IMG/VR virus record: IMGVR_UViG_3300045988_159773
Strand: one strand, 5' to 3'
Length of the DNA: 64,000 nucleotides
Source: a virus
In this document: positions 1 to 64,000 of the stretch, in pieces
Layout: the number at the start of each line of letters is the position of its first letter
How positions within the stretch are numbered: position 1 is the first letter of the stretch
Notes under the pieces: model-generated
What the model saw: only the letters and a program-made list of their open reading frames with translations
Told to the model about the DNA's origin: nothing
Database searches by the model: none
Made by a program: the position numbers and the translations under genes

Positions 1-1215
1 TGCACTCTCCGATGCTTTCTCTCAGCCCCTCAATCTCGTCGTTGGTCTGATTTTCCTGCTTGAATTTTTGGATATTTTCATCCAACGGCTTCAACGACTC
101 AGCCAGAGCCGCGCCAGATTCCTGGAGTGCATTCAGCTCAGCGACCAACGAACCGAGTTCCTCCTCTTGCGCCGTGGTATCGATTGTGTGGGCGTCTGGT
201 AAAGGCTGCTTACACGTCGGGCAGTGTGTCGGCGCGTTCTTCAGCTCTTGTATGTGGTTCTGCAGTTTCGAAATCTCCGCTTTCTTTGCCGCGAATTGTC
301 CCCGCACTTCTGTCAGTTGCTTGTCCACCGCAGAACGGTCAGCCAGCATCGTCTCCATCGCCTTCATCGTTGCCTCAGAATGACGGACACGCGCCTCATC
401 TAGCTGCGTTGACAGCGAGTTGAGCGTCGCAGATTCCGCGTCCTTTGCTTCGGATAATGCAGTAAAGTTGGTGTTGAGTATTCCCAGCTGCTTCTCAGCC
501 TCCACGATGAACGCCGCAACCTCTGCCAGCTCCGCCTCGATTTCACTCGAATCGCGCAGAGAGTTTATCTTTTCCTGCGCACGCGAAATGGTAGTCCTGT
601 TTCCGTTGATTTGCGTGTCCAACACCACGATGTCCGTGGTCAGTTTGCCTACCTCAGCCTGCCAGTCGGTCTTGCGCTCCGCCAGCATCGTCTTGATTTC
701 CTCAATCATGAAAGACGAGTTGGTCAGCTCCTCCAAAATCTGCTTACGCGCAGACGGCTTGTTGTTTGTGAACGCATTCGGCATATTCTGTCCGATGATT
801 ACCGTCGCGCCAATAAAGGTCGGGGTGAACATCGGAAACTTCTGGCTGATGAGTTCCTGCGTCTCACGCTTGAGGTGCTTCGAAATGTTTACGCCACCCT
901 CGATAATCGTCAGCTCGTTCTCGCCGCGCACGATTTGATATTCCACTCCGTTGTGCTCGAAGTCGACCGCGACCCGACACACACCCTTGGTGTACATATT
1001 CTTCACGTCGTTCATAGACGAGTTGCCCTTAACCGTTTCTCCAGTAAGGGCGTACGACAACGCGTCGGCTATCGTAGATTTTCCCGAACCCACCGACTCG
1101 CTGAAATTGTCAGTGTTGTTCACGCCGTCGATTTTGACGAAACCGTGTCCGTCCAGAGCAACACTCATCCGCTCAAAAGATTTGAAATTTTCAGCCTCCA
1201 ACTTATCGAATCGCA
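1..1215 (-). CDS. sbcC: SbcC/Rad50-like DNA repair ATPase (T4 gp46-like); 3' end runs off the window
   Basis: My own minus-strand translation from ATG 1215 gives MRFDKLEAENFKSF...SESVGSGKSTIADAL (Walker A), then a long coiled coil with a CPTC zinc-hook motif. It overlaps the stop of the upstream Mre11-like gene. It is missing from the ORF track because no stop lies inside the window. Confidence 0.85.
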
Positions 1216-2189
1216 TCTGCAATCTCCTTCCCGTAACGCTCTTCGACCTCTTTGAAAAAGAGTCCGATATGGTCGACGGTCGTTGCTTCGTCGTTTTCGA
1301 CCTCTTCCGAACCCAGACCAGCACCCGCAACGTCCGATGTCAATATACGGCTCGCCACCAGATATTTGTCCGCCCACTCCTTCATCGCTGGCTTCAACTC
1401 CGAGTCCGTTTGAATGGCGAGGACGTACCTCTTTACCTTGTCGGACTCAACCGCCTTGCGAATGTCCCTGCACTTCGGCTGGCTCGTATCCATCTTGCCG
1501 AACACCAGCGCGAACGGATTCTCGATGAATTCGTATTTGTTAGTTTCGGTATCGTAGACCGCCACACCGTGAGGGTCAAAGTTCTGAGTAAAGTTCTGCC
1601 CGCACAGGTTGCCAACAACCTGAATCTTGTCGCTCAACGTCATTCTCTGATGGTAGTGTCCGTTGAACCACATCTTGATGCGCGGCTCTTTGTTGATTTC
1701 GTCAATGCGGTATCCAGCCTCTTCTCCCGTGCCGAACATGCCTACAAAGTCGCAGTGAGAGAACACCACCACCCGCTCCGACTGCGACAACTTCTTCAAA
1801 AGCTCCGACAGCGGAGTCGGCGTCTTCGTGTACGGTATGAATAAAGCCCAGCCGATGTCTTTGCCGAAATTCTTCAACTGCGGCTTCTCATAGATTACGT
1901 GAATGTCGCGGAAGTATTTCAGCAGAGAGTTCTGACCGTCCTGCTCGTGATTTCCCGTAATGCAATGCCACGAACGGTTGAACGGTATCGACTCCAACAC
2001 CGCTACGTCCTCAGCAGTAAGGTGTGATGTGTTAAACATATCTCCCAAATCCACATTGAGCGAATTCGGAATCTCCTCGCTCAGTTTGTTCAGCCATTCG
2101 AACGACCGCGCCAAAAACGGATAACGGTTGTCCACCAGCGACTCTCTTTTGCAGAAATGAATATCTGCCGAAATAATTATCTTTGCCAC
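1203..2189 (-). CDS. sbcD: SbcD/Mre11-like metallophosphoesterase nuclease (T4 gp47-like)
   Basis: Contains calcineurin-type motifs: ISADIHF, DLGDMFN, ITGNHE, FSHCD and NGHYH. GTG start at 2189 follows CAGGAGGAG. It sits immediately upstream of the Rad50-like gene. Confidence 0.85.
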   Translation of the reverse strand: MAKIIISADIHFCKRESLVDNRYPFLARSFEWLNKLSEEIPNSLNVDLGDMFNTSHLTAEDVAVLESIPFNRSWHCITGNHEQDGQNSLLKYFRDIHVIYEKPQLKNFGKDIGWALFIPYTKTPTPLSELLKKLSQSERVVVFSHCDFVGMFGTGEEAGYRIDEINKEPRIKMWFNGHYHQRMTLSDKIQVVGNLCGQNFTQNFDPHGVAVYDTETNKYEFIENPFALVFGKMDTSQPKCRDIRKAVESDKVKRYVLAIQTDSELKPAMKEWADKYLVASRILTSDVAGAGLGSEEVENDEATTVDHIGLFFKEVEERYGKEIADAIR

Positions 2190-2207
2190 AAACTCCTCCT
2201 GACAGCA

Positions 2208-2235
2208 AAATGAGTATGCCTTCGCATACTCATTT
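2208..2235 (-). terminator. 12-bp stem hairpin (AAATGAGTATGC-GAAG-GCATACTCATTT) between the lipoprotein and Mre11 genes; terminator or 5'UTR structure
   Basis: The inverted repeat was read directly from the sequence. Its 5' arm overlaps the TTTGTATAAA motif and it is followed by TTTTG. Confidence 0.4.
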
Positions 2236-2259
2236 ATACAAATCTCGTCGTATTTTCGT

Positions 2260-2634
2260 TTATTCTTCGGAAACCCGCGTCAAAATCATTACTGGCGTTT
2301 CCTTGCTGTACGCTGGATTGTACATCGTGAGCGTGTTCTTGTCTTCCGACAGATACGCCTCCAGCGGCACGCCCTCAACGATAACAGTGAGAATGTTGTT
2401 GTCCGCATCGTACGAGCCGTCGGTTACCTGACCTTTCTTCACCTGCTCGCCGTTCACAGTTTCCCATATCGTATACGTTACCGTGCGATCTTCTTTGATG
2501 ACCACCTCTGTCACCGTCATATGGAACTCCTGACGGAACGTTCCTACATAGTCTTTCTCGTCGCACGCCGTCAACGCGAACAGACAGCACACCGCCAGCA
2601 TAAGCGGCATAAGAATCTTTGCGAACTTTTTCAT
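2260..2634 (-). CDS. Phage-encoded lipoprotein
   Basis: N-terminus MKKFAKILMPLMLAVCCLFALTAC has a signal peptide and an L-T-A-C lipobox. The gene is preceded by GTTATTTTAATCAGGAGG. Confidence 0.75.
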   Translation of the reverse strand: MKKFAKILMPLMLAVCCLFALTACDEKDYVGTFRQEFHMTVTEVVIKEDRTVTYTIWETVNGEQVKKGQVTDGSYDADNNILTVIVEGVPLEAYLSEDKNTLTMYNPAYSKETPVMILTRVSEE

Positions 2635-2662
2635 AGTTTCATCCTCCTGATTAAAATAACGC

Positions 2663-3607
2663 TTATTTGAGAACGCCGAACAGGTTCAGCTCTTTGTCGG
2701 CTACGTATTCCTTCATTTCGGAATAAGGAATCACGCCGAACCGCTTGCCGTCTTTGAATACCTCGAGGTTCGTGTCCCCGATGATGCTCCACGCCGAGAA
2801 CCCGCATACCTTCTTGCGCCCGATGTTCTCTTTAGCAAGGTGCTCGAGGAACAGAGGAACCGTAACGTCCGCTTTCGAAATGTCCTTGCCGAACATCGCT
2901 CCCCCGCCGTGACTGAACAGTCCACACGAACCGTCGCACGCCAACTTGCGACCCGTAAGCCCGCAGTCCGCAAAGCCGTGGCACTTGTGCCAATCGCCCT
3001 TAGGATTGATAATCACCGTCGTTCCCGAACCCGTAAACGTGTGAATAAAGCTCTCGAGCGCGACTCGGTTTGGTCCGAACGCCACGTTCTCAAACGATGC
3101 ACAATTGATAGTAAGGTCGGTTACGTTGCCTTTGGTGTCCATGTTGAAAATGAACTTGCCGTCCGTGCGGTATCCCCACTCACGCAACACAGGCGCAGTG
3201 AGGGCGGCGCACATATCTTTCATGCGGCGAATCACTGGGCTGTAAACCTTGTGATATCCGCCGAAGTAAATGCCGTTGTCTCCCGTGCCGCTTTCTCCGA
3301 CAATGTCGTTGATTTCGCTGGACTGAATGTTGAGGTTGTTCATAATGACAATGCTGCGCATCTCTTCGGGAGTAAGCCCAATGTCATTGGTCAGAATGTT
3401 GCGCACCAGCGTCTCAACCTCGTCCGCCTTCCACTTCTTGTCCGTCTCGCCGTTCACTATAAACAGCTGATTGCCCCAGCAACACTCGATAGCGTTGCGC
3501 CCGCCCTTGTTAGCGTCGCATACCGTCTTCGACACGAGGTCGCATACCTTATCGGGATGACCGATAAGCACCAGCTCAAATGCTTTAAGATTTTTCGTCT
3601 TCGTCAT
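2663..3607 (-). CDS. metK: Compact S-adenosylmethionine synthetase (MetK family), 314 aa
   Basis: MetK signatures are in the canonical order: GHPDKVCD, AIECC..IVNGE, GTGDNGIYFG, RTDGK, ADCGLTGRKLACD and HGGGAMFGKDISKAD. It is about 70 aa shorter than bacterial MetK. RBS GGGAG lies before the ATG. Confidence 0.8.
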   Translation of the reverse strand: MTKTKNLKAFELVLIGHPDKVCDLVSKTVCDANKGGRNAIECCWGNQLFIVNGETDKKWKADEVETLVRNILTNDIGLTPEEMRSIVIMNNLNIQSSEINDIVGESGTGDNGIYFGGYHKVYSPVIRRMKDMCAALTAPVLREWGYRTDGKFIFNMDTKGNVTDLTINCASFENVAFGPNRVALESFIHTFTGSGTTVIINPKGDWHKCHGFADCGLTGRKLACDGSCGLFSHGGGAMFGKDISKADVTVPLFLEHLAKENIGRKKVCGFSAWSIIGDTNLEVFKDGKRFGVIPYSEMKEYVADKELNLFGVLK

Positions 3608-3893
3608 AACATACTCCCATAGTTTTGCTTGTTTCTACATCAAGGAAATTCTTGTCCACGAACAGCTCCTTGACAGGGATAGATGCTCCCATAATTCCAA
3701 TCGGGGTGACCGCGAAAGCCAACGCCCTGCCTTGCTCCATATTTACCACTTCCAGCTCCATCAATCCCTTGGCGTGCAATAGAGATTCCGCTGGATACGT
3801 CGTTTCGTCACCCACCATCAGCGTGCCGCCGTTCTTAAAATGGATTGATATGAGTTTAGAGCCTAACGCCCTAGCAATCCGTTCTACTTTCAT
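3585..3893 (-). CDS. Hypothetical protein
   Basis: Intact ORF. ATGA overlap with the upstream HNH gene stop, and a 23-nt overlap with the metK start. Confidence 0.5.
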   Translation of the reverse strand: MKVERIARALGSKLISIHFKNGGTLMVGDETTYPAESLLHAKGLMELEVVNMEQGRALAFAVTPIGIMGASIPVKELFVDKNFLDVETSKTMGVCYDEDEKS

Positions 3894-4312
3894 TTGGCTC
3901 TCCCATACTTCATCGAACGGCGCATTGCCCTCAACTCCTCTTTCTTTTCCTCTTCTTGATTATCCCAATTCCCTAAATAAGTCAGAAAGCGCAAATTAGT
4001 AAAGTGGTTATTCTTTCGATTCCTGTCAATGTGGTCGACCACCATACCCTGCGGCTTCTCACCAATCCAAGCCTCAGCTACCAGCTGATGAACATATACA
4101 GTTATTCTTGGCTTTTTGTCGTGCATTGAAAATTTAGCCTTTTGCAACCCCGCGAGTCGAACATCCCGTATATAGCACCAGATATAATTACCATCGTAAA
4201 AACGAACCTGCTTCTTAGTTTCGCAATCCCGTAACACAGTGCCACAGTCTGAAATCTCATAAAGATTCAACAAACTCGGAACAGACTTAAACGTCACTCT
4301 TCTCTCCCTCAC
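3890..4312 (-). CDS. HNH homing endonuclease
   Basis: Motif VHQLVAEAWIGEKPQGMVVDHIDRNRKNNHFTNLRF, with a NUMOD4-like N-terminus (YEISDCGTVLR). Paralogous to 5513..5914. AT-richer than the flanking sequence by eye. Confidence 0.8.
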   Translation of the reverse strand: MRERRVTFKSVPSLLNLYEISDCGTVLRDCETKKQVRFYDGNYIWCYIRDVRLAGLQKAKFSMHDKKPRITVYVHQLVAEAWIGEKPQGMVVDHIDRNRKNNHFTNLRFLTYLGNWDNQEEEKKEELRAMRRSMKYGRAK

Positions 4313-4553
4313 TTGCCGCCTCAGTTACATCAATGTAAAGAATATTCTTTGTATTGATGTACCGCGTGGAAAAATCGTTCAACGTCACCGTGAGAACGCT
4401 CTCCTGCTTGAGGAAATGGTCAAGCACCGTGTTCTTAGTCGGCTCGTCCAAGATTAGGGTCACGCCTTGCGCACCCAGACCGCCGAACAGATTCGACTCC
4501 TGACGGTCGAACAGAATCTTGACTTGAAACTGCTTTTGCTTTTTATCGCTCAT
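4287..4553 (-). CDS. Hypothetical protein
   Basis: ORF with RBS AGGAAGGAG before the ATG at 4553. Confidence 0.5.
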   Translation of the reverse strand: MSDKKQKQFQVKILFDRQESNLFGGLGAQGVTLILDEPTKNTVLDHFLKQESVLTVTLNDFSTRYINTKNILYIDVTEAASEGEKSDV

Positions 4554-4686
4554 CGCTTAACTCCTTCCTCACCGATTGATTGACACGCGCCCGCATAATT
4601 CTGGTGTAGACTTTCTTGCACGCACGAGGGCTCTTGCCCCAGATACGACAGGTCGAATTAACCGCTTTAAGATTTCGATGCTTCAT
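4543..4686 (-). CDS. Small basic hypothetical protein (47 aa)
   Basis: My translation: MKHRNLKAVNSTCRIWGKSPRACKKVYTRIMRARVNQSVRKELSDER. No SD. The ATG is 6 nt downstream of GCTATT (GCTATTTTAATT-ATG). It fills an otherwise empty gap. Confidence 0.3.
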   Translation of the reverse strand: MKHRNLKAVNSTCRIWGKSPRACKKVYTRIMRARVNQSVRKELSDER

Positions 4687-4700
4687 AATTAAAATAGCCG

Positions 4701-5513
4701 TTAGAACAGAGTTCTGTTCCGCACTTGAACTGGGTGCAGTACATATTGCAGATAAATGTCCTCGCGGTAGTTTGGAAAGTTCCTGTGCTCATAAAGTCGA
4801 ATACCTTTCTCCGCCGCACCCCAGTGCAAAATAAAGTCCCCGTTGCCGAACATCTGCTCGCATTGCAAGTGCAAATGCTTCATTGCCATATAGTCCACGT
4901 ACTGGCAGAGGTTCGACCCCGCAGTGATATCCACCTTTCGAGGTCCATACCGTGACACCAAGTATCCGCCATCACGCTCCTCTCCATTCGGAATCTCCAA
5001 AATAGAGTAGCCGACCAACTTACCGTCCAGCCAGAAGTACAACGTCTGCACTCGGTCGCGAACCTCAGCGAGGTGGTGCGCGAAAAAGTTCTTATCGTAC
5101 GAACTCGCAAGCCGCGCCCCGTATTTCTTGCCAGACGTGTTGTCCCAATTCTTTATGAAGTGGAATAGTTCCTCCAACGTCGGGGTGTCCTGCCTGATTT
5201 CAATTGCCGACTTACCCCAGCGGCGAACTTGATACGCCATATTGTAGTTTTGCGAGCGCGGATTGTCTACGAACTCTTTGTTGATTAAGGACACCTCGGC
5301 TGGCATCTTGCTTGCCGACTTGACCTCGGGTCGCTTTTCCGTTACGTAGAAGTACGAAATCTTTGTAGCCGTCGGGTCGTAGAAGTCTTTGTCATACGCG
5401 CGGATGTCTTTCGTGTCCATCTTGTTCGGATACATCACCATACGCTCGTAGTCAATCGCTGAGCGCATTCCGCTGACGTATCGAATAATAAGCTCATCTG
5501 CGTAAGTTGTCAT
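4701..5513 (-). CDS. GNAT-fold-like protein (possible FemAB/MprF-C-type acyl- or aminoacyl-transferase)
   Basis: WLDGKLVGYSILE ... HWGAAEKGIRLYEHRNFPNY resembles GNAT/FemAB-type cores. ATG at 5513 shares TAATG with the HNH stop and follows GGAGG. The track ORF begins at an upstream GTG (5525). Confidence 0.35.
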   Translation of the reverse strand: MTTYADELIIRYVSGMRSAIDYERMVMYPNKMDTKDIRAYDKDFYDPTATKISYFYVTEKRPEVKSASKMPAEVSLINKEFVDNPRSQNYNMAYQVRRWGKSAIEIRQDTPTLEELFHFIKNWDNTSGKKYGARLASSYDKNFFAHHLAEVRDRVQTLYFWLDGKLVGYSILEIPNGEERDGGYLVSRYGPRKVDITAGSNLCQYVDYMAMKHLHLQCEQMFGNGDFILHWGAAEKGIRLYEHRNFPNYREDIYLQYVLHPVQVRNRTLF

Positions 5514-5914
5514 TAAAACCTCCACTCTGCCTTGCGAACCCCACGCCGAGCATTCGCAACTATCTTTTGTGCTTCTACAATTCTCTCAGTCGAAACCCTA
5601 ATTGTTTCTTCTGAAATGTTCTTGCTGTTTTCGCTCAACGAGCAGTACCGCAGATTCGAAATATGGTTGTTTGTCTTGTCGCGGTCGATATGGTCAATCA
5701 CCATTCCTTCTGGGCGTTCACCCAAAAAAGCGAGCGCGACCAGACGATGAACAGTCGTGCGAACGTGGCGCACCCGAACAGTAAGGTAGCCGTCCGAATT
5801 GCAATCCTGCTTGTAAACATAATCTCGCTCTACGTCCCTAATGACTTTCCCGTCCTCCGAAACATCGAGTTGAACCGAACGCCCCAACTTGTTAACCCAA
5901 AAATCGATTATCAT
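5513..5914 (-). CDS. HNH homing endonuclease
   Basis: Motif VHRLVALAFLGERPEGMVIDHIDRDKTNNHISNLRY. Paralog of 3890..4312. Confidence 0.8.
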   Translation of the reverse strand: MIIDFWVNKLGRSVQLDVSEDGKVIRDVERDYVYKQDCNSDGYLTVRVRHVRTTVHRLVALAFLGERPEGMVIDHIDRDKTNNHISNLRYCSLSENSKNISEETIRVSTERIVEAQKIVANARRGVRKAEWRF

Positions 5915-7251
5915 CTCTTCACCACGTTCACAATCTTCCCGTCGTGATTGAACATCGACTCATAGGTATCCTTTATCAACTTCTTGCCTTCTGGCGAGTT
6001 GAAAATCTCGTCGACAAAACTCACCGCCCCTTGACATCCTTTCGCACGTGTCGCGATTTCTGTCGGAATAAGGTCGTTGAACGCAGAGCGCAACAGCCAT
6101 TTGTTCACGCGCTTGCCCTGTAACTTGCCGTCCTTGAATCTCGGCGGCACGTTGCTTGCGAACTCGAGAAACTCGCGGTCGCTGAATGGGTCGACGTACG
6201 AAATCCCGCCAGCGTTGAGCATAACCTTTACCGAACGGTTCGGATTAATCCACGCCTTGTTGATGAGTTTCGTTCTCGCGTCCACATACTGCTCGTCGCG
6301 CCACGACCACCGCTCAATCTGCGGATAACTTGCAAAAATCTCGTCGGACAGGTCACCGCACAGCGCGGTAATGAATCCGTCTTTGGCGGCGGCTTTGGCA
6401 AGATAGTATTGACCGACCGCGCTCGTGATTTGAGTCCAATTCGAGTCCTCGTTGAAATAGATAATCTCGTTGAGGTCAGCCAGCACCTGCTCCTGCGTCA
6501 CAATGACCTCGGTCAGCGGAATGTCTAACTCCGCCGCTGCCCGTCTCGCATAGTAAAGGTCGGCTTTGCCTTTGTCACCGACTGAGAACGTGTACGCCGT
6601 TATGTCGGGCTTGAACTTCTTCGCCAGAGCCGCACACACCGTGCTGTCAACGCCGCCAGAGAGGAACACGCACATCCCGTTGGTGTTGTTTACAATCTTC
6701 GCAACCGCCGACGTCAACAGGTTGCGAATGCTCGTCAGCACCGACTCATCAGTGCCATCGTCCGCTATCAGTTCCCTGCTTATGGTCGAGTAAGAGCCGA
6801 CGTAGAACATACCGTCCCGCATCGTAATATACTCGCCCATCCCCAGCAGTTTGACGTCCTTCAACGGCAAGCCGAAAAAGCATTTGAGCTCACTGGCGAT
6901 GAGAATCTTGTTGCCGAACAAATTCTTCTGGCGGTAGTAATACAGTGGCACGCGACCGAGATAATCCCCCACCACCAAAAGCTCTCTGGTCTTGGTATCG
7001 TAGTTGAGGAAACCCACCACCCCGTCCACATTGGCGAACGACTTGATGCACCCTGTGACCAGTGGTCGAAAGTCTGTGCCATCAAACAGAATCGAGTCGG
7101 ACACCAGAACGGCATCACCGTCCACCACCAGCTCGTCCCCGCCGATGACAACATCACCGACCATTTGCAGGTCATACGCACGCTTGTGATGGTTAATCTT
7201 TTCAAAGCGCAACGCAGTGTCATTAAAGCCTTGTGAAAATATCATTGACAT
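5911..7251 (-). CDS. Asparagine synthetase B-like ATP-dependent amidoligase with a degenerate, shortened glutaminase domain
   Basis: PP-loop FLSGGVDSTV and the AsnB-type GDYLGRVPLYYY motif are present. The N-terminus is MSMIFS, where AsnB has MCSIFG, so the nucleophilic Cys is replaced by Ser. Confidence 0.7.
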   Translation of the reverse strand: MSMIFSQGFNDTALRFEKINHHKRAYDLQMVGDVVIGGDELVVDGDAVLVSDSILFDGTDFRPLVTGCIKSFANVDGVVGFLNYDTKTRELLVVGDYLGRVPLYYYRQKNLFGNKILIASELKCFFGLPLKDVKLLGMGEYITMRDGMFYVGSYSTISRELIADDGTDESVLTSIRNLLTSAVAKIVNNTNGMCVFLSGGVDSTVCAALAKKFKPDITAYTFSVGDKGKADLYYARRAAAELDIPLTEVIVTQEQVLADLNEIIYFNEDSNWTQITSAVGQYYLAKAAAKDGFITALCGDLSDEIFASYPQIERWSWRDEQYVDARTKLINKAWINPNRSVKVMLNAGGISYVDPFSDREFLEFASNVPPRFKDGKLQGKRVNKWLLRSAFNDLIPTEIATRAKGCQGAVSFVDEIFNSPEGKKLIKDTYESMFNHDGKIVNVVKR

Positions 7252-7271
7252 AATTAAATCTCCGTACTCAT

Positions 7272-7306
7272 ATTATACCAAAAACGGTGGATAAAATATC
7301 CACCGT
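7272..7306 (-). promoter_or_regulatory. Terminator hairpin (ACGGTGGAT-N5-ATCCACCGT + TTTTT) directly followed by an extended -10 promoter TGGTATAAT
   Basis: Read directly from the sequence. It lies between the small Zn-ribbon ORF and the AsnB-like gene. Confidence 0.55.
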
Positions 7307-7312
7307 CGGTAA

Positions 7313-7426
7313 TCAAAATGGCTTCGACATCCAATTGCACCGCGTACAGCACCAACGCCGACCGTACGTGAATATCGTCTCGACAGTGTGAACCGTGCAG
7401 CTCGCACCGCATTTCGGACAGGTCAT
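7313..7426 (-). CDS. Small zinc-ribbon protein (37 aa)
   Basis: My translation: MTCPKCGASCTVHTVETIFTYGRRWCCTRCNWMSKPF. Strong RBS TAAGGAGGAGCT before the ATG. It replaces the R-rich track ORF 7254..7586. Confidence 0.45.
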   Translation of the reverse strand: MTCPKCGASCTVHTVETIFTYGRRWCCTRCNWMSKPF

Positions 7427-7435
7427 AGCTCCTCC

Positions 7436-7975
7436 TTAATACGAACGCTTGTCTGCGAGCGCGTCGTCCTTTGCCTTGTATTCGGCAATAAGGTCGGGGT
7501 TGTCGTACACGTTGCCCACAACCTCCAAATCGTCCATGACCTCGCGCGAAAGCGGCTTTAACGTTCCTTTCAGTAGAAACCCGCAAGGCAGGTACTCTTG
7601 ATACTCGTTTCGGCAGGTGACTTCATACGCCAGCACTCGGTCATTCCCGCCGTGGTCGTTGAAGTACCACAGCACGATGTCGCCGTCGAAAATCATTTGA
7701 TGTTTTCGGTCGACCGCGCCAGACCATTGCCGAATGGTTTCGGGTATGCAGATGTACGACATCATCACACCCTTTTCCTCTCGCTCGATGCAGTATTTCA
7801 GGTATGCTGGATTCTCTTCGGTGTTGCGGCGTTTGGTTAAGTAGCCGTAAACGTATGGGTCACCCGCGAGGAAACCCTCGGGGTCTTCCTGCGGCTCGAC
7901 AGGCTTGCCCTTGAACACGACAAAATCGGCTGCGATTTTCCGCTCGAACGGCGGTGTGATTAAATCAAGTTTCAT
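7436..7975 (-). CDS. YopX-family protein
   Basis: C-terminal VVGNVYDNPDLI is the typical YopX motif. Start MKLDLITPP at 7975 follows AGGAGGT and overlaps the upstream stop. Confidence 0.65.
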   Translation of the reverse strand: MKLDLITPPFERKIAADFVVFKGKPVEPQEDPEGFLAGDPYVYGYLTKRRNTEENPAYLKYCIEREEKGVMMSYICIPETIRQWSGAVDRKHQMIFDGDIVLWYFNDHGGNDRVLAYEVTCRNEYQEYLPCGFLLKGTLKPLSREVMDDLEVVGNVYDNPDLIAEYKAKDDALADKRSY

Positions 7976-8601
7976 TTCTTTACCTCCTCGAACCAACCAG
8001 AGCCGAACATAGCAGTCGGACTGCTGAACGTGATTGTGCTTTTCCCGTCCAGAGTCTTGCCCTTGAACTTGAGCCGACCCAGCTCCCACTCGTCGTAGTC
8101 GAACACAAGAATAGAACCCTTGCGCAGAACCGCATAGTCCTTGCCCGCGACATTGGGATACATCCAGGCTTTAGGACTCTCAACGTCCCACGTATCTCCG
8201 TCATAGTCGAAGTAAAGCGTCTGGGTTGTACGAACCGTAATCGGCGTTTTGTCGACACAACTCCAAGTGCCGTTAAAGAACACCCAGTGAGTCTCCGCGC
8301 CAGACAGCACCGCAGTGTCCCCGTCCCTCGGCGAGGTTCTGATGCTCACCAGCGAGTCGAACACGCCAAGAAAACGCTCGTTGTGAGTAAGTTCGGGAGC
8401 TGAACCGCTTTCTTTGAGGTCGTCCTCGCTGCGCTCCGTGTTCATTTCCTTGACCAGCTCGGCAATGAACTCGCCGCTCGCAACCTCTTTGTAGTCATCT
8501 ACCTTTTCGGGCAAATAACGCTTGCAGAGGTAAAACACCATCGCCAGAGTTTGGTCGCTCGCGTTGTTTATGAATTTGAGGAATTCCTCTTTCGCCGTCA
8601 T
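7972..8601 (-). CDS. Hypothetical protein
   Basis: Intact 209-aa ORF, translationally coupled on both sides. Confidence 0.6.
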   Translation of the reverse strand: MTAKEEFLKFINNASDQTLAMVFYLCKRYLPEKVDDYKEVASGEFIAELVKEMNTERSEDDLKESGSAPELTHNERFLGVFDSLVSIRTSPRDGDTAVLSGAETHWVFFNGTWSCVDKTPITVRTTQTLYFDYDGDTWDVESPKAWMYPNVAGKDYAVLRKGSILVFDYDEWELGRLKFKGKTLDGKSTITFSSPTAMFGSGWFEEVKK

Positions 8602-8753
8602 ACTCTAACCTCCCACTTTTTCGCATTCGCTCTTGCGCGGTTCGCCGCTTCACGCTCCTGTTGCGCCTCGTTCGGCTTGCCGACCTTTTCCAAAATCTTT
8701 GCACGCTCATCGTGCTTGCGGGCGGCTTCCCGCCACTTCTCCGCCGTCGTCAT
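8598..8753 (-). CDS. Small helical hypothetical protein (51 aa)
   Basis: My translation: MTTAEKWREAARKHDERAKILEKVGKPNEAQQEREAANRARANAKKWEVRV. ATGA overlaps with both neighbouring genes. Confidence 0.4.
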   Translation of the reverse strand: MTTAEKWREAARKHDERAKILEKVGKPNEAQQEREAANRARANAKKWEVRV

Positions 8754-9127
8754 TTCTCGCCTCGCAATAAGGTCATATCAAATCCGCTGTTGATGAAACG
8801 GTTGCATAGGTCTCTGTTACACCCGTTGCCCAACTTGACGTAAATGTCTTCCCAGTCAGCCGCCGGAAAGTCCGTGCCCAGATAACGGTTAACGCCGCGC
8901 GAGATAAAGTCGTGCAGTGCCTCGCTCTTTGCGTCGTCCGTTCCATAAACGGTCTTGAAAGCCGCACGCGAAAAGCATATGAGTAGTTTGGCTTGAACAT
9001 CGCGCTCGCACGCGCAACAATTCAAAATAAAGTACGTGTTGCTTTCACGGTGCGCTATGAACTCCTCGTTGTCGTTGATAATGCTACCTGGAAAGCACTT
9101 GAATAATTTGCGTTCAAAATCGTACAT
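8750..9127 (-). CDS. Hypothetical protein
   Basis: 125-aa ORF with RBS GCGGAGG. Confidence 0.6.
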   Translation of the reverse strand: MYDFERKLFKCFPGSIINDNEEFIAHRESNTYFILNCCACERDVQAKLLICFSRAAFKTVYGTDDAKSEALHDFISRGVNRYLGTDFPAADWEDIYVKLGNGCNRDLCNRFINSGFDMTLLRGEK

Positions 9128-9176
9128 AAAACTTGCCTCCGCTTACGTATACAACGGCGCGAATAAAGTGGGTAAG

Positions 9177-9206
9177 AAAAGAGGACGGCTCTCGCTGTCC
9201 TCTTTT
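9177..9206 (-). terminator. Intrinsic terminator after gene 9215..9817
   Basis: Minus-strand AAAAGAGGAC-N10-GTCCTCTTTT followed by CTT. Confidence 0.6.
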
Positions 9207-9214
9207 CCGCCGCC

Positions 9215-9817
9215 TTACTCTTCCCAGAAATTTTTCTTTTTCTTGGGGGCTGCCGCCGCAGGTGTCTTCGCGGGCGCGGGAGCAGGTTTTGCCGCTGCGG
9301 GCTTCTTTCCCGAAACCGCTGCGGGAGCCTCTTCCTCTTCCGCCGCTTCCTCTTCTTCGACCTCTTCGTCTTCTTCCTCGGCTTCTCCTTCGGCGGGAGT
9401 AAGCTCGGGCATCGCATACGCGTCGCTATCCTTCAGCGGGAAAAACGAGTAGGTCGCGTCGAGCGTGCCCGCCTTCGAGCAGGTAATCTTGTAGACGGTG
9501 TCGATGATGTCTCCGCCAGCCGCTTCGAATAAGGGCAACAGCGTGTCCGCACCGAACCGCGCCGACCTGTCCCAAGTCATCATTTCGAAAGCCGACTTGC
9601 TGGTATATACCGCGACTTTCAATGACATGGTCCATTTGCCTTCGGGCGTGTCCCAGATAACCTTCTTGGTCGCGGGGTCGTAGAGTTTCTGACGGCACTG
9701 AATGTCCTCGGGCTTCTCGTAGCAGAAACGAACAATCTTGATGTTCTCCTTCGGCGTGAACTTCAGAAACGCTCCGTTGTTCTCAGGTGGCATTTGTGCA
9801 AATTTCGCTAAATCCAT
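9215..9817 (-). CDS. Monocistronic DNA-binding-type protein with an acidic run plus an H1-like KAP-rich tail (possible SSB-like)
   Basis: It has its own promoter and terminator. The C-terminus is EGEAEEEDEEVEEEEAAEEEE followed by KKPAAAKPAPAPAKTPAAAAPKKKKNFWEE. Confidence 0.55.
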   Translation of the reverse strand: MDLAKFAQMPPENNGAFLKFTPKENIKIVRFCYEKPEDIQCRQKLYDPATKKVIWDTPEGKWTMSLKVAVYTSKSAFEMMTWDRSARFGADTLLPLFEAAGGDIIDTVYKITCSKAGTLDATYSFFPLKDSDAYAMPELTPAEGEAEEEDEEVEEEEAAEEEEAPAAVSGKKPAAAKPAPAPAKTPAAAAPKKKKNFWEE

Positions 9818-9876
9818 TTTACATTCTCCTTTTTATTTAGATTGGTTCCGCATTTAGCAAACGGACTTCCTATTTC

Positions 9877-9906
9877 AGTATACAAGGTTTGCGAATTTCC
9901 TTGCAA
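9877..9906 (-). promoter_or_regulatory. Sigma-A/sigma-70-type promoter TTGCAA-18-TATACT for gene 9215..9817
   Basis: The hexamers were read on the minus strand, about 60 nt upstream of the ATG. Confidence 0.55.
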
Positions 9907-9986
9907 TCGTGAAACCTTTTCGCTAAGGGTCTAATTCTTAAAATATAACCTCGCCTTCAACCCTCATTAAATAATACAAAACGAAA

Positions 9987-10008
9987 GCGGGATGCTTACA
10001 CATCCCGC
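9987..10008 (-). terminator. Intrinsic terminator (GCGGGATG-loop-CATCCCGC, then TTTCGTTTT)
   Basis: The hairpin and T-tract lie directly downstream of the small ORF 10018..10191. Confidence 0.6.
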
Positions 10009-10017
10009 CAAACTTTT

Positions 10018-10191
10018 TATTTCAATTCAAACTCAACCGTGTACCCCGCATAATTTTCGCGGATATATTGCTTCGTTGTTTCCACCATTTCATTACGACC
10101 GAGAGCCACTTGAACTACATCCCTAATACGATGGCAAACCTGCCCCGCGTCGTTCTTGATAATCGCCCACAAAATTTTTCTCTTCTTCATT
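10018..10191 (-). CDS. Small hypothetical protein (57 aa)
   Basis: My translation: MKKRKILWAIIKNDAGQVCHRIRDVVQVALGRNEMVETTKQYIRENYAGYTVEFELK. RBS TAAGGAGGA. Followed by a terminator. Confidence 0.45.
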
Positions 10192-10203
10192 TGAAAATCC
10201 TCC

Positions 10204-10998
10204 TTAGTTTGCGTACGAGGGCTTGAGAATCGGCAGTAACTTCGCTTTCAGATTTTCCATCTGCCGCGCCGTGAACTTGATGCCCTCCGCTTCGAAATCC
10301 TTGTAAACCTGATTCTTCGAATCGCCGCCGAGCAGTTTTTTGCAAACTTTCAACTCGGTTTCGTCACAAATGCGCTCCAGCGCATCCATGAACATGTATT
10401 CCTCGTAACCGCCGTCGACCGTTCCCGCGATGTCTGCAATAGAGATGGGGTCTTCGCCTTCGGGAGCAAGGTCACTCTCATTGATATTCTTCGAGAGGTC
10501 TCTCTTGCCGACCTTCTTCGGGTCGACCTCTTCCTCGTATACGGCACGCACACGAACATTGCCCCACGCATCGACTACCGTCGTTGTTTCGGCTACGCCC
10601 TGCGCATTCATTTTGCGAACTCGATGGTCACCGAATAGGTATTTGCACTTGTTGATGAACAGCTGCTCGGCACGCCATTTGTAAATGCCGACCGACGTGG
10701 ACTCAATGAGCGATTTCGTAAAATCAAGCTCCCGAATCTGCTTCTCTTTCACGACCTTGGTATATTTACCGTTGACCGTCTGCCAGACTTCCTCACGAAC
10801 TGTCCTATAGACATAATTGCCGTTTTCGTCAGTCTTGTACGGAAAGGTATCCATCCACAAGTCGATTAAGAGTTGGTCCTCTTCGCCGTCCAGTGAGCGC
10901 AAGCCCCACTTATTCATCAGCCCGTTCAGGTGCACGCACACCTGGTCAAAGACCTCTTTCTCTCTCTTCGTTAAACCACTCAAAGTGTTACGGAACAT
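10204..10998 (-). CDS. Hypothetical protein, possible transcription regulator
   Basis: Start MFRNTLSGLTKREKEVFDQV at 10998 follows AGGAGGA. The LTKREKEVF segment resembles sigma region-4/LuxR-type HTH motifs. It is driven by an early-type promoter. Confidence 0.5.
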   Translation of the reverse strand: MFRNTLSGLTKREKEVFDQVCVHLNGLMNKWGLRSLDGEEDQLLIDLWMDTFPYKTDENGNYVYRTVREEVWQTVNGKYTKVVKEKQIRELDFTKSLIESTSVGIYKWRAEQLFINKCKYLFGDHRVRKMNAQGVAETTTVVDAWGNVRVRAVYEEEVDPKKVGKRDLSKNINESDLAPEGEDPISIADIAGTVDGGYEEYMFMDALERICDETELKVCKKLLGGDSKNQVYKDFEAEGIKFTARQMENLKAKLLPILKPSYAN

Positions 10999-11052
10999 AT
11001 GTACAATCCTCCTAAGTCGCCTGGACGTCGCAGTCCCTCCAGCGATGTATTT

Positions 11053-11081
11053 ACTGTAGCACAAAAGAAAAAATTACGCAA
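11053..11081 (-). promoter_or_regulatory. Early promoter TTGCGT-17-TGcTACAGT (extended -10)
   Basis: About 30 of 37 nt are identical to the promoter at 25459..25487. An 8-bp palindrome TTGCGCAA lies just upstream. Confidence 0.6.
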
Positions 11082-11158
11082 GCAATTTGCGCAACTTTCT
11101 CAAAAATATTTTCAAAAAGATTTCCCAGCCACAGTACTATGATGATAGGAAAATATGT

Positions 11159-11542
11159 TCAGTAATCGAAAATGTTGAAAACCGACTTCGCGCCTTCGAT
11201 TCTTTTGAGTAAGGGCAGGTCCCTCTTGACGTCGAAATCCTCTTTGGCAATCAGCCAATTGTAAATCCTCGGCAACAGGTCCGCCCGCGCACCCACCCGC
11301 GCGACACAGCGAAAGAACTTGTGATAATCGTTGCGCAGAACCGCGTCGAAAATGTCTTTCTCCAGCACCGAGATGTCGGGATAGGTCTGCTCGTTTTCCA
11401 CTTCCAGCTCCAACAGCTCTGGAAAGTCGGCGAACTTCTTCACCTGACTTTCCGTCAGCAGACCAGAGTCGATGACCACTTTCATATCCCTGGAAATCGG
11501 AAACGTCCTCTCCTTCTTTTTTGGCATTACGAACAGTGGCAT
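11159..11542 (-). CDS. Hypothetical protein (in the position of a small clamp-loader subunit)
   Basis: 127-aa ORF starting 2 nt after the clamp-loader stop. The function is inferred from position only. Confidence 0.5.
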   Translation of the reverse strand: MPLFVMPKKKERTFPISRDMKVVIDSGLLTESQVKKFADFPELLELEVENEQTYPDISVLEKDIFDAVLRNDYHKFFRCVARVGARADLLPRIYNWLIAKEDFDVKRDLPLLKRIEGAKSVFNIFDY

Positions 11543-11543
11543 C

Positions 11544-12509
11544 TTAGTCCACCCCCGTCAGACAGAGCGTAATCAGTCTGGTCTTTGCGTCCCTCGCATC
11601 CGTAATCCTTGCAAGTTTGTCGAGGAACAGACCGAATACGCGCGGGCTATGTTCTTCATAGATTTCCGCGAACGCCGCCGCTTGTTTTGCGTCCCTCAAC
11701 TTCATCGGCTGGATATTGAAATGCGCCATCATCATATCGAGCAGAACGCCCTCAAGCCGACATTTCCAGTCAAAGAAGTCCACATCAAGCTGCTTGATGA
11801 CTTTTAGCCCGTTCTTCGGCTGCTTGTCAAGCGTCGATTTGATAAATGCACGCATACCTGCCGTGTCTGGAATGCCGAAAAGTTTGTTGAACTGTTCCTC
11901 GGTTTCGACTTCGGAGTAAACGCACTGCTGCAAGTTCTTCACCGCGTCGCGTACCTGCCCGTTGCAGTTCCCTGCAATAAGGCGTAGCACCTCGTCGTTG
12001 AGTTCCTTCCCCTCCGCTTCCAGAATGGTCTTGAGCCGCCCAATGATAACGTCTTCCTTTACAGGATAATATTTGAACGTCACCGCGCGACCGCGAATCG
12101 TGTTCGGTACCTTATTGAACTCCGTCGTGCAGAAAATCCAAATCGTGGAATCGTTCGGCTCTTCGATTGCTTTCAGTGCCGAGTTCCACGCGCCGTTGGA
12201 CAGCATGTGTGCCTCGTCGATGATGACCACCCGATACTTGTTCACCAACGGCTGCAAACGCACGAGGTCGAGAATCTCGCGCATGTTGTCCACGCCGTTG
12301 TTGGATGCCGCGTCGACCTCAAGAATGTTCGCGTCCAGCATATTCCCGTAGATTCGTGCAACAGTCGTCTTGCCGCACCCAGACGTGCCCTGGAATATCA
12401 TCGTGTGATATGGGTCGTCCAAAGTCGACTCCAAAATCCTCGTATTTACTTTTTGACCGACAACCTCATCAAAGGTTCTCGGGCGATAGACATTCTCCCA
12501 TTTTTCCAT
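11544..12509 (-). CDS. AAA+ clamp loader (DnaX/RFC/gp44-like)
   Basis: Motifs GTSGCGKTTVAR (Walker A), VVIIDEAHML (Walker B) and TTEFNKVPNTIRGRA (sensor/SRC-like). Confidence 0.8.
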   Translation of the reverse strand: MEKWENVYRPRTFDEVVGQKVNTRILESTLDDPYHTMIFQGTSGCGKTTVARIYGNMLDANILEVDAASNNGVDNMREILDLVRLQPLVNKYRVVIIDEAHMLSNGAWNSALKAIEEPNDSTIWIFCTTEFNKVPNTIRGRAVTFKYYPVKEDVIIGRLKTILEAEGKELNDEVLRLIAGNCNGQVRDAVKNLQQCVYSEVETEEQFNKLFGIPDTAGMRAFIKSTLDKQPKNGLKVIKQLDVDFFDWKCRLEGVLLDMMMAHFNIQPMKLRDAKQAAAFAEIYEEHSPRVFGLFLDKLARITDARDAKTRLITLCLTGVD

Positions 12510-12966
12510 CGTTTCGCCTCCTAACTGCCTCGGAAATTTTTCGCTTCGTAGCCTCCGAATGCTTTCTTCCCAATCCTGCTATACGCAATTTTTCACGTGT
12601 CTCTTCCGAAACAACCCGACCTAGCATCTTTGCTCTCTGCCTTTCGGTGCAAGTTCCATAATTCCTGTTATAACTTCGAGTGCACCACTCCAAATTATCC
12701 GCGCAATTATTATGCTTATCTTCGTCCTTATGATTCACAAATGGCAAATCATCTGGATTCGGAATAAAGGCTTGCGCCACCAGACGATGCACCAGCTCGC
12801 TCTTGCGAAAACCATCCCTGCACAATATCACCGAATGATATTTCCCGCCGCGACATTTCAAAATCTTTGTAACTCCGTACTCGGTTCGTTGAACAGAGCG
12901 AACCCTGCCCAAAGTTGAAACCTCATACAGACCTTCCCAGCCTGAAATACTTGCCCACTTTTCCAT
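12469..12966 (-). CDS. HNH homing endonuclease with NUMOD-type repeats
   Basis: Motifs GWEGLYEVSTLGRVRS (NUMOD4-like), HRLVAQAF..VNHKDEDKHNNCADNLEW (HNH), and repeated SEETREKL / SEATKRKIS. Its 3' end overlaps the clamp-loader start by 41 nt. Confidence 0.8.
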   Translation of the reverse strand: MEKWASISGWEGLYEVSTLGRVRSVQRTEYGVTKILKCRGGKYHSVILCRDGFRKSELVHRLVAQAFIPNPDDLPFVNHKDEDKHNNCADNLEWCTRSYNRNYGTCTERQRAKMLGRVVSEETREKLRIAGLGRKHSEATKRKISEAVRRRNDGKMGECLSPENL

Positions 12967-13112
12967 GCTTAACGTATACCGCTAAAACGGCACTTTCTGA
13001 CCGAACACCTGCTCACGCAGAGAAACCGCCTCGGGCAGTTTTGATGCCAGATTCAAATAAGCCTTCTGCAACTCAATCGGCTGCTTTACAAACTCCTCCA
13101 TTGTGAATGGGT

Positions 13113-13400
13113 TCAGTGTGTCTCGGGTCGAATATCGTAAATGTCACATTTCTTTTCCTCGTTGAGAAACGGACAAGTCATATCGTATGTAGCCGTCATT
13201 CCCATTTTGAGTTGCGTGTGCGGTTTGTAATGATGCGAGCGCACGAACTTGCGAAGTGTGTCAAGCTCCTTCTTAGTAACAGGAAAAATATCCGAACAGC
13301 AACCGCCACAGCACGAGCAGTGCCCGCCTACGCAGTGGTTCTCAGTCTCCCCGAAGTGGTCACCGAACACACTCTTTTGAAATGCTAACGCCCTAGACAT
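13113..13400 (-). CDS. YkgJ/UPF0153-like Cys-rich metal-binding protein
   Basis: Contains a CSCCGGCC motif and a downstream CPFL...KCDIY motif. RBS GGAGGA. Confidence 0.55.
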   Translation of the reverse strand: MSRALAFQKSVFGDHFGETENHCVGGHCSCCGGCCSDIFPVTKKELDTLRKFVRSHHYKPHTQLKMGMTATYDMTCPFLNEEKKCDIYDIRPETH

Positions 13401-13648
13401 TTTGGTCCTCCTGGTTTGTACAGCGGGTCGATTTCATCGCACCACGCGTACGGCTTTACATACCCGTCCTGCTTGTCGCAATAAAGCACCAACTTTCCAA
13501 AATCTCTGTCGTGAGGTGAAAGCGTCTTTATAATCCCGTAATGCCGATGCCCGTTCGCATCCACAGTGTGGACACATTCGCAACAATGAGGTCTGCCGCC
13601 GATTCCAATTGACGGCTCGGTATAATTGAATTTACACGCCCGCATCAT
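13385..13648 (-). CDS. Hypothetical Cys/His-rich protein
   Basis: Start MMRACKF at 13648 lies just after the upstream stop, with RBS GGGGGAG. The longer track ORF would overlap the upstream gene. Confidence 0.45.
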   Translation of the reverse strand: MMRACKFNYTEPSIGIGGRPHCCECVHTVDANGHRHYGIIKTLSPHDRDFGKLVLYCDKQDGYVKPYAWCDEIDPLYKPGGPKCLGR

Positions 13649-13649
13649 A

Positions 13650-13949
13650 TTAGTCCATGCTCCCCCATTCATCAGTATCGTTCGAGCCTTGACCGAGATT
13701 GTTCTTTGCCTGACGGCGAGCCTGTTCGTACATATGATAGGGCATTTCTTCCCTTGCATACTCGTTTATGTATCGACCGATGGTTGACTTGCTGCAACCG
13801 TAGAACGCCGCCAAAGTGCGAACCGACCGCCCAGTCTCGATGTACGTGGTGAGAATCCTCTCAACACACGAGGTCTTGCTGCCCATTCGTTCAAGTTTTG
13901 GATTCCTCCGCACAGGCGGTGGATTGAATCGTTTGTCCCATTTCGCCAT
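13650..13949 (-). CDS. Helix-turn-helix DNA-binding protein
   Basis: GRSVRTLAAFYGCSKSTIGRYINEY is HTH-like. Start MAKWDKRF at 13949. Confidence 0.55.
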   Translation of the reverse strand: MAKWDKRFNPPPVRRNPKLERMGSKTSCVERILTTYIETGRSVRTLAAFYGCSKSTIGRYINEYAREEMPYHMYEQARRQAKNNLGQGSNDTDEWGSMD

Positions 13950-13951
13950 AA

Positions 13952-14650
13952 CTACTCTCCCAAAGAATAAATCGGACACTTCTCATAAATCGGCTTCAAG
14001 TTCTTGTACTCGTTATGCCTTGCTAAAATTGGTTTGTTCTGCTCCACCCGCGCGTTGACCAGAGCGATGAGTGCCCAGCACGCGACATTGCTCACGTACC
14101 CGATTGGCTGCGCGAGATTCTCCATAATAAGGAAATCGCACTTCTGTGCCTTAGAGATAAGGTCATCAGATGTTCCACGCTCGCGGGCAGACTTCAACTC
14201 GGCGAAAAGTACTGCACAGTCGAGGACGTATACCGAGCCGTGTGGCTTCAAGTCCTTAATCGCCGACAGAACATACTTCTCACATTTCTTCTTTGCTCCA
14301 TCGATTGTGACGAACATCATGCCCTCCGCCACGCACTCAATAAAGCTCTTCTCAAGCATCGGAAACTCTTCCTTGTGTTTCCGAATCACGCGATACCCGT
14401 GTGCCGCCTTCAACTGAGCCAGAGCAATAGCAGGGTCTTTCTCCAAGTGGTCAATCTGCCGTTGGAAAGCCTCTTTCGTCATTCCCGTGGGGAAAGAAAA
14501 AAGCCACTTCTCTATCGCGTCCAAAACCTCAATAGAGAAGTCGCCTACCGACCGCAGTAAACCTGCTTTTTGAAACTCTACTTTAGGCTGTTGAATAACG
14601 ACGTCGTTCTTTTCCTTTTCTACTTCGTCAAAAAACTTCATCTTCACCAT
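13952..14650 (-). CDS. Hypothetical protein; possible DnaC/IstB-like fold with a degenerate Walker A
   Basis: CDFLIMENLAQP...LVNARVEQNKPILARHN resembles the Walker B to sensor region of helicase loaders. The Walker A position reads DGAKKKCEKY. It ends with TAG. Confidence 0.35.
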   Translation of the reverse strand: MVKMKFFDEVEKEKNDVVIQQPKVEFQKAGLLRSVGDFSIEVLDAIEKWLFSFPTGMTKEAFQRQIDHLEKDPAIALAQLKAAHGYRVIRKHKEEFPMLEKSFIECVAEGMMFVTIDGAKKKCEKYVLSAIKDLKPHGSVYVLDCAVLFAELKSARERGTSDDLISKAQKCDFLIMENLAQPIGYVSNVACWALIALVNARVEQNKPILARHNEYKNLKPIYEKCPIYSLGE

Positions 14651-14667
14651 GCCTACATATACAAAAC

Positions 14668-14922
14668 TTACACGCGCACTACCACACTCGAAAACTGATA
14701 TTGGTCTCCTTTCCAATGCGCCTTGATAACCTCAGACGAGGTAGCCACAGGGATGGGTGTGCCGTAACGTTGCGACAGCGCGACAGATTCGTTGGTCAGC
14801 GTCTGCAACTGCGTCACAACGCCATCGACCGTGTCTCCACTCGCCATAAGCGAGAAATCGGGTACCATACCGTAGTACGGTCCGTCTCCAATAACCACCG
14901 CGACATACAAAGTCTCAGTCAT
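14668..14922 (-). CDS. HicB-like (UPF0150) small protein
   Basis: TETLYVAVVIGDGPYYGMVPDFSLMASGDTVDGVVTQL resembles HicB-family antitoxin folds. No HicA partner was seen. Confidence 0.45.
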   Translation of the reverse strand: MTETLYVAVVIGDGPYYGMVPDFSLMASGDTVDGVVTQLQTLTNESVALSQRYGTPIPVATSSEVIKAHWKGDQYQFSSVVVRV

Positions 14923-15391
14923 AATTTGCCTCCCAATGTTCAAAAACAGTGTCCAGCTCCTCTTTGCTTACGAATAAGGCTGGAACACTTCTAATATCTG
15001 CGCCGTCAATATACACCGCAGTCATTCGTCCCTTCTTGATGAAACGCCGAACAGAAACCTGCTGCGAGTTTGATAAAAACTGAATCCATACGCACCCACA
15101 CGACTCGCCTAACTCTTTCATGCGCTCGCGCGTCTTCGCCCACAGCATTGGCTTGGGCATATCTTTCTTGAGCGGTGTCGTCCGTTTTGGCGGGGTCTGT
15201 CGAACCCTCCCACTCGGATACCGACCTACGACCATAGCCCTCGCTTGAGAACGGCAAGCCAGCACCTGTCCGCAAGGTCTTCCAGTGTCGCATTTGCCAG
15301 AAATAAAGTGGATGCAGGTATGGCAAAGACCAGACTCGAGCGAATCTGGTTTTGGTTGTAGTAACTTAGTTGCTTCCTTCAATACCAACAC
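14915..15391 (-). CDS. Hypothetical protein
   Basis: 158-aa ORF with a GTG/TTG start region and no clear SD. Confidence 0.4.
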   Translation of the reverse strand: MLVLKEATKLLQPKPDSLESGLCHTCIHFISGKCDTGRPCGQVLACRSQARAMVVGRYPSGRVRQTPPKRTTPLKKDMPKPMLWAKTRERMKELGESCGCVWIQFLSNSQQVSVRRFIKKGRMTAVYIDGADIRSVPALFVSKEELDTVFEHWEANYD

Positions 15392-15406
15392 CTGCCAATG
15401 TTTTCA

Positions 15407-16117
15407 TTACTTTAATACAACATCGGTGCCCGCAGATAAATACTCCACCAGCAACTCAGATGCAAGCCCGCACGCAGAGTCAAAATTGACTCCTTCGTAC
15501 TGCTCTTTCTGCTTGCCGCTGCCGATAACATCGCACACAGATTTGAGCGACACCAGCCGCACGCCGAACTGCGAACACGCCGCCGCGATTCCGAACAGCT
15601 CCATATCCACGTAATAAGGCTCGCCGTCCTGCAGCAGTTCGTTCGGGTCAGTGCAGAAGTGGTCCTGCGTGAAACAGGTACGCGTCTTCTCCGCCGTCGC
15701 GACTTCAAGCACTGGTTTGCGGAACGCTTCTCCGTCCACCGCACTCGTGTCAAAGTCGTTGTTGCACACACGATGTATCTGCACGCACTTTGCGTCGCGC
15801 GCCGCCACGTCGTTGCCGCCGCAGACACCCACGTTGATGCACAGCACGTTGGTAAACTCCTGCGGATTGAGGGCGAAAACGGCATTGAGAGCCATCGAGG
15901 TACTCACTGCCGCATTGACTTTGCCAACACCCGTGATAACGCTCCAGATATCCGTGCGACCGAGCAAACCCAACTTCGTCAGCGCGGGCTGCACGATTTT
16001 GTCGCGCTCCGATTGCATAGCAGTAAAGATGAGTACCTTTGGGAACTCCACCTTGACCTGCTCCTCTTTCTTCGCCTCTTCCTTGATAGGCTCAGCCGCT
16101 TTTTCTTTCTTTTCCAT
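15407..16117 (-). CDS. mtnN: 5'-methylthioadenosine/S-adenosylhomocysteine nucleosidase-like (PNP_UDP_1 fold)
   Basis: Motifs ITGVGKVNAA, CINVGVCGG, YYVDMELFGIAAAC and LKSVCDV parallel the MtnN motifs GIGKVAAA, INTGSAGG, VEMEA..IA and AISD. Start MEKKEK at 16117 follows AGGAG. Confidence 0.75.
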   Translation of the reverse strand: MEKKEKAAEPIKEEAKKEEQVKVEFPKVLIFTAMQSERDKIVQPALTKLGLLGRTDIWSVITGVGKVNAAVSTSMALNAVFALNPQEFTNVLCINVGVCGGNDVAARDAKCVQIHRVCNNDFDTSAVDGEAFRKPVLEVATAEKTRTCFTQDHFCTDPNELLQDGEPYYVDMELFGIAAACSQFGVRLVSLKSVCDVIGSGKQKEQYEGVNFDSACGLASELLVEYLSAGTDVVLK

Positions 16118-16118
16118 T

Positions 16119-16382
16119 TCAGTTACTCCTGTATTTATTGAACGGATTTGAGCCGTCCGAATCGTCATCGTCCAACGCCTCATAGTAGTCATCTTTATTA
16201 TAGGAAATAAACTCCGACGTGTCATTGAAATCGTCAAAATCGGGATAGTCCAATTCAAGAATATCGGCAATCGCTTTCGCATACGAAATCATTTTATCCG
16301 TCGCGCCGCGCTTTGGCTGGCGAGCAGTTTTGCTCGGATGCTCGCCCATAAACTCCATGAGGTTCATTCGCTTCTTTTCCAT
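16119..16382 (-). CDS. Small, very acidic hypothetical protein
   Basis: The C-terminal half is LELDYPDFDDFNDTSEFISYNKDDYYEALDDDDSDGSNPF. RBS GAGGTGA. Confidence 0.5.
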   Translation of the reverse strand: MEKKRMNLMEFMGEHPSKTARQPKRGATDKMISYAKAIADILELDYPDFDDFNDTSEFISYNKDDYYEALDDDDSDGSNPFNKYRSN

Positions 16383-16389
16383 GCTCACC

Positions 16390-17049
16390 TCAGAACGGCA
16401 AGCCGTCGTCCTCTTCTTCCAACTTCAAGCACTTAACGTCCTCTTCAAACGTCGCCTTGATGTCAGCGAGATGGACGTACAGCGCAAGCTGAACCGTGCC
16501 GAACACATTCGAAATCGTTTTCGAATATCCCTTGTCATCGTCCTGATTTCCCATGTGAAACGAGATTGCCTGAATCTCGGGGAAGTAAAGTCTGATGAAC
16601 TGCTGCGCCACAATGACCGACTTCGAGCCGTGCCCCATAATCGGCATCGCCTCGTCAATCGTATAAACCTGCACCTCTTTCCAAGTGCCGTTCTCTTTCA
16701 CGTTGCGCGAGGATACCTTGTAGAAGTCCACTTTGCACAGGTCGTGCAAGAGTGCAACGATGATGATGTTCTCGTGGTCGACTTCCTCGTCGCGAGTGGT
16801 ATACTCTTCGAGCGATTCCCACTTATCGCCGTAGTAAAGCCTCATCATGTTGGCGTACACGTTCAGAGAATGCTGCGCCAGACCGCCGACACACGACAGA
16901 TGATACTGCGTGCTCGCGGGCGCGGTAAAGTAGTCTCTCTTTTCCAGATAGGAAATCAGTTTGTCGATTCCTTCGCGTCCCGTAAGGCGCAACAGCCGAA
17001 TGATTTCCTGTTTGTTTTCCTCGATTTTTTTCTGCGTAAGTCCTTCCAC
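16390..17049 (-). CDS. HD-domain phosphohydrolase
   Basis: GGLAQHSLNV ... IIVALLHDLCK (H...HD motif). GTG start follows GGAGGG. Confidence 0.75.
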   Translation of the reverse strand: MEGLTQKKIEENKQEIIRLLRLTGREGIDKLISYLEKRDYFTAPASTQYHLSCVGGLAQHSLNVYANMMRLYYGDKWESLEEYTTRDEEVDHENIIIVALLHDLCKVDFYKVSSRNVKENGTWKEVQVYTIDEAMPIMGHGSKSVIVAQQFIRLYFPEIQAISFHMGNQDDDKGYSKTISNVFGTVQLALYVHLADIKATFEEDVKCLKLEEEDDGLPF

Positions 17050-17050
17050 G

Positions 17051-17269
17051 TTATCCCTCCGAATTCATGCGGCACTTGTTCAACGCCACATACATAATAA
17101 GTTTGTCGACTAAGGCGTCGACCTTACCCAGCGAGTCGCAATCACGAATCGCGTTTTCGATTTCCAGCTCTTGCAGACTGAGGTCAGCGCAACTGACGTC
17201 CTGTCGCAGAGTTGGAATCCTCTTTGCCTTCACAGCCGAAACCAAGTCCGACTCAATAATCATCGCCAT
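17051..17269 (-). CDS. Hypothetical protein
   Basis: 72-aa ORF, tightly packed between its neighbours. Confidence 0.45.
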   Translation of the reverse strand: MAMIIESDLVSAVKAKRIPTLRQDVSCADLSLQELEIENAIRDCDSLGKVDALVDKLIMYVALNKCRMNSEG

Positions 17270-17796
17270 AATTCCTCCAGATGGTTATACAAATCCCTCA
17301 CGCAAACCTCATACGCCGTTTTCGGTTCGCCATCCTTCGTGTATGCTCTCGAATGAAACTGCGCCGAAATCAGCGTAATCTCACGACCCTTCTTCTTATA
17401 GCGAATAAGCCTATCCGCCGTCTTGCCGAACGCAATGCAGTTGTAATAGTCCTGCCCGTCCGCGACCACGAAGTCCACAATCTTGCGCAACGTCAGCGGC
17501 GTTGTACGCAATTCGTCGACACGAACCACCACGCCCGACTCAACGGTCAGCTCGTTCGCATACAGCCCATCATAGGACGGATGTAAATGACCCAGACCGA
17601 ACCAAGCCTTGCGGTAACGACCGCCCTCGGGAATAAACTGCGTGCGGAGTATGCCTGAGAAGTGAACCCACGCACCCTCCGCCGCGTCTCCATCCGCAAT
17701 AATCGGGAGCAAATGCTCCTTGCTTTCGGTGCGAAAAGATATGTACTTCTTTTCGTCGATGTGTCTCATTTGACCCATCAAAGTTAACTTGCTCAT
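17260..17796 (-). CDS. SSB-like OB-fold protein
   Basis: NELTVESGVVVRVDELRTTP...NCIAFGKTADRLIRYKKKGREITLISAQFHSRAYTKDGEPKTAYEVCV follows the bacterial SSB OB-fold pattern. Start MSKLTL at 17796 follows GGAGGA. Confidence 0.5.
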   Translation of the reverse strand: MSKLTLMGQMRHIDEKKYISFRTESKEHLLPIIADGDAAEGAWVHFSGILRTQFIPEGGRYRKAWFGLGHLHPSYDGLYANELTVESGVVVRVDELRTTPLTLRKIVDFVVADGQDYYNCIAFGKTADRLIRYKKKGREITLISAQFHSRAYTKDGEPKTAYEVCVRDLYNHLEELWR

Positions 17797-17815
17797 TTGT
17801 TCAATCCTCCAAGTT

Positions 17816-18895
17816 TTATTTGTTCGTGTCTTCGCCGCCCTCTTCTTCGTCATTCTCCAGCGGCGGCAAGGTCGACTCGTCCACCTTTTCCGTCTCTTCC
17901 TCGAACACCGATTTCAGATAGGCAATATGCTCCGCCGTCAGCGACTTGCGGAAAGCGTCTTTGCCAACGCACGAGTGAATGACCTCGCCCGTCTCCTTGT
18001 TAAGTAACATAAGTTTGCTGCCAGCGGTTTTGATAATGCCCGCCGACACTGCTGCATTATACAGGTCGAATAGGGTGTCAAGTCCGTTGTCGGAAATGAC
18101 AAAGCTGGCAATCTTTTTGCGTCCCATCTTGTTGCAGGTCTTGTCCTTGATTTTGCAAACCGAGATTTGCGTCATAGCGGGATTGTCGACCTTTCTTCCC
18201 ATTTCCTTGCCGCTTGCGTCCAGAGGAACAGCCGTAACCTCGAAACGCACCGAGCAAGCGTGTTTCCACGCTCTGCCGCCTGGCGTCAACGTCGGTGCAC
18301 CGTACTGGCTGAAATTATCTCTCAGCTGATTCAACCCGACGTAAATCGTCGTATCGCGATGGCGCAGTAAGGCTTTCTTCAGTTTCTTGCAGAACTTCGA
18401 CAGAGGTCCTGCAATCGGTGCCATCGTGCTGTCCTGCACGTCTTTCTGTTCTTCCTGCCCGCTCTCCAGCGAGGGAATATCGTCCAGCACGCACATCGAC
18501 ACCTCACCAGAGTTCAGCAACTCCGTGATGGTATCGTACGTCTGTTCCGCCGACAGGTTCTCGGGGCTTACATAAATCAACTTCGAGTTGTCCACACCGA
18601 GAATCTCACCGTAAACAGGGTCATACGTACCCTCAGAGTCCACCCACACGCAGTAGAGATCTGGAACCTCTCGCTGCATCGCTGCCACAAAAATGGATGC
18701 CAGCGTCGATTTGCCCGCGCTTTCTGCGCCGTAGATTTCAATCGCACGTCCGAACGGCAGTCCGCCCTGCAGAATGTTGTCGAGAGAAATTATTCCCGTC
18801 GGCAAACGTCGAATGTCTTTGACCGTAACGCCGAACGATGCCGTACCTTTTCCGTATGACCTGTTCACCGCTTTCATAATATCGCTTATAGCCAT
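17816..18895 (-). CDS. recA: RecA/UvsX-family recombinase
   Basis: LPTGIISLDNILQGGLPFGRAIEIYGAESAGKSTLA (RecA N-terminal core plus Walker A) and MCVLDDIPSL (Walker B). Confidence 0.85.
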   Translation of the reverse strand: MAISDIMKAVNRSYGKGTASFGVTVKDIRRLPTGIISLDNILQGGLPFGRAIEIYGAESAGKSTLASIFVAAMQREVPDLYCVWVDSEGTYDPVYGEILGVDNSKLIYVSPENLSAEQTYDTITELLNSGEVSMCVLDDIPSLESGQEEQKDVQDSTMAPIAGPLSKFCKKLKKALLRHRDTTIYVGLNQLRDNFSQYGAPTLTPGGRAWKHACSVRFEVTAVPLDASGKEMGRKVDNPAMTQISVCKIKDKTCNKMGRKKIASFVISDNGLDTLFDLYNAAVSAGIIKTAGSKLMLLNKETGEVIHSCVGKDAFRKSLTAEHIAYLKSVFEEETEKVDESTLPPLENDEEEGGEDTNK

Positions 18896-18905
18896 TTGCT
18901 TCTCC

Positions 18906-19361
18906 TTACACGTCGTTGTCTACTTTTGAATTTCTTGCTTCGAAAATATTTCGCACCGAAAAAATCAGCATCTCAAGCTGACTCCAGAGCGCATTGACGT
19001 GCTTCGCCATATATTTTGCAACATACTGCTTGACCTGCAAATCGTTCGTCGCGACCGCCGCCATCGTTCTTGCGTCCGTCACCTTACCGCCAGCGTTCTG
19101 CGCCATCACGTCCGCTTTCACGCGCTCGATTTCCGCGTCCAGCAAGTCGACCGACAACAGACAGTCTACCTCGATACATCTCAGCTCTCCGTAGAGCGTG
19201 GGAATAGAGAATAGCCAATTGGCTACCTGCTGGGTGCTGATGGTGTCCACCCCGTTGATAAGCGCGCTCTTTACGTACTCGATGAACTCCTTCGCGGGAG
19301 CGACCATCGGCTCAAGCTCAGCCATCGCGCTTGCTTTTACTTCGTCAATACTCAATGCCAT
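18906..19361 (-). CDS. Hypothetical protein
   Basis: Start MALSIDEV at 19361 follows GGAGGA. It lies directly upstream of the recombinase, so it could be a mediator; that is speculative. Confidence 0.5.
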   Translation of the reverse strand: MALSIDEVKASAMAELEPMVAPAKEFIEYVKSALINGVDTISTQQVANWLFSIPTLYGELRCIEVDCLLSVDLLDAEIERVKADVMAQNAGGKVTDARTMAAVATNDLQVKQYVAKYMAKHVNALWSQLEMLIFSVRNIFEARNSKVDNDV

Positions 19362-19390
19362 TTTTAATTCCTCCGTTGATATCATATACA

Positions 19391-19416
19391 AAAGCCATCG
19401 AATTCTCGATGGCTTT
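19391..19416 (-). terminator. Intrinsic terminator (AAAGCCATCGA-GAAT-TCGATGGCTTT) abutting TTTTGTATATG
   Basis: Perfect 11-bp stem, read directly from the sequence. Confidence 0.6.
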
Positions 19417-19421
19417 TATTC

Positions 19422-20450
19422 TTATTCGACTTTCGCGCTCTTTTTCTTTTTACCTTTCGGCTTGTCCACCATCGCGTCGCGCTGCGCCGCATCGTCGACA
19501 GGGTCGTCATCGGGGTCGAAATCCTCCTGCACAATCGGCGTGTCCATATCGACCGCACAGCAAACGAACGTCGCGTCCGCAGTTTTCAGATACAGATTGC
19601 CGCCGACCAGCTGCACTCCGCACTTGTCGTCCGTTGCAATAGAGCTGAGGTTGCTGATGTCAAAAATCTCGCCAGAGCCTTCCAACACGAACGGCTCGTA
19701 ATGGTCTTTGTTCACCGCGATGCGTCCGTCCTTAACGTAGAGCATCGTGCCAAAGTTTGCCAGACGAGAAATCGAACTCTTCAACCCAGACACGTCCGTG
19801 AACTCTGGCAGGTCGGCGAACGCGCCGCGAGATGCATCCCACCACGCAAAGTCTGGCAGTTTCGGCAACACCGCAACAATGCGGTACACACCGAGCGAAA
19901 TGTACAGCCTCCCCTCGATAATGCCCCACTCCGCCTCTGCTCCGTTGAGCATCGAGTGGAGTCCTTCGGGAACGGCGAACGGAATAGAGCTCTTGAACTT
20001 GCCACTCACGCCCGCCACAATAGAGTCGGATGCAACGCACCCATCCTCGTCGACGTAGACCGTGTTCAGCTCTTTCTGCAACGGCGATTTGCTTGCCGCA
20101 TTCTCCACGCCACCGAAATCGAATGCCGACTTGTTCGGCAGTTCGGGAAAATCGAAAGTCGGAATGTTCTCCGCCTTTACCATATCCAAGTCATATTTTG
20201 CGCCGTTGAACAACACCAGCCTCACGACATTGTCTTTGAGAGCAATCCTCTTCAAAGACGGAGCGAACGTGCAGAATAATTTTGCATCGACATAGCAGTC
20301 GAACTCCGCATCGCACCTCACGTTGATAAAATCGTCGCGCACCCAGTAGATGGTGTCGTAACGCTCCGCCACCAGATGCCCCTCTTTCGAATAGATATGC
20401 GCCACCAGCGACTCGGGGATGTATGGCTCAAGTTTCAACTTCTCAATCAT
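19422..20450 (-). CDS. Hypothetical protein (size and context are compatible with a sliding clamp; unproven)
   Basis: 342 aa with an acidic-then-basic tail (DFDPDDDPVDD...KPKGKKKKSAKVE). No diagnostic motif was recognised. Confidence 0.5.
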   Translation of the reverse strand: MIEKLKLEPYIPESLVAHIYSKEGHLVAERYDTIYWVRDDFINVRCDAEFDCYVDAKLFCTFAPSLKRIALKDNVVRLVLFNGAKYDLDMVKAENIPTFDFPELPNKSAFDFGGVENAASKSPLQKELNTVYVDEDGCVASDSIVAGVSGKFKSSIPFAVPEGLHSMLNGAEAEWGIIEGRLYISLGVYRIVAVLPKLPDFAWWDASRGAFADLPEFTDVSGLKSSISRLANFGTMLYVKDGRIAVNKDHYEPFVLEGSGEIFDISNLSSIATDDKCGVQLVGGNLYLKTADATFVCCAVDMDTPIVQEDFDPDDDPVDDAAQRDAMVDKPKGKKKKSAKVE

Positions 20451-20493
20451 GTTTTATTCTCCTTGCGTTTGCTTCACTATTGAATTATACAAA

Positions 20494-20525
20494 ATTTCGG
20501 CGATGGACAACACCACCGCCGAAAT
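20494..20525 (-). terminator. Hairpin terminator (ATTTCGGCG-N14-CGCCGAAAT) abutting TTTTGTATAAT
   Basis: Read directly from the sequence, between 20535..20726 and 19422..20450. Confidence 0.5.
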
Positions 20526-20534
20526 CTTTTGGTC

Positions 20535-20726
20535 TTAGTCGTAGAAACCAGCCTGGCTGAATAAGGTGTCAACCGCGCGGTCTACCATTTCAGCGACTGC
20601 ATGTTCCTGCAAGTCTTCCAACTTCGTGTGCCCTGCGTTGCGAAACTCGCAACAGTCTTTCTGGCTTTCAAACATCTTCTTCAAGACGTCATCACCGACC
20701 ACGATTGTGAACTGCTTGTCTTCCAT
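20535..20726 (-). CDS. Hypothetical protein
   Basis: 63-aa ORF with RBS AAGGAGGAAGG. Confidence 0.45.
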   Translation of the reverse strand: MEDKQFTIVVGDDVLKKMFESQKDCCEFRNAGHTKLEDLQEHAVAEMVDRAVDTLFSQAGFYD

Positions 20727-20823
20727 GAGTCCTTCCTCCTTTCAATAAGATTTGGAGTCAGTTTCACGAACCCTAAGTATCCCTTTCAACCTAACAGGCA
20801 TCGTCCATATTTACGTATACAGG

Positions 20824-22065
20824 TCAATCCATCAAATCTTCGTCGTCTTCGTCTTTTTCTTTCGCCTTGTTTATGCTCAGCGCGTTGCGCACAGAGGACA
20901 CCGCGTCAGTCCTTTGCAAAATCTTACCCTTGTCAAAGTCAACTGTGAACTCCCACTTCTGTCCCTCGCCGTCGAAGTCACGCGATTTCAACACCTTCAT
21001 CATCATAAGGTCTTTCGCTTTACGCCACGAACCCAGAACCGCCGATGCATCCTGCTCAAAACGACCAGAGCCGAGCAACATATGTAATTGAGGTTCGTTG
21101 TCTCCCGTCGCTTCACGATTAAGCTGCAAGACCTCTACAAACGGCTTCTTCAATGATTTCTGAATCGCCGTCAGCTGCTTTTGCAGTTCCGCCAACTTCG
21201 AGTGGTCTTCCGAACTCACCCCGCGCGTACTTGCCAGCTGCATACCGTTGATTTGGTCAAGCACCACTACATCGAGGTTCGCACCGACAATGAATGCCTG
21301 AATGTCCTGCGGGGTGGCAAACCGACCGCCCAAGTCCTTCGGCGTCAAGACAATAAAGTCTCCTTGCCAGTCTTCAAGCGAATCAATATAGTCGTGCCAG
21401 TACGAAACCTCTTTGCCACGCGTAATGGCGTAGTTGGAAACGCCACCCGCAAATGAGTCGAACCTTGCGCCCACTGCTTCCGCCGCCATTTCGGACGAGT
21501 AGAACCCCACTCTCAAGCCCTGTGCCGCCATGTGCGTTGCGATGCTTATTGCAAGCATCGATTTACCTTGACCTGGACGAGCCGCCACGATGAGAATATC
21601 GTCCTCACCGATGCCACCAGAGATGTCATCATACGGCTTGATGCCGATTGAGCATCTGATGCCCGCACGCTTTTGGAAAAAGTCGATACGGCTCGGAGCG
21701 TTCTTGAGTATGGACGTGCCCATATTCATAACTTCTTTGCCCCTAACCGCCGCCAGAGAATCCCTCAGCCAGAGCAGAGCCTCTTTTGCAGACATCTTCC
21801 CAGCCTTCGTGTTGAATTCCTCCAACAGCGGCGCTGCTTGCTTGACGTAATCGTCGTCAATAAGGTTCTTCTTGTAATAGTCCCAATCCTCGGTGAACTC
21901 TGGCATCGTGACCTGAAAATGGTCTTCAAAGGTCGCTACCAGAGGTAACGACCCATAAGTCTGGTAATGCTCTCGAATCCAATTCGACTCAGACGAGTTG
22001 TCCAAGTACTGCAGTTCTTCGGGCTTACCCAGCGATAAAAAACTTTTGAATAAAGCCAGCTCCAT
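20824..22065 (-). CDS. dnaB: DnaB-family replicative helicase
   Basis: VAARPGQGKSMLAISIATHMA (Walker A), FYSSEMAAE and VVVLDQINGM (Walker B) in a RecA-like C-terminal domain. Confidence 0.85.
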   Translation of the reverse strand: MELALFKSFLSLGKPEELQYLDNSSESNWIREHYQTYGSLPLVATFEDHFQVTMPEFTEDWDYYKKNLIDDDYVKQAAPLLEEFNTKAGKMSAKEALLWLRDSLAAVRGKEVMNMGTSILKNAPSRIDFFQKRAGIRCSIGIKPYDDISGGIGEDDILIVAARPGQGKSMLAISIATHMAAQGLRVGFYSSEMAAEAVGARFDSFAGGVSNYAITRGKEVSYWHDYIDSLEDWQGDFIVLTPKDLGGRFATPQDIQAFIVGANLDVVVLDQINGMQLASTRGVSSEDHSKLAELQKQLTAIQKSLKKPFVEVLQLNREATGDNEPQLHMLLGSGRFEQDASAVLGSWRKAKDLMMMKVLKSRDFDGEGQKWEFTVDFDKGKILQRTDAVSSVRNALSINKAKEKDEDDEDLMD

Positions 22066-22697
22066 TATTCTGATTCACCTCTCTTCAGAACATTTATACA
22101 AAAACGTCTCCTCTGTGCTTCACGCATTTCAGAAGTCCATCGTTCAGAATGGTTGGCTTTCTTATTACCCTCAGAAATCTTTTTCTTGGTCTCCTCGGAG
22201 CAAGGCGAACGCTTCTTCCCGTTCTTCCTTGCAAGTAACATACGTGCCTTAAATTCTGGGTCTTCCCATCTCTTTTTGCATGTCTCACTCTGCTTACGTC
22301 GGCTTTCTTCTGAATGTGGCTTTCCACGCAACCCAGCCGATATATTATCATTATGACGTCCACGCTTTGAATCACCTATTTTCTTACGTGCTTCATCAGA
22401 ATGAGTAAAATGAAATCCGCTAGAACCGTCCCCGCCATCTGAAATATTATACAGTGCAACTCCACTATCTCTGAACGCCTGAATAAGTGTCCTCTCAAAG
22501 AAACATAAATCCTCTTCCGACTCTGCAAACAACAATGGAACTACAGAAAAATTGCACCTCCCGTACTTCCTTAATGCATTCTTAAGATGAACCCCGCTTC
22601 CAAAATACTTAGGATTAAAAACAGGGCTCCTACTCATTCCGATGTAAGAAACCCCGTTCAACATGTTCGTGGTCAGGTAGATATAGCCGCAATCCAA
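22065..22697 (-). CDS. GIY-YIG homing endonuclease with NUMOD3-type repeats
   Basis: CGYIYLTTNMLNGVSYIGMS...YFGSG..LKNALRKYG, with SEESRRKQSE and SEETKKKISE repeats. TTG at 22697 lies 7 nt after AGGAGG. An upstream ATG at 22730 is the alternative start. Confidence 0.8.
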   Translation of the reverse strand: MDCGYIYLTTNMLNGVSYIGMSRSPVFNPKYFGSGVHLKNALRKYGRCNFSVVPLLFAESEEDLCFFERTLIQAFRDSGVALYNISDGGDGSSGFHFTHSDEARKKIGDSKRGRHNDNISAGLRGKPHSEESRRKQSETCKKRWEDPEFKARMLLARKNGKKRSPCSEETKKKISEGNKKANHSERWTSEMREAQRRRFCINVLKRGESE

Positions 22698-22698
22698 G

Positions 22699-23034
22699 TC
22701 AACCCTCCTGCACAATCGCGTATATGTCATCGAGCAGTTTCTGCATTGGCAGACGAACCGCATCATCCTCGATTGCCTTGATTGGCGCGACCTGCGAACG
22801 AATAAACTTCGTCAACTTTGCGCGTAAGACCTGAGTAGGGTCTGCGTCCAGCGGATTCACCTTGCCGCAGTGCGGGCAGACAACCGTAGCGCACTCCTTT
22901 CCGTCCACAGTAGCCACAGTCACCGCTGTGCGCTTTGTAACAGAATACGTACCGCCACACAGGATACAAGCCGACTCCCTTCCGACATAATCGGGTGCAG
23001 TGACTTTCTTTGGTGCTCGCTTACTTTTTAACAT
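22699..23034 (-). CDS. Zinc-ribbon protein
   Basis: CILCGG...CPHCGK gives two CxxC pairs. Confidence 0.5.
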   Translation of the reverse strand: MLKSKRAPKKVTAPDYVGRESACILCGGTYSVTKRTAVTVATVDGKECATVVCPHCGKVNPLDADPTQVLRAKLTKFIRSQVAPIKAIEDDAVRLPMQKLLDDIYAIVQEG

Positions 23035-23641
23035 CGCGCAACTCCTTTATCTGCGCCTCCCTCTCTTCCGACAGGTGCGGCAGATTCATTGGATTGTTGA
23101 GGAAACGATTGAGCAGTTCCAACTTGTCGAAAAAGTCCTGGTCAGCCGCGAGAGCCAGCGCGTCATCTTTGAGCGCGAGCTGATTCTCAATGGACTGCTC
23201 GGAGTAAGAAATCTCCGCCAGAGAGTTCTCGAACTGGGCGATGATGGGATTCATAAAGAACGCGCTGTCGCCCTTGGTCTTCTGCATGTGCTTTACGACC
23301 TGAACCATGTTCATGCGCGAGGATGTAACCTGCGGCGCGGTCTCTTCGAGTTTGTCGCAGTAAGCCTTGACGTGGTACTGGAACTTCTCGATGGGGCTCA
23401 TACTGCTCCAAGGTGTGCTCTCCACCGCCGTCTCCGACTGAATCATGGCGGCAAGTTTTTCTTTCTCTTCCTCGGTGCGCGTGTCGGGTTCATCGAGTTT
23501 CTTTAACGCCGCGACAGCACCCTGCAAATCCTTCTGCAAACGCTCGACCTCGCGAGCATCCTTAACGTATAAAAGGGCATTCTGAATACCCTCGACTTTT
23601 GCCTCAAGACCTTCCCTTACCTGTTCAACAATAGTGCTCAT
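23021..23641 (-). CDS. Hypothetical helical/coiled-coil protein
   Basis: 206-aa ORF, coupled to the upstream stop. Confidence 0.55.
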   Translation of the reverse strand: MSTIVEQVREGLEAKVEGIQNALLYVKDAREVERLQKDLQGAVAALKKLDEPDTRTEEEKEKLAAMIQSETAVESTPWSSMSPIEKFQYHVKAYCDKLEETAPQVTSSRMNMVQVVKHMQKTKGDSAFFMNPIIAQFENSLAEISYSEQSIENQLALKDDALALAADQDFFDKLELLNRFLNNPMNLPHLSEEREAQIKELRDVKK

Positions 23642-24256
23642 TTAATTCTCCTTCGGCGCGTTCCCAGCCGCCAATTGTTTTAGTTGCGCCTTCGTCAACA
23701 GACTGTAGTCTATTTCCTTCGGGTCGTTTCCAGTGTCGATTTGAACTTTCTGCGTAATCGACCAAGACGAACCCTGATATTTCTCGAGCAGAACCTGCAA
23801 CGCCGACAGGTTCGGCAAGTAGCGTTTCGTTACCGTCGTGGTGGATATTCCGTCTTCGTCCTCTGTCACTCGCTTTTCCTCAACCGTAGGTCCGAGAGCC
23901 AACGTGATGAGTGAGGACTCAAGCTCCAACAGACGCTGCGCCCTCGAGTCCGACAGACCGCTCAAAATGGCGGTGCTGAATTCAAGGTCGGAGTCCATTT
24001 TGGAATAGAACTCCACATTGGTCATCTCCAGCTGCTCACACAGTTGAACCATGCTTCCAGTGATGCAGTCACGAGCCGTTGCGTAGTATTTATACAGCTC
24101 CTTCTCGTGCTCCGTCAGATTCTCCTGCGGAATCAGACCCAACTTGCGCACTTCCAGTATCAACGGCGTTTCCGTCTTCTTTGACTTCGCCCTCGGCTTC
24201 TTTTCCGTTGCCGTCGCTACCGCCGTTTCCTTCGTCTCCGTTTTCTTCGTCGCCAT
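23642..24256 (-). CDS. Hypothetical protein with a basic T/K-rich N-terminus (possibly DNA-binding)
   Basis: Very strong RBS GGGAGGTGAGG before the ATG at 24256. The first 167 nt overlap the tail of the upstream ORF. Confidence 0.55.
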   Translation of the reverse strand: MATKKTETKETAVATATEKKPRAKSKKTETPLILEVRKLGLIPQENLTEHEKELYKYYATARDCITGSMVQLCEQLEMTNVEFYSKMDSDLEFSTAILSGLSDSRAQRLLELESSLITLALGPTVEEKRVTEDEDGISTTTVTKRYLPNLSALQVLLEKYQGSSWSITQKVQIDTGNDPKEIDYSLLTKAQLKQLAAGNAPKEN

Positions 24257-24926
24257 TTACCTCACCTCCCTCTTTTGGCGTGTTGCCGTCGGGCGGCAAC
24301 TTGTTTGCTTCCTGTTCCTTCTCCCAGCATTCGCGACAGAGGACAGGCGCATCAGGCTCGAGGGGATACGCGTGATGCGTTTCAAACCACTCGCCATTAA
24401 GGTCAACATCCGCACCGCAAACACAGCACTTCTCGATGTTTGGCAATTCGGCTTTGGTAACCGCGAAAGACTCCGTGCCAGCGTTGAGCTGTCTGCATTT
24501 CGCCAGAGCCTCCTCCTCGGTCTTGAACACGAGGTCTTGCAGAATCATATCTCCGTTGACCTTGTACAGAACGCCGTGGTCATTTCGAATTTGAATCTCT
24601 TCCGTCTTGCCGCGCAACGCTGCAAACTGCCAGCCGAACTGAACCTGCAACCGACCTGGCACCTGCGAGCGCACTTGCTTGAACATGACGTAGTAAACCT
24701 CTTCGCCGATGTCGTGCTTGAACTCCTTCATAACACTTGCATCGGCTTCGGGTATCGTTTCCTTCATAGGAATAGAGTCTTGGATGGCTTTGACTTCATC
24801 AAACACAATCCCTGATATAAACTTTGCAAGATTCTCTTTGAAAACCTTGCCCGCACCCTTGCCATCGCCGCTCTTTTCCGTGGCGAGAAATTCATTTATT
24901 TTCTTTTTTAACATAGCGTTCTCCAT
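24090..24926 (-). CDS. Hypothetical protein with Cys motifs (CCVCG...CREC) and an acidic G/D/E/N tail
   Basis: ATG at 24926 follows GGGAGGG. The last 55 codons overlap the next gene in another frame. Confidence 0.55.
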   Translation of the reverse strand: MENAMLKKKINEFLATEKSGDGKGAGKVFKENLAKFISGIVFDEVKAIQDSIPMKETIPEADASVMKEFKHDIGEEVYYVMFKQVRSQVPGRLQVQFGWQFAALRGKTEEIQIRNDHGVLYKVNGDMILQDLVFKTEEEALAKCRQLNAGTESFAVTKAELPNIEKCCVCGADVDLNGEWFETHHAYPLEPDAPVLCRECWEKEQEANKLPPDGNTPKEGGEVNGDEENGDEGNGGSDGNGKEAEGEVKEDGNAVDTGSAQVGSDSAGESDGAREGAV

Positions 24927-25452
24927 ACAGGTCCCTCCCGACTTTATCTAGTATAGAATTTAACTTGGAAGTATTGGGAATAAGATTTCCATCTTTATCA
25001 AGTTTTGGCGAACCCGACTTGTCGACCTGTATAAGACCCAGCACCAGACAAACCTCTTTCTTGTTCATCCCTTCGCATATGCACTTGATTACGTCGTTCA
25101 CCAGCGGGTCGGCGTTGCTGTATAAATCGAAAAAACACCCGTCCACAGGTGGCTGGATGTTTTTATCTGGGTCATCGAGAGAATCCGTCAATGCGGCATT
25201 CTTCGCATACTTCTTGTCTGAATACGTGCCGAAAAGAGCCGCCCAGATGTAGCTAGCCGCATACGTGCTGAACTTTGCTCCAAATTCGGGTGAGTAAAAG
25301 CGGGCTGCATTGATTAAGCCGAGCATTCCCTCCTGAATTAAATCTTCGTCATATATTCCTCTTTTATGTACCTGGGCGTAAACAAGCCCGACATTGTCCT
25401 CAACCAATTTTCTTTGAGCATCGTTGAGAGATGCGTTACCAATATTCGCCAT
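24892..25452 (-). CDS. Sigma-70-family RNA polymerase sigma factor
   Basis: DLIQEGMLGLINAARFYSPEFGAKFSTYAASYIWAAL matches sigma region 2. The ATG at 25452 has no SD and lies 6 nt after the -10 TATGCT. Confidence 0.8.
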   Translation of the reverse strand: MANIGNASLNDAQRKLVEDNVGLVYAQVHKRGIYDEDLIQEGMLGLINAARFYSPEFGAKFSTYAASYIWAALFGTYSDKKYAKNAALTDSLDDPDKNIQPPVDGCFFDLYSNADPLVNDVIKCICEGMNKKEVCLVLGLIQVDKSGSPKLDKDGNLIPNTSKLNSILDKVGRDLYGERYVKKENK

Positions 25453-25458
25453 GTACAT

Positions 25459-25487
25459 AGCATAGCACAAACGAAAAAATTTGGCAA
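25459..25487 (-). promoter_or_regulatory. Early promoter TTGCCA-17-TGcTATGCT (extended -10) for the sigma factor gene; likely a leaderless transcript
   Basis: Hexamers read directly from the sequence. Near-identical to the promoter at 11053..11081. Confidence 0.6.
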
Positions 25488-25526
25488 GCGTTTAAGAGGG
25501 GATATTTTACAAAAGATTATTTTATT

Positions 25527-26051
25527 TCAGCAATCTACGAAACAGTCCTTGAAAACCTTTTTCAGTTCGTGGTACAGACATTCATAGGTGAAATTTTGGT
25601 TGGTGAACGCGCCAGTGTTCAGTGCATTTATAGACCAGTCCGAAAGCGGCGTTTTCCACTCTTTCTTGAACCCGCACTCTTCGAGCAGTTTTTGAGTAGA
25701 GAGCCTCGGCATCGGTTCTGGCTTGTCCCAGTAGTTTCCTACGGTATCCGCGTCGATGATAAACTGCTCTGCGTCATCCATCATCTTCTTGACGTGCACA
25801 GGAATATCCGCCTCAGACTTTATCTCGCGTTTGAGAGCCGCCATCTCTTTGGCGATTTCCTCGTCCATTTGCCTCTTTCTCTGCGTGCACTCTTCGAGGA
25901 ACGCACGAACCGCCGCCTGACGATAGAAATACTCGTCCCTGTCCTTTTCAGACTTGAACTCGTAATAATAAACAGTCACACCAGTAGGACGGAACTCCGT
26001 CAACTCGCGAATGACTTTCAGATATTTTCCTTCAACGCTCTTTAACGCCAT
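25527..26051 (-). CDS. Hypothetical protein
   Basis: 174-aa ORF, the last gene of the virion-module transcription run. Confidence 0.55.
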   Translation of the reverse strand: MALKSVEGKYLKVIRELTEFRPTGVTVYYYEFKSEKDRDEYFYRQAAVRAFLEECTQRKRQMDEEIAKEMAALKREIKSEADIPVHVKKMMDDAEQFIIDADTVGNYWDKPEPMPRLSTQKLLEECGFKKEWKTPLSDWSINALNTGAFTNQNFTYECLYHELKKVFKDCFVDC

Positions 26052-26061
26052 AACCTATCTC

Positions 26062-27273
26062 CTACCAAAAGAATTTGACACAACCGCCCGCGCCAGACTT
26101 TCCTGATACCCAAGCGTCGCCTCCAGTAAAGATTCTCCAACTCGTCTTGGTCGGTGTTCCACCACCGCCGCCCGCTCCGTACGCTGTGCTTCCCGCTGCC
26201 GAGTTTCCTGCACCTCCAACACCGAACATCGAGCCAGCACCACCGCCGCCACCTGCGCCAGTGTACCCCGTAGTTTCGTTGTTCGAGTTTGAACCGCCAG
26301 AGCCTCCGCTCTTTCCCACTATGGTATTTCCAGAGTTGGCATTGTTGATGTATACGGAAGTGCTCGACTTGCTTCCGCCAGAACTCGATGCGTACCTGTC
26401 AGAAACAGACGTAGTAATAGAGCCGTAATTGTATCCGCCCTTTCCACCAGTCGCACCCGAAATAGTGGATATCGTGCTGCCAGTAGAGGTCGTGAATGTT
26501 ACATTCTTCCACTCGGGTCTCGATGACAGAGAGTAAACCGTCACACCGCCGCCCGAACCACCATTTCCCTGATTATGGCTACCGTCCCACGGGTATGGTG
26601 TTCCAGACACGCTGCCTCCCGAACCACCCGCGCTCGCTGTTGCGAATAGAACGTTGCTCTTATCGCGCAGAGAAGTACCAGAACTTGTAACCTGGAAGTA
26701 TCCAACTAAGGTTGGGGTGGTTGCGTCATGCGGCATCCTCAACTGAAAGAATGCAGTGCCGCCAGAGCCACCGCCATTGCCACCTACGTGCTGCCAAACC
26801 TGAATGCCAACGATATATCCGTTGCCGCGAGCCAGACCGCTCGAACCAGAACCCCCAGCCCCTTGAATTGCAATGAGGATTACGGGCGGGCAATCAGAGC
26901 TCACTCGATACCCAGAACTCGTCCCGCCGATGTACAGCTCCCCTCGTCCGTTGTATCCGTTTCCCTTGTAATAAATCGCCGTCACGCTCGAATCCGTTCG
27001 AGTAACCCTGTCCGTCGCACCCGACATTATGAAACGATTCACGCCAGCGAACACACTCGCTCTGAGAATGTCAGAATCACCCGCTTGATAACCGCCGACG
27101 TCCATATCACTAAATGGCATGAAATTGGCGTTCTTAGGTACAAAGCGCATAGCCGTGCCACCTGTCTTAAAGTGGCTGTTCATGACGGACGTGGAAAAGT
27201 TTCCGTACGAGGATGCCGTACCGAAACCATACACAATATTCGTCAGATTTGAACCGTTCGACTTATACGCCAT
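26062..27273 (-). CDS. Glycine-rich tail fibre / receptor-binding-type protein
   Basis: Multiple GGSGG/GGGGG tracts (GGNGGGSGG, GNGGSGGG, GAGGGGGAG, GAGGGGG). TAATG coupling to the upstream fibre gene. Confidence 0.6.
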   Translation of the reverse strand: MAYKSNGSNLTNIVYGFGTASSYGNFSTSVMNSHFKTGGTAMRFVPKNANFMPFSDMDVGGYQAGDSDILRASVFAGVNRFIMSGATDRVTRTDSSVTAIYYKGNGYNGRGELYIGGTSSGYRVSSDCPPVILIAIQGAGGSGSSGLARGNGYIVGIQVWQHVGGNGGGSGGTAFFQLRMPHDATTPTLVGYFQVTSSGTSLRDKSNVLFATASAGGSGGSVSGTPYPWDGSHNQGNGGSGGGVTVYSLSSRPEWKNVTFTTSTGSTISTISGATGGKGGYNYGSITTSVSDRYASSSGGSKSSTSVYINNANSGNTIVGKSGGSGGSNSNNETTGYTGAGGGGGAGSMFGVGGAGNSAAGSTAYGAGGGGGTPTKTSWRIFTGGDAWVSGKSGAGGCVKFFW

Positions 27274-28409
27274 TATTTTGCCTCCGCCACTTTCTCCAAA
27301 GCCTCAACGCGCTCCGTGAGTTTCTTGATGGTTTCGGCTTGCTGCTGAACGTAGTCCCACAGCACATAAACCATCTTGTCTCCGTGCACTTTGAGCATTC
27401 CCGTGTCGGCGTCCTCTTCCACCAGCAGGTCTCCGATGACCGTATTCGCGTCCTGGACGTCCTGCGCAATCACACCGATTAAGGTGCGCTTAGGGTCGTT
27501 CTTGTAATTGAACGTCTTTACCTTTACACCTTCAACCAGCGCACGCACCTGGTGCTTACCAACGTCCTCGATGTTTTCCTTCAAGCGGCGGTCGGACGGC
27601 ACGTTGAAGTCCGTCGCATTAATTTGAGAGCCGTTCGACATATACACAGATGCGCTGTTGTAAAACGGCTTGTTGGTATTCGCCGCCGTACTCGTCGTGC
27701 CACACAAATAAAGGTTTGCCGTAGAAGTCGTTGTCTTTAGGTTTGCGGCGTTTGTCGAGTCGTCTGCGTTTGCGGCGTTCGTAACCTTTGTCGAATTGAT
27801 TCCGATGACGAAACCACGATTGCCAGACGAGTTGGTCTGGCTGAGAGTGACCGTAATGCCGTTGTTGGTAGCCGACCCAGTGTTGACCAAGTCCGAACCG
27901 AGTTTTGCTTTGGTCACCGCATTCGTATTTATCTTATTCGTCGTCACCGCCAGAGCCGCAATCTTTGCAGTCGTAACCGCCAAGTCGTTGATGGTTCTGG
28001 TCGTGACCTCACTGTCCGCAAGGAAATTTGTCGAGTCAAAAATATTCGACAGCGCACCAATATGCGCCTCAAGGTTTGCCTCTCCCGTAATAAGGTCAGT
28101 GCCTATCGGAGCAGTTGCCGAACCGCCGTACGGTGTGCTTTGACCAGTACGTGTAAGGCTGTTCCTGTACGCCAGAATGTTGGCGAACAGCGATGACATC
28201 GTAGAACACTGCCTAAGAATCGTGTTGTAATCAACCGACCGCGCAATGCCTTCCACGACACCCTGAACCCTGGTAGCGTTTGTAGGCTTTAACCAGTCTT
28301 TGTCGGAAAAGTACACGCCAGCCGATGGCGCAGACACAGGGTCAGTCCACGCGACCGCTACCGCGCTGCTTCCGAACACTGGGATATTTACGTTCTCATA
28401 ATATTTCAT
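27273..28409 (-). CDS. Tail fibre with a C-terminal intramolecular chaperone (peptidase S74-type) domain
   Basis: SDRRLKENIEDV...FNYKNDPKRTLIGVIAQDVQ is typical of S74 autoproteolytic chaperone domains. Start MKYYENV at 28409 follows GAGGAG. Confidence 0.7.
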   Translation of the reverse strand: MKYYENVNIPVFGSSAVAVAWTDPVSAPSAGVYFSDKDWLKPTNATRVQGVVEGIARSVDYNTILRQCSTMSSLFANILAYRNSLTRTGQSTPYGGSATAPIGTDLITGEANLEAHIGALSNIFDSTNFLADSEVTTRTINDLAVTTAKIAALAVTTNKINTNAVTKAKLGSDLVNTGSATNNGITVTLSQTNSSGNRGFVIGINSTKVTNAANADDSTNAANLKTTTSTANLYLCGTTSTAANTNKPFYNSASVYMSNGSQINATDFNVPSDRRLKENIEDVGKHQVRALVEGVKVKTFNYKNDPKRTLIGVIAQDVQDANTVIGDLLVEEDADTGMLKVHGDKMVYVLWDYVQQQAETIKKLTERVEALEKVAEAK

Positions 28410-28425
28410 GATAGACTCCTCATAG

Positions 28426-29160
28426 TTAAGATAACGACTTTCTGCGCACCCACGCAATACGTTGCGCCTCTGATTTTCTCTTTCTAGTCTCCTCAGTATC
28501 AGAATGACCTTTAAGAGATTCACTCAACACCTTCCGATGCCCAGATGACATAGGTAGCATACCAGCCACCCAACCATCTGACAATAAGGCGTCAAAATCT
28601 TCTTGCGTCACCTGCCGCTGCTCTGTTCCATTGTTGCACCAACGCCGACCACAAATTGAATCTCTTAGCCTTTTCTTTGTATCAGTGGAAACACACCGTC
28701 CGAGCAAACTTTTACTTATTTTATCGCAGGTAGATTTTAACTTTCCTACGCAATACCCCGCATCCAAATAGTCCCCAAGAACATCCCTTGCGACTCTACG
28801 CTGCTCTGTTCCATTGTTTACAAAAATTCCGCCTCGAGTAAAATCTCCTATTCTCTTCTTGTCTTCATCAGACCAAGAAAAACCAAAAGCACCCTCTCCT
28901 CCAATAGCTAGGTTATACCCCACTTCCCTGTCACGCGAGTTTAACTCTGCGATATAAAACCTTTCCTTATCATTCAACTCGTCACGAGAATCTACAAACT
29001 CCAAAACCGAAACAGAAAAAGAACCCACACCAAACTCTTTAATCGCTTTACGTATTAAAGTCCCGCTTCCAAAATAGGTGGGGTCAAACTCTCCCTTATG
29101 TTGACCTACATAAATAAGTCCATTTTTAGAGTTTTTAGTCAAGTAAACGTATCCGTACAT
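28426..29160 (-). CDS. GIY-YIG homing endonuclease
   Basis: YGYVYLTKNSKNGLIYVGQH...YFGSG..IRKAIKEFG plus two NNGTEQR(R/Q)V repeats. It is inserted between baseplate and fibre genes. AT-richer than the flanks by eye. Confidence 0.8.
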   Translation of the reverse strand: MYGYVYLTKNSKNGLIYVGQHKGEFDPTYFGSGTLIRKAIKEFGVGSFSVSVLEFVDSRDELNDKERFYIAELNSRDREVGYNLAIGGEGAFGFSWSDEDKKRIGDFTRGGIFVNNGTEQRRVARDVLGDYLDAGYCVGKLKSTCDKISKSLLGRCVSTDTKKRLRDSICGRRWCNNGTEQRQVTQEDFDALLSDGWVAGMLPMSSGHRKVLSESLKGHSDTEETRKRKSEAQRIAWVRRKSLS

Positions 29161-29660
29161 CAATCAGAACTCCCATCTTTTGAGTAAAATGCTATGATTG
29201 ACTGCCTCAATGACCCAGAATCAATCATCGTCTTGGCTTCCTCGCCACGCGCTTGCGCTTTCAAAACCCTGATAGACGGCTTCCACAACTGCTGACCCTC
29301 GCGAACCATAAACATCTGAGTCCAGCCCTGAATGCGCAGAGCCAACTTCTCAAAGTAGATGTCGATGTCCTTCTCTTCACCACCGAAAATAATCGGGAGC
29401 GCGTTGTACAACGCTTCTTTGAGTTCGTTCTGGTGCAGTTTCAGCACCGAACTCAATAAGGGTCGTGGTACAATGTTACGCGCGGGCGAACCATTTTCCA
29501 GCACGAACAGAATATCCGCATTGGTAAATTCTGTTCGTGCTTTCGTCTTCTTTCCCTTGACAAGCTGCGACTTCGACTTTGGAACGCCGAGATAAATGCA
29601 CCCTTTGAACGGCACACTCAATTTCGGCGGTTGGGTGATTTTTACGTTGATAAAGCTCAT
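29160..29660 (-). CDS. Hypothetical virion-module protein
   Basis: Start MSFINV at 29660, with an ATGA overlap. Confidence 0.5.
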   Translation of the reverse strand: MSFINVKITQPPKLSVPFKGCIYLGVPKSKSQLVKGKKTKARTEFTNADILFVLENGSPARNIVPRPLLSSVLKLHQNELKEALYNALPIIFGGEEKDIDIYFEKLALRIQGWTQMFMVREGQQLWKPSIRVLKAQARGEEAKTMIDSGSLRQSIIAFYSKDGSSD

Positions 29661-30550
29661 TGATTTCCCCACCTTGTAATCGAGATGAACGAGCCATTGT
29701 CAAAGCCTCTGATGAAGTAGCCCCGACTTACAGTGCCGACAACGTCAACCGTCATGCCAGAACCTGAGCCGCCTGTGACCGCAACTCCGCTCGCCGTCGG
29801 GTCAGTTGCATACGTGTTCGATGGATTGAGCAACGACAGGAACGCACCAGCCTCTAAATCAGTGATTTGCAACTGAATGCCGCCAGCAGTCGAAAGCGTA
29901 TCTCCAACCTTATATCCAGTGCCGACATTACGTATGGTAACGCTTGCAACCGAGTAAGGGTTGGTGTCAATCGGAACGGTGTTAACGTGGTCTGGTCCAA
30001 TACGGATACCCGCTTTTTCATCGATGTCATATCCGAACACTTCCTGACCGAATTGCAGATAATAAAGGCTCGCATTGACTCCCGTAACGTTCGGCACGAG
30101 GACGTCACGCACAATCTCAATCGTGAGGTTGTGGTCCATCGACAGCACCGAGTACACGACCGACATCGGTGCCTTGTTCACCTTCGCAACCGAGAAGTCG
30201 ATAACCACCATCGAACTCACGTCACGCAGAGGGTCACCAGTGATAAAGTCCGCCGCCTTTCCTGTAAATGAAATGTTAAAAGTCTTAGCGCGATACGCTA
30301 AGAACAGCCGCTCATAATACGAGGTCCAATCTGGTTTGCCGTCTACGAAAGGCAACTCCACCTCGACTTTGAGCTGATTCGCCAGAGCCTGGATTACAAA
30401 CGTCAGCTTATCAATCGCTAAGAACGAGTTCTTAAACAGCGACATCTCCAACGCGCCAGAGATGATGTAGGCGTTGACCAGCTCAAGAAACTTTGAGTAT
30501 TTTGGCGTCTCCTTGATGTAAGACGGAAGTGCATCATATGGATTATTCAT
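29657..30550 (-). CDS. Putative baseplate wedge/peripheral protein
   Basis: Assigned by its position downstream of the baseplate J-like gene. RBS GGGAGGA. Confidence 0.45.
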   Translation of the reverse strand: MNNPYDALPSYIKETPKYSKFLELVNAYIISGALEMSLFKNSFLAIDKLTFVIQALANQLKVEVELPFVDGKPDWTSYYERLFLAYRAKTFNISFTGKAADFITGDPLRDVSSMVVIDFSVAKVNKAPMSVVYSVLSMDHNLTIEIVRDVLVPNVTGVNASLYYLQFGQEVFGYDIDEKAGIRIGPDHVNTVPIDTNPYSVASVTIRNVGTGYKVGDTLSTAGGIQLQITDLEAGAFLSLLNPSNTYATDPTASGVAVTGGSGSGMTVDVVGTVSRGYFIRGFDNGSFISITRWGNQ

Positions 30551-30845
30551 ATAAAATCCTCCCGTATACAGTCTCAGCGGTGAACGTGCACTTGTACACC
30601 TTGTTCACCATTGACGAGCTAAACGTCGTTATGCCCGTCACCCCGTTCGTACCTAAAATCACCTTTTGGACATTCAAATCCGTCTCATCTTTCGTAGCTC
30701 CAAGCGGCAAACCGAACAGCACATTCGATTTATACTCCCCCTTTATAATAGAGAGTCTTGCCGTCAGATTTGCTTGTATGGCGTAGACATCCTCAACCAA
30801 CCTGTCTGGATAAATATCGCCGTCTTTCATTTCAAATGATTTCAC
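30543..30845 (-). CDS. Small baseplate-associated protein (XkdS/DUF2634-like size and context)
   Basis: 100 aa with a GTG start. The call rests on context only. Confidence 0.4.
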   Translation of the reverse strand: MKSFEMKDGDIYPDRLVEDVYAIQANLTARLSIIKGEYKSNVLFGLPLGATKDETDLNVQKVILGTNGVTGITTFSSSMVNKVYKCTFTAETVYGRILYE

Positions 30846-30856
30846 GCGCCGCCCCC

Positions 30857-32233
30857 TTACTCGTCAGAGAACTTGACCGTCGCAGTCCCGCCGATTGCTT
30901 TCTGATAAATCAGTATCTTTGTTCCAATGGAATAAGACGGTGTGCTGGATACGAAGTCGAACAGACCCGCATCATACTGCGACAGCACGCCCTGAATTGC
31001 ATTGACCGTATCCACAAGTGTAATTGGCTCGCCTGGTTGCAAGCCCGCCACATATTCCTGCAAAGCGAACGACACCCGCTCACGCACAGTGTTCCTCAAC
31101 GTTCCGTCCGTGTTCGTTGGCGGCGTATACAGAGTGATTGCAAACGTCACCGTATTGTCCACCAACCGCGTGAACGGAATTTGAGCGATGATGGTCTCGA
31201 CAGGAATCTCAACCATAAAATTGCCTGTCTTGTACGTCACCCCGTCAATCACCACCGTGCCATTGACCACCTGCGGCGAGGTCGAAACCGCGCAACCGAG
31301 CGACTTATAGTTGAGGATGGTCTGCGCGATGGTTACGTCGCTTGCGTCAGTAGAAACCGTCGCGTCCGTTCCGTCGTAGTTCGGCGCAGTAGAGCCTCCT
31401 CCTACAATGCACCAGACAGAATGAGGGTCGATGCCGTACGGATTCTCGTCGGACACGCTTGCCGAGTTGGTAAAGTTCTCAATGATGCGAACGTAGTCCG
31501 TCAACTTCAAAAGATTCGAACGCAAGCCATCCACCGTAGCCGCCGCATTGGAATACACCGCCGCGTCATACCGTGCACGCATCTGCGCGTCCGTTTCCGT
31601 TTCGAGTACTGCAGGGGTCGCATTGACCTTGTTGATGAACTCGAAGTGGTTTATAAACATCGGGTCGGACGGCGAAACCGCCTTCATCGGTGTCATTGCT
31701 GGGTAGTTGTTTGCATACAACAGGTCAGCGTCGTAACCCGCCAGCGGCATCAATCCGAACTCGCAAGTGCCTTGAAAGTTCTCCTCGGTGTCAAACGACC
31801 CGTCTGGCGAGAACTTGTATTCCTGAATCATTAGCTGCGTGGTGTTTACCCATACACGCCCCTTATTGTCCTCAACAAAGATAGAGTTGCGGGATGCCAA
31901 AAACGGCTTGATGACTGTCGAGTCAACCGTGCAGGTCATTTGAACTCTCTGGTTGCGAATCGACTTACGGACGATACCGCGCTGCCCCGCTACAAAGTCC
32001 AAAAAGTTCCCAGAGAGCTCCTTGGTCGAGAAAAGCTCCGAGAACGCCTGAGTAGAGCCGTTGACAGTGGAAAGCCCATCCGCCAGCATCTGCAAAAATA
32101 CGTTGAATGGCGTACCCTCATCAAGAGAGATGTCATTGCCATACGCCGCGCGAGCAAAGATTGCAAGCTGCTCATATATTTCCTGGCGAGTTGCAATCTT
32201 CAAGCCAGTATCTGTCAATTTGATAAAATCCAC
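30857..32233 (-). CDS. Baseplate J-like protein
   Basis: N-terminal pattern ...RQEIYEQLAIFARAAYGNDISLDEGTPFNVFLQMLADGL...GNFLDFVAGQRGIVRK is typical of the gpJ/gp6 family. GTG start follows AGGAGG. Confidence 0.65.
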   Translation of the reverse strand: MDFIKLTDTGLKIATRQEIYEQLAIFARAAYGNDISLDEGTPFNVFLQMLADGLSTVNGSTQAFSELFSTKELSGNFLDFVAGQRGIVRKSIRNQRVQMTCTVDSTVIKPFLASRNSIFVEDNKGRVWVNTTQLMIQEYKFSPDGSFDTEENFQGTCEFGLMPLAGYDADLLYANNYPAMTPMKAVSPSDPMFINHFEFINKVNATPAVLETETDAQMRARYDAAVYSNAAATVDGLRSNLLKLTDYVRIIENFTNSASVSDENPYGIDPHSVWCIVGGGSTAPNYDGTDATVSTDASDVTIAQTILNYKSLGCAVSTSPQVVNGTVVIDGVTYKTGNFMVEIPVETIIAQIPFTRLVDNTVTFAITLYTPPTNTDGTLRNTVRERVSFALQEYVAGLQPGEPITLVDTVNAIQGVLSQYDAGLFDFVSSTPSYSIGTKILIYQKAIGGTATVKFSDE

Positions 32234-32243
32234 TGTTCGCCTC

Positions 32244-32792
32244 CTACTTCTTCAGCATTCTGCCGAGTTCTTCCACTGCTGCGTCCGAAGTCTTAAACCC
32301 GCCGAACACCGTTCCGAAGTCGCCTGTTTCCTCGTCGTAACCGCAAGAAATGGCGTAGTCTTTCATACCCTTGCGGTGAATTACCGCGTACTTGCGTCCC
32401 GCCTTATCAGAGTCCGCCACAACCATATCGTAATCGTCCGAAATAAGGTTTGCATAGGTCTCGGTAGCCGCCGAGTCTCTTTGCGGCAGTTTCCGTCCCA
32501 TCCACGACAACAGACTCGAACCAGCGTGCAAGAGGTTGCCGCCAGTCACCGCAATCAATTTGAGTGCCGTCTGCAACGCCTGAGGTGTCTTCGCCGACTG
32601 CAAAAGTTTCTTCTGCTCAGCGATTGCCAGTGCCGCATTTGCCAGTGCGCCGCCAATAGAGTCATTGACGTCTTTCATCGCCGAGTCAAAGTCCCCGTCG
32701 TAAACTTCGAGATAGTTCTCCCAGCTAAACTTATCTTCGGCGTCCTCAATGATTTGGTCTAGCAACGCCTTTTCAGAATCGGATAATTTCAT
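32244..32792 (-). CDS. Hypothetical virion-module protein
   Basis: 182 aa, preceded by GTTATATTATTCAGAGGTG. Confidence 0.5.
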   Translation of the reverse strand: MKLSDSEKALLDQIIEDAEDKFSWENYLEVYDGDFDSAMKDVNDSIGGALANAALAIAEQKKLLQSAKTPQALQTALKLIAVTGGNLLHAGSSLLSWMGRKLPQRDSAATETYANLISDDYDMVVADSDKAGRKYAVIHRKGMKDYAISCGYDEETGDFGTVFGGFKTSDAAVEELGRMLKK

Positions 32793-32816
32793 AATTCACC
32801 TCTGAATAATATAACC

Positions 32817-33815
32817 TCACTTGTAGTACGCCGAACTCGTGCCAGCCATAACTGCTACATACGAGGTCTTGCACGCGCCAACGTGAGAGTCAAACTGCGT
32901 GGTCATCTTCACCACTCGGTACAGCCCAGCAGGGTCATACGATGCCCCGAACTGGTTTGACGGAACGAACCCGTCCCTGTTGTCAATGATTGCCGAGTTC
33001 GGTAACCACACATATGAGTATAAGACTATCTTCGGGTTGATTAAGGTCTCAAACCTCATTCCCTCGGTGTCAATGCAAGGATACCCTATAAGACCAGAGC
33101 GAGCCACCACCTTACCGTCTTCGGTGTACTCGCCTAGAATTACCACGTCGAGGTCTGCCGAGGTCGGGCGCATAGGCACGAACACAATCCCCATCGGCGT
33201 GGTCGAAATCATATACTCAACTTTGCTCAGAATAGAGTTCACGCAATCCAGCGTCTTGCCGTAGAACGAAATCGGCGAGTCGATGTAGTGCTCTTTCAAG
33301 GCTTCGGGTATTTGGTAATCCATCCCCTGCACTGTCGAGTTCTCGAACAGTCCCTCCACCACATCGTACACCGACGTCCCAGCATCGAACTGAGCAGTCG
33401 ACACCGCCGACGTGAAAAAGTTCTGAATTTGATACGCGTAAATCTTCGTGATTGTCGTCATCGCGTCCTGACGAGTTGTAAACGCACGCGCAATCGTGCC
33501 GACAAAAATAACGCTGGTCTTTCCCTCGTTCTCATCCTGATAGCCGAACGAAATACGAATGAACTTCGGGTCGTCGACCAGCACGTCCTCCCCAGTGTTT
33601 TCGTCTACCATCGTCTTCTTTAACGCGAAAATAGGCGCGGCGATTGTCGCTGGGATGTTATACACTTGAATTGTTGCGCGTGGCGAACCAGACGAGGACG
33701 GCAGATACTCAATCGTGCCAGAGCATTGCAACTTAGTCTCCTGCTCGGGGTCGACTAAGAACACCGAGTCCCCGTATCTATCGAACACCTCAATCGACAA
33801 AATGCGTCCGAACAT
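32817..33815 (-). CDS. Putative baseplate hub protein
   Basis: 332 aa. The call rests on size and on its position between the small plug/spike-like proteins and the J-like protein. Confidence 0.45.
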   Translation of the reverse strand: MFGRILSIEVFDRYGDSVFLVDPEQETKLQCSGTIEYLPSSSGSPRATIQVYNIPATIAAPIFALKKTMVDENTGEDVLVDDPKFIRISFGYQDENEGKTSVIFVGTIARAFTTRQDAMTTITKIYAYQIQNFFTSAVSTAQFDAGTSVYDVVEGLFENSTVQGMDYQIPEALKEHYIDSPISFYGKTLDCVNSILSKVEYMISTTPMGIVFVPMRPTSADLDVVILGEYTEDGKVVARSGLIGYPCIDTEGMRFETLINPKIVLYSYVWLPNSAIIDNRDGFVPSNQFGASYDPAGLYRVVKMTTQFDSHVGACKTSYVAVMAGTSSAYYK

Positions 33816-34120
33816 TATTCCTCATCCTCCACCCAGATTTGAAAATCCTTGATAGTCTTGGAAGTGGGGTTGAACGCATACAGCTCTGGCTTGGTCGGGC
33901 AGAACCACAATTTGAACCAGCTGAACTGTGAAAGCATATTCGTCCCAGTAGAAACCGTTATTCCAGACAGCAAAAGTTTCATACCCATCAACCGAATAAG
34001 GTTGAAGTAGTATGAATCGCTGAACGCGTTGTAACGAATTTCAAGTCGATAAGATGTTCCATTCGCACTGAAATCTACGTTGAACGCCGTATTCGTTTTT
34101 ATGGTGATTATTTTCGTCAT
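33815..34120 (-). CDS. Small baseplate/plug-like protein
   Basis: 101 aa with RBS AGGAGAAG. The call rests on context only. Confidence 0.4.
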   Translation of the reverse strand: MTKIITIKTNTAFNVDFSANGTSYRLEIRYNAFSDSYYFNLIRLMGMKLLLSGITVSTGTNMLSQFSWFKLWFCPTKPELYAFNPTSKTIKDFQIWVEDEE

Positions 34121-34128
34121 TGCTTCTC

Positions 34129-34458
34129 CTACAACACCAGCGGCAAGAACACCCCGAACCCAATCTCGTGTGCAGGTCCGCCAGAGGGCTGGATATCCTG
34201 TCCGATTTGGTTACGTCTGTCAAGGTGCAGAACGACACCGACCGCCCCAGCCTTTGGCATCGACTCTCCAACGACATACATATTCTTCACCACAGGCGGC
34301 ACAACGCTCACTCCGTCCACCGAGTCCGCGATAGTAAGCTGCACATCCACTTGCTTGTCGTGAACCGCCACGACAATAGCCTGAGAGCAAACTCTCAGGT
34401 CGCGGAATATTTCGCTTTTCAGGTCTCCCATGACCTGGTTCATATCTTCATTTATCAT
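34129..34458 (-). CDS. Small baseplate/spike-like protein
   Basis: 109 aa with RBS GTGAGGTG. The call rests on context only. Confidence 0.4.
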   Translation of the reverse strand: MINEDMNQVMGDLKSEIFRDLRVCSQAIVVAVHDKQVDVQLTIADSVDGVSVVPPVVKNMYVVGESMPKAGAVGVVLHLDRRNQIGQDIQPSGGPAHEIGFGVFLPLVL

Positions 34459-34466
34459 TATTCACC

Positions 34467-35120
34467 TCACCCGAACAGAGAACCAAAGAACCCGATGACA
34501 CCGCCTATGACCGCCCCTGCCGCCGTTCCTATGCCTGGAATGACAGAGCCGATAGCCGCACCGACAGCTGCGCCCGTAGCACCTGCCATCAAAGCTGAGC
34601 CGATGTTGGCGGGGCTGTCTACCGCCGCCGCACCACCAACCGAGATAACATCGCCATACGCCGCCTGATAATACTGGTCTGGGTTCTCGATTATTCCCGT
34701 TCGTAATGTCTGAACCCGCGCCTCTCTGAAATTGAGGGTCGGGTTGAATAGAGCCAAGTCCTGGTCAGCCCACGAGTACGACTGCAATATCATATTTGGG
34801 AAGTAATACCGAATGGACGTGACCTCAACTCTGGTCGCGTCCTTGAACCACCGCTGCAAAAGCTCGTTCACTTCCTCGGGCGAAAGCTGCTTCTCCACCC
34901 TACCGCCAGCGGCATCTGTTTCCACCGAGTAAATCAGCGATTTGGAAACTTCTGATGCCTTCAGCTGAAAGCTCACGTTATCTGGCTCGCGGTAATAGTG
35001 GTCAGAGAACGACGTGCCCTCGATAGTAGGATAGCTCGTCAACGAATTCGTTCTCGTGGTGTTGCCGAGCATCGAGCCATAAATATAATATTGCTTGTTA
35101 TTTTCGGTTACGAGAATCAT
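34467..35120 (-). CDS. Distal-tail protein with a C-terminal glycine-zipper hydrophobic tail
   Basis: It ends ...GSALMAGATGAAVGAAIGSVIPGIGTAAGAVIGGVIGFFGSLFG and lies directly downstream of the tape measure gene. Confidence 0.5.
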   Translation of the reverse strand: MILVTENNKQYYIYGSMLGNTTRTNSLTSYPTIEGTSFSDHYYREPDNVSFQLKASEVSKSLIYSVETDAAGGRVEKQLSPEEVNELLQRWFKDATRVEVTSIRYYFPNMILQSYSWADQDLALFNPTLNFREARVQTLRTGIIENPDQYYQAAYGDVISVGGAAAVDSPANIGSALMAGATGAAVGAAIGSVIPGIGTAAGAVIGGVIGFFGSLFG

Positions 35121-36265
35121 CCGTTATAGCCTCCCTTGTTGGAATAAGACAGCTGGCGAGCCAATTCATCATTGTTGTGGAAATCGTTGCCGTAAATATT
35201 ATACGTGCTGTTGTTTGAAGTGTTTCCATTGTTGTTGGTAATGTTTGTCGGATTCGCAGAGCCGAAACCTGGAATCTTGCTTATCAGACTCATCGCCTTT
35301 TCCAGAATTGTAACGACAGTGGTCAAGAAGTCAATCAAACCGTCGAACACCGCTTGCACCAGCGGCGAACCCAAGAAATCCAACGTCACATCAAAAAAGT
35401 CCCCAATCTTTCCGATAAACTTGTCAAACGTCTTCGATTCGGAAACCAACTTCAAAATAGTAAGCTGCAAGCCCATTTGGAACTTAGCCTGCATCTCCTG
35501 ATATTCGCTCATCGACTGCGTGAACCTATCCAACTTGTCGGGGTCGAGTTTGCCGATGCCCTCGTTCCAGAACTCGTTGAGCGAATTGAACACGCGCCGC
35601 TGTTCCGCAGTCATTCGTCCGATATCACTCTCGCTCATACCGAGCGCGTCCAGAGAGTTTTGGAAACCCAGAGCCTGTGTACCAGACAGCCCGTAACGTG
35701 TCATAATATCGCGCTGGCTTTGCGAGCCGAACGCGCCGAGAGGATTAAGCTGGTTGGAGTAATTCGCAATCTTGTCAATCGCCTCTCCAATCTGGTCTGC
35801 AAACGCTTTAACCGCAGTGATTGCAATGTTCACACCCGCCGCGAACTTGCCAATGCCCGCCACCGCATTAGAGCCAGCCTCTTTAAGTTTGCTGCCTGTT
35901 GATTTCATCGAGCCAGCATAGTCCGCCACCGCATCTACGACCGCTTTGGACTCCAAACCCTTTTCCTTGTTGCCGTAGGTATAATCCTTGATGATGTCTT
36001 CCGACTTCTTCTTGGTCTGTTCAAGCAACTGTTTGGTCGCGGGGTCAAGTCCGCCCTTCTTCAATTTCGCGTCTATTTCAGCGACAATCTTTTGCTGCTT
36101 GGTCAGCTCCTCATTATACTTCTTTGCGGTCGCGAGGGCATTGTCAATAAACTCGTCCGAAACTTTTCCCATTTCAACGAGTTGGTCGCTTATCGCACCT
36201 GTCACCTTATCGAGTTGTGCTTGGTCGAAGTCAAGCCCGACCTTCATTAAATACTTATCTGCCAC
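35117..36265 (-). CDS. Tape measure protein (short, 382 aa)
   Basis: Helical, low-complexity sequence directly after the G/GT chaperone pair. GTG start follows GTTATTTTAATCAGGAGG. Confidence 0.65.
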   Translation of the reverse strand: MADKYLMKVGLDFDQAQLDKVTGAISDQLVEMGKVSDEFIDNALATAKKYNEELTKQQKIVAEIDAKLKKGGLDPATKQLLEQTKKKSEDIIKDYTYGNKEKGLESKAVVDAVADYAGSMKSTGSKLKEAGSNAVAGIGKFAAGVNIAITAVKAFADQIGEAIDKIANYSNQLNPLGAFGSQSQRDIMTRYGLSGTQALGFQNSLDALGMSESDIGRMTAEQRRVFNSLNEFWNEGIGKLDPDKLDRFTQSMSEYQEMQAKFQMGLQLTILKLVSESKTFDKFIGKIGDFFDVTLDFLGSPLVQAVFDGLIDFLTTVVTILEKAMSLISKIPGFGSANPTNITNNNGNTSNNSTYNIYGNDFHNNDELARQLSYSNKGGYNG

Positions 36266-36292
36266 GCCGCGCCTCCTGATTAAAATAACGGC

Positions 36293-36822
36293 TTAGGGAT
36301 TCCCCAAGCCGTTAATAGTATCCGCTTCTTGATTCGATTTCAAAATGAGGACTTCGACTAGGTCTAAAACCTCAAGCGCATTCAATTGATATTTGATTTC
36401 GTAGTATGTCGAAAGCCCCGCCGAAACCAAAGCACTGACATAGGGGCTTACTCTTTGTGCTTTTTGGCTGCCGCTCCCTTTGCCGCTTCTGTTTGTGCCA
36501 TGAGGGATTGGTAAGTCTTGGACTCGGTAAAAACTGGCAAGCAGACCGTGCTGCGAAACTTGAAAAAGATGTCGAGTAAGGTCGATGCTGGCAGGTCGGG
36601 CAACGTCACATTGCCGTCTTCGTCCATGAGCGCGAACCACTCCGAACCGTTCCTCGTCCACATAACGTTGCGCAGACAATCCAACTTGAATTGCTTGCTG
36701 TCGGTGTCCTTGCCGATGTTTCTGTCCGCCAAGTCAAGCACGTCAAGAGAGCTCATCTTCTTGAACTTGATAATGACGTTCGGCATGAAATCCTTGTATT
36801 CTACTTCCCAAAAGTTATCCAT
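36293..36822 (-). CDS. Tail assembly chaperone GT fusion, made by a -1 frameshift at CCAAAAAG (36460..36467)
   Basis: The G frame ends ...AAKGAAAKKHKE-stop at 36448. The -1 frame stays open to 36293 (KAQRVSPYVSALV...INGLGNP). The slippery A-AAA-AAG-type site lies 4 codons before the G stop. Confidence 0.55.
36448..36822 (-). CDS. Tail assembly chaperone (G-like)
   Basis: 124 aa, immediately upstream of the tape measure gene, with an overlapping -1 ORF. Confidence 0.6.
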   Translation of the reverse strand: MDNFWEVEYKDFMPNVIIKFKKMSSLDVLDLADRNIGKDTDSKQFKLDCLRNVMWTRNGSEWFALMDEDGNVTLPDLPASTLLDIFFKFRSTVCLPVFTESKTYQSLMAQTEAAKGAAAKKHKE

Positions 36823-36826
36823 CGCC

Positions 36827-37177
36827 TTAGTCCCCCACTCTGAAAATCACCTTTCTGTCAATAAGACTCTGGATGGCGGACAGTTTGAGGTCTTCAGCCG
36901 TCAGAGGACGCTCGACACCTTTCTGGAATATAATCATATTCTTGTCGTTCGCCCACGTGCCGTAAGTCTTTTGCACCTTGCCCGCGTCGTCGCGCTGGTG
37001 CGTATGCGTCAGTTCCTTGATGATGCGCATAAACTTTTCCGAGCGGTAGTTGCCTGGCTTATATCTCGAGGGCGCGGTGCTCGGAGTGGGAGTAGGGGCA
37101 ACCCCTTCACCCGCCTGAGGAACCGTAGCTCCCGCCAAAGCCGTATCTGCAATCGTTTCCGTATTTTTATTTTCCAT
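36827..37177 (-). CDS. Hypothetical virion-module protein
   Basis: 116 aa with RBS GAGGAA. Confidence 0.5.
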   Translation of the reverse strand: MENKNTETIADTALAGATVPQAGEGVAPTPTPSTAPSRYKPGNYRSEKFMRIIKELTHTHQRDDAGKVQKTYGTWANDKNMIIFQKGVERPLTAEDLKLSAIQSLIDRKVIFRVGD

Positions 37178-37214
37178 AGTTGTATTCCTCCGTCATTATG
37201 AGTATAGAAAAGTT

Positions 37215-37676
37215 TCAAAGAATATCAGGCTGTTCGTTACGAATTGCTTCTCCGTCTTCAATATCCTGCCCAGCGTTCAATCCAATGGCACGAGCCGACG
37301 TCAATCCGAGGTCGGTCAATCCATTAAAGCTCTCAATCTTCATCATCCCAAAAGTGCGATGGACGAGGATGTCCCCGATTTGAAGTGTAGACGGCTTCAA
37401 GTACATCACATTGAAGTGTTGAGTAGAACGGTCACCCCCAGCAGTTGCACTACGCGAACGTTCCATCGGGGTGATTATGCACTGAAAGTCCACCCACTCC
37501 ACTTTATGGTCTGGGCGTCCCTTGTCATCAAACTTGTTGATGATATTCTTTTGCCAACGTGCCCAATCAAGCACAGGCGCAACCGCTTGCATCAACGCTG
37601 CAGAGCCGCCAGTGATGACTGGATTCGTTGCCCAGTCCTGTCTCTTTCTTCTCGAATCTCTGTTAGTCCTTGCCAC
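37215..37676 (-). CDS. Putative head-tail joining/closure protein
   Basis: 153 aa. GTG start follows AGGAGG. The call rests on position and a weak pattern (..IGDILVHRTFGMMKIESF..). Confidence 0.4.
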   Translation of the reverse strand: MARTNRDSRRKRQDWATNPVITGGSAALMQAVAPVLDWARWQKNIINKFDDKGRPDHKVEWVDFQCIITPMERSRSATAGGDRSTQHFNVMYLKPSTLQIGDILVHRTFGMMKIESFNGLTDLGLTSARAIGLNAGQDIEDGEAIRNEQPDIL

Positions 37677-38274
37677 CGCTTACCTCCTCCACTACAATCA
37701 TACCATTCGTTGCGGTAGTATACCCCGTGCCGATACCGATAGAACCCGCGCCCGCGTCTTCACCATCATCGAAATCATCAATAAGTGTGTTCCAATTGAT
37801 CTCCACATCAGTGCGCTCCCACCACTCGCCATTAATCTCCTCAGGAAATGTGGTAAGACGTGGCTCTCCGTTTAGAACCGATTGCATATTCAACATCATC
37901 GTCAGAACATCTGGAATGCGGAAAAACGCCTTCACCCGAATAGCATTCTGCATCGAATTTGCGCCGTAACAAGTCACAGTCAACTTGAACGGAATGACCG
38001 TCGACACGTCATCCGACACCTCAGTAGACAGCAGGTCCAGAGGGTCGAAGTGCCACCAAAAATAGATGATGTCTGTCGTGTTCCTCGCTGCCTTTACTCC
38101 GTCCTTCATAGGGTCGTGCGCATCCATCCTATTTACCGCGAACGGATTCGTCAACTTAGTTTTCAAGTAAGCTGGTCGAATGTTCGATGGATGCACCTTA
38201 GGCAAGCATTTACACAAAATGCTCTGTATTGAATCTTCGTACCACTCTCTGCTCTTCATAATTACAATAACCAT
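37663..38274 (-). CDS. Hypothetical virion-module protein
   Basis: 203 aa. An alternative ATG at 38259 (MKSREW) lies 6 nt after GTTATT. Confidence 0.5.
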   Translation of the reverse strand: MVIVIMKSREWYEDSIQSILCKCLPKVHPSNIRPAYLKTKLTNPFAVNRMDAHDPMKDGVKAARNTTDIIYFWWHFDPLDLLSTEVSDDVSTVIPFKLTVTCYGANSMQNAIRVKAFFRIPDVLTMMLNMQSVLNGEPRLTTFPEEINGEWWERTDVEINWNTLIDDFDDGEDAGAGSIGIGTGYTTATNGMIVVEEVSGGKD

Positions 38275-38280
38275 GAAAAC

Positions 38281-38298
38281 AGCCCACCGAAGTGAGCC
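38281..38298 (-). terminator. Hairpin with a UUCG loop followed by a U-tract, after gene 38333..39187
   Basis: Minus-strand GGCUCAC-UUCG-GUGGGCU followed by GUUUUC. The stem contains G-U pairs. Confidence 0.4.
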
Positions 38299-38332
38299 GC
38301 CTTCCGAAATATTTGCTCAACGTGAATATTGA

Positions 38333-39187
38333 TTACGCGTCGGGGTTGTTCTTCTTGAGGTCGTCCGCCAGAACCGTAGTGATGTAGTCCTTCGCTCTGT
38401 CAAGGCAGGTCAACAGGGTCGGCACAATGACAAAGTCAATGAACTTGTCCCACGCGAACTGCTTGGCTGAGGTCGTAGCCTCTTCCTTTGGCTCTTCCGC
38501 CTTTTCTGGCTCGGGAATAGGGTCAGCTGGCTTCTCTTCCTCCACAGGCGCGGCGGGTGCTTCCTCTGGAACCTCGTTGCAGGTGCAGAAGTGCTCGGGT
38601 GCGCCGCACTTCTCACAGTTCCCAGTCCACTCAACAGCGGGCGGCTCGAGCGTTGGTGCGGGGTCTACCGCGACTTCCTCTTGAGCGACCGAGAGGTCAG
38701 CCTCAAGTTTCTCTTCGACCTCGGGCGGCAAATCTCCGACAATCTCCACGCCGTCGACCACAGGCTCGCCCTCGGGAACTTCGTCCACCAAGTCGATGGA
38801 CTTCACGTCCTCGCCCTTGACCTGGACAACTTCCTCGACAGGCGGCGTGGGTGCGACCGTAGGCGGGGTCTGATGTACACGAGTAAAGATGCCCTGCGGT
38901 GCTTTCGGGAAAGCCTTCGGGTCAAACTCGGGTATTTTGAACTTCTCCGCGAGGGATTCCTGTGCAGGTGCAGTCTTCGCCTCTTCCACTGCGGTCGGAG
39001 TCTCCTCAACAGCCGCAACAGGGGTCTCAACTGCGGGCGCAGTCACCTCAGGTGCTGGCTCTGCAACAGGAACCTCGGGTACAGTTTCGGTAGTATCTAT
39101 GACGGCTGGCGTCTCTTCGACAGCCGCTTGTGCACTCTGCTCCTCGATTTTCTTTTCGAGATTTAAGTTATTCCGTTCGAATTTCAT
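38333..39187 (-). CDS. Highly acidic P/E/V/A-rich protein with a CxxC..C.C motif and a hydrophobic C-terminal helix (scaffold- or internal-protein-like)
   Basis: Low-complexity tracts (EETPAVIDTTETVPEVPVAEPAPEVTAPAVETPVAAVEETP...), then CEKCGAPEHFCTC and FIDFVIVPTLLTCL. Confidence 0.55.
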   Translation of the reverse strand: MKFERNNLNLEKKIEEQSAQAAVEETPAVIDTTETVPEVPVAEPAPEVTAPAVETPVAAVEETPTAVEEAKTAPAQESLAEKFKIPEFDPKAFPKAPQGIFTRVHQTPPTVAPTPPVEEVVQVKGEDVKSIDLVDEVPEGEPVVDGVEIVGDLPPEVEEKLEADLSVAQEEVAVDPAPTLEPPAVEWTGNCEKCGAPEHFCTCNEVPEEAPAAPVEEEKPADPIPEPEKAEEPKEEATTSAKQFAWDKFIDFVIVPTLLTCLDRAKDYITTVLADDLKKNNPDA

Positions 39188-39245
39188 AATATCGCTCCTT
39201 ACTTGTCAACCTTAATTAAGATAACCAATTTTCCCCTATCTTACA

Positions 39246-41351
39246 CTAAAGCCAAAAATTACTCTTTCCTTTCACCATCGTGACAACACCGCGAACGCAC
39301 CGAGCCACGCGCTCAGTCGTAATATCGTAGTCCGTCGGTATGTTCTTAAACTCCTTGTTTGGGGAACGCCAGCGCATAATATCCAGAACGGTAGTCGTGC
39401 ATTCTTGCAGTACCTGAATCTTGTTCTTTGCGAACCCGCCCTTGATGATGCTTGTCGACACCAAAATGTTATCGTCTTCAAACTCGTACATACCGAACAC
39501 GAATTGAGTAAGGTTGATGACTTGCTGATTGGTCGAGCAGTCATAGATAATCGTGCCTGGCTCAATCTGTTTTAAGAAGTCCGACAGCTCCGCCACAGAG
39601 GGGAACTTGTGCTCCTCGGTTACGGTGAAAATGTCCTTCGTCTGGTCGTGGCGAATTTTCAACGCGTAGTACAATCCGCCGCTCTCCGTCACGCCGAAGT
39701 AGTGATTCCAATACTCGGTATCGTGTGGCTTCTGGATAATGTTTTGGCTTGTGAACACGCCAGAATAAATGAACATATTCTTCTGCATGAAATGCGTGAT
39801 GACCAGCTGGGTGAACGCGTCGACATCGTCGTCATTCGCCACAGTAGGGAACGACATCAAGTGCCTACACAGCTCCGACACCCGCTCAGACTCAACGAAC
39901 TTTACACGACCCTGCCGCAGGTACACGACCGCCAACTCAAGCCTCGCCATCTTCGATCTAGTTCCTGGCTGGAACGGAATCAAACCTGCGACCGTACCAG
40001 CAAGCATCTGCAACAGCGGCGAACCATTCGCCTTGTCTTCCACGACTTGGAATATACTCGGGTCGATGGCTTCAAGGTTGATTAAGAATTCTTGCTCTTT
40101 GCTTATCGACATCCGCTCCATCATCGCGTCGGTGATGTACAGCGTCGAGAATTCGTCCGACCAGCCCTCAACGTAACCGTGTTGGTCGCTCGTTTCCAAA
40201 TCCTTGACAGGACAGTCGTGCGATGCGTAATGCGTAATCTTGTTGACAGCGGCAAAGTCTTCTTGCGTGATAGTTGCCGCATTGATGTCTTCAAGCGATA
40301 CAACGTTCAAGCCAGAAAGAGCCACGTTCTGTTGGAACTGACACTCAAAGTCAATTTCGCCCAACTTCATGCGCTCAACCGAGTAGTCTCCGAAACGCTT
40401 GCCAGCCAGCGGATCACCCTTCTTGCGAAACCAGATTTTGCCCGACAGCGGGAAAATGAATGCCTCGTCCTCAGTGGCGAGAGCCTTCAAAACTGTGTTC
40501 GAATAAAGTCTGGACAGCTCTGGGTCGGACGTAATCATATCCGATACGTCCCCTTTGCAAATCCTCTGCATGATATGGCAGGTGACTCCCGTCTTCGGGT
40601 CGTTCAAACGCGTAGACTGCGTGTACCTGATGTAATCCTTTGCAGACTGCAACACCTTACCGTCCGCACGCGCGTCCTGCACGTTGACCAAGTCATCGTT
40701 GAGGATAAAGTTAGAACCACGACCAGTAAACGACTTCATAGATGTCGAATAAGACTTGCCGAGATTTTGCATCTCCACCAGCGTCGAGCTGTCGTAACGC
40801 AAACGATACTCCTCTTCTGGGAACATCATTCTGAATTTCTCGCTATTCAGCAAAAGCCTCTTCTTGTCAATGAACTCACGCGACAGGTCTTGCGAGTGCG
40901 ACACCGAAGTGGTCATAACAGGTTGGTGCATCATGCACCACACAGGTCCGCATACGTTAACGATTAAGGACTTGCCAGCACGAGGGTGAATGTTGATGTT
41001 GTGGTTTCGTACGTGCTCGCCGCGAAACATCTTATCACGCACGTCACACTTAGGCATAATGCCCGTCTTCTTGAAGTACTTTATCTTTGCCTTCTCGTAT
41101 TCAGCGTCCGAGATGAATTTTGAGGTCAGTGATTCGGGCAGTTTGTTGACCGACATAAATACAAAGCATTCGCAAAGAAACTCAATATACGTCTCGTCCA
41201 CAAACGGAAACGGCTCAAACGTGTCCCAAAAATATTTGACAAACTCGTACAAGTCCGACATCACCAGCTCACGCATAGCGCGAATTGGCTTATACGTAAT
41301 CACTCCCAAATCAGGCAATTCTTTAACTTGTCGTTGTGATGAAACTCCCAT
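39246..41351 (-). CDS. terL: Terminase large subunit with a C-terminal extension of about 190 aa
   Basis: IHPRAGKS (Walker A), FILNDD (Walker B), and nuclease acidic motifs YASHDCP and NDDDVDAF. No SD; the ATG lies 6 nt after TATACT. Confidence 0.85.
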   Translation of the reverse strand: MGVSSQRQVKELPDLGVITYKPIRAMRELVMSDLYEFVKYFWDTFEPFPFVDETYIEFLCECFVFMSVNKLPESLTSKFISDAEYEKAKIKYFKKTGIMPKCDVRDKMFRGEHVRNHNINIHPRAGKSLIVNVCGPVWCMMHQPVMTTSVSHSQDLSREFIDKKRLLLNSEKFRMMFPEEEYRLRYDSSTLVEMQNLGKSYSTSMKSFTGRGSNFILNDDLVNVQDARADGKVLQSAKDYIRYTQSTRLNDPKTGVTCHIMQRICKGDVSDMITSDPELSRLYSNTVLKALATEDEAFIFPLSGKIWFRKKGDPLAGKRFGDYSVERMKLGEIDFECQFQQNVALSGLNVVSLEDINAATITQEDFAAVNKITHYASHDCPVKDLETSDQHGYVEGWSDEFSTLYITDAMMERMSISKEQEFLINLEAIDPSIFQVVEDKANGSPLLQMLAGTVAGLIPFQPGTRSKMARLELAVVYLRQGRVKFVESERVSELCRHLMSFPTVANDDDVDAFTQLVITHFMQKNMFIYSGVFTSQNIIQKPHDTEYWNHYFGVTESGGLYYALKIRHDQTKDIFTVTEEHKFPSVAELSDFLKQIEPGTIIYDCSTNQQVINLTQFVFGMYEFEDDNILVSTSIIKGGFAKNKIQVLQECTTTVLDIMRWRSPNKEFKNIPTDYDITTERVARCVRGVVTMVKGKSNFWL

Positions 41352-41369
41352 ATTCTTAGTATAGAAAAA

Positions 41370-41396
41370 CCGAACACCTCAAAGCGCTGTGTTCGG
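41370..41396 (-). terminator. Intrinsic terminator (CCGAACAC-N11-GTGTTCGG + TTTTT) immediately upstream of the terL -10 element
   Basis: Read directly from the sequence. Confidence 0.6.
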
Positions 41397-41415
41397 TTTA
41401 TAACGATTTAATATT

Positions 41416-41703
41416 TCAGTGGGGCAACCCTTCGGCTTTCGCTTTCTCACGCAACGCCCGCAACTCTCTCGCGCTCATGCCCGACAGGTCTTTGGGATAC
41501 GTTGCAAAAAACTTTGCCGACTCCGCCGAGTTCGTATACGACTCACGCAAATAGGCATCATTCTTCTTTTTCTTATAATCAAGTCGCATCAAACACCACA
41601 TAAAGCTGCCATACCGCGCGACATATTGTGGATTGTAAACTGGCAAGTTCTGCTCGACTAAGAGGTAGTACCCGTACACCTCATTGAAGTCATATTGGTT
41701 CAT
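41416..41703 (-). CDS. Hypothetical protein
   Basis: 95-aa ORF overlapping the upstream stop. Confidence 0.5.
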   Translation of the reverse strand: MNQYDFNEVYGYYLLVEQNLPVYNPQYVARYGSFMWCLMRLDYKKKKNDAYLRESYTNSAESAKFFATYPKDLSGMSARELRALREKAKAEGLPH

Positions 41704-42149
41704 TTCACCGAGCAGACCTCAATCACCCGCATCGCGAACTCCTTGTCCTGGATTGCCGTGATTTGAAGTCCCATCGCCCGACAGATTGCCTCCGCCACCA
41801 TCATCACCTCTTCGTCAGAGAGATACGGGTCGAGCGTCGAAATGATTTTATAGTCCTGTCCATCGTGGTCGATGTAGTCAATGCACAATCTCGGGTACAC
41901 GATTGCCACCGATTTGACAGGTAGAGTGTCTCCGATTATGTAACAGTCAAGACAGTCCCCGTCACCATCCAACGTTGACGGAATAAAGCCGTAGTTTGCA
42001 AAGAACGGAATGTGATGAATATTTGTGACAGGGAAAAACTGCGGAGCGTTGTTCTTTACCTCACGCCGCACTTGTGTTCCCTTGGTCACCTCGACAACCG
42101 CCCGACAGGTGACCCCATTAAATTCATTTGGAAGTGTCAAATAATTCAT
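41700..42149 (-). CDS. ppa: Family I inorganic pyrophosphatase
   Basis: NYGFIPSTLDGDGDCLDCYIIGD...IDYIDHDGQDYKIIS follows the PPase pattern YGFIPQT..DGDPLDVLV...D.GE.D.KI. Confidence 0.75.
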   Translation of the reverse strand: MNYLTLPNEFNGVTCRAVVEVTKGTQVRREVKNNAPQFFPVTNIHHIPFFANYGFIPSTLDGDGDCLDCYIIGDTLPVKSVAIVYPRLCIDYIDHDGQDYKIISTLDPYLSDEEVMMVAEAICRAMGLQITAIQDKEFAMRVIEVCSVK

Positions 42150-42161
42150 CGTGCACCCACA

Positions 42162-43775
42162 TTAATCAATGGCCTTTGCAACGCCAGACGAAACCTGATG
42201 CCAGCCGTTCTTGGAAAGCTCGCTCTTCAATGCCTCTGGGGTAGTTTCGTTCATCGCGTATTTGTTGTACCCGAACATCCCCTCGCGCATAGAAAACTTC
42301 TTTCCGATGTAGAAATAAAGGTTCGGGTCAATGTTCGACTGCATCACGTAAACTATGGTGTCCCTGCCTGGCTCTTTGGTGGCTACGATACCATCCTTTA
42401 TCGCCGCACGAACTTTTGCCATCGCCTCAGCCGCGCTGTGAGCGCGTGTGTCGAATTTCTTGTCTCCAACGGACACACGAAACGACCTCAGCGCACCCGC
42501 TTTGTCGGCAAAGCAGTCAGAGAATTTGTCTTTGAAATTGTCAGCATAGTCTTCGGACATATCACAGTCCGTACTCTCGAACTTGAACTCGCCCGCTTCG
42601 CTGTCAAACACCACAGAGTCGAGCAGTTTAATCTTGCCCTGATTGATGTTCGTAACGACCTCATCATACGACAGCCGACCGCAGACATTACCATCCGCGC
42701 CGAACTGAACGATGAACTCTCCGCTGTTGATGTCGGGGATAATGCTCTCCACTACGCAAGGCGTTCCGAAGTAACGGATACGCTGACCTACCCGCAGTTT
42801 GTGAGAATCGCCTAGAATCTCTACTCCGTCGCGAATAGAGTCGTTGACCTTACGGATGAACAGCAGTTTGCCGTCCGATCCATTCAAATACGAGTAGAGC
42901 AATTTCGTGCCAGAGAGCAACCGAACGATAACGTCCTTGCCGCGTGCTTCCACGCTCGCCCCTGGGTAGTACGAGCGCAACTCTCCGATGTTGTTGAAAG
43001 AGCTTTTCGCCTCAAAATCTTCAAACTCAGCATCAGAGATAAACATACGTACATTCCTAACTCCGTGCTTCGATGCAAAATCCTTAGCCTCCGCCAAAGA
43101 ATATCCACCGTATACAGTGAGAACGTTAACGATATGTTGCTGCGTCATAGCACCGCTTGGAATACCCTTCAAATGCTCCTTGAGAACCTTGATTGTCTTA
43201 TCAAAGTCCACTTTATCCTTGACGTCAATAGAGTCTCGGATGCGTGCAACACCCGCGCGACCCGCTTCGCAAAGTGCGATATGATTGCCTCGAATATTTT
43301 TCATAATATATTGCCCGTTGACCTCCTCAATATCTGCGGTATAGCCGACAGACAAATCCCGCTTCTTCTTCGTCAGAATCTCGTCAATGACCACAGGGTC
43401 GGTGGCTACGATGTCCGCCATAAGGCATCCATCGAACTCACCCACGCCGCGCCGAATGTTGGTCATAAAACCCTTTTGCAGATAGCTGACCGTCTCGGGA
43501 GTAACGTTCTCTTCGGGGTGGTCGTCTACCAGCGGCTTGTAGTTCATCGACTTCATAGAGATTGGGTCGAACACTTCCTCGGGCGAGCGGTACACCTTCA
43601 CAATCTTATCAGGCGAGCCGTCTTCGATGAGTTCACTCTCACGATAGTCATAATAACCTGTACGCGCAAGAACAACGTTCTCGCATATCAGCTGACCGTT
43701 GTTGTCGCGCCACAGATTGTTGGAAATCTGCTCGCCGTAGATAGTATCTTTTATGCTGTCAGAAAATCTCCTCAT
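42162..43775 (-). CDS. DUF2213-like (prohead scaffold/protease-type) N-terminal domain fused to several small modules
   Basis: The N-terminus (LARTGYYDYRESEL...KVYRSPEEVFDP...PLVDDHPE...DLSVGYTADIE...IRGNHIALCEAGRAG) matches my recollection of DUF2213. Residues about 249-313 are paralogous to the C-terminus of 51507..52376. ATG at 43775 follows GAGGTGG. Confidence 0.55.
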   Translation of the reverse strand: MRRFSDSIKDTIYGEQISNNLWRDNNGQLICENVVLARTGYYDYRESELIEDGSPDKIVKVYRSPEEVFDPISMKSMNYKPLVDDHPEENVTPETVSYLQKGFMTNIRRGVGEFDGCLMADIVATDPVVIDEILTKKKRDLSVGYTADIEEVNGQYIMKNIRGNHIALCEAGRAGVARIRDSIDVKDKVDFDKTIKVLKEHLKGIPSGAMTQQHIVNVLTVYGGYSLAEAKDFASKHGVRNVRMFISDAEFEDFEAKSSFNNIGELRSYYPGASVEARGKDVIVRLLSGTKLLYSYLNGSDGKLLFIRKVNDSIRDGVEILGDSHKLRVGQRIRYFGTPCVVESIIPDINSGEFIVQFGADGNVCGRLSYDEVVTNINQGKIKLLDSVVFDSEAGEFKFESTDCDMSEDYADNFKDKFSDCFADKAGALRSFRVSVGDKKFDTRAHSAAEAMAKVRAAIKDGIVATKEPGRDTIVYVMQSNIDPNLYFYIGKKFSMREGMFGYNKYAMNETTPEALKSELSKNGWHQVSSGVAKAID

Positions 43776-43787
43776 ACCCACCTCTAC

Positions 43788-44405
43788 TTATGCCTGCGTG
43801 TCCACAACAGAGATAGTAACCGTGGTGTATTTTCCATCACGCCCAAGCAAAATTGTCCTCGTCCCGTTCTCAAGCTGCAACCACAGCACGAACGAGCCAG
43901 CCGCAAGACCAACAGTGGTGGCTTCTGTCACGTCCTGTTCCGTCAGTTCCTTGCCTCCGAACGAAGTACCGATGATGGTTGATTCACCAGTAGCAATCGC
44001 GACAGCGAGCCACGCGCGAGGTCCGAGAGTAGCCTCGATCGCATCGTCCGATACGTATTTTACGAGTTTGGAAAAATCCACCTCAATTCTGTAATTGGAA
44101 TCGTCAACCTTCGACATCGTCGCTGCTGCCTGATTGATAACCGCACTGTCGTGAATCTCCGCTTCCGCAGGTATTCCGCTCGCTGGAACGACCGACAGTG
44201 CAAGAGCCGTAAACACGTCAGCTGGTGCAGAGTCGACCTCAACATTGTAAGATCCGCCGAAACGTTCATAAAATAAGGCTTCCTGTCCTTTAACCAGAAC
44301 AGTCATAAAGTCCTTATCCTTAACTCCCAAATCGACGTAAGAACTCTTCATGCGGGTGAGAGTGTCACCCTCGCTACGGTCCATTTTTACGATATATTCT
44401 TTCAT
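43788..44405 (-). CDS. Hypothetical virion-module protein
   Basis: 205 aa with RBS AAGGAAGG. Confidence 0.5.
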   Translation of the reverse strand: MKEYIVKMDRSEGDTLTRMKSSYVDLGVKDKDFMTVLVKGQEALFYERFGGSYNVEVDSAPADVFTALALSVVPASGIPAEAEIHDSAVINQAAATMSKVDDSNYRIEVDFSKLVKYVSDDAIEATLGPRAWLAVAIATGESTIIGTSFGGKELTEQDVTEATTVGLAAGSFVLWLQLENGTRTILLGRDGKYTTVTISVVDTQA

Positions 44406-44417
44406 GATTACCTTCCT

Positions 44418-46067
44418 TTAATTCTTAAACCGCGAAATGCCTTTTGCGATATCAGACGAAGTGGTTGGAGTTGCCGAAATGTAATTGATTTTGTCCCCGC
44501 GAGCCTCGATGACCTTACGATATTTCGCAACGGCTTCATCCTCGCTGTTGGCGTCCACGATTACCGCTACGTTATTTCCGTAAGGGAAATCATTCGTGCA
44601 AGCCGTTACGGTGTACGCCGTGTCCTTCAAAGAGGACACCCGCTTGACAGCCGCCAGACTGTCGGTCGCTTTGACGAGTAGAGTCTTTCCCGTTGCCTTG
44701 TCCACGACCTTGAACATCTTGGTGGAATCCTTTATCTTCCTGTACCCATTCTTCGCCAACATTGTCTTAAACCCAGACACAGATGCCCCGTAAACATCTC
44801 CATCGCGGCTAAACTGCCACTCCACGTTGCCGCTATTCGTAATATTCGTCACAGTCAAAGTCGCTAAGCGAGCATTCTGATACTGCTGCCCCACCTTGAC
44901 ATCTTCACCCGCGTCCACAATCGGAGCATAGATGGTCGCGGCGTCTCTCGCCTCGATGATTCCCTTATTCTTGTACGCTGGGTTCATCTCGAGGAACTCC
45001 TTTACCGCCGCTTCTTTGGAAACCGCCGACCACTCAGCAACCTTATACGAACCAAAAGGTCCCTTGACGTAAATTTTGAACTCCTTCTCTGTTGCATCGC
45101 CTTTATACCCGTTGGCGTACATTGCACGAGTTTGAGCCGCCGCCTCTTTCTTGGTGGCAAACTGACCGTGCGTCCCTTCTTTTCCCTTGTTGGTGTACCC
45201 AGAGCCAGACTTGACGATGTCATCTTCCATTCCGAACGAGGTCTCTGAGTCAAGCAACTTGACCTTGCCCTCCCCAATGAGTTTCTGGAACTGTGCCTCG
45301 GTGAACTGACCGTCCACTGCCGCATTGCCGAACGGAACACCGCCGCCCCAATTGTAAAAACGGTACACGCCCTCGCGCAGTCCATTCTCGTTAGACGTGA
45401 TTTCAAAACCGCGATAAGAGCGACCGCCCTCCTGATAAAGACCGTAAGGGATGCCGTCCATGCTGCGACCTTCGCCGCCGACAATCTTGCCGTCCTTCAC
45501 CTCAGATGTGGAATCCAAAACAGTAAGGGTCACGCTCTTGTCCGAACGCAACTCGTAACACCCCTTGGAATTATTCCAAACCCAGTCCTCATCGCTCATT
45601 GGATTATAATCCTCAAGTCCCTTGTAAAGCACTTCACTTCCGCGCTTCACGACAACGAGGTCGTCCTCATACTCCAAACGACGTCCATCAGCAACTTCGG
45701 TATCACTCATCTTTTTTGCCGTATATTTGAGTTTATAATACGTCTTATCCCCAGCAGAACGTCTATCGTTTCTTCCCTTTGCACGCTCTTTTGCTTCTTC
45801 TTCAGAAAGATTTTCTACAACAAAATAATTTGTCTTTTCTCCGATAGCTCCACCAGATTTCCAAACTCCCCATTTCTCATCAGTAAAAGCGGAGTCGCGA
45901 TAGTCCACGTGCTTGCCCTCTGGCGTCTTGATGACATAGTTGGCATACTCGTTGGGATTGCCGCCCCAACTCTTTATCATGGCTTTCGCCTCTTCCATCG
46001 AGCCAGCGACCGAACCCGTCTTCTCCATGCCGCGAGCCGAATTGATATAAATTTCAAATTTTGCCAT
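44418..46067 (-). CDS. Multi-module protein built from repeated small beta-alpha modules
   Basis: 549 aa. Repeated (F/Y)x(I/V)x(I/V)...(S/T)xx(E/D)A helix units, with modules ending in x-D-(S/T/A). Confidence 0.55.
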   Translation of the reverse strand: MAKFEIYINSARGMEKTGSVAGSMEEAKAMIKSWGGNPNEYANYVIKTPEGKHVDYRDSAFTDEKWGVWKSGGAIGEKTNYFVVENLSEEEAKERAKGRNDRRSAGDKTYYKLKYTAKKMSDTEVADGRRLEYEDDLVVVKRGSEVLYKGLEDYNPMSDEDWVWNNSKGCYELRSDKSVTLTVLDSTSEVKDGKIVGGEGRSMDGIPYGLYQEGGRSYRGFEITSNENGLREGVYRFYNWGGGVPFGNAAVDGQFTEAQFQKLIGEGKVKLLDSETSFGMEDDIVKSGSGYTNKGKEGTHGQFATKKEAAAQTRAMYANGYKGDATEKEFKIYVKGPFGSYKVAEWSAVSKEAAVKEFLEMNPAYKNKGIIEARDAATIYAPIVDAGEDVKVGQQYQNARLATLTVTNITNSGNVEWQFSRDGDVYGASVSGFKTMLAKNGYRKIKDSTKMFKVVDKATGKTLLVKATDSLAAVKRVSSLKDTAYTVTACTNDFPYGNNVAVIVDANSEDEAVAKYRKVIEARGDKINYISATPTTSSDIAKGISRFKN

Positions 46068-47260
46068 TACAGTATACTCCCGTTAACCTGAATTACACGT
46101 GCGCCATGCACCGACTGAAGTGCCACATAGATATACGGAAATCTCTTTGCGCTTCGGTCAGCCGCCGAAATCGCATTGATAGGTACAAAGAACACCTTGT
46201 ACCCCAGCGGCAGAATGTCGCCATTTTGAATAATGGTATACTGCTTTCCGTTGTACGAAATCTTCTTGGTCTCGCCCGTATACGTCGCATCGGTTTCCAA
46301 GAAACCGTTATCAATGTACTTGACCAGCTGAGAGCGAATGGCGTCAATCAGTTTCGACTGCCCTTCCTGCGTCAGCGGCAGTTTGCCGAATAAGAGCTCG
46401 ATGTTGGCGTAGTCGAGGTCACGCTCAATGCGCGCCGCACCGAAGTCGAGCGAGATGGAAATCTTATCAGGCGAGCAATAGTCCCCGCCGATGTTAAGAA
46501 TTCTGTTCGCCACGTTTCCGATGAGATTGTAATACCCATTGTCCGCATCCTGCGTAAGCAGGGCGAAAGTCGTTTGGTCAATGTCCTCGAAGTGATTCTG
46601 ACCAAGCGACTCGGGAGTAAAGTTGTAATCCTGAATGGCGTTTTCGGTGCTGGTATCAACCTGTGAGAAGTACGCGCCGACCAGCAGAGCCGCATCGATG
46701 AGGTCACCAGAGGAAACCAAAGTCGAGTACTTCACCACCGACAGCGTCGTGTTGAGCGAGTTCGTGGTAACGAAGTCCGTCGTGTTTGCAGTAAAGCAAG
46801 CACGCATCGTGTTGAGTGATTTGTTGTCCGTCTCGCTCCATCCGTTGCCCGAACAGAAATTTGCAATGTTGAAAATTTCCGCAGAGGAATACGCACCCGA
46901 TTTCGCAGTCACGCTGTCGCTGAAAACCACAAAGAAGTAGTTGTCCACAACGCGCGTAACCGCACGCATGTCCGCCTTGAAACCGTCCAGCGAGAATACA
47001 CTCGGCGCAACGATACAGAGCGACGTGCCGCCGTTCTTAAAGTATTCAACAACGGACTGACGGATTGCCGCGCTCGTTGCTTGAATCTTGTTGTCGAAAT
47101 CCTCGACCGAATTTACAATGGCAAAATTGCCGCCGCCAATTTCTGGAGTATTCACCGTAACCGATGCAAAGTACACAGTCGTCCTGAAACCAGTAAAGGT
47201 CACAGGCTGGCTGAGTACTTCTATGTTTGCGCCTACGAAATTTTTAATCGAAATGCTCAT
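46067..47260 (-). CDS. Tail sheath-like protein (DUF3383-type pattern)
   Basis: 397 aa. The N-terminal pattern I.NFVGANIEVLSQPVTFTGF...VEYFKNGGTSLCIV resembles sheath/DUF3383 proteins as I recall them. Not verified by a search. Confidence 0.45.
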   Translation of the reverse strand: MSISIKNFVGANIEVLSQPVTFTGFRTTVYFASVTVNTPEIGGGNFAIVNSVEDFDNKIQATSAAIRQSVVEYFKNGGTSLCIVAPSVFSLDGFKADMRAVTRVVDNYFFVVFSDSVTAKSGAYSSAEIFNIANFCSGNGWSETDNKSLNTMRACFTANTTDFVTTNSLNTTLSVVKYSTLVSSGDLIDAALLVGAYFSQVDTSTENAIQDYNFTPESLGQNHFEDIDQTTFALLTQDADNGYYNLIGNVANRILNIGGDYCSPDKISISLDFGAARIERDLDYANIELLFGKLPLTQEGQSKLIDAIRSQLVKYIDNGFLETDATYTGETKKISYNGKQYTIIQNGDILPLGYKVFFVPINAISAADRSAKRFPYIYVALQSVHGARVIQVNGSIL

Positions 47261-47697
47261 TCGTCACCCTCCTCGAACGTTACCACGCCAGCCAAGAAAT
47301 TGAACGTACGGCTGCCCACAGATTCCGAAACCGTGTTGTCGGGAATCTTGTCGGGGAACACCCCACTGCCGTAACCCTGAATGTTACCAAGCAGGTCGGT
47401 GACCGTGATGGTGCTTTCAGCCAGATTTGGATTGGCTTCGCACCAATTTATAAACTTCGTCAACCTTGCGATTAACGAGCTGGACTGTGAAATCTGAATG
47501 TTGAAACTCCCCGTCCTATTCTTCGTATAGCCAGCAACGTAACCACCATCGGGTGAACCCTGCATGGTGAAAGCCGCATTACCGCGCGACATCGTAACCT
47601 GACCGACAAGATGACCATTCCCGCCGACCACGATTTGCTCGTAATTTGGATTATTGATGGTCAACGAAACCGTGGATAATGAAACTATCTTTGCCAT
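47257..47697 (-). CDS. Tail tube-like protein (DUF3277-type pattern)
   Basis: 146 aa. GSPDGGYVAGYTKNRTGSFNIQISQSSS..ARL and ITVTDLLGN...FPDKIPD fit my recollection of DUF3277. Preceded by GTTATTTTAATCAAGGAG. Confidence 0.45.
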   Translation of the reverse strand: MAKIVSLSTVSLTINNPNYEQIVVGGNGHLVGQVTMSRGNAAFTMQGSPDGGYVAGYTKNRTGSFNIQISQSSSLIARLTKFINWCEANPNLAESTITVTDLLGNIQGYGSGVFPDKIPDNTVSESVGSRTFNFLAGVVTFEEGDE

Positions 47698-47731
47698 AAT
47701 TATCTCCTTGATTAAAATAACACATATTTTC

Positions 47732-48190
47732 TTAAGTTGTAATCAGTCCCACGAATCCTCTGTTCATGACCAGATTTACCAACCGCCGACCGTACCCAGT
47801 ACCGAGCCAGTATCCAGCCCAACCGTCCTTAGCCCCCATCGGCATCGTGTAATCAATATCATAATTATACGAAACCGCGCCAATCGTTCGGTTGGACATC
47901 ACGCCGCCGACCGCAGAATCCGCATCCGTTGACTGTGCAAATTCTGGAAGAGTCTGCACTATGAAGTGCGCGACCGCCAGACAGATTGCCTCGTCATAAT
48001 CCGTTTGCAGGATATTTGCGTTCAGCCGCTCCTGACTCTTTTGAATTGCCTTGTCGAGTAGGGGTCGGAGTGACTTCTCTTTGAGTACCCACGCCAATTT
48101 AGGAATATAGATTTTGAAGTCCTCTTCGCTGAATTTTGGCGGTTCAGTGGGTGGCGGCAAGCCGTTCAAATTTCCGATGTAAAACATCAT
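47732..48190 (-). CDS. Head-tail adaptor-like protein (DUF4054-type pattern)
   Basis: Start MMFYIGN at 48190 (ATGA overlap, RBS GGGAGGG). DYDEAICLAVAHFIV...GGVMSNRTIGAVSYNY resembles DUF4054. Confidence 0.45.
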   Translation of the reverse strand: MMFYIGNLNGLPPPTEPPKFSEEDFKIYIPKLAWVLKEKSLRPLLDKAIQKSQERLNANILQTDYDEAICLAVAHFIVQTLPEFAQSTDADSAVGGVMSNRTIGAVSYNYDIDYTMPMGAKDGWAGYWLGTGYGRRLVNLVMNRGFVGLITT

Positions 48191-48747
48191 ACCCTCCCAA
48201 GCCATACGATAAAGAATGGCGTAAGCACTATCAGTGCGTAAATCAAAAGAGCCAGCAACAGCACAAGCCACGTCTTCTTGACCACCACCCGAATCTTGTA
48301 CACGAAAAACGTGATAGGAGCGACCAAGAAAAATCCGATGGTTACGATGTATAGCGTGTTGAAAAACCATGACCACGCCTTCATCAGCATCACGCTGCTC
48401 TTGTTCGTTGTTTTCTCGTCATATCCGAAGTACGAACACGCCGCCTCATTCGCTTCGAAAAACGCCTTCTTGTCCGCTTTGTCTGCTTTGCTCTTTGCAA
48501 CCTTGAGGTGCGTATCAATTACAGAGTCAGCCGTCTCCAGAATCTTCTCTTTGACACCCTCGTCGGTCTGCACCTTGTGGACAATTCCTGCTTGCAATAC
48601 CGTCTCAACGAGGTCAGCCGCCTTGTCCACTTCGACAGGCGGCGCGGCGGGAGTAGAGTTCTCGTCCTTCGAGAAAAAGTAGTTTGGAACCGCTGGCGTA
48701 GTTTGCGCAGTCTCCTCTTTCGGTATCAACTCATTCGGTTCACTCAT
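48187..48747 (-). CDS. Membrane protein with C-terminal transmembrane segments
   Basis: WSWFFNTLYIVTIGFFLVAPITFFVY and WLVLLLALLIYALIVLTPFFIVWL. ATGA overlap with the portal stop. Confidence 0.55.
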   Translation of the reverse strand: MSEPNELIPKEETAQTTPAVPNYFFSKDENSTPAAPPVEVDKAADLVETVLQAGIVHKVQTDEGVKEKILETADSVIDTHLKVAKSKADKADKKAFFEANEAACSYFGYDEKTTNKSSVMLMKAWSWFFNTLYIVTIGFFLVAPITFFVYKIRVVVKKTWLVLLLALLIYALIVLTPFFIVWLGRV

Positions 48748-50342
48748 TTCTTACCACCTTCGAACAGAGAATTATAGTCCGTTCGTTTTGTATTCGTTGC
48801 GATTTTACGCTCTTCGTCTCTCGCTTCGTCCTCCCCACCTTCGTCCTGCGGCTCTTCTTCCGCTGCCTTGTCCGCGCGGCGGCAGAGTTCCAAGTCTCGG
48901 TCTTCAAGGTGGAGTCCGAACCCAGTCCTCTTCGATGCTGACTGCAACTCGAGGAACGCCGACTCGTGCGTCATCACACCCGCATCCATCAGTTCGATGA
49001 CTGCATCTTTGATGCTCGTCAGCTCTTCCTGCTTCGCTTTCTCCGTCCTGTCGTACAGAGGAATAAAGTCGAAGTCAAAGTCCTCCATCAGCTCCGTACC
49101 CGTAACCTTTGCGCCGAGAATGAGCAATTTGCGTACATTCTTGTAAAGCATCTCATTCTGCCGCACGCCAATAAAGTTCTCGTACATTCTCGCCTCTGGA
49201 CTCTCTTCGGAATTGAAAACACCCGTCTTCAAATCGCCGAACAGGTAGAACAGCGGCATATTGAACGCACCCGCAACAATCGGTCTGTTTGCGTCGATGA
49301 GCTGCGACAGCCCCGAAAAGTTCATCTCGTGCTTTTGGTAGTCGTCTGATGCGTCCAACAGCGCAACCCCATTGGAGCTACGGAAACTGTTGATAGCCGC
49401 CATCTGACCAGACAGTACCGCGCTTGCCGCCGCATTGCCTCCCGCCAGACCAGTCATAACACTGCGAAGTCCTTGCAGTTTGATGATTTCGACTAAGGCT
49501 TTGTTCACCAGCGATGCCGAACTGTTCTTCACGTTGGAATAGTTCATAAGGTCTTGCAGAACCGCCTCAACCTCAGAAACACCCCAGCCCATCAACTGGA
49601 CTTCAACTAGCCGCACGCTTCTCTTATTCACCCAGCGCAGAACGCGAGTATGGTGCACCTTTACAGACTCGCCCACTCCATCAATCTGGAAATTGTAAAA
49701 CTTCGGCTCGCCGAACGCTGGGTCTTGAAAGTCATCAACCTTCTCCGTGCTTTGCTCCACTCCATACCAACGGTCAGTAGTGTAAAAGTTGACACGCGAA
49801 CCCTTCTTCACTCGGTCAAGTTTCAACGGTTTTGAAAGGTCTTTCTCGCCGTCGTCAACCATCATTAAAGTGACAGCACCGCCGAACAGTCTCGCTTGCT
49901 CGGTGGCGTAAATCATTTCAGAGTTTTGGCGGGCGAACCAAGTGTATAGGTTCTTCAATTTGTTCGGGTCTTCCTGGTCTCGAATTTCGACACCACGCGC
50001 CCACATATCCTCAGCGACCTTGTCAACGCCTTTGCGTAATTCCCAGCACGAATGGTAAAGCGCGGTGAGCTCCGAACGATTGAACGTAATCATGTTCATA
50101 TCGTAGTAGCCCGCCATCGTGTTCGCCGCGAACGTTCCAGTCTTTTGAATAGGGTTGCCGAAATAGCCGTCAGCCATCTGAGCTCCAGCTACCACACCCT
50201 TTGCAACTGCGTCGTTGAGAGCCACCTCCATATCATGACCAGCCTGTTGCTGGGAATTCTTAGAGATTGTCCCGCTCACCGAGATGGACTTATCTTTTGA
50301 CCGTGCAATATTCGCGTCCGCTACCTTGTCTTTTATATCCAT
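48744..50342 (-). CDS. Portal protein (DUF1073-type pattern)
   Basis: 532 aa with an acidic C-terminal tail. Size, position and overall pattern (..LFGGAVTLMMVDDG.., ..WGVSEVE..) suggest a portal. Not verified. Confidence 0.65.
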   Translation of the reverse strand: MDIKDKVADANIARSKDKSISVSGTISKNSQQQAGHDMEVALNDAVAKGVVAGAQMADGYFGNPIQKTGTFAANTMAGYYDMNMITFNRSELTALYHSCWELRKGVDKVAEDMWARGVEIRDQEDPNKLKNLYTWFARQNSEMIYATEQARLFGGAVTLMMVDDGEKDLSKPLKLDRVKKGSRVNFYTTDRWYGVEQSTEKVDDFQDPAFGEPKFYNFQIDGVGESVKVHHTRVLRWVNKRSVRLVEVQLMGWGVSEVEAVLQDLMNYSNVKNSSASLVNKALVEIIKLQGLRSVMTGLAGGNAAASAVLSGQMAAINSFRSSNGVALLDASDDYQKHEMNFSGLSQLIDANRPIVAGAFNMPLFYLFGDLKTGVFNSEESPEARMYENFIGVRQNEMLYKNVRKLLILGAKVTGTELMEDFDFDFIPLYDRTEKAKQEELTSIKDAVIELMDAGVMTHESAFLELQSASKRTGFGLHLEDRDLELCRRADKAAEEEPQDEGGEDEARDEERKIATNTKRTDYNSLFEGGKK

Positions 50343-50380
50343 TCTAAGTCCTCACTAAATAATATAACGGCTTCGGTTCC

Positions 50381-51031
50381 TTACTCGTACAGTTTCCGCA
50401 TCTCTGCAATAAACCTCTTCTTGGTCTCCTTGAACTTCTTCAAGTCAAAGCCGCACAGACCATACATGCCATCAAACGAAAAGTTGTTCGCTACGAACAG
50501 CCGCCCGAACAGCACAAGGTCAGCGTCCTCCAATTCATCAATCATATCGTACACGTTGGAAAGGCTCTCGTTATATTCTGCTTCTGAGCCAGTGCCCAGC
50601 ACCTTCTCCTCAAAGTTCGAGTAGTCCTGCTCGTCCGCGTCCTCATCTTTGACCAAGTCGCCTATCAATAAAAATGATTGCTTCTCCGCCTTGATTGAAT
50701 TGTTGATGCGAATGTTCTTCACCATCAGTTGAAAGTATGAAAAGAGTTGCCCGTCAGACTCAAAGTACGGAGCAACCTCAGCCAGAACGCACCGAGAAAT
50801 CAACTTGTGCGCATACAGATATATATCAGCCTCATCGTCATCCGTCCCTCTCACATAGTGGTTGGTAACCCTTACATACGGTGCCTCGAACCGCTCCCAC
50901 ATTTGCCGCTTCTTTATTTTTCCGTTAGGTTGAACCTCATCATAATAAGAGTTGAGAAACTCAGACACCGCCTCAGGTGTCTTTGGCAGATTATATATTT
51001 TATTTACAAATTCATTTTGAAAAACCGCCAT
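50381..51031 (-). CDS. Sigma-like two-domain protein (possible late transcription factor or small terminase)
   Basis: LFSYFQLMVKNIRIN is region-2-like, and the C-terminal DLVLFGRLFVANNFSFDGMYGLCGFDLKKFKETKKRFIAEMRKL is region-4/HTH-like. The start codon sits inside a 30-nt perfect palindrome. Confidence 0.35.
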   Translation of the reverse strand: MAVFQNEFVNKIYNLPKTPEAVSEFLNSYYDEVQPNGKIKKRQMWERFEAPYVRVTNHYVRGTDDDEADIYLYAHKLISRCVLAEVAPYFESDGQLFSYFQLMVKNIRINNSIKAEKQSFLLIGDLVKDEDADEQDYSNFEEKVLGTGSEAEYNESLSNVYDMIDELEDADLVLFGRLFVANNFSFDGMYGLCGFDLKKFKETKKRFIAEMRKLYE

Positions 51032-51050
51032 ACTATAGTATGGCGGTTTT
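51021..51050. repeat. Perfect 30-nt palindrome AAAACCGCCATACTATAGTATGGCGGTTTT containing the start codon of 50381..51031
   Basis: I verified that the reverse complement is identical to the forward sequence. The form is a 13-bp stem, a 4-nt loop and T-tracts on both sides. Confidence 0.8.
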
Positions 51051-51068
51051 ATTTTGATTTGGAGTAAA

Positions 51069-51476
51069 TTAGCCGCGCTTAGTTTGGCTCACGATTTCAT
51101 CAACTCGTTTATCACCCTCGGCTATGAGTTTTTCGGCTTCTTTCTGTATCTGCTGCTTCACTTTCTTCCACTCAGCAACGAAACCAGCCAAGCCGTCACG
51201 CTTAACGGCGGCAGTGAACTCTTCGCGGCTCTTGATGTTGTTCTGCTTTACATACGCAGACTCCCACTCAGAATAGAGTCGTCTTGCAACTTCTCCGCGC
51301 TCCACAGTCCAGAGGTATTTTGCCGCCTCGACCGCTTCTCGCGAATCAAAATCTTTGACCGCAACGCCACGCGCGATAGAGTCCTTTATATCTTTTGCCT
51401 GACGAACAGCGTCGACCTCTTTGTCAGCCGTGATTAAAAGTTCAATGCCATCGTTCAAGGTAACTTTGTATTTCAT
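51069..51476 (-). CDS. Hypothetical protein with one N-terminal small module
   Basis: MKYKVTLNDGIELLITADKEVDAVRQAKDIKDS, followed by a helical region. Confidence 0.5.
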   Translation of the reverse strand: MKYKVTLNDGIELLITADKEVDAVRQAKDIKDSIARGVAVKDFDSREAVEAAKYLWTVERGEVARRLYSEWESAYVKQNNIKSREEFTAAVKRDGLAGFVAEWKKVKQQIQKEAEKLIAEGDKRVDEIVSQTKRG

Positions 51477-51506
51477 AATCGATTCACTCCTACCTAAAAT
51501 AACGTA

Positions 51507-52376
51507 CTAGTTTCGTCCTCGGATAAAAATCAGAGTACCGCCGTCCCCGTACGCGTATTCGAGTTCCGCCCCACTCTTAAGTATGACAGTCATACCGTCG
51601 CTGCGTGGACGGAGCGATGCCCCCACGTAGTGACTTTTAAGCTCTCCAATGCTTCCGAAAGAGCCTTTTGCCATATAATCCGAGAAAGCCGAATCACCAA
51701 TGCCGTACACAGACTTCAACATCTCCGCCGCAACCCTGCGAGCCTCGTCCTCGGTGGTGAACACCGTCTTCTCGGCGAACGGAGTAGAGCTGAACTTGAT
51801 GAATCCATTCGGACTGTATCTCGTCCACCATCCCTTGTCCGATGTGATTGCCCAGCCCCCGTCAACCTTGACAACATTACCTGCGGCGGGCGCGTCCTTG
51901 ATTACCTTTGGAACTTCGTCACCCCACAGCGACTTGTTGAACAGCGTGGTGACGAAAAACTCGCCAGCGGGAACCTTAGACCCGAACCGAACCTCGGTGC
52001 CGTTTTCCTTATAGGTCTCGCCGTTCGGTGCCTTAAAATAGTAGTACCCAGACGGAGCCTGGTGCATACGCCACTTTTTAGTAGGGCGTGCATCCTGCAC
52101 AGGCTGCTCACCCTCAGTTGGAAAGTCGGAATTATCCACCGAGTCCGTGCCCACGATTTTGGCAGTAGAGTGCTTATTGAAAATCTTGCTCAAATCGCTG
52201 ATGTGGTCGATTTCTGCATTGCGAAGTCGCTCCAGCTCAATGCGGTCAGACTCGTCCCAATCGCACGCCTTCAAAACTTTATCATAGCCCGAAATTGCTT
52301 CGGTTTCGTCAACAATGAGAAAATTCAAAGCGTCGCGCTTTGTCATTCCTTTCTCGATAATTTCTTCTTTATCCAT
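51507..52376 (-). CDS. Multi-module protein: ferritin-like N-terminus, small modules, and a C-terminal domain shared with 42162..43775
   Basis: FLIVDETEAISGYDKVL...RNAEIDHISDL is ferritin/rubrerythrin-like. ATG at 52376 follows GGAGG. The track ORF starts 4 codons earlier. Confidence 0.55.
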   Translation of the reverse strand: MDKEEIIEKGMTKRDALNFLIVDETEAISGYDKVLKACDWDESDRIELERLRNAEIDHISDLSKIFNKHSTAKIVGTDSVDNSDFPTEGEQPVQDARPTKKWRMHQAPSGYYYFKAPNGETYKENGTEVRFGSKVPAGEFFVTTLFNKSLWGDEVPKVIKDAPAAGNVVKVDGGWAITSDKGWWTRYSPNGFIKFSSTPFAEKTVFTTEDEARRVAAEMLKSVYGIGDSAFSDYMAKGSFGSIGELKSHYVGASLRPRSDGMTVILKSGAELEYAYGDGGTLIFIRGRN

Positions 52377-52412
52377 CTGAGCCTCCATTTATTAAAATAA
52401 CCAAGTAGCCGC

Positions 52413-52640
52413 TCACTTCTTGCGTCTGAGAATTGAAACCAGCTCACGAGAGGACACCAGCACCGCACCAGCGGCGAGAGCCGTGTTTAACTTGCGTTTC
52501 GTTGTCAAGTCGTAATGCGGGTGTCGATGCTCTGGCGCGTCCTGATACCATTCGCAGTGCATACCGATTGACAACGCAAAAGCGTGAAGTACTTCTTCAC
52601 GCTCATCGCTTATCAAGTGAACGCCGTCGGTGTAAATCAT
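52413..52640 (-). CDS. DUF4031-family protein
   Basis: HLISDEREEVLHAFALSIGMHCEWYQD..EHRHPHYDLTTKRKLNTALAAGA matches my recollection of the DUF4031 pattern. Confidence 0.55.
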   Translation of the reverse strand: MIYTDGVHLISDEREEVLHAFALSIGMHCEWYQDAPEHRHPHYDLTTKRKLNTALAAGAVLVSSRELVSILRRKK

Positions 52641-52759
52641 TTGTCGAACTCTTCCATCTCCTGAAAGATTTGCTCCTGCGCTTGCGGAGTAAGGGCAAGC
52701 TCGTAGATTGCGTCCCCGTTATCCGCTTCCGTTATTCCGATCAGTTTTACACCGACCAT
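52637..52759 (-). CDS. Small hypothetical protein (40 aa)
   Basis: My translation: MVGVKLIGITEADNGDAIYELALTPQAQEQIFQEMEEFDK. RBS GAGG. ATGA overlap with the next gene. Confidence 0.35.
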   Translation of the reverse strand: MVGVKLIGITEADNGDAIYELALTPQAQEQIFQEMEEFDK

Positions 52760-52766
52760 ACCAACC

Positions 52767-52916
52767 TCACTTGTCTTTGGCGAGCCATTTGCGCTCGCAC
52801 TTTTCACAGCTCCTGCCGTAGTAGTAAATCTCCTCCGCAGTCAGAACACGATAGCAGTGACAGCATCGTGGCTTCCTGCTGAACTTCGAGATGACCCACC
52901 GAAAAAACTTGCACAT
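52767..52916 (-). CDS. Small Cys-rich protein (49 aa)
   Basis: My translation: MCKFFRWVISKFSRKPRCCHCYRVLTAEEIYYYGRSCEKCERKWLAKDK. RBS AGGAGGA. Confidence 0.4.
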   Translation of the reverse strand: MCKFFRWVISKFSRKPRCCHCYRVLTAEEIYYYGRSCEKCERKWLAKDK

Positions 52917-52949
52917 ATTCGTTCCTCCTGCCTTCAAGTATGTATACAG

Positions 52950-53498
52950 TTAATCAAACGTTGGGTCTTCGATTTGTTTCTCTTGTTCGGCGGGGTCATC
53001 GAACGGCGGCAGAACATACCCGCGAGCGCGGTCACGTTGCATACACCTCAGCATAGAAGATAGAATGACTTCCTTGTCCGCCCGCAGTTCAACCTTTCTA
53101 CACGACTTTATGCAATGCAGGGAACGCAACCCATCAATGAACTCCGCGCGGTATTGAACGCCTCGTGGCGTCTGTTCGGAAATCTGCTCCGCTCGGTCAA
53201 TCGCCACGTACACGCCGACGTGCTTCGGAATATCGTCCTTGACTTTTTCATAGACCGACAACGGCATTACAAAATAATTCCTGTTGCCAATAAAGGTCCA
53301 TGCGTGACCAGAGCGAAAGTCCGCGACAGAGGACTTAATCTCGTAACACACCGTCTCGCGGTTGCAGTTGTACATAATGCAGTCCACAACCTCACTGCCG
53401 TACCACCCGATGGTGCATTCGAATGTATAGAACTCAGAGCGACTCGTAAAAAGTCGCTCTAAAAGTTGCTCCAATTTTCTCGTAATAAAGCTCTTCAC
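52950..53498 (-). CDS. MmcB-like PD-(D/E)xK nuclease-fold protein
   Basis: EVVDCIMYN...CYEIKSSVADFRS...NYFVMP fits the D...E.K core of MmcB-type proteins. Confidence 0.55.
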   Translation of the reverse strand: MKSFITRKLEQLLERLFTSRSEFYTFECTIGWYGSEVVDCIMYNCNRETVCYEIKSSVADFRSGHAWTFIGNRNYFVMPLSVYEKVKDDIPKHVGVYVAIDRAEQISEQTPRGVQYRAEFIDGLRSLHCIKSCRKVELRADKEVILSSMLRCMQRDRARGYVLPPFDDPAEQEKQIEDPTFD

Positions 53499-53501
53499 AA
53501 A

Positions 53502-54272
53502 TTACCTCGGTTTATGAATTGGCGGGTCTACTCTCCTTTCGCGAGGGTGGAAACCCTGGTCTGGGTCGCTAACGCTGTACCCCTCGCAATCCTCGTACGT
53601 TCCTTGAAAGCCGACCGAAACCAACTTCGGCGGGTACTTCATATAGAACTCGCGGTGCGTTTCGGGTCGTTTCCAATAGTCCAACACGCCCTCAGCCTCA
53701 AGCCGCTTCTTCGCCGCCTCCACTTCCTCATTATAAAGATAAATGCCAAGCGTTCGATTGTGCGAGGTGTAACGGCTGTGTTCGGGCATCATCGGCATGA
53801 CGTCCCCGTCATAGAGCAAACCCTGCGCGGGGTGCGGAATGTACTTGGTCTCGCGGTCAAAGCAGTTCTCTTCGAACGGAATGTTGTCAAGCGGCGCGGA
53901 AATAAGGAACTTGCGCTTCTCAAACTTGTACATAGGTCGCAACTCGTGGGTGATAATGAACTTGCGCCCGTTCTCTTTCCAGATTTCGGGTAGCCACTTG
54001 CTCTCGTCACTTCCAAGGTTGAGAGTGACCTCCGCGCCGACCTTGAACTCCTTTTCCTGTCGCGTGCTGTTCGTGCTCATCGGCTTCACAGCCTCGTGAT
54101 TCCAAAACGCCAGAATCTCGTGAATGTCATATTTGGCGCACGAATGCTCGTCCGCGTGCGGTCCGAGGTCTCCGTAATCCTGATAATGGTCGCGGATAAA
54201 CCCGCCGCCGAACTCCTTAGGAATAAGGAACTTGAACGCGCACCCGCCGTAGATGTTTTCGTACTTGCCCAA
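53502..54272 (-). CDS. Hypothetical protein. TTG start, or the continuation of an ATG at 54305 interrupted by an in-frame TAG.
   Basis: 256-aa ORF. A strong RBS and ATG lie 33 nt upstream in the same frame, followed by a TAG after 5 codons. Confidence 0.5.
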   Translation of the reverse strand: MGKYENIYGGCAFKFLIPKEFGGGFIRDHYQDYGDLGPHADEHSCAKYDIHEILAFWNHEAVKPMSTNSTRQEKEFKVGAEVTLNLGSDESKWLPEIWKENGRKFIITHELRPMYKFEKRKFLISAPLDNIPFEENCFDRETKYIPHPAQGLLYDGDVMPMMPEHSRYTSHNRTLGIYLYNEEVEAAKKRLEAEGVLDYWKRPETHREFYMKYPPKLVSVGFQGTYEDCEGYSVSDPDQGFHPRERRVDPPIHKPR

Positions 54273-54347
54273 CTTGTCCGCTCTGTTCTAACTGAAACTG
54301 CCCATTTGTTCAATCCTCCTTTGATGGTTACGTATACGCCAGACCGC

Positions 54348-54614
54348 TCAATCCTTTGCGCTCTCCACCCGTAAGACCTCAATGCAGTCCTCGCCGTTTT
54401 TGCCCGCGACTTGCAACGCGAACCGAGCAACACCCAGAGAGGTCAGCATACTCGAAAACTGCCGCAATTTCTCCATCTGCTGCGCGTCGTACCCGTCAGC
54501 CCGAACGGTGAAAATGTACAGCATATTCGGATTGTTCAGTTCAATGCCCTGAGTCCGAATAAGCCTCTTTTTGATATCTCCGTACCGCTTTCTCATTCTT
54601 TTTCCGATCTCCAT
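54348..54614 (-). CDS. Hypothetical protein
   Basis: 88-aa ORF. Confidence 0.45.
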   Translation of the reverse strand: MEIGKRMRKRYGDIKKRLIRTQGIELNNPNMLYIFTVRADGYDAQQMEKLRQFSSMLTSLGVARFALQVAGKNGEDCIEVLRVESAKD

Positions 54615-54922
54615 ATGATTTTGAGGTAGTTACACCCAAGACCGTCGAACGTGTAACCAAGTGGCTTGAAATGCGATATTAAGGCTTCTCGCAAAGTGTC
54701 TTCTATTTCATCAATCGACAGCGCGATTCCGTCGGTAAACTCCGATCCGCACAGGTTTGGCGAGTCACACGAGAACGCCCCGCGCTCAACCGCTTCCTCA
54801 ATGTTTTTCTCGGTCTGGTCAATTGCACGCTCGATTGAATCGTTCAGCAACTTCTCAAGCCGCTCCTGAGACCGCTTCGAAATCTCTCTTGCCCGCATAT
54901 TTGCCTCACTTGCGTTCAACAT
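54593..54922 (-). CDS. Hypothetical protein
   Basis: Start MLNASEAN at 54922 follows GAGGAGGG. Confidence 0.5.
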   Translation of the reverse strand: MLNASEANMRAREISKRSQERLEKLLNDSIERAIDQTEKNIEEAVERGAFSCDSPNLCGSEFTDGIALSIDEIEDTLREALISHFKPLGYTFDGLGCNYLKIIWRSEKE

Positions 54923-55025
54923 CCTTATCCCTCCTCTTTCCGTCCTCATAGACCTCTTATGCCAAGTTCCACATTTTGCACAATTTCTCGACCAGTGTTC
55001 TTGCTCCTTTTATTCAGCAATCTGT

Positions 55026-55331
55026 TTATACACCTTTTTTATCTCCTTTCAAATCCGCCTGACGCATTTCGGCGGCGAGTTCTTTTATAATATGTATAAC
55101 ATCAACGCCTTCGTAGTCGCTGGTCGGACAGATATTTGTAGTAATCAAATCTAAAAACTCATCAATAACATCGCTTGCTTTGCGGTAGCTCTGGTTGTAT
55201 AATCTTGTTGCACAATTGTGGTCTCTGCATGTGTCTTTTTCGTAGCAATTGCTGCAACTTTTGTTTCCGCAAACGATGTTAAAATACATCGCTTTCGCCA
55301 TTTTCTCAATCTGCTCTTGTTTGTCTTTCAT
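55026..55331 (-). CDS. Hypothetical Cys-rich protein
   Basis: 101 aa containing CGNKSCSNCYEKDTCRDHNC. RBS GAGGAAG. Confidence 0.5.
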   Translation of the reverse strand: MKDKQEQIEKMAKAMYFNIVCGNKSCSNCYEKDTCRDHNCATRLYNQSYRKASDVIDEFLDLITTNICPTSDYEGVDVIHIIKELAAEMRQADLKGDKKGV

Positions 55332-55405
55332 TTTTGTTCTTCCTCATAAAGCATATGCGTACCGTCGGAGTTTAGCAATACAGTAAGACTGCCCGCGCTT
55401 CATAA

Positions 55406-55840
55406 TCATTTCCCGTTTCCAATCGTGTATTTCTTATACTCGATGATTTTAAACGTCGGGATTGCCTTAGTAGAACCCCAGCACCGACACTTGAAAAACG
55501 CCTCACTGTGGTCAAACGTCTCAATGACGTCGGCTTCGTCCAGCTCCACAGTAAGGACTAGCACCTCACCCTGCATACCGTGAACCAGAGCGAATTTGAG
55601 ACAATCCTCTGGCTTCTCACACAAGTACACCAACTTCTCCATGTTGCGGAGCTCAAGCCCGTTGCAGACAATTGAGTCCAAGTTGGATAGTTCTGTCACA
55701 TGATAATAAGTCTTCTTTGCGAACGCGCCGAGAACCGCGTCCCAGCGTTCGTGTTGCACAACATGCATAGCATTGCAGTATTTACACTTCATTCCCATCT
55801 TCGTCTTCTTCGCGGTATCCACATAGGGCTGTTTCGCCAT
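55406..55840 (-). CDS. Zn-ribbon plus Tpt1/KptA C-lobe-like (ADP-ribosyltransferase-fold) protein
   Basis: TYYHVTELSNLDSIVCNGLELRNMEKLVYLCE...HGMQGEVLVLTVELDE aligns by eye with KptA [31 protein letters not shown]...[13 protein letters not shown]. An alternative start at 55792 has an ATGA overlap. Confidence 0.45.
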   Translation of the reverse strand: MAKQPYVDTAKKTKMGMKCKYCNAMHVVQHERWDAVLGAFAKKTYYHVTELSNLDSIVCNGLELRNMEKLVYLCEKPEDCLKFALVHGMQGEVLVLTVELDEADVIETFDHSEAFFKCRCWGSTKAIPTFKIIEYKKYTIGNGK

Positions 55841-55977
55841 TTGTTGCGCGGTGGGGCATTGACAACCTCAACACCAGCCGCCTTCCAACCGAGATACTTC
55901 TCGCACTTTGCGTGACACCCTATTGAACGCTCTTTGCAGTCCTTACAAGGACACACTCCTGGATATATCTTTGCCAT
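55789..55977 (-). CDS. Small Cys-rich protein
   Basis: MAKIYPGVCPCKDCKERSIGCHAKCEKYLGW... The R-rich tail overlaps the next gene. Confidence 0.4.
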   Translation of the reverse strand: MAKIYPGVCPCKDCKERSIGCHAKCEKYLGWKAAGVEVVNAPPRNKWRNSPMWIPRRRRRWE

Positions 55978-55980
55978 ATA

Positions 55981-57414
55981 TTACAACTGTTGCTCCCACA
56001 ACTTGCCACCGTGCAGAAAATGCTCTGGTCTTAACTTGTAGCGGTCAATCACCACCACAGGCTCACGCACGATTGCAAACACCGTGTCCGTGATGATTTC
56101 CTCCGCTACAAACTCCTCAAACTGACCTGCCTTGTCAAGCACGAACACGAACCGCTGAATGTGCGGGTTGAGTAAAATGGTTCGCTCCACCCAGTCGTAC
56201 GTGTACACCGAGTCTGTAAACGAGTCATTCCAACTCTCTTTTGCACCGATTGCCGCGCCCTCGTAAATCTTGTACTTAACGCCGTTGGACAGCTCGCGCT
56301 CAACTTCCCTCTTTCCAACGCCATACGGCGAGCAAGTCAACATCCCCACCTTGTTAAAATCAACAGGTCCGAACTTGTCTTCAATCCCCTCGTTCCACGC
56401 GTCATTAAGACAGTTTTGAATGTCCACTCCTAAGAACTCGCATCCCGCTTTTACCTCTGCAAGCGTTGTCTCATTGATGTCCCCTGCGCGGTACTTCTTG
56501 CCCAGAGAGCCAGCACCCAGAGCGCGACCGAGAAAACCTTGAAACGCGTCGTAGATATATTCCTTATCGCCGAGGTATTTCTCAATGAGGTACCGTGCCA
56601 GTGCGGGTCGGAATAATGATATCTTCGCCGCCACCTTTGCCTGGTTCAGACCTAAGACTACGGTCTGCGGCGTTACGAATGCCTTCCCGTTGATAATCTT
56701 CACGCCAGAATAAAGTATCCTGTTCTTGATGATTTTGCGCAGAATCTCGTCGTCTTCCCATGCTTCGAGCAAGGACGGCGTATCACCCGAACGATACGCG
56801 TAAATGCTTTGGTGGAAGTGCCGCATAATATCGTTGCCCGTGGTCGAGGTCTTGCTCTGCGGCGAGTGCAACCCGCACAGGTTGAGCCAGCTCTCTTTGA
56901 GTTTGAGCGGGTCGAGCGTCGGATAAGGAAATCCCTCTTTGCGGCACAACGCCAACGAGTTCTCCACCACCTCGTCAACCGACACCCCAGACCGCTTGAG
57001 CAACAGATAGTTGCACAGCTCCGTTATTTGGCTCTTGCCATAAATAAGGTATTCGGCGTTCTTCGGTATGTAAGAGCGGTCACCGTCGTCTTGGCAGAGG
57101 TCGCTCTCGTCAATATCGATAAGCGTCGTAATGTTGCCGAACGCATCGAACAGCGCGAAACTGAAATTGTAGTCCGTTTCATGGTCGTCATCCTTCCATA
57201 TCGGATAGTGGACTGCAAACCGAATCTTGTTCGTGTGAAAAAACGAGAACATCTTATTCTCGCACGAGGGCATCTCGATTTCCGTCTTCTTCAAGTTTTC
57301 AAACGCCGTTATAGAGTAGCGGCACAGCGTAAAGCCGTCACGCCTTTCACGAACGATTCCATCTTTTGCCGCGCCACCGAACAGCGAACGCTGACCTGTA
57401 ACATTAAAGCTCAT
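55981..57414 (-). CDS. Putative SAM-dependent methyltransferase with a large N-terminal extension
   Basis: IYDAFQGFLGRALGAG is motif I-like (D.F.G..G). About 70 aa later, LTCSPYGVG is a divergent motif IV-like element ((D/N/S)PPY(G)). Confidence 0.4.
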   Translation of the reverse strand: MSFNVTGQRSLFGGAAKDGIVRERRDGFTLCRYSITAFENLKKTEIEMPSCENKMFSFFHTNKIRFAVHYPIWKDDDHETDYNFSFALFDAFGNITTLIDIDESDLCQDDGDRSYIPKNAEYLIYGKSQITELCNYLLLKRSGVSVDEVVENSLALCRKEGFPYPTLDPLKLKESWLNLCGLHSPQSKTSTTGNDIMRHFHQSIYAYRSGDTPSLLEAWEDDEILRKIIKNRILYSGVKIINGKAFVTPQTVVLGLNQAKVAAKISLFRPALARYLIEKYLGDKEYIYDAFQGFLGRALGAGSLGKKYRAGDINETTLAEVKAGCEFLGVDIQNCLNDAWNEGIEDKFGPVDFNKVGMLTCSPYGVGKREVERELSNGVKYKIYEGAAIGAKESWNDSFTDSVYTYDWVERTILLNPHIQRFVFVLDKAGQFEEFVAEEIITDTVFAIVREPVVVIDRYKLRPEHFLHGGKLWEQQL

Positions 57415-57430
57415 AAAACACCTCGTTTAA

Positions 57431-57901
57431 CTATACAAAAATATGGTGCTCTTTGGAAAGACGGCGCACCAGACCCGCTACACACGAAAAGTCAATTTCA
57501 AAAATCATAAGATAATGCGGATACTTGCGCAGGTATTTCAAGTGCCTCTTCTCCAACATTAAAGCCGCAAGCATGGCGTTCCACAATGGCAAACTTTCCA
57601 CATAGTCCGACAGCAAGAACTCCATTTCAAAGAAGTCATCCACGTCATAATCGCCACGCAGATAATGGCATAACTTGCAACTCGTTTCCATAAAACCCAT
57701 TGCAATGTCAAGCGCACCGCCGCTCGCAATCATTTTTCGGGTCACGCTGCGAGGGATGGAATAAAGACGGCTTCGCTCATTTGACCTCTCAATCAAACGG
57801 CGCAAGCCGCCAGAAACCCCGAACCATATCAGATACATGAGTAAAATCGTGGACGTTATGTTAATCAAAATCAGTGCTGTCAAAATCCTCTCCCTTCTCA
57901 T
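57431..57901 (-). CDS. Hypothetical membrane-anchored protein
   Basis: N-terminal ILTALILINITSTILLMYLIWFGV is a transmembrane segment. Confidence 0.45.
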   Translation of the reverse strand: MRRERILTALILINITSTILLMYLIWFGVSGGLRRLIERSNERSRLYSIPRSVTRKMIASGGALDIAMGFMETSCKLCHYLRGDYDVDDFFEMEFLLSDYVESLPLWNAMLAALMLEKRHLKYLRKYPHYLMIFEIDFSCVAGLVRRLSKEHHIFV

Positions 57902-58283
57902 TCACCTTTGGAACTCGCGACCAGTGCGTTGCGTAGCGCGGAAACGCCGTGTCAAGCGGTGTGCCACAGTAAGGTGGCTCCTCAATCGGCAAACGCCACC
58001 ACAATACATCACCATCGTCCTCAGACCACGTGTCAGCGGGGTGCAAGTTCAACAGGTCGGCGAGCATAACACGCAAATTCTCAATCTGCTTGTTCGCTTC
58101 CACTAAGGCGGCTGCACTCTCCTTTGTCGCAAGCTCTTTCTCCTCGTTCCAAAGCAAGAGCAGAGCATCAGCGATTTGAGCTGCAAAGTCGGGTGTCGGA
58201 AAATCCGCGTATCGCGAATCACCGCTTGCGCGGAGCTGAATGCGCATTCCCATTAAAGTCTCGATGAGCGTGTTCCTATCCAT
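57861..58283 (-). CDS. Hypothetical protein
   Basis: 140 aa with RBS GAGGGAG. Confidence 0.5.
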   Translation of the reverse strand: MDRNTLIETLMGMRIQLRASGDSRYADFPTPDFAAQIADALLLLWNEEKELATKESAAALVEANKQIENLRVMLADLLNLHPADTWSEDDGDVLWWRLPIEEPPYCGTPLDTAFPRYATHWSRVPKVNEKGEDFDSTDFD

Positions 58284-58563
58284 TTCTCTCCCTCAATTTC
58301 GCTTCCGCGTCTGATTTCGACAGGAACACCGTCTTGCCGAGCGCGGAAAGCGCAGTCAAATATGTGCTGTTCTTTTCAAGGCGAAACCGAACTCGGTCTC
58401 CAATGACAAACTCAGCAATTTTCGTCTCCCAGAGTTTGCCCTCGCTATCAATGAACCAGACCACAGTCCCCACCGCAAGCGGCAAGTGTTCTTTCCAATT
58501 CATAATCTCATCTTTAAGGTCTAAATTATTCATTCTTCTTGCAACCCTCATTAATAAGTACAA
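58276..58563 (-). CDS. Hypothetical protein (start uncertain)
   Basis: The ORF begins with TTG. Internal ATGs at 58551 and 58533 are possible starts. Confidence 0.4.
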   Translation of the reverse strand: MYLLMRVARRMNNLDLKDEIMNWKEHLPLAVGTVVWFIDSEGKLWETKIAEFVIGDRVRFRLEKNSTYLTALSALGKTVFLSKSDAEAKLRERNG

Positions 58564-58566
58564 CCG

Positions 58567-60432
58567 CTACGAGAACTGTTTACCAAACTCCGCGATAAAT
58601 TGTTCGCGCGTATACGTAATTATTGCCCCATCGACAATCTTGGTCTCGTACTTTCCTTTGCCACCCTTTATCCAGTGGCTTTGAATGTTCAGCCCGCGAG
58701 CCACTTTGATGGGAAATTGAATGTCGTCAAGCGATGCCACTGGAATCGGAACGCACCGACAATTTCCCACAAAAATCGCTGGACAAAGTTGATAAATTCC
58801 AGTATAATGTTCAATGTTATGAACAAACAAAGAATCTATTCTTCTGACTTTTTTCACAAGGCGCACAAAATGCACACCATCGATAGAATCCCTATTTGCA
58901 AGGTCGCTTCCATCCTTGGATGCAAGAGCGACACGCTCAAGAATGGATTTATTCGTCTCGGACTCCCATTCACACTCAACATCCCCCCTGCGCAAAGCAA
59001 ACTCCCCTCGAATAAAATTATTGACAAATTTAATAAAGGTCAGTCTGTTCTCAGCCTTTCCAAAGAATTCAACGTCGACCGTGGAGTTATTGTGAGACTG
59101 CTCAACAACAACGGAATCAAAGAGCGTACTGGTAGCCAAGCCAATATTATCAGATTCCAAAACACACCGCAAGACCAACTCAAACAGCTCACCAAATCTG
59201 CCAATGAGACTCTGCGCGGCAGAAAGTACACCGCTGACGAACTCCACGCCCGCGCCCTTAAAAGAGAGGTCAACGGAACTATGCACGCGCACATCGGATT
59301 CTTTGAAAACGAAGTCCGACAGGAATTTGAAAAGTTCGGATATAAAGTCACTCCGCAAAAAGCTATCTACGGATACAATGTCGACCTCTTTATCAACGAT
59401 TCCGTCATTGTGGAAGTCGAACCCGTTGCTCAATTCCTTTTCAAGATGCCCAGCACACATAAAGGCAAAAAACTTAAAGAGCTGCTCAAAGGAAATTACA
59501 AGGTCATCTACATTGTTCCCATGAGCAAATCCGCGACTCCCTATAACATAGTCCCCCTCTTCCAACTCCTTGACCGAACGGAAACCGACTGGAGTCACGA
59601 ATGGGTGATTAGGTGTAACAGTGACGGTAATGCCATCATCGAAAGTTAAATCAAAGACTTCCCCCTCATACTCTCTGCGGTAAACCTTATTTATTCCGTA
59701 GAGAGTTTTTATTTCTGTTTCACCACTAAAACAATTAATGAACCGACCGCAGTGGTTCTGGTAGTTGTCAATCGTTGGCGGGTCATTCCAAAAGAACAGC
59801 ACCCCGTCCAGAATAGAGTGGGAACTACGCACCCGCGAGTCCTCGCTTGTCGACCAGATGTAAGCGTTCAGTCCGATTTTCTGCATACGTAATTGGGTAA
59901 GCGTCGAGGTGATTTTTGCAGACTCTGTGCGGATGATTACCCGCGCTCGCTTGCCCAGTCGCTCCGTCAGTTCTTTGGCAAACTCCGTACCGCGAAACGC
60001 CGTCCCTCTCTTATACGCCCTTTCCATATCGAGCGCGATGTCCTGCGGCAGGTCTTTGATTAAGGACACGTTATGCCTGAACGCCTCCATGAACCTGTCG
60101 TAGTCCTCTTTGTTGTTCAGCAGATTTTTCGCCCGCAAATTCAAGTACTTGTTCCGTGGATTCTGAATGAACGCGCCGACAATCAACTCGAACTCCTTGC
60201 CCGACTTTGCAAAAGTCGAGTTCGACAGGTTGAGGATGGATTGCTTCAACGGCTTTATGGTAAACTCGTGCAAAATCATATCAACCTCTTCGTATGATTT
60301 TGCCTTGCGAATGCGCGACGTAAGCTGTGCCTCGACTTGCGCTTTGAACGCCGCCGTCAGCAGATTCTCCTGTGTCCAATTCGATTTCAGTTTGCGATTT
60401 ATCTTCCTACGGAGTCTTTTCGTCAATTTCAT
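58567..60432 (-). CDS. MuF/SPP1-gp7-like minor head protein interrupted by a 324-aa intein
   Basis: MuF motifs ARVIIRTESAKI, SRVRSSHSILDG and FFWNDPP. The conserved H..CRC motif is split as NHCGRFIN | intein | CRCVPIPV. Confidence 0.8.
   Translation of the reverse strand: MKLTKRLRRKINRKLKSNWTQENLLTAAFKAQVEAQLTSRIRKAKSYEEVDMILHEFTIKPLKQSILNLSNSTFAKSGKEFELIVGAFIQNPRNKYLNLRAKNLLNNKEDYDRFMEAFRHNVSLIKDLPQDIALDMERAYKRGTAFRGTEFAKELTERLGKRARVIIRTESAKITSTLTQLRMQKIGLNAYIWSTSEDSRVRSSHSILDGVLFFWNDPPTIDNYQNHCGRFINCFSGETEIKTLYGINKVYRREYEGEVFDLTFDDGITVTVTPNHPFVTPVGFRSVKELEEGDYVIGSRGFAHGNNVDDLVISFEQLFKFFAFMCAGHLEKELSNGFDFHNDGIVDKEVDIVSVDSFLRSDFISELFKFLSDFVFKESDVRVHSSVDLSFKGAGVEFVSGVLSAAQSLIGRFGELFELVLRCVLESDNIGLATSTLFDSVVVEQSHNNSTVDVEFFGKAENRLTFIKFVNNFIRGEFALRRGDVECEWESETNKSILERVALASKDGSDLANRDSIDGVHFVRLVKKVRRIDSLFVHNIEHYTGIYQLCPAIFVGNCRCVPIPVASLDDIQFPIKVARGLNIQSHWIKGGKGKYETKIVDGAIITYTREQFIAEFGKQFS
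58780..58808 (+). promoter_or_regulatory. Plus-strand sigma-70-type promoter TGGACA-17-TATAAT in front of the antisense nuclease gene
   Basis: Hexamers and the 17-nt spacer were counted directly. The in-frame ATG at 58819 lies 11 nt after the -10 element, so the leader would be very short. Confidence 0.55.
58819..59649 (+). CDS. HTH plus PD-(D/E)xK-like nuclease (putative homing endonuclease), encoded antisense inside the intein
   Basis: MNKQRIYSS...IPICKVASILGCKSDTLKNGFIRLGL...SVLSLSKEFNVDRGVIVRLLNNNGI (two HTH-like segments) ...ENEVRQEFEKFGYKV...YNVDLFINDSVIVEVEP. It uses no TTA, CTA or TCA codons and has its own promoter. It is the only protein-like plus-strand ORF in the window. Confidence 0.6.
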   Translation: MNKQRIYSSDFFHKAHKMHTIDRIPICKVASILGCKSDTLKNGFIRLGLPFTLNIPPAQSKLPSNKIIDKFNKGQSVLSLSKEFNVDRGVIVRLLNNNGIKERTGSQANIIRFQNTPQDQLKQLTKSANETLRGRKYTADELHARALKREVNGTMHAHIGFFENEVRQEFEKFGYKVTPQKAIYGYNVDLFINDSVIVEVEPVAQFLFKMPSTHKGKKLKELLKGNYKVIYIVPMSKSATPYNIVPLFQLLDRTETDWSHEWVIRCNSDGNAIIES

Positions 60433-61382
60433 TTCAGCACCTCAATTACAAAACGCTCCGTCTCATCTCTACGATTTACCCAAGCGTCCTCTGTTATAAA
60501 ATAAAGGTGCACCCCCTTTTCCGCGCACCGAGCCAACTTAATTGAGTTAAACTCATCTGAGGTCATCCCCTTCTTTTTAAGCAACACCTCATCAGAATGC
60601 CAGTAAGTCCCATTATACTCAAAAGCAACAAACTTATCTGGAATCAAAATATCCAACTCAAGCGGCGGTATAAACGTACGTGTGTTTACATCAATATCGC
60701 AACCACACACAGACCGAACAAAATCCTCAAGCTCCCTCTGCTGCGCCTGATAATTCCTGACCCAATCAACCCCCAAACGAGCCAAAGCACGACGTGCATG
60801 ACCACTTCCACTAAAGCCAAAATAATCAATCAAACTATCGAAATCAACGTGCTTCCTTTCATCCACAAAACGCGCCTCGATAAACTCCCTTGTCAAGTCA
60901 TCCACATTCCGCATATGAATATGCTTGTTATGCTCGACCCCATACTTATCAAGCATAGTTTTACGCTTCTTCATAAGTGCCTCCTCACTGCCACCCCCGA
61001 ACGGAACACCATACCGCGCGACACATGTATCCTGAGCCTTCTTTTGAACAGCCACATTGCTAAATGGACTATTTCCACCAAACCGCTCCCTGTTTCTTTG
61101 TAAGGTTTTCTCCTTATTAGAACCCCACAACGCCACAGTAGAGCCGTACTTATCCATGCACGTTTGTTTCCTCTTCTCAATTGCTTTCTCAGTGTTTAGG
61201 GGGTTGCTATTCATGCACTGCAATTTTGCCGCACACGAACGACTACACGTGCCTTTCCAAATACTCTTCTCTTTTCCGCAAATAGGACAAGTGTCCATCG
61301 CATGAACGCACGATGGACACAAAGTAACTCTCATATTCCTAACATCAAACTCAGAGCCGCAATGCACACAAATCTTCTTCAT
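60429..61382 (-). CDS. Free-standing Zn-ribbon plus PD-(D/E)xK-like endonuclease (putative homing endonuclease)
   Basis: CVHCGS..CPSC..CPICG, repeated ..KYG.. units, and the C-terminal LELDILIPDKFVAFEYNGTYWHSD nuclease-like core. Start MKKICVHC at 61382 lies 6 nt after GTTATT. Confidence 0.55.
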   Translation of the reverse strand: MKKICVHCGSEFDVRNMRVTLCPSCVHAMDTCPICGKEKSIWKGTCSRSCAAKLQCMNSNPLNTEKAIEKRKQTCMDKYGSTVALWGSNKEKTLQRNRERFGGNSPFSNVAVQKKAQDTCVARYGVPFGGGSEEALMKKRKTMLDKYGVEHNKHIHMRNVDDLTREFIEARFVDERKHVDFDSLIDYFGFSGSGHARRALARLGVDWVRNYQAQQRELEDFVRSVCGCDIDVNTRTFIPPLELDILIPDKFVAFEYNGTYWHSDEVLLKKKGMTSDEFNSIKLARCAEKGVHLYFITEDAWVNRRDETERFVIEVLK

Positions 61383-61417
61383 AGTTAAAATAACAATCAG
61401 AGATGTATGTACCGTCA

Positions 61418-62761
61418 TTATTCAGAGTTTCGCTCGAACGCTTCTTGCTCCATTACCACATACCTATCCACAATTTCAGAGTTCGAAAAAGTAGCCTTCG
61501 CATGAGGATTAAAACCCGTAACAAAAAGACCATCCAACGAGCGCACACGACTGAACGCAACGTATACTTGCCCATTCATAAACATCCTTGAGCAATCAAT
61601 AAATGCCGCGTCAACCGACGTGCCCTGTGATTTATGTACGGTTATAGCATAAGCCAACCGCAACGGCAACTGGTTGATGGTTGCCAGCGTGACGTCAATT
61701 CCGCGCTCGTTTTTCTCGGTCGGATTAAAGATGGTCTCTTCTTCGACCGTGTACACGATGCCGCTGTCAAACCGCACGATGGGATTGCCGTAGGTATCGG
61801 AAAGCCCGAACCCCTCATCCTCCGTTCCAATGCCAGAGAACCCGATGACCTCACCCAGAGAGCCGTTGAACAGATACCCTCCGTCAACGTCCTTGTTCTT
61901 ACACATCATCACCCGCGCACCGACACGCAACACCAACTCCTCTGGAATTAGCGAGTCTTTCCAATACGCTCGAATAAGGTTCTCGTCTCCGTAGGAATCC
62001 GCGCGGAACTTTCGCTCCGTGGCGGGGTCAAGTTTGTTGAACTTGAACACATTGTACTGGTCAACCTCTGCGTTGGTCGAGAACAGCCGAATTGCCGTGT
62101 CATCGGCGGGAACCTCGCGCGACTTGATACGTGCAATGTCCTGCGCGTTCAACTTGTTGTACCTCAACCGAGTAAGGATACGGTAGAACTCGTCGTCCCC
62201 AGACTGACGGAAATTCGATGTCATAAGCATCGTCTTGATGTTTGCCTCTTTCCAACACTTGCAGTCCCAGCAGATTTTATCGTTGGCTGACGTGCCCTTA
62301 AACACAGGCGGCAACTGCAAAAAGTCACCGAACAGCGCGACCTGAACCCCGCCGAACGGAAGTGAGGAATCCCTCACCATCTTACAAATCTCGCTCACAC
62401 ACTCGAGCAGAGCGTCCGACACCATCGAAATCTCGTCGATTATGAGTAACTTTGCCGAACGGACAGCCCAACCCCGCTTACCAGCATCAACCTTATTCGC
62501 ACTCTCCTTTGCGTTCGGCGCACTGGGATTGATGAGGAACTGCGAGTGCAACGTGCGCCCGCCGACATTGTTCGCCGCGATGCCCGTGCTTGCCGTCGTC
62601 AATACTCGACCCTTGTAGTTCGCTCGTATGAAGTCAATAAGGAAAGACTTGCCAGCACCCGCGCGTGCGGTTACAAACAAGTTCTCCCCAGCATTGAGGG
62701 CGTCCCAGCACATCTTTTGGTCAACGCTTAATATTGAAGTGTCTACAATCCTTTCGTCCAT
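61418..62761 (-). CDS. Pif1/RecD/Dda-like superfamily 1 DNA helicase
   Basis: TARAGAGKSF (Walker A), ASTGIAANNVGGRTLHS, LLIIDEISMV (Walker B) and the C-terminal AITVHKSQGTSVD. Confidence 0.8.
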   Translation of the reverse strand: MDERIVDTSILSVDQKMCWDALNAGENLFVTARAGAGKSFLIDFIRANYKGRVLTTASTGIAANNVGGRTLHSQFLINPSAPNAKESANKVDAGKRGWAVRSAKLLIIDEISMVSDALLECVSEICKMVRDSSLPFGGVQVALFGDFLQLPPVFKGTSANDKICWDCKCWKEANIKTMLMTSNFRQSGDDEFYRILTRLRYNKLNAQDIARIKSREVPADDTAIRLFSTNAEVDQYNVFKFNKLDPATERKFRADSYGDENLIRAYWKDSLIPEELVLRVGARVMMCKNKDVDGGYLFNGSLGEVIGFSGIGTEDEGFGLSDTYGNPIVRFDSGIVYTVEEETIFNPTEKNERGIDVTLATINQLPLRLAYAITVHKSQGTSVDAAFIDCSRMFMNGQVYVAFSRVRSLDGLFVTGFNPHAKATFSNSEIVDRYVVMEQEAFERNSE

Positions 62762-62918
62762 GCTACCCTATACGCCTTTGTCACTCTATTTCGTCCGCCG
62801 TTTCCTCGTTCTTGCTCACGTCACTTCAAAAGCTCGCGAACACCTGCGACATGTAACCATCTCCACGTATTCCATAGCGTTGTCTTTGAACCACTGCAAA
62901 GGTTCAACCCTTATTATA

Positions 62919-63086
62919 TCACACCCCCTTCCAGACAACGCAGTACGGATACTTTTTGCTGTCCAGCCCTCCGAGATAAACGCATGCATCATAATCCTCG
63001 TCGTTCTTGTCGCAGAGGATGCCGCCGTCTTTCTTTACGCACTCCTCCGCCTGTTCCTTCGTTTCAAATACCTGAAACCTCGTCAT
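62919..63086 (-). CDS. Small protein consisting of one copy of the repeated small module (55 aa)
   Basis: My translation: MTRFQVFETKEQAEECVKKDGGILCDKNDEDYDACVYLGGLDSKKYPYCVVWKGV. RBS AAGGAGGA. Confidence 0.45.
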   Translation of the reverse strand: MTRFQVFETKEQAEECVKKDGGILCDKNDEDYDACVYLGGLDSKKYPYCVVWKGV

Positions 63087-63175
63087 GATAATTCCTCCTT
63101 GGCGAACCCGCCTAATCCTTTATACAAATACGGTCATAATAAGGAAAGCGGCGAGCTCTCGCCCGCCGCCACTTC

Positions 63176-63808
63176 TTAAAACCACGCCGACATCACTACG
63201 CCGTCTTCCCACTCGAGTACGAGGTCTTTCCCCGTGTCTTTCTTGAGGGCTTCCAGCAGACGTCCCTGAATCTTCTCGATGGTGCTTTCGGGCTTCTTGT
63301 ATTCCGCGCCGAACTCCTTTGCACCCGCGTGGCAAATTGCCATATCTTCCTCGTCCACGTTGATGTTAAACGCCTCGTTCTCGTCCCAGATTGTGATGTG
63401 CTTCTTGTCCGCCTTGAACTTGAAACGGAAACGGCTTTCCATATCGAGGATAAATCCGTCGTCCAACAGGTCAAACGTCCACGCGCTCAGCTCCTTGATT
63501 AAGGCTGTGAGGTTCGGGAACTGCACCGCCAACTCTTCGCTGATGGCGGGCTTGCGGCGGTAGCAGTGCTCGCACTCGTCGACCAAAATCAGTTTGTTCT
63601 CTTTGATGAACGGATTGGTCTTCGGCATCATTTTGCCGCACTTCTTACAGCAGGTCGTTATCTCGTAAATCGGTTCAACGATTGTCTCGACCTTAGCGAA
63701 TGGACACTCACGCCCGTCCTCGGTGCACCCGCCGCACTCTTCCAGAGCGCGGCACTCGGCTTCGTTTGTGCAGATGAGTCTCTTTCCTTTTCTTTCAAGC
63801 GTCTTCAT
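63176..63808 (-). CDS. Hypothetical Cys-rich protein
   Basis: 210 aa with several Cys clusters (CTNEAEC..ECGGC, CCKKCG, CEHC). Confidence 0.55.
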   Translation of the reverse strand: MKTLERKGKRLICTNEAECRALEECGGCTEDGRECPFAKVETIVEPIYEITTCCKKCGKMMPKTNPFIKENKLILVDECEHCYRRKPAISEELAVQFPNLTALIKELSAWTFDLLDDGFILDMESRFRFKFKADKKHITIWDENEAFNINVDEEDMAICHAGAKEFGAEYKKPESTIEKIQGRLLEALKKDTGKDLVLEWEDGVVMSAWF

Positions 63809-64000
63809 TAGTTCTTACCTCCCACAATAAGGTCATACAGTTTTGCTTTGAGTTCCACTATTTCTTTGTCTCTTTCCGCAATGATGGCGTCACGCGCCGC
63901 AACTTGCTCCGACAGCTCGGTCACATTGTGCACCTGGTTCATACAAACCTCGCGCAACTGCTCAATCTCTTTCGTAGCCGCCTCAAGCTCGGGATTCTCA
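63808..64000 (-). CDS. Coiled-coil protein; 5' end lies outside the window
   Basis: My translation of the minus strand: ...ENPELEAATKEIEQLREVCMNQVHNVTELSEQVAARDAIIAERDKEIVELKAKLYDLIVGGKN-stop. TAATG overlap with the next gene. Confidence 0.5.
   Translation of the reverse strand, partial: ENPELEAATKEIEQLREVCMNQVHNVTELSEQVAARDAIIAERDKEIVELKAKLYDLIVGGKN

Follow-up and report, generated by a model that had tools for sequence, protein, structure and literature searches.

Gene content and conservation of the locus

The window, i.e. the whole stretch of 64,000 nt that was analysed, derives from an uncultured gut phage. Close to one end it carries an AsnB-like gene, a tandem-GNAT gene, a small ORF and a metK-like gene, all on the minus strand and interspersed with HNH genes (Table 1). 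We refer to these genes without the HNH genes as the cassette. It is located within a replication/recombination module comprising clamp loader, RecA, SSB, SbcCD and ligase genes.

Table 1. Cassette genes, insertions and associated genes in the window.
Feature	Coordinates	Strand	Length	Remarks
Compact MetK-family SAM synthetase	2663..3607	minus	314 aa	phrog_1569
Lineage-specific ORF	3585..3893	minus	102 aa	5' part accompanies HNH insertion
Second HNH homing-endonuclease gene	3890..4312	minus		HNH_3 1.2e-13
Conserved acidic protein, fourth cassette member	4287..4553	minus	88 aa	phrog_31833
Tandem (dupli-)GNAT protein, FemX/aaPGS-like	4701..5513	minus	270 aa; 274 aa from GTG at 5525	
HNH homing-endonuclease gene	5513..5914	minus		HNH_3 4.5e-16; phrog_59, phrog_99
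AsnB-family ATP-dependent amide ligase (predicted from sequence)	5911..7251	minus	446 aa	
MTA/SAH-nucleosidase-like protein	15407..16117	minus		PNP_UDP_1 5.5e-9, over gathering score
Amino-methyltransferase-like protein	55981..57414	minus	477 aa	phrog_12517; motif I YDAFQGFLGRALGAG; motif IV-like TCSPYG

The initial annotation proposed that the HNH genes are selfish insertions and that the remaining genes should be sought side by side in related phages. Both ideas hold. AsnB-like gene, GNAT gene, small ORF and metK-like gene are contiguous without HNH genes in the contigs L005, L006/L007 and L035, which are phage contigs of ~90 kb. The HNH gene that sits precisely at the boundary of AsnB-like and GNAT gene in the window has no counterpart there in L005, L006 and L035, where both genes overlap directly. 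The second HNH gene is missing in the near-identical contig L009 as well as in L005/L006. Hence the cassette is genuine, and the HNH genes have been inserted into it. Homologs of the AsnB-like and GNAT proteins are both present on at least 8 further contigs, as inferred from contigs of equal size. Co-occurrence was assessed by synteny and by contigs of identical size, whereby flanks were searched up to ±10 kb. The order of the cassette is strictly kept and the genes overlap, while the proteins have diverged to 50-66% identity. Since each of the cassette ORFs has homologs of 43-92% identity on independent metagenome contigs, they do not represent chance reading frames. Against the phage collection, neither megablast of positions 2000-9000 nor tblastn of the GNAT protein returned a match, and a search for related loci with single cassette proteins retrieved the same phage only.

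The 88-aa protein is 43-55% identical to the product of the small ORF that separates GNAT and metK-like gene in L005 and L006. The 102-aa ORF was rejected as a cassette member because it is not conserved: L005/L006 have no homolog and L009 retains only a 58-aa version. As initially annotated, a MetK is adjacent. It matches S-AdoMet_synt_N and S-AdoMet_synt_C (Pfam), both over gathering scores. The protein is shorter than a full three-domain enzyme (~384 aa) and matches the N and C but not the central Pfam domain. In the alignment with E. coli MetK the residues H14, D16, K17, E42, E55, Q98, D118, D238, R244, K245, K265, K269 and D271 are kept, and so are the aligned motifs GHPDK and GTGDNG. Identity to the L005 ortholog is 64%.

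The AsnB-like ligase has lost its glutaminase site

The AsnB-like protein matches Asn_synthase (Pfam, 6.4e-42, 145 bits) and, with the C-terminal part of the domain only, GATase_7 (1.9e-7). The features listed in the initial annotation are confirmed. The synthetase domain is intact and contains the PP-loop LSGGVDST and the motif PLYYY. The N-terminal domain is shortened and begins with MSMIFS, where relatives of 46-55% identity have MCGII. According to the alignment with these relatives (A1), the protein is devoid of Cys1, of the HRG/RLxI and SDT segments and of NGE(V/I)Y, with two deletions accounting for missing segments.

Further residues were numbered on an alignment with 1CT9. The glutamine pocket (R49, N74-G75-E76, D98) is not kept in the window clade, the respective segments being deleted or replaced; Leu replaces R49 even in the Cys-bearing phage clade. 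With Cys1 absent and the pocket deleted, the protein is predicted to be glutaminase-dead. The Cys-less proteins fall into a single clade (support 100/100), which is nested in a Cys-bearing family and evolves fast. The lineage is a clear natural example of a glutaminase that was lost once, with rapid evolution afterwards.

The synthetase site deviates from AsnB as well. Throughout the phage family the motif reads WTQI(T/S)S, i.e. T322 is kept, T323 is changed to Gln and R325 is lost, being replaced by Ser. The window clade in addition shows E348->D and loss of the E398/R400 pair. According to published mutagenesis, T322, T323 and R325 serve beta-aspartyl-AMP formation in AsnB, and the E. coli enzyme requires Arg325 for this step.

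The initial annotation left room for a bona fide asparagine synthetase. This was not borne out, and we rejected the candidate. The protein remains below the NCBIfam equivalog cut-offs (161 bits against 499 for NF006949, 157 bits against 267 for TIGR01536), Cys1 and the glutamine pocket are gone and R325 is Ser, although the function itself is predicted from sequence. The analogy to beta-lactam synthetases and lasso cyclases that was suggested initially turned out not to be the best one. Searched against PDB, the family profile matches E. coli AsnB (1CT9) best at 1e-90, followed by beta-lactam synthetase (1.7e-30) and CarA (2.2e-22), and the NCBIfam lasso cyclase model yields 33.6 bits with a cut-off of 525. 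Sister proteins of ~50% identity retain Cys1, hence the ancestral chemistry is amidation rather than cyclisation. A Gat-QueC/7-deazaguanine assignment was dismissed too, as QueC matches are confined to the PP-loop (residues 195-252, 30 bits) in comparison to 145 bits for Asn_synthase.

The GNAT protein resembles aminoacyl-tRNA-dependent transferases

The structure of the GNAT protein was predicted using AF2 (pLDDT 94.8, pTM 0.90). A Foldseek search against PDB is dominated in its top 20 by MprF, FemX, A-PGS, Sba18/Sbb17 and DUF2156 proteins (E~1e-7, TM 0.42-0.54). No Pfam match was obtained for the window protein, while PF09924 (LPG_synthase_C) is matched by 17 of the 57 homologs (best 1.1e-7). 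The GNAT/FemAB-like character assumed in the initial annotation is thereby corroborated. The family is basic (pI 8.3-9.5) and the L005 ortholog is 66% identical. Judged by the modelled fold, the protein is a candidate aminoacyl-tRNA-dependent (or acyl) transferase.

A methyltransferase-like gene adjoins distant GNAT homologs

Search patterns were derived from alignment A3, alignment A2 being too diverse. In 11 of 11 evaluable loci of distant GNAT homologs the GNAT gene adjoins an amino-methyltransferase-like gene (motif IV SCPPYF), and two of these loci lie among genes for ThyA-like protein, SHMT, dNMP kinase, dUTPase and dCMP deaminase. AsnB-like or MetK-like genes were not found within the ±6-10 kb flanks. 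The HMM of the partner family matches the 477-aa protein of the window at 5.4e-17, and BLASTP aligns 26% identical residues over 222 aa (8e-15). By these comparisons the 477-aa protein is a remote homolog of the neighbour of the distant GNATs.

Two contigs, L005 (92,579 bp) and one of 89,678 bp with the GNAT gene, encode homologs of the 477-aa protein with 73-88% identity. The methyltransferase-like gene thus co-occurs with the cassette, whereby it is separated from the GNAT gene by 50 kb in the window's clade. The AF2 core of the 477-aa protein has a pLDDT of 80-97 and its best Foldseek matches are Trm11, HemK and a Type I M subunit. DNA methyltransferases match the fold no better than Trm11 (tRNA m2G) and HemK (protein) do, and all TM values are low (0.27-0.4).

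All of the 8 PDB sequence matches of the nucleosidase-like protein are MTA/SAH nucleosidases (best 1.7e-6). Orthologs were found in L005, L006 and L008. MetK-like and MTAN-like genes are both conserved in the clade.

Two unusual RNAs are moreover encoded by the phage: one is tRNA-like, lacks an anticodon and has G3:U70, the other is a tmRNA cut down to its tRNA-like domain. A search for the mini-tmRNA in five records of phages with distant GNATs (13-84% complete) gave one match of 19.8 bits and one of 9.2 bits. The link between mini-tmRNA and GNAT may be coincidental.

A possible SAM-fed pathway for base hypermodification

Based on the domain identities, folds, glutaminase loss, synteny and co-occurrence observed we infer all substrates, the target and the sequence of reactions of the following scheme. 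A SAM-fed nucleic-acid base hypermodification pathway of new composition may be formed by the four cassette products (AsnB-like ligase, tandem GNAT, 88-aa protein and MetK-like enzyme) together with the unlinked methyltransferase-like protein and the nucleosidase-like enzyme. This is the reading we favour, tentatively and with slightly less than even confidence. Its target would most likely be phage DNA, with tRNA as the alternative.

MetK would supply SAM, from which the methyltransferase-fold protein would place a group on an exocyclic amine. We favour 3-amino-3-carboxypropyl (acp), since it would offer a free amine and a free carboxylate with MTA as by-product; acp transfer by such a fold is our conjecture. 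The free amine could then be acylated or aminoacylated by the tandem GNAT. Its donor is possibly an aminoacyl-tRNA, perhaps one of the alanine-accepting tRNA-like RNAs that the phage itself encodes. The AsnB-like enzyme would adenylate the carboxylate and amidate it, using free ammonia or another amine in the Cys-less clade and glutamine-derived ammonia in the Cys-bearing sister clade. The SAM by-products MTA and SAH would be cleared by the nucleosidase-like enzyme.

Several lines of evidence point to hypermodification. The HNH-free order of the cassette is conserved in at least three diverged phages and within a replication/recombination module, and the AsnB-like family departs from AsnB both in its equivalog scores and in the changes R325->S and T323->Q. 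With CmoY there is a precedent for a phage AsnB homolog acting as amide ligase on DNA. The GNAT fold is nearest to aminoacyl-tRNA transferases, and Mom uses Gly-tRNA on DNA. Moreover distant GNATs adjoin the amino-methyltransferase-like gene, the window homolog of which accompanies the cassette; MetK-like and MTAN-like genes persist in the clade, and the phage provides the anticodon-less RNA with G3:U70 as well as the reduced tmRNA. On the other hand, the hypermodification reading is weakened by the 50 kb between GNAT and methyltransferase-like gene together with the lack of AsnB-like and MetK-like genes in the flanks of distant loci. It is also weakened by fold matches of the methyltransferase-like protein to Trm11 and HemK that equal or exceed those to DNA methyltransferases, and by an AsnB-like family that is no closer to the phage protein gp124 (see below) than to short cellular AsnBs and that is only remotely related to SpCmoY. 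An enzyme for the carboxylate handle was not found: a search for CmoA in an 80%-complete sibling contig gave no match, and the window has no C5 methyltransferase. Compact MetK genes, finally, are frequent among phages, where many occur by themselves beside ordinary DNA methyltransferases.

The GNAT and the Trm11-like methyltransferase might instead act on tRNAs or on the phage's alanine tRNA-like RNAs, with the AsnB-like enzyme amidating the product. Host or phage tRNA could for example be modified against anticodon nucleases, or Ala-tRNA-like donors could aminoacylate a peptide, a lipid or a cell-wall precursor. The proteins that match the GNAT fold best are indeed aminoacyl-tRNA transferases working on lipids, peptidoglycan precursors and natural products, the tRNA m2G10 methyltransferase Trm11 tops the fold matches of the 477-aa protein, and non-decoding RNAs of alanine identity are phage-encoded. 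AsnB paralogs (AsnB1/LtsA) amidate mDAP of peptidoglycan. The cassette, however, resides in a DNA replication/repair module without membrane domain or Mur-ligase context, its distant homologs lie among dNTP-metabolism genes, and TM values of 0.27-0.4 cannot separate RNA from DNA methyltransferases. We regard a role centred on tRNA as unlikely. Distinctly unlikely in our view, and wholly inferential, is that SAM from MetK, or methionine, is turned into a SAM analogue through N-acylation and amidation by GNAT and AsnB-like enzyme. The analogue would feed a dedicated transferase or disturb SAM-dependent host defences (Type I/III restriction-modification, BREX). To our knowledge no enzyme of these two families acts on SAM in this way, and the distant GNATs pair with a methyltransferase-fold protein without MetK-like or AsnB-like genes in the examined flanks. 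Yet SAM carries both a free alpha-amine and an alpha-carboxylate, the MetK-like, GNAT and AsnB-like genes lie side by side and are conserved together, and an MTAN-like gene is located in the window. That phages make altered SAM cofactors has a precedent in CmoA (PMC12783734), and SAM manipulation is known as an anti-BREX/anti-restriction strategy (bioRxiv 10.1101/2023.02.27.530186).

Alternatively the genes could be unlinked auxiliary metabolic genes in mere proximity, coding for an asparagine synthetase that works with ammonia, an acetyltransferase and a SAM synthetase for ordinary phage DNA methylation. Strict order and gene overlap despite divergence to 50-66% identity argue against this, as does the tie of the GNAT family to its methyltransferase-like partner in all evaluable loci. 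AsnB is the best PDB and NCBIfam match of the ligase and accepts ammonia in vitro; the ligase nevertheless scores far under the equivalog cut-offs, R325 is lost family-wide, and E348->D and the loss of E398/R400 mark the window clade. Stand-alone compact MetK genes being frequent in phages fits unlinked neighbours, but we hold such an arrangement to be very improbable.

Taken together, the small biosynthetic cassette envisaged in the initial annotation is supported by our data as a conserved unit with a predicted function. A more specific version of the hypermodification pathway would be an undescribed nucleobase route uniting three chemistries unseen together: amino-carboxy-alkyl transfer by a methyltransferase fold, aminoacylation by a FemX-like GNAT from non-decoding alanine tRNA-like RNAs of the phage, namely the anticodon-less RNA and the reduced tmRNA, as dedicated carriers, and amidation by a glutaminase-dead AsnB-like enzyme. 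We consider this combination highly doubtful. Only recently (2025-2026) have CmoY as an AsnB-type amide ligase and Mom as a tRNA-dependent GNAT been shown to act on phage DNA. The window cassette brings an AsnB-type ligase, a FemX-like tandem GNAT and a SAM synthetase into one conserved operon, and distant homologs tie it to the uncharacterised amino-methyltransferase-like family phrog_12517. If true, the pathway would represent a new class of DNA/RNA hypermodification and new anti-restriction chemistry in human-gut phages. It would likewise give a function to a widespread two-gene GNAT/methyltransferase-like module, which is also found in jumbo-phage fragments, and possibly to orphan non-decoding alanine tRNA-like RNAs.

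Comparison with known systems

In diphthamide synthesis Dph2 transfers acp from SAM and the PP-loop enzyme Dph6, a diphthine-ammonia ligase, follows. The scheme proposed here would resemble it in that a SAM-derived acp group is attached and its carboxylate amidated with ammonia by an ATP-dependent PP-loop enzyme. As diphthamide involves a protein histidine, radical-SAM chemistry and unrelated enzymes, this is an analogy only.

With AsnB (1CT9; human ASNS) the window ligase shares the two-domain architecture, the PP-loop SGGxDS, D351/E352/Y357 and residues of the K376/R387/K390 region. It differs by the absence of Cys1, R49, N74/E76 and D98, by R325->Ser, T323->Gln and E348->Asp, and by the loss of E398/R400. 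The dupli-GNAT fold is common to FemX, aaPGS (MprF C-terminal domain, DUF2156, PF09924), Sba18 and the window protein. In contrast to these, the window protein has no membrane/flippase domain and a DNA-metabolism context, and identity is only 10-15%.

Mom of phage Mu is a Gly-tRNA-dependent GNAT with the catalytic residues R111 and S124 that makes N6-carbamoylmethyl-adenine in DNA (PMC13219725). Both are phage proteins of the GNAT superfamily, and Mom sets the precedent for an aminoacyl-tRNA donor in DNA base hypermodification. Compared by architecture, Mom is a single GNAT acting alone, whereas the window encodes a tandem GNAT with amide ligase and SAM synthetase.

The CmoA/CmoX/CmoY system of Synechococcus phage S-B43 generates 5-carboxymethylcytosine and then its glycine amide. 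CmoA is a Cx-SAM synthase, CmoX a C5-MTase with SPPC motif and R350, and the AsnB homolog CmoY was shown experimentally to be an ATP-dependent amide ligase on 5-carboxymethylcytosine in DNA (PMC12783734). Membership of the window in this system was rejected. TIGR00740 (CmoA) finds nothing in the 76.7-kb sibling contig, and PF00145 matches just one gene, which is circularly permuted, varies between strains and is absent from the window; the window has no C5 methyltransferase. The window ligase is remote from SpCmoY (BLAST 25% over 87 aa; hhalign 97%, E 5e-11). Its closest homolog in a cultured phage is gp124 of Streptomyces phage TurkishDelight (31% identity, 1e-47), flanked by genes for a C5 DNA methyltransferase and a CmoA-like protein (gp123-125) and located beside ParB genes. 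Identities of the AsnB-like family to gp124 (28-31%) are similar to its identities to short cellular AsnBs. Tandem GNAT and MetK neighbours are found in the window cassette and not in the Cmo system. CmoY clusters with glutaminase exist (PMC12783734), and the CmoY-like cluster of TurkishDelight is glutaminase-bearing. Glutaminase-bearing and glutaminase-less ligases occur in both Cmo-type clusters and the window family. Common to both systems are a phage AMP-forming ligase of the Asn_synthase family, a cluster with SAM-cofactor genes and the logic of cofactor supply, transferase and ligase. By analogy, CmoY is the closest functional precedent for the AsnB-like ligase of the window.

Gene order and conservation of the cassette

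All genes of the region lie on the minus strand, and the cassette is surrounded by a replication and recombination module (clamp loader, SSB, RecA, DnaB-like helicase, SbcCD and ligase). The features are listed below.

Features of the cassette and of associated loci. Positions refer to the window unless a contig or accession is named.
Feature	Position	Strand	Remarks
YopX-like gene	7436-8089	-	first in transcription order
AsnB-like gene, 446 aa	5911-7251	-	Pfam Asn_synthase 6.4e-42
HNH gene, first	5513-5914	-	HNH_3 (Pfam/PHROGs)
270-aa protein (274 aa from upstream GTG)	4701-5513	-	tandem GNAT by model
88-aa protein	4287-4553	-	conserved cassette member
HNH gene, second	3890-4312	-	HNH_3 (Pfam/PHROGs)
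102-aa ORF	3585-3893	-	
MetK-like gene, 314 aa	2663-3607	-	S-AdoMet synthetase N and C domains (Pfam/PHROGs)
Lipoprotein-like ORF, then SbcD, SbcC	past MetK-like gene in transcription direction	-	
477-aa protein	55981-57414	-	amino-methyltransferase-like
MTA/SAH-nucleosidase-like gene	15407-16117		conserved in clade; PNP_UDP_1 5.5e-9; PDB sequence matches 8/8 MTANs
tRNA-like RNA	L031 (sibling contig) 1231-1306	same as cassette	
Mini-tmRNA	L031 434-515	same as cassette	
tRNA-Pro	L031 276-352	same as cassette	
TurkishDelight gp121-125 (L042)	NC_073473.1 88490-93518		ParB, ParB, C5-MTase, glutaminase-bearing AsnB homolog, CmoA-like

Contexts of Logan/ENA relatives were read within ±10 kb. In three diverged phage contigs of ~90 kb (L005, L006/L007 and L035) the AsnB-like, GNAT, small ORF and MetK-like genes are contiguous and partly overlapping, no HNH gene lies between them, and SbcD followed by SbcC comes after the cassette. 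The co-localisation without HNH inserts that the initial annotation had suspected is thus found in related phages. Compared with the window proteins, the orthologs are ~50% (ligase), 66% (GNAT), 43-55% (88-aa protein) and 64% (MetK) identical. Homologs of ligase and GNAT moreover occur together on at least 8 further contigs, paired by identical contig sizes.

The near-identical contig L009 is devoid of the second HNH gene, and at 3013-3189 (compared to window 3585-4312) its version of the 102-aa ORF is cut down to a 58-aa remnant. The difference suggests a homing-endonuclease insertion that is polymorphic in a single phage population. Elsewhere in the window, a Mu F-like head-morphogenesis gene (58567-60432) carries a match to an intein-splicing domain (PF14890, 1.4e-5), and a phage-encoded sigma factor of 192 aa (sigma-70 region 2, 3.3e-8) maps between the replication and tail modules (24892-25470).

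The AsnB-like ligase

A database search revealed a compact AsnB-like family of ~23 proteins with 46-92% identity. Most members comprise 467-498 aa, start with MCGII and retain HRG, NGEVY and SDT in the alignment, hence their Ntn glutaminase is largely intact. In contrast, seven proteins, the window's own plus P0002-5, P0009 and P0010, start with MS, MG or MI, and in these the segments with R49, N74-E76 and D98 are deleted (residues counted on an alignment with E. coli AsnB, 1CT9). Position R49 is Leu in the Cys-bearing phage clade. The seven Cys-less proteins form one clade with a long stem in a maximum-likelihood tree (support 100/100), and with the Cys-bearing relatives they share 34-48% identity in the N-domain versus 56-64% in the synthetase domain. 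Judging from the sequences, the Cys loss is a single event followed by faster evolution.

The whole phage family, including the deeper branches P0024 and P0025, shows WTQIS where AsnB has DVTTIRAS, which corresponds to T323->Q and R325->S. The window clade additionally exhibits E348->D and loss of the E398/R400 pair. In the AsnB/ASNS literature R325 acts in beta-aspartyl-AMP formation, and the region of E398/R400 is assigned to the ammonia-tunnel network. Against the NCBIfam AsnB equivalogs the window protein scores 161 and 157 bits, far under the cut-offs of 499 and 267, and against the lasso-cyclase model 33.6 bits (cut-off 525). The family profile matches AsnB (1e-90), beta-lactam synthetase (1.7e-30) and CarA (2.2e-22). 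From the residue losses, the scores below the NCBIfam cut-offs and the profile matches we conclude that the window protein is, by sequence, an AsnB-derived ATP-dependent amide ligase. Its acyl substrate is probably other than aspartate, and cis-hydrolysed glutamine is predicted to be impossible as nitrogen donor in the Cys-less clade. The cassette is found with Cys-bearing and Cys-less ligases alike, which argues for amidation as the cassette reaction, supplied by glutamine-derived or free ammonia or an amine.

Adjoining the deep-branching P0024, L044 1830-3227 encodes a product of >466 aa without Pfam match. Its IIDGNNRD motif and C-terminal H-rich motif recall DUF262/GmrSD or ParB-like proteins.

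The tandem GNAT and its methyltransferase-like partner

The 270-aa protein itself matches neither Pfam nor PHROGs. An exhaustive phmmer search yielded 64 relatives, and 17 of the 57 aligned ones match PF09924 (LPG_synthase_C, best 1.1e-7), the domain of aminoacyl-tRNA-dependent aaPGS enzymes. The structure was predicted using AlphaFold2 on the relatives' alignment (pLDDT 94.8, pTM 0.90). Foldseek against the PDB retrieved MprF, FemX, alanyl-PG synthase, Sba18/Sbb17 (aminoacyl-tRNA-dependent peptide synthases), DUF2156 and other tandem GNATs (E ~1e-7, TM 0.42-0.54). The family is basic (pI 8.3-9.5). Together with the PF09924 and fold matches this upholds the GNAT/FemAB-like assignment, which had been made initially from the sequence alone.

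A second, distant group of GNAT homologs (240-256 aa, ~25-34% identity) stems from other phages including jumbo-phage fragments. At 11/11 loci with enough flank, the adjacent gene, which overlaps in most cases, specifies a product of 372-379 aa (loci listed for this pairing: L010-13, L018, L019, L022, L024-28); at three loci, L026-L028, the partner is a 718-aa fusion with a homing-endonuclease-like N-terminus. The partner shows a Rossmann motif I, SCPPYF as motif IV and a weak PF01555 match, and matches phrog_12517 and phrog_498 "DNA methyltransferase". Two of the pairs are located amid ThyA-like, SHMT, dNMP kinase, dUTPase and dCMP deaminase genes. A basic tandem GNAT combined with an amino-MTase-like protein (SCPPYF) is a conserved two-gene module of diverse phages, many of which are jumbo-phage fragments.

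Exactly one homolog of this partner is present in the window, the 477-aa protein (HMM 5.4e-17; BLASTP 26% over 222 aa), with motif I YDAFQGFLGRALGAG and a motif IV-like TCSPYG. Its AF2 core adopts a class I methyltransferase fold. The best fold matches are, with low TM scores, Trm11 (tRNA m2G10), HemK and Type I M subunits, enzymes which alkylate exocyclic or amide nitrogens. Homologs with 73-88% identity share contigs of 92,579 bp (the L005 contig) and 89,678 bp with the cassette, and the protein's own cluster extends to a contig of 94,963 bp.

Potential function of the cassette

Multi-enzyme hypermodification of a nucleic-acid base is the reading we favour, at slightly below even chances. 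MetK would supply SAM, and the methyltransferase-fold protein would use it to put a 3-amino-3-carboxypropyl (acp) group on the exocyclic amine of a base. The GNAT would then act on the acp alpha-amine, the AsnB-like ligase on the alpha-carboxylate, and the nucleosidase would clear MTA. Acp is favoured since it is the only SAM-derived group giving every conserved enzyme a substrate; we hold this specific chemistry to be far more doubtful than hypermodification in general. A chemical analogy exists in the diphthamide pathway, where acp transfer is followed by PP-loop amidation by Dph6.

The same phage encodes a 79-nt anticodon-less tRNA-like RNA with G3:U70 in the acceptor stem (Rfam tRNA, 42 bits; no call by ARAGORN), an 82-nt tmRNA that consists of the tRNA-like domain alone (RF00023, 39.7 bits, model positions 1-374) and a tRNA-Pro; a GIY-YIG gene lies among them. 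These RNA genes are located ~14 kb downstream, ~11-12 kb past window position 1, and a mini-tmRNA-like element is found at the same place in a diverged relative. In five fragmentary records (13-84% complete) of phages with distant GNAT homologs, a mini-tmRNA search gave one match of 19.8 bits and one of 9.2 bits. As FemX-type enzymes rely chiefly on the acceptor arm for recognition (discussed in PMC13219725), the tRNA-like RNAs could, by analogy, supply the tandem GNAT with alanyl groups as its dedicated donors.

Alternatively, the genes may constitute a tRNA- or envelope-directed aminoacyl-transfer system, which appears unlikely. A small-molecule pathway towards a SAM analogue or against host defence is less likely still, and a set of unlinked metabolic genes we consider the least probable explanation.

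Comparison with the Cmo system and Mom

Base hypermodification by enzymes of these types has been described recently. CmoY, a phage asparagine-synthetase homolog, ligates glycine to DNA 5-carboxymethylcytosine, which CmoX, a C5-MTase homolog, makes with Cx-SAM from CmoA; a second CmoY cluster has a glutaminase domain (PMC12783734, Nat Commun 2025). The closest cultured-phage homolog of the window family is gp124 of Streptomyces phage TurkishDelight (31% identity, 1e-47). It is flanked by a C5 DNA methyltransferase (TIGR00675, 1e-48) and a CmoA-like gene (TIGR00740, 2.6e-25), and two ParB genes adjoin. By gene content, this cultured phage seems to carry, in gp121-125, a complete Cmo-type cluster of the ammonia/glutamine kind. 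From a cluster of this type soluble enzyme was unobtainable in the published study (PMC12783734).

Membership of the window cassette in the Cmo system was considered and rejected. The 80%-complete sibling contig yields no CmoA, and a C5-MTase-like gene occurs solely as a strain-variable insert which the window does not have. SpCmoY is only remotely related to the window ligase, and gp124 is no closer to it than cellular AsnBs.

In the near-identical sibling contig, window 53294-54854 (1.56 kb) is swapped for a 1.36-kb insert (L036 1249-2612; IMG/VR contig G002 65591-66954) encoding a 396-aa C5 DNA-methyltransferase-like protein. Its motifs are apparently circularly permuted (IV?-VI-VIII-IX-X-I-II), with the motif IV match in a different reading frame. 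The insert cuts an MmcB-like ORF short and represents a strain-variable methyltransferase island.

Mom, a GNAT, moves glycine from Gly-tRNA to adenine N6 of DNA (PMC13219725, Nat Commun 2026). Given CmoY and Mom, both the AsnB-type and the GNAT-type enzyme of the cassette have recent, direct precedents in phage DNA hypermodification.

Follow-up and report, generated by a model that had tools for sequence, protein, structure and literature searches.

Variable Strings of Mini-Domains in Two Head/Neck Block Proteins of an Uncultured Phage Lineage and Their Possible Role as Capsid Cargo

Introduction

Polyvalent proteins occur in phages and conjugative elements, and packaging followed by delivery into the host has been proposed for them (Iyer et al. 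2017; PMC5512222). In T4, internal proteins are packed in the scaffolding core and trimmed by the prohead protease, and one of them, IPI, is injected (PMC9958956). The putative scaffolding protein of Pa193, gp24, is retained in the virion, bound to the interior of the capsid at its five-fold vertices (PMC11456595).

Here, we describe protein A, encoded in a 64,000-nucleotide stretch of viral DNA (IMG/VR virus record IMGVR_UViG_3300045988_159773), which is the window referred to throughout. Like the polyvalent proteins (PMC5512222), it has many domains in one polypeptide, its architecture varies between relatives, and portal and terminase packaging genes are adjacent. Having at least two distinct domains in a variable architecture is one mark of polyvalent proteins, and protein A has nine modules from at least six families, with orthologues of 308–850 aa. 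It differs in that its modules are far smaller (36–89 aa) and unannotated, and no catalogued domain (ART, peptidases, methylases, helicases, ArdC, LPD domains) is detected in it by Pfam. The likeness to T4 IPI–III and Alt (PMC9958956) lies in what we propose, namely small proteins in the scaffolding core, a prohead protease acting at a short acidic motif, and injection with the DNA. There is no sequence similarity to the T4 proteins, however; the modules here are chained or fused to the scaffold, Asp is the last residue of the putative cut site, and packaging and cleavage are putative as well. With Pa193 gp24 and the DUF2213 family (PF09979) of Pbunavirus-like myophages, the window shares the N-terminal domain of a second protein, B, and a comparable head gene context. 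Unlike gp24, B and its relatives carry a long variable mini-domain C-terminus, and protein A has no DUF2213.

We think that A and the C-terminus of B are mosaics of shuffled mini-domains. This description, covering the beads-on-a-string build, one recurrent family, a junction motif and the variation in length, is very probably correct. Taken together with a role as capsid cargo, it is our best explanation, and one in which we have a little less than even confidence.

Gene Neighborhood and Relatives

The features are collected in Table 1. The open reading frame of protein A is real and its position is conserved. The start of the gene overlaps the stop codon of the 397-aa sheath-like gene upstream. 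Portal, MuF, tube-like, sheath-like, scaffolding and TerL genes flank it, with synteny in loci L004, L008 and L009, and the conserved order runs portal, tube-like, 397-aa gene, A-type gene, a gene of ~205 aa, DUF2213 gene, pyrophosphatase and TerL. Among the syntenic relatives, the A-type gene at the equivalent position encodes 658, 308 or 850 aa and the B orthologue 529–649 aa; these A-type and DUF2213 scaffolding genes are the only ones that vary in length. The change in length is a gain and loss of whole modules.

Table 1. Features of the window discussed in the text, with coordinates in the whole stretch.
Feature	Positions	Strand	Assignment
Protein A, 549 aa	44418..46067	-	ORF call; chain of nine mini-domains
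a1, A 1-58	45894..46067	-	probable type I, long form (strand-strand-helix-strand-strand)
a2, A 59-123	45699..45893	-	family apart, not type I; includes YFVVENLSEEEAKERAKG of the first-pass annotation
a3, A 124-187	45507..45698	-	beta-rich
a4, A 188-276	45240..45506	-	beta-rich; C-terminal end GKVKLLDSE
a5, A 277-323	45099..45239	-	widespread ~45-aa module, not type I; includes GQFATKKEAAAQTRAMYANG of the first-pass annotation
a6, A 324-380	44928..45098	-	type I, robust
a7, A 381-446	44730..44927	-	beta-rich; within the conserved C-terminal block of A-type proteins
a8, A 447-482	44622..44729	-	type I, short form (hairpin + helix); absent from the first-pass annotation
a9, A 483-549	44421..44621	-	type I, long form, robust
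Protein B, 539 aa	42162..43781	-	DUF2213 (Pa193 gp24-like) scaffolding/putative prohead-protease domain, then 350-aa module string
B 429-466	42384..42497	-	type I, robust
D 1-33	51378..51476	-	type I, short form; support chiefly via orthologue
C 207-226 (KTVFTTEDEARRVAAEMLKS)	51711..51770	-	unsupported as type-I member
E 1-21 of 55-aa ORF 62919-63086	63024..63086	-	unsupported as type-I member

In B, residues 26–183 match PF09979 at E 8e-37 (127 bits against a cut-off of 22), and residues 26–194 are homologous to Pa193 gp24 (PDB chain 9b40_G, E 1.2e-9). PHROG annotates the protein as "head maturation protease"; protease activity of DUF2213 is putative, being an annotation. The C-terminal mini-domain strings of B and its uncultured-phage relatives are long and variable, bringing the proteins to a total of 473–791 aa. 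Scaffolding proteins in an unrelated group of ~58-kb phages, one of them from a human gut sample, also carry modules of A.

TerL is only 29% identical to its nearest counterpart in a cultured phage, and neither megablast of positions 42000–47300 nor tblastn of A found a match in 50,697 phage records; tblastn of the a5 consensus also had no match. About 100 related scaffolding proteins were retrieved, and proteins of the window occur on up to 60 public contigs, with the 55-aa ORF 62919–63086 a called gene on 60 of them. The phage lineages thus appear common in public metagenomes. A major capsid gene was not found in this phage.

Because A lies just downstream of the tube-like and sheath-like genes, a tail location is possible. 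Other phages are known to bear variable small-domain arrays on structural proteins, and the adjoining tail-like genes, together with the metagenomic origin of these phages and the gut contig of the ~58-kb group, could be taken to mean that the mini-domains decorate the outside of the virion in the manner of Hoc or Ig-like domains, giving weak adhesion, for example to gut mucus. Fusion of the same modules to the C-terminus of a scaffolding protein speaks against it, since the Pa193 scaffolding protein is inside the capsid. Moreover, the modules are alpha/beta mini-domains in which Pfam finds no known adhesion domain, Ig and FN3 included. We regard surface decoration as highly improbable.

A Mosaic of Nine Modules

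Protein A is a mosaic of nine modules, each found separately in other metagenomic phage proteins. Different proteins match separate segments of A at 50–100% identity. Representative clusters matching A number 529 (E ≤ 1e-3), and most of the best matches listed cover one module only, the a5 stretch. Neither A as a whole nor any single module matches a Pfam family at reporting thresholds, and A has no PHROG match. Searches of the A and C sequences against PDB chains found no match, and the full-length A and B models gave no significant Foldseek match in the PDB (for B, DegP-like matches at E 0.4–0.6). Against viral models, Foldseek matched small phage proteins of 60–71 aa with target-normalized TM of 0.68–0.74 and probability 1.00, at an E of only 0.17–0.2. 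Overall confidence in the AF2 models is low (mean pLDDT 52.8 and 56.3); most of the nine modules are predicted to fold independently. Pfam and the PDB chain search gave no support to a ferritin-like N-terminus of protein C.

The modules of A belong to at least six different families. Module a2 has homologues of its own (P0124, P0126, P0131), and its AF2 model has only a helix at 89–99, at low confidence. Module a3 exists as a stand-alone protein in homologues of 65–71 aa (P0190, P0205, P0235) and is modeled with strands within 129–173. Copies of a4 at 56–93% identity occur in P0003, P0004, P0008, P0019–23 and P0041, and its C-terminal part is similar to B 358–389. The a5 consensus is VKxGxxWxNKGKEGTHGxFxTKKEAxAQRxAMFANGYKG, and a stand-alone a5 protein of 65 aa exists. 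The strands modeled for a7 lie in 392–429, followed by a helix at 433–439. Residues 372–549 form a conserved C-terminal block, 90–98% identical in P0010–P0017, and a9, at its end, is retained by most, not all, A-type relatives.

The only Pfam signal for a5, a weak one, is DUF2188 (PF09954). Like YegP/DUF1508, DUF2188 is a small domain of strands then a helix that begins with a T-K-x-E-A type sequence. It matches A 277–323 at 13.7 bits (E 0.072) and the relatives P0211 and P0193 at 19.1 and 17.8 bits; all of these (E 0.0015–0.07) fall below the gathering cut-off of 22 bits, over consistent profile positions 4–41. Apart from these subthreshold matches, Pfam and PHROG are empty for the large proteins that bear a5.

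A Recurrent Hairpin-Helix Family

One family, which we call type I, recurs in six copies over three ORFs: a1, a6, a8 and a9 of protein A, one module in B and one in D. The build is a beta hairpin then an N-capped helix, with or without a third strand, around a core of approximately V-x-V-x-A-x-S-x-x-E-A-V-x-K-V. Although BLASTP found no internal repeat in A, we call it an internal-repeat protein on the strength of HMM recruitment free of decoys and of the hhalign links F6–F161 and F6–F9. An iterative HMM seeded on A 482–549 picked up A 332–378 and zero decoys. In the decoy-controlled expansion, A 490–523 (in a9) scored 39.3 bits, A 334–365 (in a6) 38.4 and B 441–460 17.2, against 4.1 for the best unrelated protein of the window and 5.1 for the best decoy. 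In three related loci, every match of at least 6 bits fell in an A-, B- or D-type gene.

The hhalign comparisons used alignments built separately for each module, since shared sequences had inflated the score of a6 against a9 (98.8%). They gave E of 6e-9 for F9–FV, 2.9e-5 for FB–FQ (the B module), 3e-4 for F6–F161 and 1e-3 for F6–F9, and a9 linked to separate families at 6e-36, 6e-9 and 3e-6. For comparison, among 40 random 45-aa segments of the window, the best E was 7e-4, the next 6e-3 and the median 0.08. Of the best 33 pairs among 300, all but one fall inside the proposed family, and in no case is a member paired with a control.

For the members in A and B, the AF2 models give strand-strand-helix-strand at A 1–55, 328–375 and 484–535, and strand-strand-helix at A 450–478 and B 432–465. 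For a6, the elements are E328–336, E339–348, H351–361 and E370–375 (pLDDT 75–89); for a9, E484–491, E499–505, H509–522 and E527–535; for B, E432–438, E441–447 and H450–465, at low pLDDT. The B module aligns by MAFFT with the equivalent module of the ~58-kb phages with F434, R435, A447, A453 and K456 invariant. In ~100 DUF2213 proteins, the C-terminal extension includes a copy of a6 at ~80% identity.

The remaining members are more weakly linked. Module a1 is modeled as E4–10, E13–21, H24–33, E42–47 and E53–55 (pLDDT 75–87); its hhalign E of 1.5e-3 to two core families is borderline, and the type-I HMM recruited fragments of its orthologues, the one in L008 at 7.7 bits. Module a8 (E450–456, E461–467, H470–478) aligns by MAFFT with the module FTIEYEQDG..RANSIEDAISKV with V465, A467 and A473 invariant, and its orthologues in related phages score 12.9–13.4 bits with the type-I HMM. 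For D, residues 10–32 are the best non-self match of the a8 HMM in the window, at 7.3 bits against 5.2 for the best decoy; hhalign gave 7.6e-4 for F8–FD, and the L004 orthologue, KYRVSLNDSMDLLVVADSEVEAVRKAKAVKD, scored 15.0 bits.

An earlier small HMM from five hand-picked seeds outside the window recovered only A 499–518, barely above shuffles, and the long-form type-I alignment returned nothing as a profile search query. A chimeric query of A, B, C, D and E modules returned close relatives of A, B and C only; it is uninformative on D and E homologues, since D and E themselves are in the collection yet were not returned.

In the PDB, the type-I profile matches best to de novo TIM barrels, KDPG aldolase, GB1 and CheY. 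The core is an idealized strand/N-cap/helix unit, so the weakest family links (a1, a8 and D 1–33) could be convergence. Extended to every member, that argument would leave no family, only a generic strand and N-capped amphipathic helix arisen independently in unrelated small domains. The PDB matches and the one random segment in 40 that reached E 7e-4 fit this, as does the commonness of the S/T-x-x-E capping pattern. However, the strong links (6e-36, 6e-9, 7e-8 and 3e-6) extend over 30–60 columns, taking in both hairpin strands and the third strand, and neither the clustering of the best pairs inside the family nor the confinement of HMM matches to A-, B- and D-type genes, with zero decoys recruited, would be expected of it. 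We judge independent origin very unlikely.

The order strand-strand-helix-strand is also that of T7 Gp2 and protein G B1. The Foldseek match to T7 Gp2 (4lk0_M; target-normalized TM 0.63, E 1.4) and the profile matches to GB1 (E 0.02–0.05) are weak and not significant, and neither gives evidence of common descent or shared function.

The first-pass annotation of this DNA had seen here a single beta-alpha module, loosely recalling YegP/DUF1508 repeats, used at least nine times over six ORFs (its own list gives five) and likened the proteins to polyvalent, injected effectors. The ORFs and peptide strings it named are present where it placed them. A recurrent small beta-alpha module in large virion-block proteins did emerge, as one family in three ORFs that takes in five of the nine examples and gains a further copy, A 447–482, and AF2 bears out the shared order of elements. 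The single ninefold amplification is largely refuted by hhalign, which placed the other four examples at noise level: A 81–98 in a2 (best E 0.017), A 301–320 in a5 (0.14), C 207–226 (0.021, and recruited by no HMM) and E (0.16, with 2.8 bits from the a5 HMM, lower than decoys). The literal motif [FY]x[IV]x[IV]...[STN]xx[ED]A occurs in two of the nine (A 1–29 and B 433–452) and in two places elsewhere in the proteome. Its helix start, [STN]xx[ED]A, is a common capping pattern; the five ORFs contain 9 instances (5.7 per 1000 aa) and the rest of the window proteome 38 (2.1 per 1000 aa). Type I matches neither DUF2188 nor DUF1508; for DUF1508, no match appeared even at E ≤ 10 when ten A/E modules and 35 type-I modules were scanned singly. 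As to the polyvalent likeness, the proteins are indeed multi-domain mosaics in a packaging/head neighborhood, but Pfam detects in them no catalogued polyvalent-protein domain. As originally framed, the proposal is highly improbable.

Module Junctions and a Possible Packaged Role

Modules of different families meet at a common motif, a hydrophobic residue, any residue and Asp, followed by Ser, Thr or Ala. Modules end in LLD before S, ARD before S or A, IKD before S, LKD before T and VID before A or T, and B itself ends in AID. Of 39 BLAST alignment ends, 21 lie within 3 residues of the aspartate of a hydrophobic-x-D-[SAGT] motif, where 6.6 were expected (P 3e-4). The D-S/A dipeptide has no overall enrichment; the significance lies only in its position at the junctions. 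D58, D185, D183-S184 and D314 show full or almost full conservation in alignments whose flanking modules differ.

We suggest that the modules are passengers of the capsid interior. Either the scaffolding protein or A's conserved C-terminal block would carry them into the procapsid, and the head-maturation protease might cut after the junction Asp, separating them. Each would act as an independent small binding domain, whether inside the head or, once ejected, in the host, much like the T4 internal proteins. The cargo role and the cleavage mechanism are inferred and tentative, and we hold them to be rather improbable; the junction Asp-Ser could instead be mere linker or domain-end chemistry. 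A stronger form of the idea is unlikely. It would make the scaffolding/protease gene and its neighbor polyproteins, cut at the hydrophobic-x-Asp junction before Ser, Thr or Ala into a strain-specific cocktail of 4–9-kDa domains that are injected to neutralize host defenses and are reshuffled by module exchange at the conserved junctions. A DNA-condensing role was unsupported, the net charge of the modules having no consistent basic bias.

Alternatively, the modules may have a purely structural role within the scaffolding system, as binders of the capsid interior, the portal or DNA, or as bulk spacers; they would aid head assembly and then be degraded or stay inert in the head, and would not be delivered effectors. 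B is a Pa193 gp24-like scaffolding protein, and Pfam and PHROG detected no known effector, toxin or anti-defense domain. In two lineages that share E217-like structural genes, a6, the next type-I module and a module of the B 467–539 type are under purifying selection, which fits binding to a conserved virion partner; the a6 copies of the window and locus L001 are 82% identical in amino acids and 71% in nucleotides, and 27 of 45 conserved codons differ synonymously. On the other hand, close relatives differ widely in which modules they carry and in how many, with their other structural genes constant in length, which is unusual for essential assembly parts, and stand-alone a3 and a5 copies sit in clusters of small genes, the a5 copy amid DNA methyltransferase genes. 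A purely structural role is a serious possibility, if not a probable one.

Significance

In this lineage, a conserved head/neck block has just two length-variable genes, and both encode strings of unannotated mini-domains. The strings contain at least two undescribed module families, the type-I hairpin-helix and the NKGKEGTHGxFxTKKEA..ANGYKG unit of about 500 representative clusters. A caution also follows for annotation, in that the S/T-x-x-E-A helix start is no family signature. Even if the role is structural only, domain boundaries are gained for many proteins now labeled hypothetical. If the modules are packaged cargo, they would be a compact, modular way for a phage to carry and swap small host-directed proteins, and the junction motif would be a clue to where the DUF2213 protease/scaffold family cleaves.

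The virion gene block

The window derives from an uncultured tailed phage of ~95 kb and carries every gene on the minus strand. It has no nucleotide match among 50,697 phage records, and no cultured phage has a TerL more than 29% identical to its own. A major capsid protein gene was not identifiable anywhere in the window, and neither the 284-aa nor the 382-aa gene near TerL has a match.

Features of the window, genes in 5' to 3' order along transcription, followed by module segments
Feature	Coordinates	Strand	Remarks
PIF1-like helicase	61418-62761	-	E 1e-32; just upstream of the region with the 55-aa ORF E
MuF-like head protein	58567-60432	-	Phage_Mu_F at aa 131-223, plus an insert whose intein-splicing match, at aa 243-363, stays under threshold (E 1.4e-5; 25 bits, cut-off 35.8)
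349-aa ORF	58600-59649	+	antisense inside the MuF insert; weak restriction-endonuclease-like match (E 0.0012)
C	51507-52388	-
D	51069-51476	-
Portal	48744-50342	-
DUF4054 protein		-	between the portal and tube-like genes
Tube-like protein	47257-47697	-
397-aa protein	46067-47260	-	sole match, PHROG 'tail sheath' family (E 2.6e-12)
A	44418-46067	-
F	43788-44405	-
B	42162-43781	-
Inorganic pyrophosphatase	41700-42149	-	between scaffolding gene and TerL; position kept in relatives
TerL	39246-41351	-
Neck terminator and baseplate genes		-	after TerL
C 7-76	52161-52370	-	helical N-terminal module
C 230-293	51510-51701	-	module in common with B
A 245-276	45240-45335	-	ending '...GK(V/I)KLLDS', as in B
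B 248-313	42843-43040	-	module in common with C
B 358-389	42615-42710	-	ending '...GK(V/I)KLLDS', as in A

Protein A is a mosaic

Homology searches resolve the 549-aa protein A into several segments. Residues 1-145, 192-278, 268-549, 324-378 and 372-549 are 50-100% identical to metagenomic proteins that differ from one segment to the next. When 1.84 billion representatives were searched exhaustively, 529 clusters matched A at E<=1e-3; among the matches listed, most of the best span residues 277-325 alone, and others are limited to 119-190, 50-127, 325-378 or 444-508. We used the limits of these matches, together with AlphaFold2 secondary structure, to split A into nine modules (a1 to a9). Each of them retrieves its own family, and none recruits another window protein (E 1e-4). 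BLASTP found no internal repeat in A.

Elsewhere, a3 occurs as stand-alone proteins of 65-71 aa. The widespread a5 unit, of ~45 residues, is frequently C-terminal in proteins that range from 65 to 1384 aa; eight large ones were tested, and none has a Pfam domain above threshold. A likeness to DUF2188 is confined to a5 and is sub-threshold. The stand-alone a3 and a5 genes lie in small-gene clusters, the a5 gene amid DNA methyltransferase genes. Foldseek against the PDB returned nothing significant for the models of A and B. Among viral models, the single significant match (E 2.4e-8) was the DUF2213 protein of ctqZP6, which is among the matches having module a6 in common with A; several 60-71-aa phage proteins without known function reached a target-normalised TM of ~0.7, but at E 0.17-0.2.

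The type-I module family

The first-pass annotation had proposed that a small strand, hairpin and helix unit recurs across these ORFs. This observation is partly confirmed. The sequences it quoted are present where it placed them, but its full motif fits only two of its nine examples, as well as two further places in the proteome. The helix start S/T/N-x-x-E/D-A is a common helix-capping pattern, occurring 38 times in the window's other proteins and ~2.8-fold denser in the five ORFs A to E. As written, the motif is weak.

A profile approach recovers one recurrent family, type I. An iterated HMM seeded with a9 reaches a6 through intermediate sequences with zero reversed or shuffled decoys. The decoy-controlled expansion ends at a 30-column core with consensus VKDGVYKVVIVRANSEEEAVKKVKKYNPAY and 22 clusters at <50% identity. 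In the window, the core scores 39.3 bits for a9, 38.4 for a6 and 17.2 for B 441-460, against 4.1 for the next protein and 5.1 for the best decoy. We also compared 25 module alignments, each built strictly apart, by hhalign. Of the top 33 among the 300 pairs (E <0.005), 32 join members of the proposed family and the other joins two controls; no member is linked to a control. Key values within type I are 6e-36, 6e-9, 7e-8 and 3e-6, followed by the B module (3e-5), a6 (3e-4), a8 with residues 1-33 of D (D1; 8e-4) and a1 (1.5e-3). Since 40 random segments of 45 residues, taken from the window's other proteins, reach 7e-4 at best (next 6e-3, median 0.08), a1, a8 and D1 are borderline alone. Most of that doubt is removed by orthologue scores from related loci: 12.9-13.4 bits for a8, 15.0 for the D orthologue 'KYRVSLNDSMDLLVVADSEVEAVRKAKAVKD' and 7.7 for one a1 orthologue. 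In three syntenic loci, type-I matches of at least 6 bits occur only in genes of the A, B or D type. AlphaFold2 predicts strand-strand-helix-strand for a1, a6 and a9 (pLDDT ~50-90) and strand-strand-helix for a8 and B 432-465. A MAFFT alignment of 35 type-I sequences keeps a consistent register with two invariant alanines. In L001, a ~58-kb phage, a 148-aa gene directly downstream of the major capsid gene (16264-16710) begins with the type-I module 'MKKFIVDTGDKKYKVEANTYDEAISAVKAIQ' (12.8 bits).

The best PDB matches to the profile are de novo designed TIM barrels ('AIVDADNPADAIQQVKDL', four copies), KDPG aldolase, protein G B1 and CheY, so the 20-residue core is an idealised strand/N-cap/helix unit, and weak short matches to it can be convergence. 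The strong links span 30-60 columns and cover the two strands of the hairpin as well as the third strand; we treat them as homology. The reading that there is no family at all, to which such convergence would lend itself, is less likely. For a1, a8 and D1, membership is no more than probable. The remaining proposed examples fall at noise level (a2, 0.017; a5, 0.14; C 207-226, 0.021; E, 0.16), and the suggested kinship to YegP/DUF1508 failed when tested.

Protein B and the scaffolding link

B contains PF09979 (DUF2213, renamed Pa193_gp24; E 8e-37) and matches the Pa193 gp24 chain of known structure at E 1.2e-9. The study of Pa193 presents gp24 as a putative scaffolding protein, retained in the mature virion, which binds inside the capsid at the five-fold vertices (PMC11456595). 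PHROG families label this domain of B head-maturation protease. The main rival to a cargo role is that the modules are purely structural parts of such a scaffold; surface decoration, set against the interior site of gp24, is less likely.

B and C also have a module in common that has nothing to do with the first-pass motif (48% identity, E 1e-13), the sole significant BLASTP similarity among the five ORFs and the neighbouring F. AlphaFold2 predicts it as a strand, a helix and four strands, and other DUF2213 proteins also carry it. The module families of A 245-276 and B 358-389 align by hhalign at E 4e-4. C is likewise a mosaic, because its N-terminal module is found again in a5-bearing string proteins (P0240, P0231, P0164 and P0179) to which C is otherwise unrelated.

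Variation among relatives

In three syntenic relatives, gene lengths are constant for the portal (532 aa), the next three genes (151-154, 145-146 and 396-397 aa), a ~205-aa gene, the pyrophosphatase and TerL (~700 aa). The A-type gene encodes 658, 308 and 850 aa, versus 549 in the window, and the DUF2213 gene 529, 649 and 537 aa, versus 539. The ~58-kb E217-like phages, one contig of which is from a human gut sample, are a different group. Their DUF2213 protein, of 473-791 aa, carries a6 (~80% identity), then another type-I module and variable extras. The a6 copies are 71% identical in DNA and 82% in protein, with synonymous differences in 27 of 45 conserved codons, indicating old divergence under purifying selection.

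Module junctions and a possible role

Across families, modules end in ...LLD-S, ...ARD-S/A, ...IKD-S, ...LKD-T, ...VND-S or ...VID-A/T, the hyphen marking the boundary; the C-terminus of B is ...AID. Residues D58, D185, D183-S184 and D314 show little or no variation in alignments with differing flanking modules. BLAST alignments have 39 independent ends on A, and 21 of these lie within 3 residues of a hydrophobic-x-D-[SAGT] aspartate (6.6 expected; P ~3e-4). Overall, the D-S/A dipeptide shows no enrichment. The pattern fits any of three readings alike: a protease site comparable to the short acidic ones known for other prohead proteases, a conserved joint favouring module exchange, or plain domain-end chemistry.

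The analysis establishes the mosaic make-up of A, the type-I family, the connection with the scaffolding protein, the varying gene lengths and the junction motif. We infer that the modules may be passengers of the capsid interior. They would enter on the scaffolding protein or on the conserved C-terminal block of A, perhaps be freed by a cut on the C-terminal side of the junction Asp, and serve as small, independent binding domains. The T4 internal proteins are a precedent for such cargo (PMC9958956). The earlier interpretation is partly supported. Like polyvalent proteins (PMC5512222), A-type architecture is multi-domain, variable and adjacent to packaging genes; Pfam detects none of their defining domains here. 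Mosaic multi-domain virion-associated phage proteins are a known theme, and these mini-domain families are undescribed. Their significance is moderate; a demonstration of packaging and of cleavage at the junctions would make it high.

Follow-up and report, generated by a model that had tools for sequence, protein, structure and literature searches.

Inteins in which the homing endonuclease is encoded opposite the host gene have been described before. Gosselin, Arsenault and Gogarten (bioRxiv 10.1101/2025.01.02.630785) reported inteins with an 'anti-sense VSR-like HEN' in the MuF-like minor capsid genes of actinobacteriophages, and the 'VSR -1 ORF' clusters in the supplement of that preprint include Vivi2 gp14, Affeca gp15 and Fosterous gp12. 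The preprint calls such architectures rare and considers that VSR-like inteins may be one of the 'off-tracks' of split-intein evolution. Antisense or out-of-frame LAGLIDADG inteins in Synechocystis dnaX and in a Chloroflexus SpoVR-like gene go back to Gorbalenya 1998 and Gogarten 2002, as these are cited in the same preprint, and the dnaX intein has been re-analysed in bioRxiv 10.64898/2026.09.14.751524. The EDxHD, or Vsr-like, homing endonuclease family is the subject of Taylor 2011 (PMC3239194) and Dassa 2009 (PMC2677866), neither of which mentions an antisense layout.

We analysed 64,000 nt of viral DNA (IMG/VR record IMGVR_UViG_3300045988_159773; the whole stretch is called the window below). 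It very probably carries, in its MuF head protein gene, a mobile class 1 intein whose homing endonuclease has a gene of its own, which lies on the other strand with its codons in register. The original prediction was made without awareness of any description of this arrangement; in fact the 2025 preprint describes it, including in the same Gordonia phages to which we were led below. The window is a fresh example of a described arrangement and not a new principle, and since the arrangement is already present in the 2025 and 2026 preprints, what the window adds is breadth and detail.

With the actinophage inteins the window copy shares the MuF-like host gene, an ..IN/CRC.. insertion site, an unsplit class 1 intein, the -1 antisense register, a nuclease match to PDB entry 3R3P and an unstructured in-frame interior. 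The insertion-site consensus of cluster 60 in the preprint (bioRxiv 10.1101/2025.01.02.630785) translates, in our reading, to ..E-V-I-N/C-R-C... Unlike the actinophage copies, that in the window comes from an uncultured non-actinobacterial phage and ends in Gly-Asn; instead of a Shine-Dalgarno sequence it has a candidate promoter and a near-leaderless start. The LAGLIDADG cases follow the same principle, an intein read through a non-functional stretch with the nuclease in another frame, and also show frame-specific selection, but they differ from the window in nuclease family, host genes and organisms.

The window nuclease is homologous in sequence to I-Bth0305I and the EDxHD family and shares their Vsr-like catalytic fold, and it conserves counterparts of both the first Glu and the Asp that binds metal (D196). 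Other features in common are a modular DNA-binding region at the N-terminus and an association with phage self-splicing elements. In contrast to I-Bth0305I, it has no conserved equivalents of H213 and D222, and its DNA-binding modules are helix-turn-helix (HTH) units of the resolvase type. Known EDxHD members lie in group I introns, are free-standing or sit between split-intein halves, whereas the window gene is antisense inside a contiguous intein. In the 'fractured' genes of Dassa 2009 a related nuclease lineage occupies the usual endonuclease position of a phage-gene intein; such host genes are divided between two ORFs whose products are joined by trans-splicing, while in the window the host ORF is continuous and kept stop-free.

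The intein and its host gene

The features of the locus are collected in Table 1. The precursor ORF matched Pfam Phage_Mu_F (E 8e-11) and phrog_15127 'head protein' (E 6e-67). It had been predicted to be split by an intein at its CRC motif, and both the boundaries and the continuity of the exteins agree with this: the intein runs exactly from C234 to N557, ahead of C558, at the conserved ..FIN/CRC.. site. When the insert was deleted in silico, the Phage_Mu_F score rose from 43.1 to 55.8 bits and the match grew from model positions 2-99 to 1-110 of 112. A search for MuF homologs with an empty CRC site, one of the checks proposed with the prediction, found intein-free genes that align in one piece over the junction of residues 233 and 234. 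The best extein matches were to Agathobaculum and Faecalibacterium phages; a blastn search of phage genomes with the MuF gene gave no matches.

Table 1. Positions of the intein, its host gene and the opposite-strand gene in the window
Feature	Position	Strand	Basis
MuF (head morphogenesis) precursor ORF (N-extein, intein and C-extein)	58567..60432	-	621 aa; ORF list
N-extein, residues 1-233, last residues ..NHCGRFIN	59734..60432	-	junction-mapped boundary
Class 1 intein, 324 codons (C234..N557)	58762..59733	-	boundary, extein continuity, Hint profile
C-extein, residues 558-621 and stop codon	58567..58761	-	
Cys+1, first C-extein residue, within CRC motif	58759..58761	-	C558, R559, C560 invariant in alignment A3
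Block A, CFSGETEI, with Cys1 nucleophile	59710..59733	-	read from sequence; C234 invariant in A3
Block B, TVTPNHPF (T-x-x-H motif)	59599..59622	-	T273, P274, N275, H276, P277, F278 invariant in A3
Blocks F and G (SLFVHNIEHYTGIYQLCPAIFVGN), last residue Asn557	58762..58833	-	N539, N557 invariant in A3
Intein interior 'shadow' linker, residues 301-520	58873..59532	-	antisense of nuclease gene; pLDDT 20-34
Probable homing endonuclease gene, 276 aa, antisense of intein residues 262-538	58819..59649	+	homology, AF2, Foldseek, omega
First HTH module, residues ~9-47	58843..58959	+	model helices 9-20, 26-33, 37-47; HTH profile matches
Second HTH module, resolvase type, residues ~57-97	58987..59109	+	gamma-delta resolvase HTH matches, profile positions 57-98
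Vsr-like / PD-(D/E)xK-type nuclease domain, residues ~160-266	59296..59616	+	invariant E163, Q180, D189, E199
Sigma-70-like candidate promoter TGGACA-17-TATAAT, inside block F/G codons	58780..58808	+	consensus match

The residues needed for splicing (C234, T273-P-N-H276, N557 and C558) are invariant in 7/7 relatives (alignment A3). The penultimate residue of the intein is Gly, not the His usual in class 1 inteins; the element ends ..FVGN/C in the window and in the relatives P0151 and P0152, and ..VYNLQ...CQHN/C in more distant relatives. A penultimate block G His is common in active inteins but not universal. Pfam Intein_splicing matched the precursor with E 7e-6 at 26.4 bits, under the 35.8 cut-off. 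The intein family profile gave about 20 matches to solved intein or Hint structures over residues 248-312 (E 3e-4 to 0.5), including 2lwy, 2jmz, Pho RadA, DnaB and PI-MtuI (E 3e-4 to 0.07), and the records of the relatives carry precomputed PF14890.

The interior of the intein had been described in the original prediction as the codon-aligned antisense of the plus ORF. Comparison of triplet phases agrees, and the same phase 0 register is present in the related loci L001-L007. Read in the minus frame, the interior abounds in F, V, S, L, E and D, and the AF2 model gives it no recognisable fold. The segment conserved best in this frame, FHNDGIVDKEVDI, lies antisense to the catalytic core of the nuclease, YNVDLFINDSVIVE. 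The nuclease gene shares its first codons with intein block F and its tail with block B; read antisense, block B gives the conserved 'WVIRC' segment of that tail. The corresponding shadow motif [WRG][VM][VI][WRG][CSRG], which is T-P-N-H read antisense, was found in 74 of 150 homologs, 72-88 residues past the nuclease core.

The opposite-strand nuclease gene

The plus frame is open over 58600..59649, with an alternative in-frame ATG at 58807 ahead of that at 58819. Its product had been predicted to contain two HTH-like segments and a PD-(D/E)xK-like core, and several lines of evidence bear this out. HTH_7, HTH_38 or HTH_23 (Pfam) was found in 4-5 of 7 family members, with a further match to MTES_1575. 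The family profile matched I-Bth0305I (PDB 3R3P) with E 6.8e-7, and Foldseek returned 3r3p as the best match of the nuclease model (probability 1.0, TM 0.57-0.58 over 91-95 columns). The fold and homology comparison of the two translations, which had also been proposed as a check, thus favoured the plus frame: it has homologs and an AF2 model with pLDDT 88.2, while the minus-frame interior is unfolded, the alignments behind the two models being of very unequal depth (41 sequences for the plus frame and 7 for the minus frame).

A word-indexed protein search with the plus ORF gave no matches. Homologs surfaced with an exhaustive HMMER search, which recovered 1026 protein clusters (50% identity) with E<=1e-3, of which 216 reached E<=1e-10; a locus search seeded with a single protein returned near-identical IMG/VR contigs only. 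In all 41 sequences E163 and D189 are invariant; their aligned counterparts in 3r3p are, respectively, the Glu at chain position 9 (E170 in our own numbering) and position 196.

Further statements about this gene fared unevenly. It is more AT-rich than its surroundings, as stated (GC 0.45 against 0.50 for the window). The proposed resemblance of its core to the neighbouring gene 60429..61418 was not detectable (BLASTP E = 2); the neighbour also had no PDB sequence match, and we rejected it as a paralogue of the intein nuclease. As to the claim that this is the only convincing plus-strand gene, the window has seven further plus-strand ORFs of at least 200 aa. Most of them overlap ORFs of that same minimum length on the minus strand and two lie between such ORFs, and none of the seven has a PHROG match.

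The candidate promoter that had been placed upstream of the ATG was located and matches 11 of 12 consensus positions; it is one of two such sites on both strands of the 64 kb. It ends 10 nt before the ATG at 58819 and would yield a near-leaderless mRNA. The relatives L013 and L014 retain it as TGGACT-17-TATAAT.

A codon count confirmed that the plus ORF contains no TTA, CTA or TCA and that Leu is encoded by CTT (6), CTC (14) and CTG (3) alone. Since these three codons are absent from the nuclease gene, no stop interrupts the intein frame. For the window itself this is mildly unusual (P ~0.026, with 2 of 40 reference genes likewise free of the three codons), and the value is weak because these codons make up 1.2% of codons in this genome. 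In the nuclease-bearing homolog loci the antisense frame had zero stops in 14 of 14 cases. Calculated from the codon usage of each phage, the chance of such an open frame was 4e-6 for Aaphi23, 2.7e-6 for the Helicobacter prophage, 2.5e-6 and 9e-5 for Klebsiella, 1e-3 for Salmonella and 3e-3 for Edwardsiella, dropping to about 1e-6 in AT-rich hosts.

Selection on the two frames and distribution of the layout

The window was compared with L013, a relative with 71% MuF identity, and the substitutions were sorted by their position in the MuF codons. Differences at positions 1/2/3 were 78/55/153 in the exteins (N-extein 60/43/117, C-extein 18/12/36) and 67/17/41 in the intein interior, where the majority fell at position 1; the chi-square P for this flip is 1.7e-6. 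In the MuF frame, omega was 0.04-0.13 for the exteins, with the N-extein at 0.13 and its substitutions concentrated at codon position 3. For the interior, the MuF frame gave an omega of 0.55 and the plus frame one of 0.23. In addition, plus-frame identity exceeded shadow-frame identity in 21/21 pairs. Purifying selection on the interior acts on the plus frame and not on the intein frame; a per-frame comparison had been proposed with the original prediction.

One layout recurs in each of the 14 nuclease-bearing homolog loci that we examined: the nuclease gene is antisense inside an intein of MuF or a related minor-capsid protein, and the intein frame is open. The carriers are Aaphi23, Salmonella Jersey-like, Klebsiella, Edwardsiella and Gordonia phages, a Helicobacter prophage and metagenomic contigs. 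Our survey shows that the antisense nuclease family is not rare and reaches far beyond actinophages. Using tblastn, the window nuclease matched Fosterous gp12, Affeca gp15 and Vivi2 gp14 with E 1e-14 to 2e-13, each time opposite the annotated CDS. One candidate member, P0023, was rejected; it is a free-standing HTH-repeat protein without a nuclease domain and has 19 antisense stops.

In every phage record that we opened, for example those of the Salmonella Jersey-like and Klebsiella phages, the nuclease gene is unannotated. Gene callers annotate the long MuF ORF alone, and the nuclease gene is consequently absent from the annotation. Judged from the sequences, the MuF proteins in such records would be about 300 residues longer than the predicted mature protein.

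Function of the element and alternative readings

The core of the mechanism originally proposed, an opposite-strand nuclease and a stop-free mirror-image linker, is supported by homology, the folds, the substitution flip and the layout of the 14 loci. The MuF gene would be translated through a meaningless 'shadow' linker of about 220 residues, and the two Hint halves would fold around this linker and splice it out to give a 297-aa MuF. The nuclease would be expressed from its own TGGACA-17-TATAAT promoter on a near-leaderless mRNA, while in most relatives translation would rely instead on a ribosome-binding site, GGAG, formed by the antisense of the N-L-Q codons in block F. During co-infection the nuclease would cut intein-free MuF alleles near the CRC codons, and recombinational repair would then copy intein and nuclease as a single unit.

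We regard it as unlikely that the layout is real while the nuclease is inactive or unexpressed in the window lineage, the intein being a vertically inherited passenger that needs only to splice. The window nuclease does depart from the family at two near-invariant positions, with Phe at G162 (G in 34 of 41 sequences) and Ile at A197 (A in 38 of 41). Neither window ATG is preceded by a Shine-Dalgarno sequence, which is present in 11-12 of the 12 other loci, and apparently vertical inheritance has been noted for some VSR-like intein groups (bioRxiv 10.1101/2025.01.02.630785). Against this, the plus-frame omega from the comparison with L013 points to constraint on the protein, the window, L013 and L014 all keep an uninterrupted ORF, the promoter-like site is kept in both relatives, and the catalytic residues E163, Q180, D189 and E199 are intact. 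The intein is also far less diverged than its exteins. Compared with L014, it is 98-99% identical where the flanking genes are about 88-93% identical, and compared with L013 synonymous sites have diverged by 0.028 in the plus frame and by 0.34 in the N-extein. We take the intein to be younger than its exteins, although the higher identity could partly reflect dual-coding constraint and not recent transfer.

The same age difference speaks against a second reading, which we consider very improbable, that the plus-strand protein is real but serves another role, for instance as a DNA-binding regulator or as a nuclease against competing phages. Such a role would fit its two or more HTH modules and the lack of conserved counterparts of the I-Bth0305I residues H213 and D222. 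The nuclease-family columns aligned with these two are variable, the alignment in this loop being uncertain, and the family has no conserved His or Asp C-terminal to E199; Q180, E199 and R/K218 are conserved instead, and one variant, L016, keeps GGHWHS. Since the family is without conserved H213/D222 equivalents, its chemistry may differ from that of I-Bth0305I. However, the acidic triad E163/D189/E199 is invariant, and every nuclease-bearing member examined lies inside an intein at the same MuF site.

There is still less to recommend the idea that insertion of the nuclease gene killed MuF, or that MuF is made as two pieces, with an incidental open frame and no splicing. Related Vsr-like nucleases do occur in the 'fractured' genes between split-intein halves (Dassa 2009, PMC2677866), and the window lineage lacks the penultimate His, but the open intein frame in all 14 loci, the conserved Cys1, T-x-x-H, terminal Asn and Cys+1, and the strong purifying selection on the exteins all stand against it. 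Least probable of all, and hardly credible, is that the plus ORF is a chance antisense shadow of a novel in-frame domain: long antisense ORFs are common in this genome, where stop-generating codons are few, and the minus-frame interior shows some conservation (for example FHND), yet its conserved segment is exactly the antisense of the catalytic core, the interior is unfolded, the substitutions favour the plus frame, and the plus-strand protein has a confident fold with matches to HTH families and a solved homing endonuclease.

With the interpretation of a mobile intein and a separate antisense homing endonuclease gene, a broader reading can be considered, for and against which we find the evidence evenly balanced: that the antisense layout, instead of being a rare accident which has happened repeatedly, is one ancient, very successful dual-coding unit, whose nuclease occurs essentially only antisense of MuF or minor-capsid inteins and comprises at least 216 clusters (50% identity, E<=1e-10). 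On this view, block F codons would make up the nuclease start and ribosome-binding site, those of blocks B and A its tail, and the unit would have spread over phages of Proteobacteria, Actinobacteria, Campylobacterota and uncultured gut-type hosts. If this is true, it would be among the largest conserved families of such genes, long, antiparallel and overlapping, in prokaryotic viruses.

From its sequence, the element appears to be a clear natural case in which some 830 bp encode two proteins, one on each strand, with their codons in register, and in which the intein partner needs nothing but an open frame over the overlap. It would also be a simple test bed for the tolerance of arbitrary sequence at the Hint endonuclease insertion point. 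For the evolution of inteins, it supports the route in which a free-standing nuclease invades an intein.

The MuF precursor and its antisense open frame

The minus-strand MuF ORF matches Pfam Phage_Mu_F (E 8e-11) and phrog_15127 (E 6e-67). It contains an insert of 324 codons, from CFSGETEI to ..AIFVGN, preceded by ..NHCGRFIN and followed by CRCVPIPV, where the original prediction had placed an intein. When the insert was deleted, the Phage_Mu_F score rose from 43.1 to 55.8 bits and the match reached model positions 1-110 of 112. Intein-free MuF genes from many phages aligned across the junction in a single piece, and both results agree with an intein at this point. The splicing residues C234, T273-x-x-H276, N557 and C558 were invariant among aligned relatives, and the intein family profile matched many solved inteins. 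The intein in the window ends in Gly-Asn, not His-Asn; its clade shares this end, and the more distant relatives P0153-P0156 have the canonical His-Asn.

Features of the intein locus and its neighbours in the window
Feature	Coordinates	Strand	Remarks
MuF head-morphogenesis ORF	58567..60432	minus	621 aa
Gly-Asn intein end	58762..58767	minus	
Plus-strand open frame	58600..59649	plus	ATGs at 58807, 58819
Promoter-like TGGACA-17-TATAAT	58780..58808	plus	11/12 consensus positions
Free-standing homing endonuclease gene	60429..61418	minus	phrog_3339 E 3e-33, Pfam DUF7487, motif ELDILIP..FEYNGTYWHSDE
PIF1-like helicase gene	61418..62761		adjoins the endonuclease gene, which separates it from MuF

Intein residues 262-538 are the exact codon-aligned antisense of the plus ORF, so the predicted common triplet phase holds. 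As had also been claimed, this ORF is free of TTA, CTA and TCA codons and is more AT-rich than the window (GC 0.45 versus 0.50). From the window alone, a stop-free antisense frame has a chance probability of ~0.026, which is only mildly surprising since the genome seldom uses these three codons (together 1.2% of all codons) and long codon-aligned shadow ORFs therefore arise by chance. Several plus-strand ORFs of 200-330 aa lie antisense to minus-strand genes (e.g. 30836..31834, 42015..42815, 43134..43982 and 40230..40967), and none of these has a PHROG match. Within the window, an open antisense frame alone is thus weak evidence.

The nuclease ATG at 58819 lies in intein block F, where it is antisense to the His538 codon of FVHNIE. 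Most other lineages have a GGAG-type Shine-Dalgarno sequence 8-13 nt upstream of the nuclease start, read from the strand opposite the block F N-L-Q codons. In the window's clade, the one with the Gly-Asn end, VYNLQ has become VHNIE, and with this change the antisense Shine-Dalgarno sequence was lost. The predicted strong promoter-like site is present instead, ending 10 nt before the ATG. Counting both strands, the window has only one other site that matches 11 of 12 positions. The site is kept as TGGACT-17-TATAAT in the close relatives L013 and L014; its position suggests a near-leaderless nuclease mRNA. At its other end the nuclease overlaps block B, with the conserved WVIRC antisense to T-P-N-H. 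Of 150 homologs, 74 have a corresponding motif 72-88 residues beyond the catalytic core. Since the tail differs in length among lineages, it is probably read-through to the first stop and not a needed part of the enzyme.

Identity of the nuclease and selection on the two frames

Using tblastn, the plus protein was found in 81 phage genomes at ~30% identity, including Salmonella Jersey-like, Klebsiella, Gordonia, Vibrio, Aaphi23/S1249 and Edwardsiella phages and a Helicobacter prophage. Searched exhaustively with HMMER, the family comprised 1026 protein clusters at E<=1e-3, of which 216 also passed E<=1e-10; lengths were mostly 280-300 aa. The sole free-standing match among the loci examined, P0023, is an HTH-repeat protein without a nuclease domain and was rejected as a family member. 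A seven-member profile matched the catalytic domain of the homing endonuclease I-Bth0305I (solved structure 3r3p, E 6.8e-7), along with HTH domains of the resolvase type; Pfam HTH_7, HTH_38 or HTH_23 was detected in 4-5 of the seven members and REase_MTES_1575 in three. The AlphaFold model of the plus protein (mean pLDDT 88.2) was closest in the PDB to 3r3p (probability 1.0, TM 0.57), while the MuF precursor model had pLDDT 20-34 over residues 298-521; with alignments of 41 and 7 sequences, respectively, this contrast can be taken as indicative, not rigorous.

Conserved nuclease residues are E163, Q180, D189, E199 and R/K218. H213 and D222 of the EDxHD family have no conserved equivalents, which places the window's family outside strict membership at both positions. 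The window nuclease has F where 34 of 41 relatives have G, and I where 38 of 41 have A. Two loci (L016 1788..3107 and L017 422..1741) encode a 439-aa variant with about four HTH modules that keeps a GGHWHS motif, as in the EDxHD family; over all 439 codons the intein frame on the opposite strand is open.

Substitutions in the window were counted against L013, a relative with 71% identity in MuF. Differences at MuF codon positions 1/2/3 were 78/55/153 in the exteins and 67/17/41 in the intein interior (chi-square P = 1.7e-6). Omega in the MuF frame was 0.13 in the N-extein, with the plus frame at about 1.0; in the interior it was 0.55 for the MuF frame and 0.23 for the plus frame. Among phage pairs, plus-frame identity exceeded that of the antisense translation in 21 of 21 (mean 31% versus 20%, over identical codon columns of an alignment built on the plus frame). 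The best-conserved minus-frame interior segment, FHNDGIVDKEVDI, corresponds exactly, on the opposite strand, to the catalytic core YNVDLFINDSVIVE of the nuclease.

Open antisense frames across phages

Aaphi23, Gordonia Fosterous, Edwardsiella MSW-3, Salmonella sidste, two Klebsiella phages and a Helicobacter prophage each carry the nuclease homolog as an uninterrupted ORF. In all seven it lies opposite a single annotated MuF CDS, always in phase 0 and without any antisense stop. With codon usage taken phage by phage, the probability of this arising by chance was 4e-6 for Aaphi23, 2.7e-6 for the Helicobacter prophage (where TTA and CTA make up 54% of Leu codons), 2.5e-6 and 9e-5 for the Klebsiella phages, 1e-3 for Salmonella, 3e-3 for Edwardsiella and 0.23 for the GC-rich Gordonia phage. 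The intein frame is actively maintained open. The same layout was found in seven further metagenomic loci, including the four-HTH variant and a Phage_min_cap2 case, giving antisense embedding in 14 of 14 nuclease-bearing homolog loci examined. At this level of sequence comparison, homology, substitution patterns and open frames support the mechanism originally predicted, an opposite-strand nuclease with a stop-free mirror linker. We consider it likely that both frames are coding and that together they make up a single mobile unit.

The Phage_min_cap2 (PF06152) case, L018 2001..4778 (logan:ERR8169289_15990), lies within a 925-aa minor capsid protein, inserted at ..GLCGAN|CYHY.., and suggests that the layout has spread to a related head-protein gene. 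The seven public phage and prophage records annotate only the long MuF CDS, omitting the antisense nuclease gene, and their MuF product descriptions do not mention an intein.

Mobility and relation to known inteins

Between the window and L014, identity was about 88-93% in flanking genes and 98-99% in the intein interior, tapering to 95-97% through the C-extein. Synonymous divergence was 0.028 in the interior (plus frame) versus 0.34 in the N-extein. This pattern fits recent transfer with co-conversion, and dual-coding constraint could contribute to the lower intein divergence. The free-standing endonuclease gene, which shares 4 nt at its stop with the start of MuF, is absent in L013 and L014, where MuF directly follows the helicase. 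Next to the endonuclease gene, helicase identity drops to 64-67% at the 3' end, versus about 84-95% over the rest of that gene. The endonuclease gene looks like a second mobile insertion that arose independently.

The arrangement had been thought undescribed, but Gosselin, Arsenault and Gogarten (bioRxiv 10.1101/2025.01.02.630785, October 2025 version) describe inteins with an 'anti-sense VSR-like HEN' in the MuF-like minor capsid genes of actinobacteriophages. Their table lists a 'VSR -1 ORF' for Vivi2 gp14, Affeca gp15, Fosterous gp12 and Angelicage gp15; the first three are Gordonia genes also matched by the window nuclease in tblastn. The insertion-site consensus of their cluster 60, as we translated it, is ..IN|CRC.., as in the window. 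The same authors attribute inteins with an antisense LAGLIDADG enzyme to Gorbalenya 1998 and Gogarten 2002, and the dnaX case was re-analysed for frame-specific selection in a 2026 preprint (bioRxiv 10.64898/2026.09.14.751524). Given the Gosselin preprint and the shared Gordonia genes, the window element is an example of this recently described class and not a new one. What is new here is breadth: the family is large, extends far beyond actinophages and occupied the antisense niche in every nuclease-bearing case examined.
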